A DNA stretch of 64,000 bases from Schmidtea polychroa (GCA_044892525.1 CM097885.1:1676001-1740000); one strand, 5' to 3'. Counted from the stretch's first letter, positions 1 through 64,000 are shown. The notes: generated from the sequence alone by a model not told the origin. Program-made: numbers and translations.

Positions 1-61
1 AATAATCATTTATAATAATCAATAATAATCAACAATAATAATAATCAATAATAATCAATAC

Positions 62-11118
<11,057 letters not shown>

Positions 11119-11439
11119 TTTATGAATGGATTTTAATTAAATTTTATAAATTATAAAATTTTGTATTTGGTTAAATTATAGATTTTAAAATTCAATTTAA
11201 ATACGTTCACAAACATTTCAGAATTATTAAAACAAAATGTCAAATTGATGAAATTTTTTGCGGTTAAATCGTGAATTAAAATTGTTAACAAATTATTTAG
11301 ATTCAAATTACTAATGAAATACATTTAGGTACCTGGTGTGTTTTTAAACTTAAAATTACATATTGCTGTTTTGATTCTCATCGATTACTGCTCGTTGTTG
11401 TTTGATATTATGGATCAGGGTCTTCACGAATTCAGGACT

Positions 11440-12005
11440 CAACATATATGTCGCAAATTGTATTTGCAATAGTCATCGGCCCTTAACTGGAATTAGTCAA
11501 ATCATACCCATTATATCATATTATCCATGGCATTTAGTTCAGAATGATAGCATAGATCTGAGAAATTACGCCAATTTTTATGATAGATATGGTTGGATCC
11601 TAAATATACTCGATTGCTATTCAAAATTTCTTTTTCCGGTCCCTCTCATATCAAAAACATCTGAAAACGCAAAAATGCGTTAAAACAACAAATCGACAGA
11701 AAAGGAGCTCCTCGAAATATTTAAACGAATAATGGGAAGAAATTTAATAATCCACAGCACAATAACTTTTTAAAAGATCTCAATGTTGAATTTAAACGTG
11801 TCCCGCCAAGACATCCACAAAATTGAGGCAGATTGAGCGAGAAAATCAGACACTGGTCAGAAAAATTGCTAAAGAACTGTCCGAAATTTCTGAAAAGCGT
11901 TGATTAGGTATACTTCCAGATATTACGTTCAAATATAACACAACTTGGCATCGGACAATTAATAAAACGCCAATGAAAGCTTTTAGAAATAGAACAGGAT
12001 TTAAT
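11440..12005 (+). pseudogene. Degenerate rve-type DDE integrase (Ginger/Gypsy-like)
   Basis: PWHLVQNDSIDL...WILNILDCYSKFLFPVPLISKTSE, then after frameshifts/stops NNGKKFNN, RHPQN*.QIERENQTL and YNTTWHRTINKTP. Confidence 0.75.
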
Positions 12006-14416
12006 AGATAGAATAGTACCAGTAAATAGGAATTGTGATGAAATTGAGGAACTTGAAAAGTATTCTGATTTTATGGGTAATTTAATTCCTTTTGAGAATT
12101 TATTGGATGAAGATAAATAAATACAACTGACCGAAACGGTTTTGGAAACAAATAGTCCAATATTAACTGTAAATTATGAATATCACGAAAGATATATTTT
12201 ACGAATGCAGCAAGACGTAGCTGTGCATTATCACAGCATTTTACTTCAAAAAGACTTTGACATGTATTCAGAAACACGAATAAGAAAGATGGAAGATTTT
12301 TCTGAAGAACGAACATGGATTATAGTTGAGAGTGGATCTGATAAATTTAAAATTGAAAAACGCGGTAATCAATTAATTAAAAAGATTGTTTGTAAAAACA
12401 GACTTAAAAAAATAAAACTTTTAATTAAGTAAAAATTGTTTTAAAAACTTATAATTTCTAATTTACTCTGTTTTTATGTATTTTATATTTGTTCATTAAT
12501 TCATTAATTATGTAGGAACAAAATCATAATCGGAAAACATATTTATTGAATTCCACATTTTTTGTACAAAGTGTATCTCGTTCATGCGAATTTCTGAATG
12601 ACATTTCATTTCATTGAATAAGAGTCTCTTGATTTCAGATTTTTTTGATATTCAATTGCGATGGTCCAGTCCGTGATCCGAACGTAATTGCTAATTTGAA
12701 CTCAACGTATCCATTGACTGCATGTTCTATGATCTGACGATGAGTAGGAGTACCACCAGCAGCACTACAAGATTGATCGTTTGTAATATCTATTCTATAT
12801 ACGGGTGAGACATTTCGTTGATCCACAAATTGTTCCTATTACAGAGTTTTGAACACATTTTTTATTGATTAAAAGATGGAGTGGTTTGAAAGAAAGTGTA
12901 TATATAAGAATATTAAAACAATGTATTTTAATTTAATTAATTTAATAATAGATTTGCAATTTAATTGTTAAATTAATATATTTTAATGCAAATAATAATT
13001 ATTTAAAATGCAAACAGCCCCAGCGAACGACAAGAAATTGTGGAAGGGAAGTTGGAAAGGAAAGGATTTAGGGAATTAAAAATGTGTCCACTCGTAGCAA
13101 TGAAAAAATGGCATAACTTCATTTTGTTAATTTGATATTAATCACTTGCGCGATTTTGTGAATAAATTTATTATATTATCGTTATTATTTGAATCTATTG
13201 TTCGGGAGAGAATTAAAAATTAATTAAATGTGAAGGTGATTCCATTTGGGGATCCATCAAAGAAAGAACAATGAAGTTAAGGATTCCAAGCGTTAGGATG
13301 ATTAGCAATAAAATGAAATCGAGATAATGGCGAAAATTAACAACAATTAATAAAGGATATTAATCTAATCGCGATGATTCGACTGAAAGCACTTATCACT
13401 TTGTTTCGCACTTTTTCTAAATTTTTAAAATTAGTTTTCATAAAATGTTTTGACCGGGTAAATCAAAGTAGACGGCAATAATCAGGAAACTCGGGGAAAT
13501 CCAACGATAAGGTGACAAGAGAAATTAGGTGTTATACCTCCTACGGTAGCTCGTCGGGCCATTAGCAGTTCTTATGGTAGAGCTCATCTTTTGACAACAG
13601 CCACCCACTAAATTGTAGTACCAATGTCGCTTGCGACGGTCATTTAGTGGCAGATTAAAATAATTATGCGTGGTTCCTAAATGAGGGGAATATAGCGAAA
13701 GTGCCAAATAGATAAGTGTCCGACAGCAAAGTATTCTCCCCATAGGTAACCCACCAAAACATTCTTCAACCATTCTGTCAATACTAGCTGAATTGCATTT
13801 CTTTATATAGATAACGTATTTCCACCAATCACTCCTCATCAGTCCGATTTTTTGAAGCAAATTAAATCATTATTATAATAAATTTCTGAGCCCTTGGTAT
13901 CGATTTTTACAAAATTTAATTTGAAATCATTAGTTTTCCCTGTTTGACAAGTCAATATTTAAATTCTGTCACTTGCAGATTTCTTATCAATTTTTAATTA
14001 TCAAATCATTTCCTATCCTAACTGACCCCCGAGACATGAGAGGCCCTCTGCCTCCCTCACTCACTACTCCACTGCCTTCTATTAATTTCCCACGTAATTA
14101 ATTGATTCTCGATTTTTCACATTTTTTATTAATTTTTTACACTAGGTAAGGACTAATAGACTTGTCCTAAGTCAAACAAATTGATTCGTCGCTGATCGAG
14201 CCAATTCACGTGAACTACGCTGGATCATTTACAATGTCCTTGTTGCACGCAAATCAAACTATTTTCGCTTTTGCATGTTTCAATGCTTCCAAGGAGATTT
14301 CTTTTTGACTTTTTAATTTATTTAAATCAGTCTGTTTAATAACTGACTGAGTGTGAAAGTGATTGATTTCTTTTTGATTTCCTATTGATTCCTATTGATT
14401 TCTTTTTGATCCAGTT

Positions 14417-14598
14417 TTGATTCCGTATTGATTCCGTATTGATTCCGTATTGATTCCGTATTGATTCCGTATTGATTCCGTATTGATTCCGTATTGATTC
14501 AGTATTGATTCCGTATTGATTCCGTATTGATTCCGTATTGATTCCGTATTGATTCCGTATTGATTCAGTATTGATTTCTGATTGATTTCTGATTGATT
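14417..14598. repeat. 11-bp minisatellite (ATTGATTCCGT)n
   Basis: About 14 near-perfect tandem units with degenerate flanks. Confidence 0.95.
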
Positions 14599-14868
14599 TT
14601 TGATGTGAATATCAATTGTTGTATATATTGTGTACCGAAAAAGGCTTGCAGAATCGGAGTGAGTAGCTCAGGTGCAGCCCTCCCCTTCCCTTGGGAGAAC
14701 GCTTAATTTATTATGAAATGAAACAGTTATATGATTTATTCATTTACTACTTATTAATTGGTAAAGTAAACTTTTAAACAAAAATAATTTATTTTAGAAA
14801 ATGAATCAATGAAAGCTTTTGCACAAGATTAGAATCACTGGAAATAATTATTATAATAATTATTATAG

Positions 14869-15265
<397 letters not shown>

Positions 15266-15431
15266 GAACATTATGATGAAGGGCGAAATAAATCATGATG
15301 AGTGAAATTAATAATTTAGCAAATGTGTAAATCTACAAGTGAGCTTGGTCCTGGGGGGTACACAAATGAAATAAGGCATAAATCACAGTGAATTCACTAT
15401 TTGACATTTTCTACTTTTCACTTCTTCCATT

Positions 15432-18400
15432 TTAGCTTACCATCGTTGACAATTCCGAATTTTTGTTCGTTTGTACGAGTAAGAATTTTTCATTGTCCAT
15501 GAAATCCTGATCCTGGTACTTATCTTGATACTTCTCAAACAGCTTTGACACGATATTCCCTGTAACCAAGTCCCCGGAATTCAGATTGATCATATAGAGA
15601 AGGAAGATTCCGTCCAACCTAAGGAATTCTGAACAAAATTTCTCAACTACACAAGATTTGCTGACATTATGACTGTGAAGCAGTAGATGCTTCTTGACCT
15701 CATTGTAATGCCTGGAAGGAACAAAGAGCCGGAACATCCAAGTGAGTAATGAAAACGATGTGAAGATTGCCACCAGGACAATCCAAAACCAAAGGAAAAT
15801 ATAAATCTTTTCGATAAAGAGATTGGCCGTCAAGACGCATTGGGCAGCGACTAAGTTCACGGTTCCCAATTGTTTTAATCGGGCTACACAATAGGTGACT
15901 CTTGGGAATATGTTGGTGATTTCCCAGTTTTGGCCTTTGATGATGTTCTTTGCTATTTCCAGGCCGAAATTTGAGCTGTAATCCTCATGATTGTTTAGTT
16001 GAAGGAAATGTTGCATGAGATATATCTGACCGATGCTATTCACTAGGTAAAGGCATTTCATCATAAGGTAGCCACAACTGAGCCAAGTTGCAAAGCGCTT
16101 GCTGATAACGAAACATTTCATTATTCGGTAAAGTTTCACTTTCAGTTTGTGAAAGAATCCCTTCCGATACTCTCGGTGCTGAAAAGGTAAATAGATATCA
16201 TTAGAATATTTATATTCATCAGACATTCTCCCTGGGATGCAGCACACATATCATTGGGTAATTTCCTATTTCATATTAAAAGCAATATAAAATGAAAGCA
16301 GCCATTTTGATATTTGAGGCATAAGGGAGGCATTGAAGCTTGAATTGTCAGAATATGGTCCTATATTTCATTGGTTACCCTCTACCAGATGTCCATTAGG
16401 TGAACCTTATACCTTGTGGAACAGGTAAAAGCTTTGTATGTATGCCTAACTGATTTTTCAAAAGAGCGTCTATTTTATATGATTGGCTATGAGATTCTTA
16501 CCAATCGCAATTCCTACCAATCACAATTCCTACCAATCACAATTCCTACCAATCGTAATTCCTACCAATCACAATTCCTAACAATCGTAATTCCTACTAA
16601 TCATAATTCCTACCAATCACAATTCCTACCAATCACAATTCCTACCAATCGTAATTCCTACCAATCATAATTCCTACCAATCGCAATTCCTACCAATCAC
16701 AATTCCTACCAATCACAATTCCTACCAATCGCAATTCCTACCAATCGCAATTCCTACCAATCGTAATTCCTACCAATCACAATTCATACCAATCGCAATT
16801 CCTACCAATCATAATTCCTACCAATCACAATTCCTACCAATCGCAATTCCTACCAATCGCAATTCCTACCAATCGCAATTCCTACCAATCGCGCAATTCT
16901 TACCAATCACAATTCCTACCAATCGCGCAATTCTTACCAAGATATATTCCTTTTTTTTTACCATCACACAAACTTATTATTGAGAATGAATAAATCAGAA
17001 AATAAACATTCAAATAAATTTTGCTTGTGTAGGAATCAAATTTTGTTATCTTTGACACATATTTTTTATTCTTTCATTTTTTGATAGAAATTCTTTTCGT
17101 TATATTGTGCTTGACGTAGGTCATATGTGCAATGAATGACATGTGTGTGGGGAGTGGAGTGGAGGGGGGTACGTTGCCTAGCACTAGAATAAGTCAGGTG
17201 TGCAATGAATGACACGTGTGTGGGAGGGGAGTATTGGGGTGTGGTCCAGCACTAGAATAAGTCAGGTGTGCAATGAATGACATGTGTGTGGGAAAGAGGG
17301 AGCGGAGGGATAGGTTACCCTTTTTGTCTCCCTTTCAATACCCACAGAATATGCTTAAACTCTGTCGCAACAGAAAGTTATTGTGCTCTATATAAAAGTT
17401 ACAACTTGTTAACACTTAATAAAGTGAAAATAATAAACGATTTTAAGTTTACCGCCACTTGAATTATTTATGCCTCATTATGGCTTGCCTTTTTGTTAGT
17501 AATCCAGTTCATCTCAACGGTAGCGCCAGCCATGCTTAGTGAACAGAGTCAAATTGACATCTAAGAAAATGTGATATTTTCATTAATATTTTTCATGATT
17601 TTCTCTTTACAGAGAATTGTCGATGACATTGTTGAACTCAATTTGATCTTCGAGACGATATTCTACCGACAGTATGGCTAGATTTCTTAATCACAAAGTA
17701 CTCATTGTAGATCTTAATAAGTTGCTAGCCCCCCTCCACCCACCATAGCTAGACTCTTGCGGTCATGTTTACTAAGTCGGTATTTGCATGCTCGCGTAAA
17801 GAACTAATCTTACAGCAAACATAATTTGTTTTGAAATAATGTCTAATTATTGAATTATTATGAATCGCAAAGCCATGCTCGGTGCATTTATGCGCCTTTG
17901 ATTATGTGAAACATGGTTGGGGGGCTCATATTTCTGAGCTACTATTTATAAGCGAAAGAGTAACAGATAAAGGCAATACTAATACGAGTCTAAAACCGCT
18001 TTACCAAGTATGGGGCGAGGACAGGAAGGATAATTTGAACTGATAGGATAAGTGGTTAACCATTTTCAATTGATAAATCTACAATGTAAATAATGAATGT
18101 AGCAATAAATTTGGAGTGGGAAATATAAAAATTTCTATCTAAATATCTATTTGTTGCCATCACTAAGGCTCATTAGGCGCCTTTATCAAACCTATTTATT
18201 GTGGATAAGCCTGAATGTATGGGTGTTGCTAGAATTGTATTGCTCCCCTACACTAGCAATTTGCTAGAATCGAATCTTTCATTTATTTTCATTATGACTA
18301 TAGATCAGAAATCAATATCACATGCAATATCAATTTATCAATCGATTTCATCTAATATCAAAGGAAGCGCGCAAAAGTTTTGTTATCGAATAAATTTATT

Positions 18401-20326
18401 TTTGATCTAATCACAATAAAAATAAATGAAATATGAAAAGAAAATATATCAAAGGTGAACAAAAAAATTAATTATTTCAATTATATGACTGAATTTATTT
18501 TCCGTATTATGCAGATATAATATCATTTTAATTAATAATATCATTATTTTATTTATTACTTTTTAATTTATTATATTTTTTATATATTGTCAGTTATTCT
18601 CAAGGTCAATGACAACCGGTAAAATTGATGATTTCATTGATTTCTTCTTTAGTGTTGATTTTTGGCTGTCTGTTTATGATGAGAATTGCTTCTTTGAATC
18701 TGACATTTTTCTTTTGGATGTTTCCATTAGCTATGATTTCTATTGAAATATTTTTTCTTTTATTGTTATTTTTTATCACATTGTTATTATATTGTTATCA
18801 TATTGTATATCAAATAAATATTACTTTTCAATAATAAATAATAATTGCATTGTTTTATGCAATGTAATCTCCACGTGTAATCTCTACCGACAAAAGCGAA
18901 TGTTTTATCTATTTATTATTGTTATAATAGCTGCAATGTTTAAAACAAATAAATAAATCAAATTTACTATAATTGGCATCGGGCCCTAAAATAATCCCGA
19001 ATGAGGGGGGGGGGGTTATCATTGGTATTTTCCATTGTAATTTATTGTGGCTTTCATTTATTTCAATCAGTTATTTACCGTGTCATTATTGCCTGATGTA
19101 TAGAAACGATACATTTTACAGGACATTGACCATGACCATTGCCAATAAGTGTCTACCGCATTCGATATTTCCTGAGGAATTGAGAAAATTAATGAAAGGA
19201 TGGTGTAAAGAGGACTTCCTTGACAATGAGACAATTAGAATTATTAACAAATTAATGAAATCCATTATGAAAGTTTAGGTAATGGAAATAATGAACGTTA
19301 GGTACAAGGGTTATTGCAAGAATAAAGCATAGTTAGGTAACAAACGAGCCCTATAAGCATTTTGCCTTTCACAGTTTCAATGTCAAATTCTGTTTGCCTT
19401 ATTGTTGTTTGCGGCTGTCAAAGAAGTCATAGGAATGACATAATAAGGCATATCTTCTGGTTACCTGAAATTCAGTTTCTAGTTCAAGCCTTTCAATGAT
19501 GATCAGAGTCACGCGCTAATTCTAACTTTCAATTTCTATATAAACCTTTACTTGTAATGTTATTAGCTTCTCAAATGTTGCAACTTCTCAAAATTCTGAA
19601 CACCTTTCTTTCTACTTTTGCTTGTTTCGATAATTTCCTTGGGTCCCCCCGCCCTTCAGTTTGACTAAGGTATTCTGCATGAATAAGGCATTCTGCATGA
19701 CTCATTTAGTACGGGTTCAAAATACAAATTCTTTGTAGTGAAATGAACTTTTAAGGTCAAAAGGGGGAAATGTCGATTGGATTACCTGGACCAACCAATG
19801 TTCAATCATTGAGGCGGTTTTGTCCGGGTCAGTTTTCTCTGAAATCTTTACCAGATGTTTGACATTCAATCCTGTTACGTTGAGACATATCACGGTCCAT
19901 AGGATTTTCGGCAGATGGAAGAGAGTGGCTTGAAACAGTAGCATAAAAGGCACCCATTGATAATAAACTAAAAATATTTAAATAGTAAAATTGTGATGTA
20001 TAGGAATTTGGCTTACCAATTCTAGATCTTTCAAACTCTTTCCAATCTTGGTCCTTCTGGGGAATTTTCAATTCATCGACGCTCATCGTTCCGCGGACCC
20101 AACAATAGTTCTCAACAAATTTCAGAACGTTTTCTCCTCCTGGTGAATGGGCCATGTAACATGTAATCGGGTCCATGACATATTCCCGCATCGTGACGAT
20201 CAGGCTGCAAGCAATAAGCAATATGCAACTAGCTATGAAACTCATCTTATCTACAAAGTCCTCCAATCCTTTATAGTTGAGAACTGGAAGACTTGAAATC
20301 TTGTCAACAACATCAAACGTACCCAT
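15432..20326 (-). CDS. inx: Innexin (gap-junction protein), 3 exons, ~412 aa
   Basis: Exons 20326-20017, 19967-19786, 16178-15432 joined by GT-AG introns in frame. Motifs: EDFVDK, DPITCY, ENYCWVRGT, YYQWVPFMLLFQA, IFPRVTYC, QCVLTANLFIEKIYIFLWFW, FLRLDGIFLL. Confidence 0.95.
16495..16940. repeat. 16-bp minisatellite (AATTCCTACCAATCRC)n in innexin intron
   Basis: About 27 tandem units. Confidence 0.96.
17118..17310. repeat. Three ~70-bp tandem units
   Basis: GTGCAATGAATGACAYGTGTGTGGG recurs three times; AGCACTAGAATAAGTCAGGT recurs twice. Confidence 0.8.
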
Positions 20327-20539
20327 TGATGAAATAACAATACGAAGTGCAAATCGAATTATATATGTATGAATATGCAAATAATTAAGCGAATTCGACA
20401 GATGTGTGCTCCGTCCGCGTATTCACACTCAGTTGCGGAGGTCAAGTGGCTAACGTACGTGCGTTGAAGTTGATATTCAGATATCGGTTCGTGAATGCAT
20501 TTTACAATCAGGGAAATTTCAATATGTGAGTGTCACAAA

Positions 20540-20670
20540 AATTAATTAATTATTAATTAATTAATTAATTAAATTATTAATTAATTAATTAATTAAATTA
20601 TTAATTTATTAATTAATAAAATTATTAATTAATTAATCAATTAAATAATTAATTAATTAATTAATTAATA
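20540..20670. repeat. (TTAA)n low-complexity tract upstream of innexin
   Basis: AATT/TTAA tandem array. Confidence 0.9.
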
Positions 20671-22005
20671 TTGTGAAACATTTACTTCTTTACACAAATT
20701 CATACTTTTTGTCTTGTCAGGCACTCCTGATGGCAGCCATTCTGATATGGAAGGCTAAATAGGAATAGCAGGCTGAAATTCAGTAATGTTTAGCGTCGCA
20801 GGTCTCTTTACAAATGGATATAATGGCAATGAATGTCTTGATGAGAGTTACACATAATGATGCTAGGTCAGCTATCACGGTCACATTTGCACCGTCTAGG
20901 TGTATCCTACTTTTATTATCACCAAATGAATTCTTATTTGCTCTTTATAAGAGCTTAGTACGACTTATTTGGAGATTTGATAAGGAATGTATTTGTAATG
21001 TTATGGGATGTGGTGAGTGAGAGAATGAATGAGAAGGTGCTGGAGAAGGTGAGGGAGGTGAGGGAGATGTGAGGGAGAGGTGTAGGAGAAGATGAGGGAG
21101 TTACGGGGTAATTAATTGGGGGGGGGGTGCTATCAAATACAAAATATCAACATTACAAGTGCAGAACATATAATTAATTGTGAAATAAAAATAAATACAT
21201 AATCATATCAATTTGGTTTAGCCGATTGGTAGATCAAATCTGTAACTTGATCGGCCGATGTAACAATCGAAGAACAATTTTGATCCAAGTTTCAAATGAC
21301 ATAACCGTGTGTAAGAATGCGGCAACATTTACGATGAGTAACATGATGTTGAGGGATAAAATGGGATCTGTTCCGCATGCGTCCCACCACAAGCTAATGG
21401 CAGCTCGCTAATGAGAGTCTTATTCTCAGGCATCAGGCAAGCTTTGACGAGATTATGTGAGAAAATTGGCTTTTAATCTCATTTATCAGATTGACAGTGA
21501 GACAGTTATCTAGGAATTTGCCTAGGGAAATTGTTGGCTACCTCTGAATAGAAAGGCGAATCAGATCAAGTGCCATCCTCACAATGCAATAATCTCCTCT
21601 CGTTTGAAATTTGAATAAAGACTGGAACTGAGGTAGCAAATATTATTATTATCATAATAATTATTATTTATTATGATGTAGTGAAATGTCTATGGTAGAA
21701 AATGTTATTGATTTTTTTTGAAGGAACAATCAATTTACGTGCCAAGTCAACCGAATCAGGAAATAAATCGCTTCGCCCGACAGAAATAGTAAAAGACCCA
21801 AAACTTTGTTCATCATTACAAATATTTGATGCGCCCTCTATTCGGATTACCAGAACAAGCTCCATTGCGGTGAAGCATGAAATACGAACTTTGCACCATG
21901 ACACTTGCATATGCCAGAAATTCTGATGCCATATTCGTAAAGGCTGTAACCAGACAAATTGGTCACAACCTTCTACGAATGAGGAGTCATTTTTGGTGAA
22001 TCATT

Positions 22006-23284
<1,279 letters not shown>

Positions 23285-24764
23285 GATAATAAAGTGAAAC
23301 TTCCTTGCCGTTGTGACTGCCAATGTTGAAGAGAAATTATTTACCGAAACTATATGGGAAATTCGCGTTGCCTGCCAAATTTGGTTGCCATAGATATAAA
23401 ATTCACAAACAAGGAGAAATTTCTTATCGAAATGAAAACGAAATGTATCACTATCTAGTATTTTGCCTGGCTCTCCCTGGGTCACCATTTACCATTTAGT
23501 TGTCATTTGTCATATATAATCACGATTATATCCGTCCTCACTGCCGAGGCCCTTACATCAGGGGTTCAGGAATTCAAGTAATTATCATTAGGAGGGATAG
23601 ATGACATTCAGCTTCATAGCTAGCAAGGCTTATTGAATTTATTCTAGGACAAAGAGTGACAAATACGAAATGTTTCTGACCACCTAGTGAAGGTCAGTGA
23701 AGGTCAGTGAAGAATCAGGAATTTGGCCTTTCAAGTACCGATATCAAATTCCAGTATTAAATTTGAAATTTGTTCTCGAATCTTGATACTGATCGTTACG
23801 CGCTCACGAACCAAATCGTTTGCGTTCGCAAATTTGCATTTATGTCGGTGTCATTTCACAATGACGCAACTATCGACATGCCGTAGAGATTCACATAAAT
23901 ATTTCACTCGTTTTGAGCAAATCTTGAATTTTCATCACCGTAAAAATTTACCTGCAATGAGTTGTGGCCATCCGTCAAATTTGAGTGGGTGGGCCTTAGA
24001 TAATACTCAGCAGTTAATTGACCCCCTTGGAATCGAATGTTATAATTTTGCCTCTATCAAGTCATGCTAATCTGAATTTGATTTGAGCTATATTTTACAA
24101 CGGAGCATGGTCTTGGGCTATGATAAAAATGATGCTTATAGGGAATGCGAGATAGAGATCAACATGGCCTGACGTGTCACAATGCATATTACTATTCAGA
24201 AAGCCGCAAAACCTTCCTTGGTAGGTTATATTTCTATTCAGAATGAGAGTTTTATTAGGTTCAAGCCTTCTTTATATGCCGATGAGTATAGTAAAATATG
24301 AAAGACCCTTTAACATTTTTTTAGTGAGACTCCTTTGAAAAGACTCACCTAAAGACAGGATTGGTGACGGGATTACTGAATCATTTGCACCGCTGTAAGA
24401 TTGAGGTCCTCTTGTAGAATTAGATGTTGCTGTTAGGCAAAACTATAAATCCTAACCCTAACCATCCACTCATATTATCCGCTAGGTGGCATTTATAAAT
24501 ATTATTTGATCTACAAAAAAACATTAATATCTATTATAAGGACTTTTTTCAAATTTTACCACTGATTTCTTTTCCAATTGTGTTTATTATGAATCGCCTT
24601 CAAGCTTTTTAATAAATTAATTTCTAGTTTAAATGTATTATTGTAACTTGAATGGTATTATTAACATATTTTCTGATACCTTCACAATATGTTCACCTTC
24701 TCCTTCATATAATTATACAATGAGCAGATCCAAAAGTGGCAAAAGGCCAATGAAAAATTCGCTA

Positions 24765-25020
24765 ATAATAATAATTAGTTAAACATACATGGCAATGATT
24801 TAATTATAAGATAACGCCAATCAAACATTCTTTTCACGATATATTTCGACAGTTTTCCTGTCATCATCAGGTGGGATATAATAACTATGTAAATTATGGA
24901 TTTGTTTAAAATTTGTTTAAAATCCTTGATTTAATGAGTTATTATATCCCACCTGATGATGACAGGAAAACTGTCGAAATATATCGTGAAAAGAATGTTT
25001 GATTGGCGTTATCTTATAAT
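24765..25020. mobile_element. Penelope-like element end: inverted pseudo-LTR pair
   Basis: Perfect 84-bp inverted repeat (24803-24886 / 24937-25020), each arm carrying a hammerhead core; homologous to the tails that follow GIY-YIG remnants near 34560 and 35915. Confidence 0.8.
24948..24990 (+). ncRNA. Minimal type I hammerhead ribozyme (identical copy on - strand at ~24833-24875)
   Basis: CAC-CTGATGA-T-GACAG(GAAAA)CTGTC-GAAA-TAT-ATC^GTG: intact core, 5-bp stem II, palindromic ATATAT mini stem III, NUH = AUC, stem I CAC/GTG. Confidence 0.8.
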
Positions 25021-25398
25021 AATAATAATAATAATCTAATATATTTGCATTTCCATGTCCCCTGAGTCTGACACTGGCTATATTTCTGTTTGGGTTGGGT
25101 CCAACAGCGTTTGGGTCAGAACAATAGGAATTAGGTTATAATAATTGATAAATAATAAATAATTACTAAGAATAATAAATGGTTAAAAATAGAAATTTAT
25201 ATTTCCAAATGGTTAATCATGATGTTTAATGACTCACGTCTGTGTGAGGACCAACTAGAGGTGATGTTTTGTATTAATTTAATTGACGAATTGCACAATT
25301 ATTTTTAAATTAATTTTTTGGAACTTTGATGGATTTTGTTTAAACGAGATTTTTGTTAGCGAAATTTTAAAAATAAAGCTTTGTTTTTCGCTTCCATT

Positions 25399-25875
25399 AT
25401 GAATCAAACTGAACGTGTTAAATGGTTTAACTCAAAGAATGGATATGGATTCATTAGTAGTAGCTCTGAAGATATATTTGTTCATTTAAAATCTAATACA
25501 TTCGGCAATGCAATTTCAATAACTAATCGAGAAGTTCTTTTCAATATTCCCAAAGCTGACAGAGGATACATGACTCAAATTATGTTGGAGACATTTAATG
25601 CACCAATGATGTATGTTGCAATTCAAGCTGCTCTTTCTTTGTGGGCTTCAGGTTGTTCCTCGGGTATTGTTCTGTGATCCTATGGCGATTTATGAAAGTT
25701 GTGTATTACGTCATGCTATTTCTAGAATTAATTTAGCTGAATGAGACTTAACTGATCATATTCGTAAAGATTTATATTGAAATACAGTTTATCAAGTTGT
25801 TTGACAATGTATCCTAGTGTAGCTGTTCAAATACACATGTCAACTTTATTTCAAATTTCTATGGGAATTAAACAC
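25399..25875 (+). pseudogene. Chimeric intronless fragment: cold-shock domain fused to internally deleted actin
   Basis: [19 protein letters not shown] (CSD RNP1/RNP2) in frame with [35 protein letters not shown] (actin); later IYE..LRHAISRINLA..DLTDH, RKDLY and TMYPSVA with stops and deletions. Confidence 0.85.
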
Positions 25876-25974
25876 TAGATATAGGAAATAACTAAAAATA
25901 GAAATATAAAATTACTAAATATTAGAAAAATATATTTAAAGGAATTAACTATTTATAAAAATTTTGTATAAATA

Positions 25975-26939
25975 TGTTGAGGACACCTAAATGATAAATA
26001 ACATAATAAATAAATAAATTACCTGGGGGCAGATCACCATGACAAACGGGTTGATCTATGGGAACTCAGAAAAGAAAACTGAAGTAAAACGAAATTAAAA
26101 ATGAGAAAGATAAATCAAATAAAAGGAAACAAACAAGAAATTAAAACAAAGGTCATTGTTAATTAAGAAATACAAATGAAGATGGAATTTCAAATTCCAG
26201 AAAAATAATTTATGGGAAAAAGTCGTATTTTGACAGCTTCTCAAAGATAGCGAAATTTTCGGGAAAAGGCAGCTTAACAAAAAAGGAAAATGGAAAAATA
26301 TCTTGATATCTGTCAGAGATAAGGCTGACCTAGAGGAAAAGAAAAAATGGAAAACAGAATCTTTCGCCAGTGCCACAAGTGAAACAGATTATATAAAGCA
26401 AATCAGTTGACTGAGAAATCAGAACAAAAATAGAACGAAATTAGAAACAAAAGTTGAACAAAATTAGAGACAAAACCAAGAAAATGAGCGTAAAAAGTAG
26501 GATTAAAGTTTGAGAGTTAAAAAGGAGAATCAAATGGAGAATGTAAAGGAACATTTATAGTGAGAATTAAACAGAGTTCAGAACAGAGTGAAACGAGAAG
26601 TGAAGAGAATCTTTTGTAAAATTGAATATAAAGTGGAAGTGAAGTAAATAAATTAGTGGTCAAAGCAAATAGAACAATCGATCAACGTACCCTGTAATTG
26701 AGTAGTTGACGGCTAGTGATTATTTCTGTGATTACAGAAAGGGCTATTCTTCACGAAGTGTCGCAATAAGCTCTGTGTGATAAATTGGTTTATAGTTAAT
26801 TGGTTGTAATTGATTACGTGTGGATATTAATAAGGCTTATCGTGTTCAAGAGTGTTGAATTGTGAATTAATAAACACGCTTTGGAGTCAGAGTAAAAGTT
26901 TGAATTTACAAACATTATCACCAACTCAATAACCCAACA
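25975..26939 (+). mobile_element. Solo LTR (~965 bp)
   Basis: TGTTGAGG...AACCCAACA termini, TATATAAAGCAAA box, AATAAA near the 3' end, 4-bp flanks AATA/AACA; same termini and motifs as 44767-45825. Confidence 0.7.
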
Positions 26940-28238
26940 AACAGAAGGTGAAGTTATTGACCAGGGCCGAGAAAATATGAATTAATTTTATAACGTATTT
27001 GCGTGACAGAAACAAGAAGAGTTGAACAGTTCAAGAGTTTAAAGAAAAAAGAAAGACACTGACAAAACGAAACGGTAATAACAATTTGATAATCAATTGT
27101 TAAATGCCTTGAGAACATTTATTTGTGGTAAAATCAAACATTGAGATACTGCATTCGCAGTTATACTGAAACCTCAGGATTAATTGTATTAAAATTTGAG
27201 AGATGAATGATAGGAGCTAGAAGCAGATACTGATTCTGAGTTCGTCGATTGCGTTAAACTTTGGGAAACCCTCGTCTTCTACCTTTCACCTTATTCAGAA
27301 CTGAGGTGCCATACAGACCCAGCTCTTGATATTTTTAAATGTGAGAACGGTTTGAAATAACCGATTATCTGTCTTTGAGAATAATTATCGCGATCATTTT
27401 TTGTTTGCTTAAAGTCTTTTTTGTATTTAACTATTTGTAATTTCCGATCAATTTGTTCATTGTGCTGAAAAAAAACATATTTCTTATCTATTTGGAATTT
27501 AAAATTACCTACACGCCGTAATTGTCCAAAATATCTTTTGGGGTCAGATATTTCATATAACTCTTGTAGGAATATAAAACTAATTGGTAAAATATATTTA
27601 TTGAATTCGATATCTTTGTATAAAGTGTATCTGGTATTTGTGAATTTTGGAATGGCATAACATATCATTGGAATCGACTCTCCTTATTTCGTGTTGTTTG
27701 AATATTCAATTGCGATGGTATCCAATGACTGTATGTTCTGTGAATTGATGACGAGAAGGAGTATTAGAAGCATCTTTACGAGAGTGAGCGTTCAATATAT
27801 TGGTGAAGAATTTCTTTGGTCCACAAATTGTTCCAACTGTAGAGTTTTGGACACATTTTTTTGTTGATTAAAAAGATGGAGATGTTTGAAAGAAAGTGTA
27901 TATATAAGAATATTAAAACTATTTTAATTTAATTAATTTAATAATTAATTTGAAAGTCAGAGGCACTACAACTCTGTGTGAGGAAATTGATTGCAGACAA
28001 ATCTAAACGTAACTTATGCATAAATATATTGGATAATATATAGTTGTAATAAAAAAGAATAAAAATGAGTTTTCATCTATTATTTTGACCTTGATATTCA
28101 AATGTTTTATTTTAATTTGATTATTGTGATCATTTTATAGAATTTTACATTTTTGATTTACTGAATCAAATAAAGATTCTGAAGCCTAGTTATGGAGTTA
28201 TTGGGTTACATCAAGAATGAGTTCGAGTTTCTTACATA

Positions 28239-28412
28239 CAGTGCTCGAAGTGAGGCGGGATAGCCGGGATATTATCCCGGCATTGATTATGTAGGCGGAA
28301 TTGCATCCCGGCACTTCATTTCATATAATCTATAGGTTTATCCCGGTACTTATTTCATTTTATAGGCACACAAATACTGCAATTAAGGTCACACATAGTA
28401 CATCCATATATG

Positions 28413-28487
<75 letters not shown>

Positions 28488-28720
28488 TTTATTCTCTATT
28501 CTCTATTCAATTAAGAATTTCCCAAGCAGCAGTAATGGATAGGTAGGTATATTCTGAAACTTATGATTAAATGGGTGGACACCCCCCCCAAAAAAAATTT
28601 GTTGGACACCCCCCAAAGTTTTGCAACACCCCCAACTGAAAATTTCTGCATAAAAGCCTGGAATCCCGGGTGCCACAGCATGCCTATCCCGGCACATATT
28701 TTGTTCCACTTCGAGCACTG
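28239..28720. mobile_element. hAT MITE, empty form of the element at 49831-54156
   Basis: 14-bp TIR CAGTGCTCGAAGTG, perfect 8-bp TSD CTTACATA, subterminal ATCCCGG repeats, internal (TA)n. Confidence 0.93.
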
Positions 28721-29768
28721 CTTACATATACCGATGAGACTCAAATAAGCTTGAAACTAATCTCTCATTAGAATTCTCATTGAACACCACTTTAAAATCT
28801 TCATTTTATGTTTTTATTTAACCTTATAATTACAGCTAATTCTCGTTTAATAAGGTAGAGTAGAATATTGTTAAATGGAATCCGTGATAAGAACTTGGGT
28901 CAGTCTTGAATGATTTGAAAACTGCATATTATCCCATGAGTAATTATTTCCGATTATATATATAAACTAACTAAGTGGATATAAAACGGATCTTATCTTA
29001 AAATTTTAATAATTTATATTTTAAACTCGTGCATAATATTTGACCGCTTTGTCGCTTTTGGGGCACCCCAAAATTGAATTATATGCTTGTCCATATTTTA
29101 TTAGATTTAGTGTAGGTCATTGTGCTTTATAAAAGCCATTGATCTCTTGCACAGTGTTCAACAGGAATCCATTCGATTCAGATCTTATATTATTTGTCAA
29201 TATATTTACATAGAGATCTGGAAATTTGGTCTTATTATGCTATAATTATTCAAGGGAAATCTACCAATCGAGAGTAATAAAGTTGAATAATAATTTATAT
29301 ATTCTTTCGTAACATAATAATAGGAATAAGATTTAGTGCTAAGATTGACCATTTGTATTCTTGATCTTATCATAAGTGAGGGTTATAAGTAATACAAATA
29401 TGGACATTGCGCTCCTTGCATTATGAATAAAAACAAAACGTTTCACTGTAAAATAAATCATTATCACACAAAATATTTCCCACATTTTCAAAAATATTTT
29501 AAAATTTCAGTTTCTGGATGACAAATGCCTGACCCGATTGAACTAGTTGGTGAATTATGAGTTTATGTCGTGTCTGTGTGCGTTTTCTTTTGGCTTTGAC
29601 ATTGGTTTTTGTATGCGCACACAGACGCGATCAGTTTAATTTTAAAGAGTTATTATGATTTTAGTTGGAATTTTGAAGTGATATCGAATTTTTAAGTTTT
29701 GTGATTTGTTTTAAAGATTGGTTTTCTGGAAGGGTTTTTTTGAAAATAAATTTTGAAAATGTTCTTTA

Positions 29769-30345
29769 ATGGCTACGATTAATACAGATAATTATCATTA
29801 ATGCAACAGGGACGTTCACATATCTCAGGATGGTAAATGTGTGACGTGCAATGATGGATTTATTGAAAGAATTGAATCTGATAACTCAATGGGAAGTGAT
29901 GATGATGCCTTGAATGTTTTTCATATTATTCGTCATGTTCCTGGTGGAAGTACTACAAACGAAACTGATGGTTCCTTTTTTATTACTCCGAGAGATCCTG
30001 ATAACATAAATAGTGTTTTTGGCAAACTAATATCAAATTTATTTGGTGGATTTCTACCTCTAGATTTTAGATCAGATTCGTCAGATTACATATTTTCAGA
30101 TCAAAGTTTCGACAATTTTGTAACGAGTATTATGAATCAATTTGAACAGAGTGGTCCTCGACCAGCAAATGAGGCAGATATTGAGAAATTACAAGTTAAG
30201 AAAATCACCGAAGCTAATGATAAAGGTTCCATTTGTCTGTCAGATTATGAGGTGGCCGATGAAGTGTACGAGTTGCCCTGTCAGCATAGATACCCTGTTT
30301 AGTGTCTAAAAACGTGGTTAATTAAACACTGGTTAACATGTCATT
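29769..30345 (+). pseudogene. Intronless RNF126/RNF115-like RING-H2 E3 ligase retrocopy
   Basis: N-terminal zinc ribbon (H*C...CVTCNDGFIERI), DYIFSDQSFDNFVTSIMNQFEQSGPRPANEADIEKL, RING-H2 remnant SICLSDY...LPCQHRY..*CLKTWL; two in-frame stops. Confidence 0.82.
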
Positions 30346-30821
30346 CTCTACACAACTAAACGTGAACATATATAAATCAAGATCAAGCAATTCTCCTTCT
30401 ATTTCATAGTATTACAAAATATTTCAAAGGTTTTCATTTTAGCAAATAAGTTATAGGTTAATATGAAAGTGGATGCGCTAACCCTTAACAACCAAAAATC
30501 ATCATTACAAAAAGGCCTCAAAAACCAATTAACATTAAACAAAATCCACCAGACAATAAAAACATTGTGGAACCAGAGAATTTCTCACAAACCAATCAAT
30601 CAAACCCCATTAATTTCTCATAAAAATTCTCAAGGCAAATTAAAAACATCCGAATTCCCCCAAAGCCTTCATAACCAATAAAACCCCACAAAAGGACTAC
30701 CAAACCCCCCAAATTCCTCAAAATCATTCAAAAGCATAAAAAAATCAACCAACCAATAAAATGTTAATAAAAATTTTTAGATGGCAATTGATAAATATTC
30801 ACTGAATTCCAAAATAAATTA

Positions 30822-32297
30822 TACACACAAACGCTTGCACACAGATACATGTATTAATACACACACATACACACTCACACAGACACATTTATGCATGCAT
30901 TAATACACGCATACATTAACACACACAGACACATATATACATGAACACACACACAGACACATATATACACGAACACACACATGCACACAGACACATATAC
31001 ATGAACACAGACACATATATACATGAACACACACACAGACACATATATACATGAATACACACACATGCACACAGACACATATATACATGAACACACACAC
31101 GTGCACATGCACACAGACACATATATACATGAACACACACACATGCAAATGCACACAGACACATATATACATGAACACACACACATATATACATGAACAC
31201 ACACACAGACACATATACACGAACACACACACATGCACAGAGACACATATATACATGCACACAGACACATATATACATGAATACACACACATGCACACAG
31301 ACACATATATACATGCACACAGACACATATATACATGAATACACACACATGCACACAGACACATATATACATGAACACACACACAGACACATATATACAC
31401 GAACACACACACATGCACAGAGACACATATATACATGCACACAGACACATATATACATGCACACAGGCACATATATACATGAATACACACACACATGCGC
31501 ACAGACACATATATACATGAATACACATGCACATATATACATGAATACACACACAGACACATATATACACGAACACACACACATGCACAGAGACACATAT
31601 ATACATGCACACAGGCACATATATACATGAATACATACACATGCACACAGACACATATATACATGAACACACACACAGACACATATATACACGAACACAC
31701 ACACATGCACAGAGACACATATATACATGCACACAGACACATATATACATGCACACAGGCACATATATACATGAATACACACACACATGCGCACAGACAC
31801 ATATATACATGAATACACATGCACATATATACATGAATACACACACAGACACATATATACACGAACACACACACATGCACAGAGACACATATATACATGC
31901 ACACAGGCACATATATACATGAATACATACACATGCACACAGACACATATATACATGAACACACACACAGACACATATATACACGAACACACACACATGC
32001 ACAGAGACACATATATACATGCACACAGACACATATATACATGCACACAGGCACATATATACATGAATACACACACACATGCGCACAGACACATATATAC
32101 ATGAATACACATGCACATATATACATGAATACACACACAGACACATATATACACGAACACACACACATGCACAGAGACACATATATACATGCACACAGGC
32201 ACATATATACATGAATACATACACATGCACACAGACACATATATACATGAACACAAGCATGAACACACACACACATGCACACAGACACGCACATACA
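30822..32297. repeat. CA/TA-rich minisatellite with a 292-bp higher-order period
   Basis: Core CACAGACACATATATACATG; identical ORF translations recur at 31495/31787/32079 and 31605/31897/32189. Confidence 0.95.
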
Positions 32298-32449
32298 GAA
32301 CAAATAGAATCAAAAAGTCAAGGCAGATATATCTTGTATTTGCAATCTGGGCGAAGCAGCGGCGGCGGCGGCGGCGGCGATGGCAGCAGCGCGTTGTCAT
32401 GGAAGCACACAAACGAGAACAGATGGGTGTGCACTCGACAGCACAATTG

Positions 32450-43921
<11,472 letters not shown>

Positions 43922-44766
43922 TCAAAGCTAAAATTGAATTAAAAGAAAAAGCAAAATTTATAATCAAAATATATAATTAACGACAATCTATAAAGATTTA
44001 TTAGAATTATTATAAATTTTGAATTAGTAATCCATTAATAGAATGTTGATACAAGCGTTAAAACAATACCAGCATTTCATATGTTGTAATAAATATTAAC
44101 ATTATTATGCTTTATATGAGCAAATATGAGAAATTTGAATAAAGAATTAGATTGAATATTTATATTTTTTAATATTAATTTTATGAAATATATAAAATCA
44201 TTTTTATTATTAATTTTGTAATTTTTTAATGAATCGTTTTAGTTTACATTAATTTAAAATTTTATAGGCACAAAAGCCCCATAAATTAAAGATAATTATT
44301 ATTCGGTTTTAACTGCTTTTACTCATTTTACTCTGACATTATTTGCTGTATTTTGGTCTTCCAGTATGATTTCTGTAACTGACTTCAATACTTTTTCATT
44401 TTGTAAATGGCATGACATAATAATATTACACCAATAAAATGCTAATGAACAGCAAAATGATTATAAAGATGTTGGGAAAAGACGAAGTATGAAATTTTTT
44501 CTTTCTAATTTAATTATTCGCATAGTTTACATAGCAATGTAAACTAGCAACAAGTTAAAAGCAACTAGACTAAAAAGCAGTAATTACACTTTGGTGTGTC
44601 GGCAGCGCTGCATAGGTGTGTCGCGTGAACATAATGAAAAGCCACAGAGTCCCTTAATTTTATAAACTTTTTAACGATTGTTAGACTGAAATACAATACA
44701 CATATATAGTCCGTCATGTTTTAGCTGCAAGAACGCTTGATTACCCCATTTATTAGTTAATCGTTG

Positions 44767-45825
44767 TGTTGGGTTTTGGATTCCTTTAAGTCGGTTCTCT
44801 CTGACTCCTAGTGTTCTTTAAATCAAAACAATGAACGACCCAACGTATATTGAAACAACAGGTTCACAATTTATCACCACGCTACAATTACTAATCAAAG
44901 TTTTAAACGATTCTCGCTCGGCGTTGATGCTTTGCAAACAAATAATATTCACCTTTTAGTCCTTTAGATTCTCTCGACTCACGTTTTCCTTGGTTTCTGT
45001 TTGGTTTGATTCCTTTTCACCTTTCCGTAATCTTAATTCTATTTCTTCTTTTCCCTACTTTCCCTAATTCGTTTACCAACTTTTCCTACGCTCTGATTCT
45101 TCGAACCCTACCTGAGGCAAAATGCCGATTTTCTCTGATTTTCCCTTTGCTTATATACTCCTCGAAATCAGGATGACAAATGGTTATTGCCGAGCCAATC
45201 TTTCGTTTGACATTTGCTCCTACGTATTTGCTTCGGCTGTCACCCATAATGGTCCAACGAATCCAGATAATTAATGGCCCTACCGGTCTTCCTACGCGCG
45301 CTATCTTCTCCTTACTCTTTTCCCATTAATCATTGTGTCAAGCTAAGGGGCCCAAATCTTCCTTCTGTTTGCTTTTCTTCTTGTTTACCCAGCTCAGGTT
45401 TCCTTTATCTCTCGGGTTCCCCATTGGCTTGGGTTTCCCATTAGCTCGGGTTTTCCATTAGCCAATTAATTAATTAATTAACGTTTTCTGTTTTCATACA
45501 TTTGAATGTTTTTCTACCCTTCCTAACCATTTTCTGATAAATCCCTAATCATCATCTTGTTGGCCATTAGCTAATCTATACCTGTCCCGTTTTTCCCATT
45601 CGATTTCGATGATTTTTCCATTTATTGATTTTTCTCGGATTTCCGGATTCTTGCCTTTCGTAATTGCTTTTGGCATTTTCTAATACTGTTTCCATCACAC
45701 TTTCCTTTACTATTGATTCTGTGCACGATCCCGCTTTTATTTGTCTTTTTTCTTTGCTTACTTTCTATTTGAATTATTATCCTAAATTTCATTTAAATTT
45801 TAATTTTAATTTACGGACCTCAACA
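44767..45825 (-). mobile_element. Solo LTR (~1.06 kb), related to 25975-26939
   Basis: On the minus strand TGTTGAGGTCC...AACCCAACA, TATATAAGCAAA box and shared GGAGTCAGAG motif; 4-bp flanks GTTG/ATTG. Confidence 0.7.
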
Positions 45826-48800
45826 ATTGGAATTCGATATTTATATTTAAATATGTTTCATTGTCTCTTGTATAACGGTTTACCATATGGCGTAAGTTGT
45901 ATGACGTCTGGTTTTCTGGTAAAACTGATTTGCTGTGTCGCGAAATGATGGAAGTCTAAAAAGTGTGTCACAAGCATGAAAAGGTTGGAAAGCACTGATT
46001 TAGAGAATGAATAAAATGAATTAACGAAGAAATATTTGAGAAACATGAATTAAATTGTATGGTGCAATGTAGGATGAGGATGTATGACAAGAAATATGAA
46101 TTGAATGACCATCACCAAAAACAAAAAACATTTATAAATATATCAACCACTTGAGGAAATAATGAACAAACTAAGAAACTTTTTAAATCTTCAGGACAAT
46201 TCATTCTTACAGATCAATCAGAAGACAGTGCAAATAACGGACATTAAAGACAAATAAATAGCGACACCAAGACCTTATCCTGAGAGCCTGTGCCTAATGA
46301 AATGGTAATTAACATCAAATATATAGAGGAATATGGATAGAATCTATCAATTTCAATACCTAAGAATGAAGAGTGCGAAATTTAACATTCAATAACAAAA
46401 ATTCAAAGAATAAAATAAAAGAATAAAAGACAAATTAAAAAAGTAAATTGAACAACGAGTGTGAAAGATTAACAAAATATTTCATGTGGCAAGAGTGAGA
46501 GAGAAGAATGATGATAATTCCATGTAGACATTTATGTCATTGGCAAGAAGGTAAATAGAGATATATGCATTATTTGTGCCAGGAAGGTTAAGGAAGGATA
46601 TTAGTAAGTTATCCATAAAGAAATGTAATTATGTTGAGTAATGATAAATTAGTAATTAGCGAAATAATTCCATTGTAACCGAAAGGTATAAGGCATGCAT
46701 TATAAAAAACATATAAAATGTAAATAGTAATGTAAAAAATAAAATAGACAAGTAAGACACAACATAAACAAGTAAAGCTGAAAAATTAAACTAAAGGTAA
46801 TAAAAGGTAATAAAAATACGCGGTGGTTATTGTGGTTGATCATCATTTGGAAACGCCCAAACTGACACAATTATTTTACCCTTTTAAATAAGATGAGAAG
46901 GGCTAAAATTCAAGAGTGCTAATAAAATTGTCTGGTGCGTATGTTGGTTGTATGACTAATGTAGTAGGATGTGAGGACTCCAGGACACTTTCAAGTTCAA
47001 GGTCATGAAATATGTCCAGATCAAATATAGGTCAATTGAATAATTTATTTTTTTTAATTTAATTTTTATTTAATTACTTTTATTTCATTTTTTAATTTTA
47101 TTCATTAATTGTTTTATTATGTTTTTATTTTAGTTAATTACTTTAAGTAATTTTTTATTTATTAAATTGAAATAATTAATTATTTTATTAATATTTTATT
47201 TTAATTTCTTACTGAAAGGGTAGAATTCACGTTTAAGTTGTATTTATCAGATTACATAAATTTTTATATAAATATTTAAATTAATAAATTAAAGTAAGTT
47301 TAAAATATTAAAATAAATTAAACCAGCATTGAAATCAGCATCAAAATTAAAATAATAAAAAAGCCTCGAACAAATTGTTTGAATATTACAAAAAAGCGCA
47401 GTTTGGTGAATAAAATTAATTTAGTAATTTTATTTGGTTAATTTATTAATTATGGAGATTGAACATGAATTCGACGTTGTTGCGGCTAACACTTACTTTA
47501 TTTAATTGATTTTTTTTGGTTTCTCTTAATAAATTTAAATTATTACTAATATTATTATTGTATTTATTTATTAATATTTTATTATTATTATTACTTTTTT
47601 TCTTAATTAATTTTTAATTAATTATTTAATTATTTATTTTTTATTATTATTATTATTTTACATTTAAATTTAATATATTCTAACAAGAGTGTAAATTGTA
47701 ACAATAATATTTCAATTTGAACAAAATTTTAATTAGTAATTATTAGAATTATTATAAAATAACGCTTTGTTAATTTAAAATAAAATGGACATTAAGTTTT
47801 CAAAACAAAACAAAGTTTTTCATGAAAAATAATAATTTCCACTTAAAATTAATTATCTAAAAAAATTGGACAAATGAATTATTAAATGATAAAAAACATT
47901 TTAATTAACTAAGTCAAATTATTCACAATATATATTTTATTATTCACATAAATTTAATTGTTAAAGTGCTTGTTTCGATTTATATTCATTTGTAGACGGA
48001 GCAGTTGCGATATGCATTTGACGAATAATAATGTTTAATAATTATTATTGCAACAAATTATTATGTTTAATTTTCAAGTTATTTACTTAGGTTCAAGTTA
48101 CATTAAAACGCCAAATTACATGAAAAACTGTCAGGCTATTAATGTTCAAAACAATGATCAATTCTGTTTTTTATATAGCATACTGACTGTGTTACATTAT
48201 GATGACATAAAACGTCACAGAGAAAGAGTAATGAAATATAATTTAAGTGGTAATATATATTTATATCATTCTAAATATATAAAGCGTTATTTTATATTAT
48301 TTCTAATAATTACTAATATATATTATTTAGAGTTAAAATGGAAATCAGATTGGTTTCCAATGAAGTTGGTTAACATTTGCCAATTTGAAGCAATGAATCC
48401 TAATCTAGTGATCAATGTTCTCAAATATACTAAAGATCCAATTAAACATAAGAGTGAAAATATTTTCAAGAATCCGTTCGTTGACTTGGTATATAGATGT
48501 ACTTCGACAAGATCTCAAATATATCTCTTATTGATTGAAGAAGGTAATATTTCTTTTAATCATTAAAAATATTAACTAAATTTTAGACTTAAATTATCAT
48601 TATTTGGCTGTAACTAATCTCAATCGACTGCTCAATTACAGAGATAGAGTAGAAAGACTCAGAATCCAATCACAATGGTGTCATACATGTCTTCACGGGT
48701 TTCGAAAACGTCTTGCTTTTGAAAGACATATAGGTCTTTGTAGGAAGAATGTGGAGCAGACGACTCTATACTCAATGCCAGAATATAAATATATCGAATT

Positions 48801-49961
48801 TAAAAACTGGAGTAAAACTATAAAACAGCAGTTTGTTGTGTACGCGGACTTTGAATCGATATTACCTCTAGATGACAAGCACTTCCAAAAACATGAGCCG
48901 ATTGCATGTGAATTTGTGCTTCTTCATCAGGGTCATCCGATTCGAAATGAAACATTTGTTGGGAAAAACTGTATCATTCTATTTATACAAGCATTGGATG
49001 ATATAGCTACAGACATAGTTTATCCATGGTATAAAATTAAGGGATCAAAAGAAATGATGGAACTCGCTCGGGAACAGCAGGAAGAATTCACGAACCAAAC
49101 TCATTGCTACCTTTGTAAAAAGATTATCAATATACCTGTTCGAGATCATGGTAATTTTATTGGTCAATATCTCTGAGCGGCATGCCAAGATTGTAATTTG
49201 GCTAGAAGAATCAATCCGTCTTTACCTGTTGTATTTCACAATCTTCGTGGATATGACATTCATCATATATTAAAATATGCAATTGGAAAATTCCCAGATT
49301 GGAATTTAATTGTTATTCCTCAATCAACAGAAAAGTTTCTCACACTTACAGCGACATCGAAAGGCAGAGGAATTACATTCATTGATTCTTTAAAATTTTT
49401 AAATAGCAGCTTGGTAAATTTATCAAAAAACTTGCCATGTCTTCCACTGACCTCAGGTGTTTTCGAATCACAGATGACTTGTAAAACCATTTTTCCTTAT
49501 GATATGGCTACGTCAATAGATGTTTTACAGTCAATTACAAAATTACCTGCAATTTGGAAAGGAGTTAGTCAAGAAGATTACATACATGCAAATCGAATAT
49601 GGCAACAATACAACTGTGAGACACTGCTAGATTACATGCTAGTATATCTCAAGCTGAATGTTTTTCTATTGGCCGATATTTTTGATATATTCAAGATCCA
49701 GAGCTTTACCGTTTATTTGAAGCTGGTATTCGTGGTGGAATGACATTTATCAACAAACACCATGTTGAAGCTGATGAATCAACACAAATGTCATACATAG
49801 ATGTTAATAATTTATATGGATGGGCTCTGTCAGTGCTCGAAGTGAGGCGGGATAGCCGGGATATTATCCCGGCATTGATTATGTAGGCGGAATTGCATCC
49901 CGGCACTTCATTTCATATAATCTATAGGTTTATCCCGGTACTTATTTCATTTTATAGGCAC

Positions 49962-49979
49962 TGGTAGCAGAGCGTGGTT
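49962..49979 (+). promoter_or_regulatory. Primer-binding site for initiator tRNA-Met
   Basis: TGGTAGCAGAG is complementary to the animal tRNA-iMet 3' end (CTCTGCTACCA); it overlaps a perfect 9-bp hairpin GTTCCGGCT/AGCCGGAAC. Confidence 0.8.
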
Positions 49980-50304
49980 CCGGCTAGCCAGCCGGAACAA
50001 GGTAATTAAAATGTATTATAAACTGTCTTTTTTGGGTTTATATATCTTATGTAAATATTATGTTTATTATGTGTTTAATAATATCTTTGTAATTAATAAT
50101 ATTTTGGTAATTAATATGTATTATAAAAAATCTTGTTCATGCATATTATGTATATATTATAATACTTTTGTAAAATTAAACATCCTCCCTTCCCTACCGA
50201 GCGTGGGAAAGTGCTGCTATGGGCCCCAGCACTCTTTTAAAGGGGGAAGCCAGGGGAACAGGGTAAAGAACAGAGCTGTGTCAAGGGTGAGGGCGAGCGG
50301 GGTA

Positions 50305-52845
50305 ATGGGTTTTGAGTTGCGATGGGAAAGTCAAATATTTGTCAAAACTCTTACTGGTAAGACAATTACTCTGGACGTTAAATGGAAGGACACAATTGAA
50401 AAGATAAAAGGAAAAATCCAGGACAAAGAAGGAATTCCGGAAAATTATCAAACGTTAGTATACGCAGGAAAGCAGTTAGAAAATAAAAGAAGATTGAATG
50501 ATTATAGAATACAAGTAGGGTCGACACTTCATTTGTCACTTAGGCTGTGCGGTGGCAATGACGAAGAGATTTTAGAAGAAGAAATGTGGAAAAAGAGAAT
50601 GAAAAAAGGAAAATTAACGAGATGGAGAAACAAGATTCTGAATGATATAAAGGGTAAGGATGTTAGCAAATGGTTGGAGGAATATGAAGATATAAAGGAG
50701 AGTCTAGATGAAGAATTAAGAGATCTAAGAACGATCAGTGAAAAATTGCATAGATTGGACATCACTGCAATCTTAGATAAAGACCTGCAGGAGATCGAGG
50801 AAAAACATCAAATAATTGGGGCATTGATGGAAAGAAAAGCAAATCAATCTTTTATGGAAAAGAAGGAAAAGGGGAATGATGATACAATCAAGAAGAATAA
50901 TTCCGTGCATAAAAGAAAACTGGAAAGTCTACAGAAAATTACAATACCTGTCTTTGAAGGCAAGATGAAAGAGTACGAACCATGGAAAGCAGCTTTTACT
51001 GCGTGTGTTGACGAAGCGGAAGGTGATGAGGCTGAAAAGATGTTTCACCTGCACAAGTACCTTCACGGAGAGCCATTAAAGTTAATTGAAAATCTAGGAT
51101 ATTCGGCAGAGGCTTATCAAATGGCAAAAGAGAAGTTGGATAGGCGATATGGTGGGGATGAAAGGATATATTTATCAATGTTAGAGGAGATGGACCAGTT
51201 CAGGCCAATTCGAGAAGGAGATTTGAAGGATCTCGACTTATTTGTTGGATTATTAGAAACAGTCACCGTGCGATTTAAATCCACTGGGAAAGAATCCGAG
51301 TTAAAGACTGGATATCTTTTTCAAAAGTGTTTGGGCAAGTTAACAACGGATCTTGTGTATAAATGGAAGAAAGAGAAAATAGAAAAGGAATTGCGGGAGA
51401 CGATAGAGGATTTGAGAAGATGGATACAACAAGAAGCGGAGATCCTAAGGTCTACTAACGAGGTCGTGTATGGGACTCAACCATGCACCAGGGCTTATGA
51501 TGTGTCAAGAGTAGAAGGTGTGTCTAGAGAAAGAGAAAGCTTCAATCCAGGAGGTCGGACGCATTTTACGGGGCAACCAGATGGCAGAGTTAAAAGTGGA
51601 ACGGTTATACAGGTGAATAACTCTAACGGCTATAGATCAGAGTGTGTACAATGTGGTGGTCAACATTACCTAGACCAATATGACAAGTTTAAGCAACTCA
51701 CAATTTCAGAAAGGAAGAGAGTCATCGAAGAAAAGAAACTGTGCAGGAATTGCTTCAAAGGAAATCACATGGCCAAGGAATGTCGTAAAGAATCTTTCTG
51801 CAAGGTTACCGGATGTAAGCAGAGACACAACGAATTATTAGATGAAAACGCATCAATGAGGACGGTTCAGAGTTATTTTGCGGTAACTGAAATGTTCAAT
51901 GACGAGTTACGGGCATCTCGAGGGATTGAGGACACGCCACTCGACAGGAGTAAGGCATCTAATGAAGAGGAAGGAGCTCAGAGTCATTTAGATGGGCAAA
52001 TATTCAATTCTGGAAGAACTAACGAATTAGTTAACGTTATGACAATCACACAAAATGTTCAAGGAAAAATGAATACGGGGGAAAAGCAAGATGAGGCTTG
52101 CCGGGCTGGTGAGATCATAAAATTATCCGACGATAAAATTGTGGAACCGAAGACAACGGAAGTGATGAGTAATTGGGAAAAAGACAAACCAGAATCAGAG
52201 GAGTTAACGCCCGAGGCGGCGGTTAATGATATGCAGGTCGACGAAGGGGAAGTTAATCGATTAAAAGAAGAACGTGATAATGTAAAAGGGGCAGAAGACT
52301 CCAGAGGGGAGAGGCAAAACAAGGAGACCAGTAGGGTATATGGGAAATCATGGGAAACTGTACGTGATAATGATCAAGGGGCCAAAGAAGTTTTGGAAAA
52401 ATTGAACGAATCATCGAACAGTTTCAAACAACAAGGATCACTGGAACTCGCTTGCACGCCTCTAATGGTGCCGCGAACGCCTCTAAAGATGCACATGAAA
52501 GACAAGGTGTCGATTGGGGAATCGAAACACGAAGCAATCAAAGAACGACTTTGTAGGATGCATATAAAAACATTAAGTGAAAACTGGTCACTAAATGAAA
52601 GGCAACAGGGAAAAGTGTGGAATATGGAATTGGCGAAAAATGGAGAAAGAATAATAGAGAGATTACACCCAAACAACCTGAACATGGACAGCTGCTTGGC
52701 CAAGTATGGCATTGGTGGGTGGAGAATCCACAATGATCTTTCAAAAAAGGTGCGTGGCGCGGCGGCTTATATAATACAAAGATGGGTTTGTGAGGGTTAT
52801 TGGAGATTGAGCCATAATGCAGAAAATGAAGGGGAGAAGGGATAA
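50305..52845 (+). CDS. Ubiquitin-Gag fusion (BEL/Pao Gag, DUF1759-like, with zinc knuckles)
   Basis: [14 protein letters not shown]...[12 protein letters not shown] (50332-50556), then [18 protein letters not shown]...[13 protein letters not shown]...EKLDRRYG and CVQCGGQH / [14 protein letters not shown] / [10 protein letters not shown]. The frame is open from 50011; the start codon is uncertain. Confidence 0.88.
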
Positions 52846-52930
52846 AATGGCGAGGGAAATGCAGAAAATGAAGGGGAGAAGGGATAAAATGGCGAGGGAA
52901 GTGCAAGAAATGAAGGGGAAAAGGGATAAA
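52816..52930 (+). repeat. 42-bp tandem repeat x3
   Basis: ATGCAGAAAATGAAGGGGAGAAGGGATAAAATGGCGAGGGAA units. Confidence 0.85.
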
Positions 52931-53330
52931 CTGACACGGGAATGTATCTTCAAAGTATGTTTGAGTATAAAAGAAGAAGGAGAAGCTGATGGGGATTTGA
53001 GATTGACACTAAGGTGTCAAGGGGGGAGGATGGTTAATTATTATTTGTTTCGCGTCTGTGTGCGCTTTTTTCTTTGTTTTGGTTGTGTGCGCACACAGAC
53101 GCGTAAAATTGAGAGGGTGGAAATTTTAATCTGATCTCGCGTCTGTGTGCGCTTTTCTTTTCTTTGTTTTTGGCTGTGTGCGCACACAGACGCGAGCAAG
53201 AGGTAGTTTTTCAATTTTTTTGAATTTAGTTTAGTTGTAATTTTGAGTTTTTAGATTTATCGATTTCGAATGGATTTAAGGTTGAATTGAAGTTTGTTGA
53301 AGGAGTTCTCTTCGATTTTGGTTGGAATTT

Positions 53331-53860
53331 ATGGAAAGTAACAAAGTTACAAATTATGAATCTAAATATAACGGGGAATTGATGGATCTCGATGATTTAA
53401 TGGCAAGGTTGAATAGAACCCGCAGCAAAATGGAAATAGAAACTATTTGTAAAGACGATGTTATCAGATCTAGCAAATCTCTTAAAGTTCTGGATAATGG
53501 ATTCTCTCTAATCACATTATCTCGAGACCGACAATTAGTTCAATCTGTACCTGGTGAATTGAATATGGATCAAACAAATTTGTTGAAATGTGCTCAAGAT
53601 CAAAATGGCCGAATCGATATTGTTTTGTGTTCAGAAAGGAATAATATGAGATCAAATTTATGTGTAGCTACACAAAGACAGGTTCCAAATAAAATGATTG
53701 AGAAGAGTTCAGCTACGAGATTGTTTAATATTACTGAAAGTACTGGAGGTGTTATGACTGCTATGATCCCTGATTATCGATCTCAAGTATGTCGTGCACA
53801 AATGGAAGCAGCTCGATGTAGATATAAACATGTATATGAAAATAAAATGATTATGTGTGA
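53331..53860 (+). pseudogene. In-frame chimera of SNF8/VPS22 (ESCRT-II) and proteasome alpha-6 (PSMA6) fragments
   Basis: NGELMDLDDL...DDVIRSSKSLKVLDNGFSLI...LVQSVPGELNMDQTNLL (SNF8), then VATQRQVPNKMIEKSSATRLFNITESTGGVMTAMIPDYRSQVCRAQMEAA..YK..YE (PSMA6); no introns. Confidence 0.85.
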
Positions 53861-55988
53861 TTATTATGATTACAAATACTGCAATTACGGTCACACATAG
53901 TACATCCATATATGTATGTATATATATATTCTTTATTCTCTCTAAAATTGTTTGACACCCCCCCCCCACATTAAAACAGGTACACCCCCTGAAACTTATG
54001 ATTAAATAGGTGGACACCCCCCCCCCCAAATAATTTGTTGGACAACCCCCAAAGTTTTGCAACACCCCCAACTGAAAATTTCTGCATAAAAGCCTGGAAT
54101 CCCGGGTGCCACAGCATGCCTATCCCGGCACATATTTTGTTCCACTTCGAGCACTGGGCTCTGTCACAAAATCTTCCTGTTGGTGAGTTCAGATGATTAG
54201 AAAATCAGAATGAAATGGATAGTATTATTAAAAAATTGTGAATGGAGATGAGTTTGATGGAGATCGTGGATATGTTTTGGAGGTTAACATCGTCATTCCT
54301 GGTAGTATACAAGATAAACTAGATGATTTACCTATAGCTCCTGAGCTTTGTTATCCGCATGGTAGGAAAGTTGAAAAGTTGTTATTAACACACGAACCAA
54401 AGATCAATCATGTGATTAATAGTAGAGTTTTGACAGAATGGTTGAGTTACGGCGCAAAAGTCACAAATGTTAATCGTGCTGTAGAATTCATACCAGTGGC
54501 TATTTTCAAAGAATATGTATATTGGACAAATGTACCAGTTTCAATATAAAGAGCTACAGAGTTATAGAGAAGAATTCAATTGTCAAATTAATATCGTAGC
54601 TGGTGATACAGATTCCTTCTTTTTAGAGTGTAAAAATGTAGATTTATGCTTACAACTATATCCAAAAATGTTTGCCGATGGGCTCCTAGATAATTCAAAT
54701 TATCCAGTGACCGATCCGTTGTTCTCAATTAAAATTTGTTCTGTAATCGGGAAAGTCAAGGATGAGAATAAAGGAAATCAATATAAGGAATTGGTGTTTT
54801 GATATAAAAATTTATTTATATGAAATATAAATACAAATGTGATTTAGCAAATGACAATAAAACTTGCTACTCATTAAGTTGTGTCAACTAAGAAAAGATA
54901 TCGGTTGTACAAACCGTCGTCAGATATTTCAAAGACTGCGAATGCAGAATCCTAATTGATCAACCACACTGCTCAACAATGATAGTAAAAAGACGAAGGA
55001 TGCCCGAAATTTAGTGCGATCGCTTACTACCCAGAAATTGGTAGTAACATTTCCTCGATAAAATACCATCTGCTATTTCAAAAGAATATTCAAGCATAAC
55101 AGTTCCTTTTGAAAACTGATGTTTATTCCCAGTTATAATTTAAACCTTGCACAATTTCTGTTTTTTCGCAACTGTGGTTTTCTACTAATTTATATATTTC
55201 CCCGAGGTCACTTATCGATGACAAACGTTAATAGATTTTGGTAACTTTTTTATTTTGAATAAACTGAAAAATGTCTTTCTCTAGTCTCTTTCAAAAATAT
55301 TCTGTTAATTTCCTTTCAGTTCTGCCTTAAATACTGCTGCTTTTGATAATTAAAATCCCGATATATTTGCTTCAGATTAAATAAAGACTGATTAGTTTTC
55401 CTCGGAATATGCCTCTGGTTATTGTATATTTAGAAATGATTCTATATCTGTTTTTATCGTTTTACATCTCTGAAAATTCTATTCTTTTTATATTAAATTT
55501 TAAAGTTAAAAATACTTATTATTGTTGGATTACTGGGTCGTTGGTGATATTTATATATTACCATTTCTTACTCTGACTCCAAGCCGGCTTTTAACTGACC
55601 CACAAATAACAATCAACAACAGGAACCTTTATTGATAATCACAAGTAATTTTCACAATAAAAAGACACAATCGGTTCAATAATCTGGTCGAAGATTATAC
55701 AGTGCTTACAGGGCCGCCGCATGGGTAAGATGCACCTTTGTGCCAGATTTTTTTCAGTGCCCTTCCCTGAACTGAACCCCCGTGTCAAAAACTATGACTT
55801 ATTATGAATTTAATCATTAGAATATTTCCAATGAATACTTTTATTTTAAAAAATAATTACAGCTTATATAATACGATAACATACAGGCATGGGTTATATA
55901 CATACAATATATAATACTAAATCTAAGCAATCAATAAAATTTGCTTGTCTCAAACATATATTAAGAATTAGATTACTTTATAATTATT

Positions 55989-57220
55989 TGTAGTGAGCCG
56001 TTACACGGCCTTAACAATATCTATATACCTATTATACTATATTATATTATATTATATTATATTATATCTATAAATGCGCGGTCACCAGCGATTAAGGACC
56101 AAGCAGAACACAATTACAGTCAATCAAAATTCGTGCGATCAGCTAATACTTCTACTTATCAATCAGGCTCTATTAATCAATCTCAGGCGAGTAAAGCAAA
56201 TTCGATGCCATGTTATCATTATCAAGATAAACTGTATTCGGCTCCCAATAATTTTAGTGTTGGCTCTCATAGACCAACACCCTCATCCATTACAATTCGC
56301 GAAATACGTAACAAATCCTAACAATAATATGAACCCGAATAGATCTTTTTATCAAACCACCATCTTTACTAATTCTGATCAATGTGATAATGCAAAAAAG
56401 GATCAGAACGGCAAAGGATATACATTTCCTCAAATATTGTATGCGAATGACAATGGTCAAATTGGTTCATGGACAAATCGGCAGGCTGTAAAATCTTTAG
56501 AAATAATCGGACTATATGAAATTAGTATTTTTAGTTAACATTTTGTAAATGAGAAATGCCTGTTGAATATGTTTACCTGGTCTGATTATATTTACATTTT
56601 TTATGTAGTTTCTATTATATATATATTTTTGTTTTACTCAGATCTGTAAATTTTTGTAATTCAAATTAAAAACCTTGTAATTAAAATTAAAAATATCTTT
56701 ACCTGCAATTTGACTTATTCATCAGAATATTTTTATGAGTAAAATAAACGATATGCAAAAACCTCAATTGGGTTGTTTTTCGCTAGCTAAAAATTCTTAT
56801 TGTTATTCCAAAGATTCATTCGAATGCATGGATTCTCTAAAATATCTCAATGTAGAGAACTTTGGAAATGATAACTTGCATTTTGCTGCATTATTAATAA
56901 ATGGTCATAATTGCCGAATTATAGTAAATAAATTATGTAAAAAAATTAAAGTCGAATTCGATGGAAGAAATTTTACGTCACTCACGGATTCCGATTCTAT
57001 AATGAATTATATTGGAAATGTTTTAGAGAAAATCGAACAAAATTTCTTCAATGCAATGTCTAATTTATTCAAGAACAAATCAGATCTTTTGCAAACCTGT
57101 AACTTAAAATTTGAAGTTGAACAAGGTAAAATATTAATTGAAATAGACAAAATAGATGATCAATTGAAAAGTGGGGCAACTATTGCCAAATTACCAGAAA
57201 GGACTACGCCAACCACAACA
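55989..57220 (+). repeat. 5' LTR (1232 bp)
   Basis: TGTAGTG...CACAACA inverted termini, followed after 1 nt by PBS TGGTGTCAGAAGTG (57222-57235, tRNA-Leu type). Confidence 0.78.
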
Positions 57221-58519
57221 TTGGTGTCAGAAGTGCCAGAACAATGTCCAAGATTTGAACATTTAGAAACTTATTTAGCGGCTAATATCATTGCTAAATC
57301 CAGATTACAGGAAAAACAATCTATGTTAGTTTCTCATAAACGAACAGTGGAATTACGTCAAAATATGTTCCATATGCTTTCCAAAATATTTTCTGAATTA
57401 AAACTTTCATCAAAATTTAATCCTATATCCCATGATATGGATAGGCTGATAGATCAATTGATAATTGCTCATTCTTGCTGTTTGTCATCGAATCGAGAAG
57501 AGTATATCAAATTAATTCAGAAAATTCCAGATCGTGATTCTTTGGATCCTGTAGTCGTTCTATGTAAGGATTTAAATATGTATTATAAAGAATTAAGGCA
57601 GTCTACATCATCAAGTAATTCCATTTCAACCCCTACAAATATCACAGATAATAATCATAGTCCAAATGGTCAATTTCAAATTTCTCACCCGATAAATAAA
57701 TCGTCTTTCAAATTTATCAGTAAAAGTATTCAATTACAATCTGAATCATCGGATACTAAATCCGAATTTCCCCTATTCAGTGCTTTCAATAGCTCAGCTG
57801 GTAATGATATTACTGAATTCCACAGTACACTGAATTCCACATCTCCCCTGTCACGGCTTTCAGACCAGAAATCATTTATGAACAGTTTGAATTCAGTTGG
57901 TTCGTCGAATTCTCTGCTGGAAAGTTTCCGCCAGTTAAATTCTCAAAACCACGCCGCAATCAAGAATAACAACAATAATAATCAGTCATACGATCACAAC
58001 ATCAATCAACAGGCAAACAACAACGGTGTGCTTAACTACGGTCAGTATCAGGATCGAAACGAAATGGATATAAATCGCATATTTGGCTCGGAGAAACCGA
58101 ATTCACATTACGATCAGAAATATAAAGATACAGCCGATATAGATTTTGATTCGATTAATGTTTCCCGGCAAGCATTGGCTGAGATGATTGCCGTTGAAAA
58201 TCGTAAAAAAATGGCTCCGATCGATAATTATATACCAAATAACAAATTGCTAACGAGTGATGTCTTATACACAGCCCCACAACGCATCATGCTTCGACCA
58301 AATCCAAATGAATTCTTAATGCAACAGAATAATGATTTTTTCACATTAAACTCTCGTGCACCGGGACAGCCATTTATTCACGATAATAAACCGTCTCCCA
58401 GCGAATCGAGACTCAATCAAGCAATGCCCGTGTCAGCACCGCCAGGTACCTTAGATCGATTACCTCTAAATTATATTATTATATTATTATTAAATTATAC
58501 TATATTATTATTGATTTAA
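56735..58519 (+). CDS. 594-aa accessory ORF of unknown function inside the Gypsy element
   Basis: Long ATG-initiated ORF in AT-rich DNA; helical-looking N-half and Ser/Asn-rich low-complexity C-half; no motif recognised. Confidence 0.6.
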   Translation: MSKINDMQKPQLGCFSLAKNSYCYSKDSFECMDSLKYLNVENFGNDNLHFAALLINGHNCRIIVNKLCKKIKVEFDGRNFTSLTDSDSIMNYIGNVLEKIEQNFFNAMSNLFKNKSDLLQTCNLKFEVEQGKILIEIDKIDDQLKSGATIAKLPERTTPTTTLVSEVPEQCPRFEHLETYLAANIIAKSRLQEKQSMLVSHKRTVELRQNMFHMLSKIFSELKLSSKFNPISHDMDRLIDQLIIAHSCCLSSNREEYIKLIQKIPDRDSLDPVVVLCKDLNMYYKELRQSTSSSNSISTPTNITDNNHSPNGQFQISHPINKSSFKFISKSIQLQSESSDTKSEFPLFSAFNSSAGNDITEFHSTLNSTSPLSRLSDQKSFMNSLNSVGSSNSLLESFRQLNSQNHAAIKNNNNNNQSYDHNINQQANNNGVLNYGQYQDRNEMDINRIFGSEKPNSHYDQKYKDTADIDFDSINVSRQALAEMIAVENRKKMAPIDNYIPNNKLLTSDVLYTAPQRIMLRPNPNEFLMQQNNDFFTLNSRAPGQPFIHDNKPSPSESRLNQAMPVSAPPGTLDRLPLNYIIILLLNYTILLLI

Positions 58520-58609
58520 ATTATTATTGATATCATATATAAAATTATAATAAATTATTTAAATAAGCATCAGCCCACACGAGAGGGTAGCGCCGCACCG
58601 GGGCCCAAA

Positions 58610-59865
58610 AAGTTCCAAATATTATTAGAAAACCCTGGAACAAATAAGACACAAACCGTTTCAGTTGACACAGACACTACAATTAGAGGTCTTTCTAAAA
58701 ATTACAGCATATTGACTAATCACAAATGCCGTTTTCTCTTGTCGTATAACGGCAACATCCTTTTCGACAGTCGTACCTTGGGCGACTATGGAGTGACACC
58801 ATACAGCGTCATTCATTGTTTGTTGCCACTTTTTGGCGGTTCCTCCGATTCGGAGAATGACTCAGGCAGCAACCCCAAACAGGCAAAACATAAACGTAGG
58901 TCCAACAACCAGCGATCAACGTACTTATGTCAATATTTTTTGGATGAGAATAACTCTCCACTTACTTGGCTGATAGCTACCGAACTAGCACTCGAGGGAA
59001 TCGAGGTAACCAGTTCACGAGACAAATACTGTCGCATATTGCCGTTGATTCCGCCGACGATATTAAGTAAACTTTCGTCCGTGATCCTTCGTACTTCGCC
59101 TACTAGCGTAAAAAACCCATATGAAGAATTGCGTACGGCAATCCTCGATATTTTTAAGGAACCTACAGCTGCCGTCTTCACTAAATACTTTAAGACGCAA
59201 ACTTTGGCAGCAGGAAACCATCACAGTTCTTGCAACACGCCATGGCAGAACTAACGCAAATACATCCGGAGGCTGCGGCGGATCAAAAACTCTTGAGGCA
59301 ATTTTTTCTGTCTGCTTTACCGCCACACGCACAACAAATTTTAGCGCTTTCGTCAACAGCAGACGTGGTAGAGCTAGCAAAGATGGCCGACAAGATTAAC
59401 GAAGTCGTGCCACTTGGTCCGCAACCAACTTGCTCTGTGCAGTTAAGTAGCAGCACTAACCCCGAAATTTTACCTTCTTCTTCTTCTTCTTTAAAACCTT
59501 CGACCGAAGAAGCCTTACTTTGCGCTATTACAGGCCTCACTAAACGCATCAGCGAGCTTGAGAATAGCATGTCCACCAGACGGACAAATGACGACAGGCA
59601 ATATGCCCAAAAATCACACTTTGTGCAAAATACTCGTCAACGTTCACCTTCACCTGCAACCAGGAACCTGTGCCGTTTCCATTTTAAGTTTCGTAACAAG
59701 GCACGATTCTGCCATCTAGGTTGCAATTGGCGAGACAAAGCACCATCCTGTCAGATACTTGACAAGTGTATATACCACGACAGGTTTGGAGATAAAGCCT
59801 TAAAATGCTTCGAAGGCTGCTCCAATTACACAAAACCTAAAGCAAACAATCAAAAAAACTTATAA
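58610..59865 (+). CDS. Ubiquitin-like domain fused to Gypsy Gag; one frameshift near 59206
   Basis: KFQILLEN...LSYNGNILFDSRTLGDYGVTPYSVIHCLLPLFGG, then WLIATEL..GI..DKY, PYEELRTAIL, RKPSQFL, LRQFFLSALP, LAKMADKI and two Cys/His motifs CRFHFKF...C / CIYHDRFG...C. Confidence 0.82.
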
Positions 59866-62800
59866 TGCCACCACTTCTAGCGGCAGAGGTGGGAGGCAAA
59901 ATTTCATCAAAATCAGATTTATTTTTAATAGAAGCAGAGTCAAACGCTTTTAATATATTGTCGTCTCCTTCCAACAGACTAAAATTCCTTGTCGACACTG
60001 GCTCCAGCTTGTCGATCTTACCTAAAGAGTACCTTCCAGACCTCAACACTGTCGATATTTCTTTGAAGGCCGCAAACGGTAGTGTTGTTGAGACTTTAGG
60101 TTCAAAGACAATTGCTTTCTCGTTGCCATTTCTGTCCGACCAATTATTTGAGTGGAAATTTTATATAGCAGAGGTTATTATCCCCATATTAGGATCTGAT
60201 TTTTTAAGCGCTAACGAACTACTCGTAGATTGCCGTGGACGCACTTTAAGGATAAATAATCAATTAAACTGCAGCACTATTCCCTCAAACATCTTTGAAG
60301 ATCCACAACGGATAGGAACCGACGATATAAATACTACTCCGTCTAAAACGGTTATAACAATCGAACACCCAAAAATAGTCGTAGATATTATTAATAGGTG
60401 TTTAACACGCCAATAACTGCAATAAGCGACGTTTCGAAGCCGCTTTACTGCCACACGATCGACACAACTTCATCTTTACCAGTTAGATGCAAAATTAGAC
60501 CACTGTCGAATGAAAAACTCGAATTTGTACGTTCCGAGTTCACTAACCTCTTACATGAGGGTACCATTCGGAGATCTAAATCTCCATGGTCATCGCTATT
60601 GCACCTGGTCCCAAAAAAAGATGGCACTTTCCGTCCGTGTGGCGACTATCGAAACCTTAATGCTATTACGGTACACGATTCCTATAGCATGCCGCTTGTT
60701 AGTGATATCCTTCACCGTCTTTCAAAGGCAAAGATTTTTTCCACAATCGACCTCGTGAAGGCGTACCATCAGATACCTGTGCGAGAGTCTGGCATAGAAA
60801 AAACAGCCGTAATAACTCCGATCGGACTTTTCGAGTACGTGCATATGCCATTTGGCCTTCGTAATTCTGCACAGACCTTTCAAAGGTATATTGATCAAGT
60901 CTTAATGGACCTGCCTTTCGCAGTTCCTTACATAGACGACATTTTAATCGGATCACCTGATTTAGAGACGCATATAACCCATCTGACAAGAACTTTAACA
61001 GCACTTCGGCAATACAACCTTAAGGTAAACGTTGATAAGTGTACCTTCTTCCAACACGAGACTCGTTTTCTAGGACATTTAATTTCCGGAGATGGAATCC
61101 GACCTCCTCCGGATAGACTAGATACCATAATCAAATTCCCACTTCCAAAAACAGTTTCACAACTGAGAAGTTTTTTGGGAACGATAAACTATTGTCATCG
61201 TTTTATTCCAGGGGTTTCTAACATATTGTCACCTCTTTCAGGTCTTGTTTCAAAACCAAAAAAGTCTTTAGTGTCATGGAGCGATACCACACTCAGTGCA
61301 TTTGAAAACGCTAAGTCGGCACTTTCGAAAATTCAAACACTCCATTTTCCCAATGCTGATTTACCTTGGAGTCTGACCACTGATGCATCAAACGTTGCTA
61401 TTGGTGCAGTATTACACCAATTACATAATGACATTTCTGAACCCTTAGAGTTTTTCTCAAAGAAACTTTCTTCCGCACAACGGAAATATTCGGCTTTCGA
61501 CCGAGAACTCTTAGGCATATATCTGTCAATCAAACATTTCAAGCACTTGCTTGAAGGTCGTCCTTTTGTCATCTACACTGACCACAAACCGCTAACTTAT
61601 CTTTTTGGAATGAAAGACCCATCTCCACGACAACAGAGGCAAATCAGTTATATTTCAGAATTTTCTTGCGAAATACGCCACATTGCCGGCAAAGAAAACG
61701 TTATTGCAGACTGTCTTTCCCGCAGCACCAACGCTATATTGCACGATCCGATTTTTCCAGTACAGTGCCTCCGCGACAATCCACCTTCGGCAAAAGATCT
61801 AGCTGCTTTTGGCGATAAGCTTGAAATCGTGGACGGAGTACACTTTGACTCGTCTTTATCAGGTGTTTTAAGACCGATTTTGCACGATTCCTTACGGAAA
61901 TTAGCTTTCCACTCCATTCACGACTTACATCATCCAGGTTCGTCGGCTACCTTCAACCTATTGCATTCACATGTGGTTTGGCCAGCAATGAGGCACGATA
62001 TTAAATTGTGGGTGAGTCAGTGCATCGGTTGTCAACAACACAAGATCACTAGACACACTAAGCCACAGATGATTCACTATCCGACCGGAAATAGGTTCGA
62101 AATTCTTCACATCGACCTGGTCGGCCCCTTGCCTTCTGATCGCGGTTTTTCTTACTTATTAACCATGATTGACCGGAAAACGCGTTGGTTTGAAGTTATT
62201 CCTCTAAAAAACATTTCTGCTGAAATTGTAGCAAATTCAATTTTGCAACATTGGATTTCTAGATACGGTGTTCCAAAATCAATAATCACAGACAGGGGAT
62301 CTCAGTTTGAATCCCAGCTATTTCAACAACTAACTGAAAAGCTCGGTATACAACACCTCCGTTCAACTGCTTACCATCCTCAGACAAACGGCATGATCGA
62401 AAGATTTCACCGTACTTTGAAGACTTCTCTTGGAATACTTTCATCGAGACTTAATTGGACTAAAGCTTTACCTTTTGTCCTTCTTGGTTGGCGTAACACA
62501 CCCTCCAGGACTACCGGAACTACACCGGCACAGTTACTTTTCGGTTCTTCAACATCGTTACCTAACGAATTAGTTGATTTCGATAACGCTCCTACCTTTG
62601 AGGAATTAGATATGGCTAGAGATCATTTTCTTTCGATCGATAGCAACCCACAGTTTTCGTATGCTTCCTCATATACACCGTACGTCCCAAAGTCCTTCAA
62701 GGACGCAACTCACGTTTATCTTCGTAATATTACGGATTCAGGTTTCAAACCGAGATATTCGGGGCCTTACAAATTGATCGACATTAAGGATAACAATGCT

Positions 62801-63238
62801 CACATCGTTATTAACGGTGTTACCCAAAATATAAATCTGTGCCGACTTAAACCTGTTTTTATGATTTCTGATGACGTGGACAAAGACAAACTTCACTCTG
62901 ATTTAGAGAAAGTCTCAGTCGAACCCATTTCAACTACGTCGAACGAAAACCTTTCAGTAGAACCTGCCACGGACTCAAACGAAATCGCGCGTACCATGAT
63001 CACAAACTACCAACGCGATGAAAATTTAGCTACAGAGAATACACATTCAGCAACAACAAATCCACTAAATCTTCGCTCAATTGTTTCGAAACCCGACAAG
63101 CAGCGAACCGCAAAAAATGTGAAACATAGTGATAAGATTTGGGTGCGCCAAATTGGTGAAGACATTTCCAAACCTCCAAGACTTGCCAGAGTCTATTCCA
63201 ATGAAAATTTGACACATCTGATGCTGAAATTCACTTAA
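59865..63238 (+). CDS. pol: Gypsy Pol (protease, RT, RNase H, integrase); frameshift near 60398
   Basis: FLVDTGS, ILGSDFL, RPCGDYRNLN, MPFGLRN, YIDDIL, TTDASN, YTDHKPL, H-H-C-C zinc finger, HIDLVGP, ITDRGSQF, NGMIERFH, GPY. Confidence 0.95.
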
Positions 63239-63399
63239 CTTTATTCCATGTGATCAATTAATTCATCAATCGCCGATTTCCTTTTTAGACACTATCCACC
63301 TTTGATAAATTGTCACTACTTTTCGACTTACATCTTGTTTCTAGTAGATCTTTCATCAATCTCGATTCTTGAGTCCCTGTGCGCTCCGCGACTTCCCGT

Positions 63400-64000
63400 G
63401 GCCTTAACAATATCTATATACCTATTATACTATATTATATTATATTATATTATATTATATCTATAAATGCGCGGTCACCAGCGATTAAGGACCAAGCAGA
63501 ACACAATTACAGTCAATCAAAATTCGTGCGATCAGCTAATACTTCTACTTATCAATCAGGCTCTATTAATCAATCTCAGGCGAGTAAAGCAAATTCGATG
63601 CCATGTTATCATTATCAAGATAAACTGTATTCGGCTCCCAATAATTTTAGTGTTGGCTCTCATAGACCAACACCCTCATCCATTACAATTCGCGAAATAC
63701 GTAACAAATCCTAACAATAATATGAACCCGAATAGATCTTTTTATCAAACCACCATCTTTACTAATTCTGATCAATGTGATAATGCAAAAAAGGATCAGA
63801 ACGGCAAAGGATATACATTTCCTCAAATATTGTATGCGAATGACAATGGTCAAATTGGTTCATGGACAAATCGGCAGGCTGTAAAATCTTTAGAAATAAT
63901 CGGACTATATGAAATTAGTATTTTTAGTTAACATTTTGTAAATGAGAAATGCCTGTTGAATATGTTTACCTGGTCTGATTATATTTACATTTTTTATGTA
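63400..64000 (+). repeat. 3' LTR (partial; lacks the first 18 nt of the 5' LTR)
   Basis: Direct repeat of 56007-56607 at an offset of 7393 bp. Confidence 0.9.

What the first reader, a model, noticed from the sequence alone, without database searches (positions are those of the whole stretch)
25210..53874. One LTR-start/hairpin cassette occurs three times, each followed by different captured host mRNA cargo
Seen: after the BEL PPT the sequence starts TGGTTAATTATT (53031), followed by two 15-17 bp GC-rich hairpins CGCGTCTGTGTGCGC...GCGCACACAGACGCG (53051-53103, 53136-53196), a T-rich leader and SNF8+PSMA6 fragments. The same head recurs at 29548 (TGGTGAATTATG, hairpin 29568-29630, T-rich leader) before an RNF126-like copy, and in decayed form at 25210 (TGGTTAATCATG..CACGTCTGTGTG) before CSD+actin. 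All cargo is sense-oriented and intronless although local host genes are intron-rich. Known: LTR elements can retropose host mRNA by template switching, usually into the internal region. Inference: a BEL-type family loads variable host cDNA into its LTR behind a fixed U3/promoter head, making chimeric genes or small-RNA templates.
Basis: partly seen in the sequence, partly recalled or inferred. Interest (0 to 1): 0.87.

Follow-up and report, generated by a model that had tools for sequence, protein, structure and literature searches.

The report
Retrotransposon LTRs carrying host gene pieces
A lineage of jumping genes in this AT-rich animal genome has filled its terminal repeats with pieces of host genes, at least one taken from spliced mRNA, and these pieces appear to be read as the front end of the element's own coat protein, joined to it through a ubiquitin unit.

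Summary
The three "heads" are the 5' ends of LTRs from three related BEL/Pao-type retrotransposon families: F3 25210-25874, F2 29548-30329 and F1 53031-53872. Each family has its own host-derived coding "cargo": CSD+actin, RNF126-like, and SNF8+PSMA6.

The cargo is fixed per family, not per copy. It is also layered: F2's RNF126-like piece recurs in a fourth family (F4) fused to a longer PSMA6 piece, and F1 keeps part of that PSMA6 piece behind a newer SNF8 piece.

The PSMA6 cargo lacks a 43-bp GT..AG intron of the parent gene, so it was captured from RNA.

The new point is the reading frame. In full-length F1 and F4 elements the cargo ORF starts inside the 5' LTR and runs in frame through U5, the PBS and an AT-rich spacer into a complete ubiquitin (ending GG) fused to Gag. 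That frame has 0 stops against 8-14 in the other frames, and 27 of 36 diverged genome copies keep it open.

My reading is that the cargo is a replaceable N-terminal leader and that host deubiquitinases cut Gag free. Transcription, translation and cleavage are inferred, not shown.

The window's F1 copy is an aberrant fragment running from the PBS to near the LTR end, lodged in a hAT MITE.

The parts
25210..25874 (+). F3 solo LTR, old and decayed. It has a head with only the left hairpin arm (25237-25249), a T-rich leader, and an ATG at 25399. The cargo ORF holds a CSD piece (about 25414-25566) fused to an actin piece (about 25543-25674). The LTR ends ...TTAAACA.
   Evidence: Six other genome copies share 25301-25883 at 79-81%. 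Four of them keep a two-armed head.
28239..28720 (.). Empty 482-bp hAT-like MITE with TIR CAGTGCTCGAAGTG and 8-bp TSD CTTACATA. It serves as the reference for the composite at 49831-54156.
   Evidence: In one search, 39 of 40 scored genome matches are 100% identical over its 5' part.
29548..30329 (+). F2 solo LTR with a 5-bp flanking repeat (CTAGT/CTGGT). It has the head TGGTGAATTATG, a hairpin at 29568-29630, a leader, and an ATG at 29769. The RNF126-like cargo ORF runs to 30302 and is interrupted in this copy by stops at 29799-29801 and 30300-30302. The tail ends ...TTAATTAAACA.
49831..54156 (+). hAT-like MITE copy (8-bp TSD GGCTCTGT at 49823-49830 and 54157-54164) that carries the F1 fragment between its positions 131 and 132. 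It is inserted in a DNA_pol_B_2-like ORF.
   Evidence: In one search the hAT/PBS junction is found only here among 40 scored matches.
49962..53030 (+). F1 internal region. It begins exactly at the PBS (TGGTAGCAGAGCGTGG, 49962-49977), followed by an AT-rich spacer, ubiquitin (50335-50559, ending LRLCGG), Gag with DUF1759 (about 50953-51375) and Cys/His zinc-knuckle-like motifs seen by eye (no Pfam zinc-finger match). There is no pol. The open frame is 49921-52845 and the PPT is 53019-53030.
53031..53872 (+). F1 LTR, lacking its last 21 nt. It has the head TGGTTAATTATT, hairpins at 53051-53103 and 53136-53196, a leader at 53197-53330, and an ATG at 53331. The SNF8 piece is 53363-53640 and the PSMA6 piece about 53641-53844. 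AATAAA lies at 53841-53846, and the fragment ends 26 nt later.

Best explanation
The three sites are LTRs of one lineage of BEL/Pao-type LTR retrotransposons.

The LTR has three zones. The first is a conserved head (TGGT..., one or two GC-rich hairpins, T-rich leader); I read it as U3 plus the start of R. The second is a variable middle made of sense-oriented fragments of host coding sequences. The third is a short conserved tail (AATAAA and about 20-40 nt ending ...AACA); I read it as the end of R plus U5.

Translation would start at an ATG in the 5' LTR. It would read the cargo, continue in frame through U5, the PBS and a spacer into a complete ubiquitin, and then into Gag. Host deubiquitinases would cut after the ubiquitin Gly-Gly and release Gag. 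The sequence of the leader would therefore be free to vary as long as it stays open.

New cargo would enter when reverse transcriptase, while copying R during minus-strand strong-stop synthesis, switches at short homologies onto a co-packaged abundant host mRNA and back. This replaces part of the old cargo. The ends of R needed for priming and strand transfer stay fixed, and reverse transcription then copies the new R into both LTRs.

Shown: the LTR anatomy, the family-fixed and layered cargo, intron loss in PSMA6, and the conserved open frame through the PBS into ubiquitin-Gag.

Inferred: the transcription start, translation, ubiquitin cleavage, and the template-switch step.
For: LTR status: F1 LTR pairs are 99.8% identical (L075). 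TSDs of 5 bp were found in 4 elements, the termini are TG..CA, and the PBS directly follows the LTR. A PPT precedes the 3' LTR.

Cargo fixed per family: 29 of 29 other F1 loci; 29 of 32 F2 loci over at least 700 of 782 bp; 6 F3 copies.

Layering: the F2 RNF126-like piece matches the F4 ORF at E 9e-23. The F1 PSMA6 piece matches F4 at 79% aa, E 2e-32, and 93.7% nt. Short homologies lie at the junctions.

RNA origin: the F4 cargo joins PSMA6 parent positions 1100-1318 and 1361-1510 exactly, omitting a 43-bp GT..AG intron.

Frame: L075 has one 1153-aa ORF running from the LTR ATG through SNF8, PSMA6, the PBS and ubiquitin into Gag. The PBS-to-ubiquitin spacer has 0 stops in the linking frame against 10 and 14 (F1, 381 nt) and 8 and 8 (F4, 297 nt) in the other frames. 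Of 10 F1 elements, 9 are open for 197 codons upstream of the PBS. Of 36 one-piece genome matches spanning cargo, PBS and spacer into ubiquitin, at 71-100% identity, 27 have no stop; their open frames reach 1177 aa.

Ubiquitin: it aligns with ubiquitin residues 2-76 and ends in GG.

Relaxed constraint on cargo: PSMA6 cargo against its parent shows 4 synonymous and 19 non-synonymous changes, pN/pS 1.29.

BEL/Pao affinity: Gag carries DUF1759. At 8 loci the cargo-to-ubiquitin segment lies 3.7-4.0 kb upstream of a Peptidase_A17 match on the same strand (coordinates).

Parallel case: an unrelated Gypsy-type family in the window has an upstream ORF, then a ubiquitin-like domain ending GG, then Gag. 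Other copies have open frames of 900-954 aa.
Against: There is no direct RNA or protein evidence. The transcription start, the polyA site, translation of the cargo and ubiquitin cleavage were not observed.

The element's ubiquitin is 71% identical to canonical ubiquitin (my count from the alignment) and differs near the C-terminal tail (LRLCGG). Recognition by deubiquitinases is therefore not assured.

In the older F2 family the 4 copies with an internal region have 5-11 stops in the PBS frame of the spacer, and their PBS-to-ubiquitin distances are not all multiples of 3. The fused frame is thus not shown for F2; it may be a later feature of the F4/F1 branch. An ATG 11 codons before ubiquitin could give ubiquitin-Gag on its own.

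F1 copies are 97-99% alike, so their open frames are not independent observations.

SNF8 cargo against its parent gives pN/pS 0.38, on only 12 changes.

The leader contains short upstream ATGs.

The SNF8 capture cannot be assigned to RNA or DNA, because its parent is a single-exon gene.
Confidence: 0.6

Rival explanations
1. One reading: the LTR head acts as a promoter cassette that loads variable host cDNA. The useful products are chimeric host-like genes or templates for small RNAs. A variant is a decoy or 'hostage' against piRNA silencing, built from essential housekeeping genes.
For: The cargo is in sense orientation and has an ATG and an ORF. All identified parents are housekeeping genes: proteasome, actin, CSD, SNF8, a RING ligase and ubiquitin. 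The families reach hundreds to thousands of first-look candidates.
Against: The cargo pieces are internal CDS fragments of 60-130 aa fused to each other, not complete domains. PSMA6 cargo evolves without purifying selection (pN/pS 1.29). The frame is kept open into the element's own Gag, which a free-standing chimeric gene or a small-RNA template would not need. No small-RNA data were available.
Confidence: 0.1
2. The long frame is translated, but ubiquitin is not a cleavage module. It stays attached as a functional ubiquitin-like domain of an N-terminally extended Gag, for example for turnover control, particle assembly or trafficking. Alternatively, the frame is kept open only to avoid premature termination and RNA decay.
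For: The element's ubiquitin has diverged from canonical ubiquitin, including the residue two positions before the Gly-Gly. The Gypsy-type family's ubiquitin-like domain is weaker still (3.8e-8). The frame is conserved, which fits any model in which it is translated.
Against: Gly-Gly is kept at the ubiquitin end in F1 and in the Gypsy-type family. A variable, unconstrained and fragmentary N-terminal extension would be an odd permanent part of a capsid protein. From established knowledge, linear ubiquitin-X fusions are processed co-translationally in eukaryotes (UBA52, RPS27A, polyubiquitin); this is recalled, not tested.
Confidence: 0.2
3. The cargo is inert passenger sequence in U3, transduced or recombined at the DNA or RNA level, and the open frame through the PBS is a founder accident spread by recent bursts.
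For: F1 and F4 are young: LTR pairs are 99.3-99.8% identical, and an insertion is polymorphic between runs. Many open copies therefore share descent. The F2 copies are not open.
Against: Two lineages with different cargo and different spacer lengths (381 and 297 nt, both multiples of 3) each have 0 stops in the linking frame against 8-14 in the others. Copies only 71-79% identical to the query still have stop-free spans and open frames of 813-1151 aa. Cargo junctions keep the frame: SNF8-PSMA6, RNF126-like-PSMA6 and CSD-actin each read as one ORF.
Confidence: 0.1

Closest known systems
Host gene-fragment capture by LTR retrotransposons through aberrant template switching. Plant examples are Veju TRIM and the BARE-2 LTR chimera, as reviewed in PMC13317346 (passages read). 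Maize Bs1 and the acutely transforming retroviruses are recalled, not read.
   Same: The element is non-autonomous and keeps gag. It carries sense-oriented host sequence lacking an intron, relies on helper-encoded pol, and has chimeric ORFs that include host pieces.
   Different: Here the host pieces sit inside the LTR (probably R) rather than in the internal region. They are stacked by serial partial replacement. They are read in frame through U5 and the PBS into Gag, behind a ubiquitin.
Ubiquitin-fusion processing: cellular UBA52/RPS27A/polyubiquitin, and ubiquitin-coding insertions in cytopathogenic pestivirus (BVDV) genomes that create a host-cleaved site upstream of NS3 (recalled, not read).
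   Same: A complete ubiquitin ending in Gly-Gly sits directly in front of the protein that must be released. It was acquired from host mRNA by a replicating RNA element.
   Different: The element is a retrotransposon, not an RNA virus. The ubiquitin separates a variable host-derived leader from Gag. Cleavage is untested.
ORFs that lie in or start in LTRs: the MMTV sag gene in U3, and Ty1 GAG, whose start codon lies in the 5' LTR (recalled, not read).
   Same: There is coding sequence within an LTR, and translation of the element's first ORF begins in the 5' LTR.
   Different: The LTR-encoded part here is 180-200 codons of host-derived mosaic, differs between sister families, and includes the PBS as coding sequence.
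BEL/Pao LTR retrotransposons of metazoans (PMC3118150; passages searched).
   Same: Gag carries DUF1759, TSDs are 5 bp, LTRs are TG..CA, and relatives carry the Pao protease.
   Different: The 3.9-kb forms lack pol. 'Ubiquitin' has 0 occurrences in the main text of that survey, and no passage shown there describes host cargo in an LTR.

Membership tests
LTR retrotransposon (general) | Two near-identical direct LTRs with TG..CA ends, flanked by a short target-site duplication | tested here: met
   L075 LTRs are 99.8% identical and L086 LTRs 99.3%. 5-bp TSDs CATAC, AATAT, CTTAT and TAGGG were found, and the LTR runs TGGTT...GAACA. The window copies themselves are solo LTRs (F2, F3) or a fragment with one LTR (F1).
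LTR retrotransposon (general) | PBS right after the 5' LTR and a polypurine tract right before the 3' LTR | tested here: met
   TGGTAGCAGAGCGTGG follows the LTR in F1, F2 and F4. AAGGGGGGAGGA lies at 53019-53030. The priming tRNA was not identified.
BEL/Pao | Gag of the DUF1759 type | tested here: met
   PF03564 matches at 6.1e-12 (window) and 3.4e-13 (L086). The nearest Atlas clusters are all DUF1759, with scores 0.86-0.87, so leads only.
BEL/Pao | Pol with Pao-type aspartic protease (Peptidase_A17), RT, RNase H and integrase | tested here: not met
   The F1 and F4 3.9-kb elements have only ubiquitin-Gag, so they are non-autonomous derivatives. At 8 loci, relatives carry PF05380 3.7-4.0 kb downstream of the cargo-ubiquitin segment, by coordinates only. 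Their sequence could not be fetched.
Retroposed-mRNA capture (RNA-level) | Cargo lacks introns present in the parent gene | tested here: met
   For PSMA6 the 43-bp GT..AG intron at L087 1319-1361 is absent from the cargo in F4 copies L086 and L083. SNF8 is uninformative because its parent is a single-exon gene. The RNF126-like, CSD and actin parents were not located.
LINE-mediated processed pseudogene | 3' end of the mRNA with a poly(A) tail and variable-length TSD | tested here: not met
   The cargo pieces are internal CDS fragments (SNF8 aa ~111-203 of 244; PSMA6 exon 2-3 part) without a 3' UTR or A-tail.
Cleavable linear ubiquitin fusion | Full ubiquitin fold ending in Gly-Gly, directly followed by the downstream protein | tested here: met
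   The domain aligns with ubiquitin residues 2-76 at about 1e-29 against single-unit chains, and ends ...LRLCGG followed by Asn. Copy L086 has GD at this place.
Cleavable linear ubiquitin fusion | Cleavage by deubiquitinases | not testable with these tools
   This needs expression or proteomics.
Pack-type TIR transposon capture (for the window's F1 copy) | Captured segment between TIRs that is amplified together with the TIR element | tested here: not met
   TIRs and an 8-bp TSD are present. The hAT/PBS junction occurs only in the window among 40 scored matches of 1272 candidates.

The most novel reading that the evidence does not exclude
Retrotransposons of this genome use a ubiquitin placed in front of Gag as a host-cleaved adaptor. 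This turns the long R region of the LTR into an open 'cargo slot'. Any in-frame stretch of abundant host mRNA can be swapped in by template switching during strong-stop DNA synthesis, because the leader is cut off afterwards. The same upstream-ORF, ubiquitin-like domain, Gag layout in an unrelated Gypsy-type family suggests a general strategy, evolved more than once, for translating Gag from a long and changeable 5' leader.
Probability: 0.45. Interest if true: 0.85.

Novelty: new variant of a known kind. Interest (0 to 1): 0.74.

Why it matters
Capture of host sequence by LTR retrotransposons is known. This case differs in three ways.

- It puts host coding fragments inside the LTR itself.
- It stacks those fragments in a readable historical order.
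- It keeps them in frame, across the primer-binding site, with a ubiquitin-Gag protein.

If the ubiquitin is cleaved, this is a natural host-processed linker in a retroelement. It would explain how an element can tolerate, and keep renewing, a long translated leader.

The system also gives a dated series of template-switch events, with their junctions, in an animal genome. The families are abundant and apparently still active, which matters for annotation: the LTR copies will be mis-called as hundreds of SNF8, PSMA6, RNF126-like, actin or ubiquitin gene fragments.

Tried and rejected
RNA evidence: the look-up of sequencing runs listed no holder on record as RNA. Four runs of guessed or unknown kind were laid as contigs. 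They showed no canonical intron joint in the PBS-ubiquitin spacer and cannot show transcript starts or ends. I draw no conclusion on expression from them.

Intron test on SNF8: the parent is a single-exon 244-aa ORF, so the test is uninformative.

Protein searches: (cargo ORF) found only one near-identical 168-aa protein. (ubiquitin+Gag) was swamped by polyubiquitins. One search (Gag alone) found one protein, at 36% identity, with DUF1759 only. One search found only distant SNF8 and PSMA6 relatives (50% identity or less), apart from the same near-identical copy.

Rfam on 52900-53900: 7 matches, all with E at least 0.12 and far below gathering scores. The hairpins are no known RNA family.

Frame test in F2: 4 decayed copies, inconclusive.

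Master element: the two Pao-protease loci fetched have a Gag only 44% identical to F1's, or no match at all.

Earlier findings of this scan: nothing on this genome or sequence.

Literature: searches and term searches within three papers turned up no description of ubiquitin-Gag fusions or of host cargo in the LTRs of animal retrotransposons. The library lacks most subscription journals and Repbase, so this is not proof of absence.

Rejected ideas:
- The hairpin as a host promoter motif copied along with the genes. It starts exactly at the LTR end next to the PPT, and the parent SNF8 and PSMA6 loci lack it.
- The AT-rich spacer as an intron. The GT..AG pair seen by eye would be 200 nt long and would break the frame, and no joint supports it.


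Full report
**What is at the three sites**

- At 53031, directly after a purine tract (AAGGGGGGAGGA, 53019-53030), the sequence starts TGGTTAATTATT. It carries two inverted repeats with perfect 15- and 17-bp stems, a T-rich stretch, and then an ORF.
- At 29548 the same layout occurs with one hairpin.
- At 25210 only the left arm survives.

The arm motif occurs 8 times in the window against 0.10 expected, and all 8 matches are at these sites. The three intact hairpins fold at -31 to -34 kcal/mol (z -6 to -7). The third site does not fold better than shuffles. Rfam has no family for the hairpins.

Pfam gives these matches for the ORFs:

| ORF | Pfam matches |
|---|---|
| 53301-53900 | EAP30 (SNF8-type) + Proteasome |
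| 25360-25677 | CSD + Actin |
| 29802-30302 | Zn_ribbon_19 + RING, weak |

The RING match is above the cut-off in a sister copy.

**They are LTRs of repeat families, and the cargo belongs to the family**

The own genome is 781 Mb, with four very large contigs among 1012. My guess from recall is a planarian; this was not tested.

*F1.* The F1 head and leader have 1344 first-look candidates, and the 40 scored are 97-100% identical. All 29 other loci fetched align with 53031-53872 (three of them to 53869), SNF8+PSMA6 ORF included.

The complete LTR is 863 bp by these coordinates (842 bp present in the window plus 21 more). It runs TGGTT...GAACA and is followed at once by TGGTAGCAGAGCGTGG. Four elements have 5-bp target duplications. 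A full element, L075:295-5078, has LTRs 99.8% alike.

*F2.* The F2 head has 680 candidates at 74-87% identity. Of 32 loci, the window's own included, 29 align over at least 700 of 782 bp, including the RNF126-like part. Three are truncated.

The window copy is a solo LTR (29548-30329) with flanks CTAGT/CTGGT.

*F3.* F3 is old. There are 12 matches, and six other copies share the CSD-actin part at 79-81%. Four copies keep a two-armed head.

So the head is not followed by something new at each copy. Each family carries its own cargo.

**The families are relatives, and the cargo is layered**

F1, F2 and F4 share the PBS and a ubiquitin-Gag internal region.

F4 came to light because a 30-nt flank of a PSMA6-like contig occurs 441 times in the genome. 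Its LTR ORF begins with part of F2's RNF126-like piece (E 9e-23), fused to a long PSMA6 piece (Proteasome 1e-26 to 3e-23).

F1 keeps only the downstream part of that PSMA6 piece (93.7% nt; 79% aa). In front of it sits a SNF8 piece.

Short homologies lie at the junctions: GGTGGAT/GATGGAT, and ATC(T/A)A..ATATAA.

A further family (L048, L053) shares the head and leader but carries a proteasome-alpha N-terminal piece.

The leader, the start-codon region and the last about 40-60 nt of the LTR (AATAAA ... AACA) stay in place while the middle is replaced.

**Where the cargo came from**

*SNF8.* The parent is a unique locus (L080) with a single-exon 244-aa ORF. The cargo equals its codons ~111-203 at 95.7% nt identity. 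This piece cannot tell RNA-level from DNA-level capture.

*PSMA6.* The parent (L087) has short introns. The F4 cargo joins parent positions 1100-1318 and 1361-1510 exactly, leaving out a 43-bp GT..AG intron, and a second F4 copy does the same. That piece came from spliced mRNA.

All cargo pieces are internal CDS fragments without a 3' UTR or poly(A). This fits template switching rather than LINE-type retroposition.

Cargo drifts freely. PSMA6 against its parent shows 4 synonymous and 19 non-synonymous changes. SNF8 shows 5 and 7, too few to interpret.

**The unexpected part: one frame from the LTR into ubiquitin-Gag**

The internal ORF holds a complete ubiquitin, a DUF1759 Gag and no pol; two Cys/His zinc-knuckle-like motifs are seen by eye only. 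The ubiquitin aligns with residues 2-76, is 71% identical by my count, and ends LRLCGG.

In the full F1 element a single 1153-aa frame starts at the ATG in the 5' LTR. It reads SNF8-PSMA6, continues through U5 and the PBS (read as ...HGSRAWF...) and a very AT-rich spacer, and enters ubiquitin and Gag. F4 does the same, although its spacer is 84 nt shorter.

| Family | PBS-to-ubiquitin spacer | Stops in linking frame | Stops in the other two frames |
|---|---|---|---|
| F1 | 381 nt | 0 | 10 and 14 |
| F4 | 297 nt | 0 | 8 and 8 |

Nine of 10 F1 elements are open for 197 codons upstream of the PBS.

Across the genome, 36 one-piece matches span cargo, PBS, spacer and the ubiquitin start, at 71-100% identity. 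Of these, 27 have no stop, including copies at 71-79% identity with open frames of 813-1151 aa. Several further matches split in two by spacer indels report the same open-frame length for both pieces, which suggests a shared frame.

The four decayed F2 copies do not show this. The fusion may be younger than the first capture, or may simply be erased in them.

**Interpretation**

I read the head as U3 plus the start of R, the cargo as the body of R, and the tail as the end of R plus a 21-nt U5.

The window's own F1 copy fits this reading. It begins exactly at the PBS and ends 26 nt after AATAAA, 21 nt short of the LTR end, with no 5' LTR and no target duplication. It sits inside a hAT-like MITE whose empty form lies at 28239-28720, and the junction is unique in the genome search.

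It looks like a reverse-transcription by-product captured at a DNA break. Two origins are possible: RNA from the PBS to the poly(A) site, or a trimmed minus-strand DNA. Only under the first does its end mark the R/U5 border.

Given a translated R, ubiquitin offers a simple logic. Host deubiquitinases cut after Gly-Gly, so Gag is released whatever precedes it, and the leader need only stay open.

Template switches during strong-stop synthesis would then replace the middle of R. They would spare the two ends that priming and strand transfer need, and the new R would be copied into both LTRs.

Transcription start, translation, cleavage and the switching step are all inferences.

**Relation to BEL/Pao and autonomy**

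DUF1759 Gag, 5-bp duplications and TG..CA LTRs fit BEL/Pao. The 3.9-kb F1 and F4 elements lack pol and so depend on a helper.

Peptidase_A17 has 150 matches, with open frames up to 2238 aa. At eight loci one lies 3.7-4.0 kb downstream of a cargo-to-ubiquitin match on the same strand. Pol-bearing relatives therefore seem to share the layout. I could not fetch their sequence.

**A parallel in another superfamily**

The element at 56007-64000 has an RT, RNase H, integrase order and LTRs 100% identical over the 601 bp seen. It has a 601-aa ORF of no known family, then a ubiquitin-like domain ending LFGG, then a DUF7041 Gag-like domain.

In the window copy one stop separates the first two. In most of the best-scoring other copies the surrounding open frame is 900-954 aa.

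**Activity**

LTR pairs are 99.3-99.8% identical. Tandem LTR-internal-LTR arrays exist. Contigs of two runs join the flanks of L075 across the element, an empty site. The insertion is therefore polymorphic or heterozygous.

**Novelty and limits**

Capture of host sequence by LTR retrotransposons through aberrant template switching is established (PMC13317346, passages read).

My paper searches and term searches within three papers found no description of three things: cargo inside the LTR, its serial layering, or an in-frame link through the PBS to a ubiquitin-Gag. A word-based protein search and an Atlas look-up found DUF1759 Gag relatives without ubiquitin.

These searches are limited, and Repbase and subscription journals were not covered. 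Supplements of the BEL/Pao survey were not opened. I rate the finding a new variant of a known kind.

Noticed in passing
window 56007-64000: A Ty3/Gypsy-type LTR element whose LTRs are 100% identical over 601 bp and whose right LTR is cut by the window end. It has a 601-aa ORF of no known family (56714-58519), one stop, then a ubiquitin-like domain ending in Gly-Gly plus a DUF7041 Gag-like domain (58520-59254), then RT, RNase H and integrase (60398-63238). Most of the best-scoring other genome copies have 900-954-aa open frames around the ubiquitin-like part, so the stop appears specific to this copy. Its LTR also holds a 154-aa ORF (56074-56538) with no Pfam match.
   Followed up: partly
window 28239-28720 and 49831-54156: A young hAT-like MITE family (TIR CAGTGCTCGAAGTG, 8-bp TSDs); 39 of 40 scored genome matches are 100% identical over its 5' part. 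One copy has taken up a 3.9-kb retrotransposon fragment (PBS to near the LTR end) without a target duplication. It looks like capture of a reverse-transcription intermediate at a DNA break.
   Followed up: partly
window 48042-49830 and 54165-about 54800: ORFs with a DNA_pol_B_2 match (7.4e-10), of the type seen in Polinton/Maverick-like elements (by recall). They are interrupted by the hAT composite.
   Followed up: no
window 37318-38919 (-): A 533-aa ORF with zf-C2H2_12 and DUF4371 matches. By recall this combination is typical of hAT-type transposases or their derivatives.
   Followed up: no
L075 (G000:C2:125904000-125909400), joint 293->5078: Contigs of runs X1 (1 contig) and X9 (3 contigs) join the two flanks across the whole 4784-bp F1 element. 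The insertion is absent from some chromosomes or individuals.
   Followed up: no
G000:C2:5698062/5701974/5705891 and G000:C1:253409968/253413494/253417020: There are three heads, or three PSMA6-flank patterns, at equal spacing of 3.9 and 3.5 kb: tandem LTR-internal-LTR-internal-LTR arrays.
   Followed up: no
L083, L084, L085 (F4 LTR ORFs): Inside the F4 cargo ORF a ~14-aa unit (SFESDNSMEMGNTK-like) is repeated a variable number of times between copies, from none to about five. It is always in frame.
   Followed up: no
L048, L053: Another head-bearing family whose cargo starts with a proteasome-alpha N-terminal piece (Proteasome_A_N 1.9e-4, below the cut-off; Proteasome 3.2e-5). The next ORF of L053 contains a motif that by recall resembles actin, but it has no Pfam match.
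   Followed up: partly
window 49996-50003 (L075 1198-1207): A 5' splice-site-like AAG|GTAATT lies about 35 nt after the PBS. No spliced joint was seen. A speculative idea, by recall of HIV-1, is a U1-binding site that silences the AATAAA of the 5' LTR.
   Followed up: no
window 30778-32800, 7400-9400, 14870-15280, 22200-23290, 41030-42010: Long microsatellite and minisatellite tracts: CA-rich units containing CACACAGAC right after the F2 LTR, and (TAT)n/(TAA)n blocks. Some form long inverted pairs (14905-15273 against 22837-23205, 96%).
   Followed up: no
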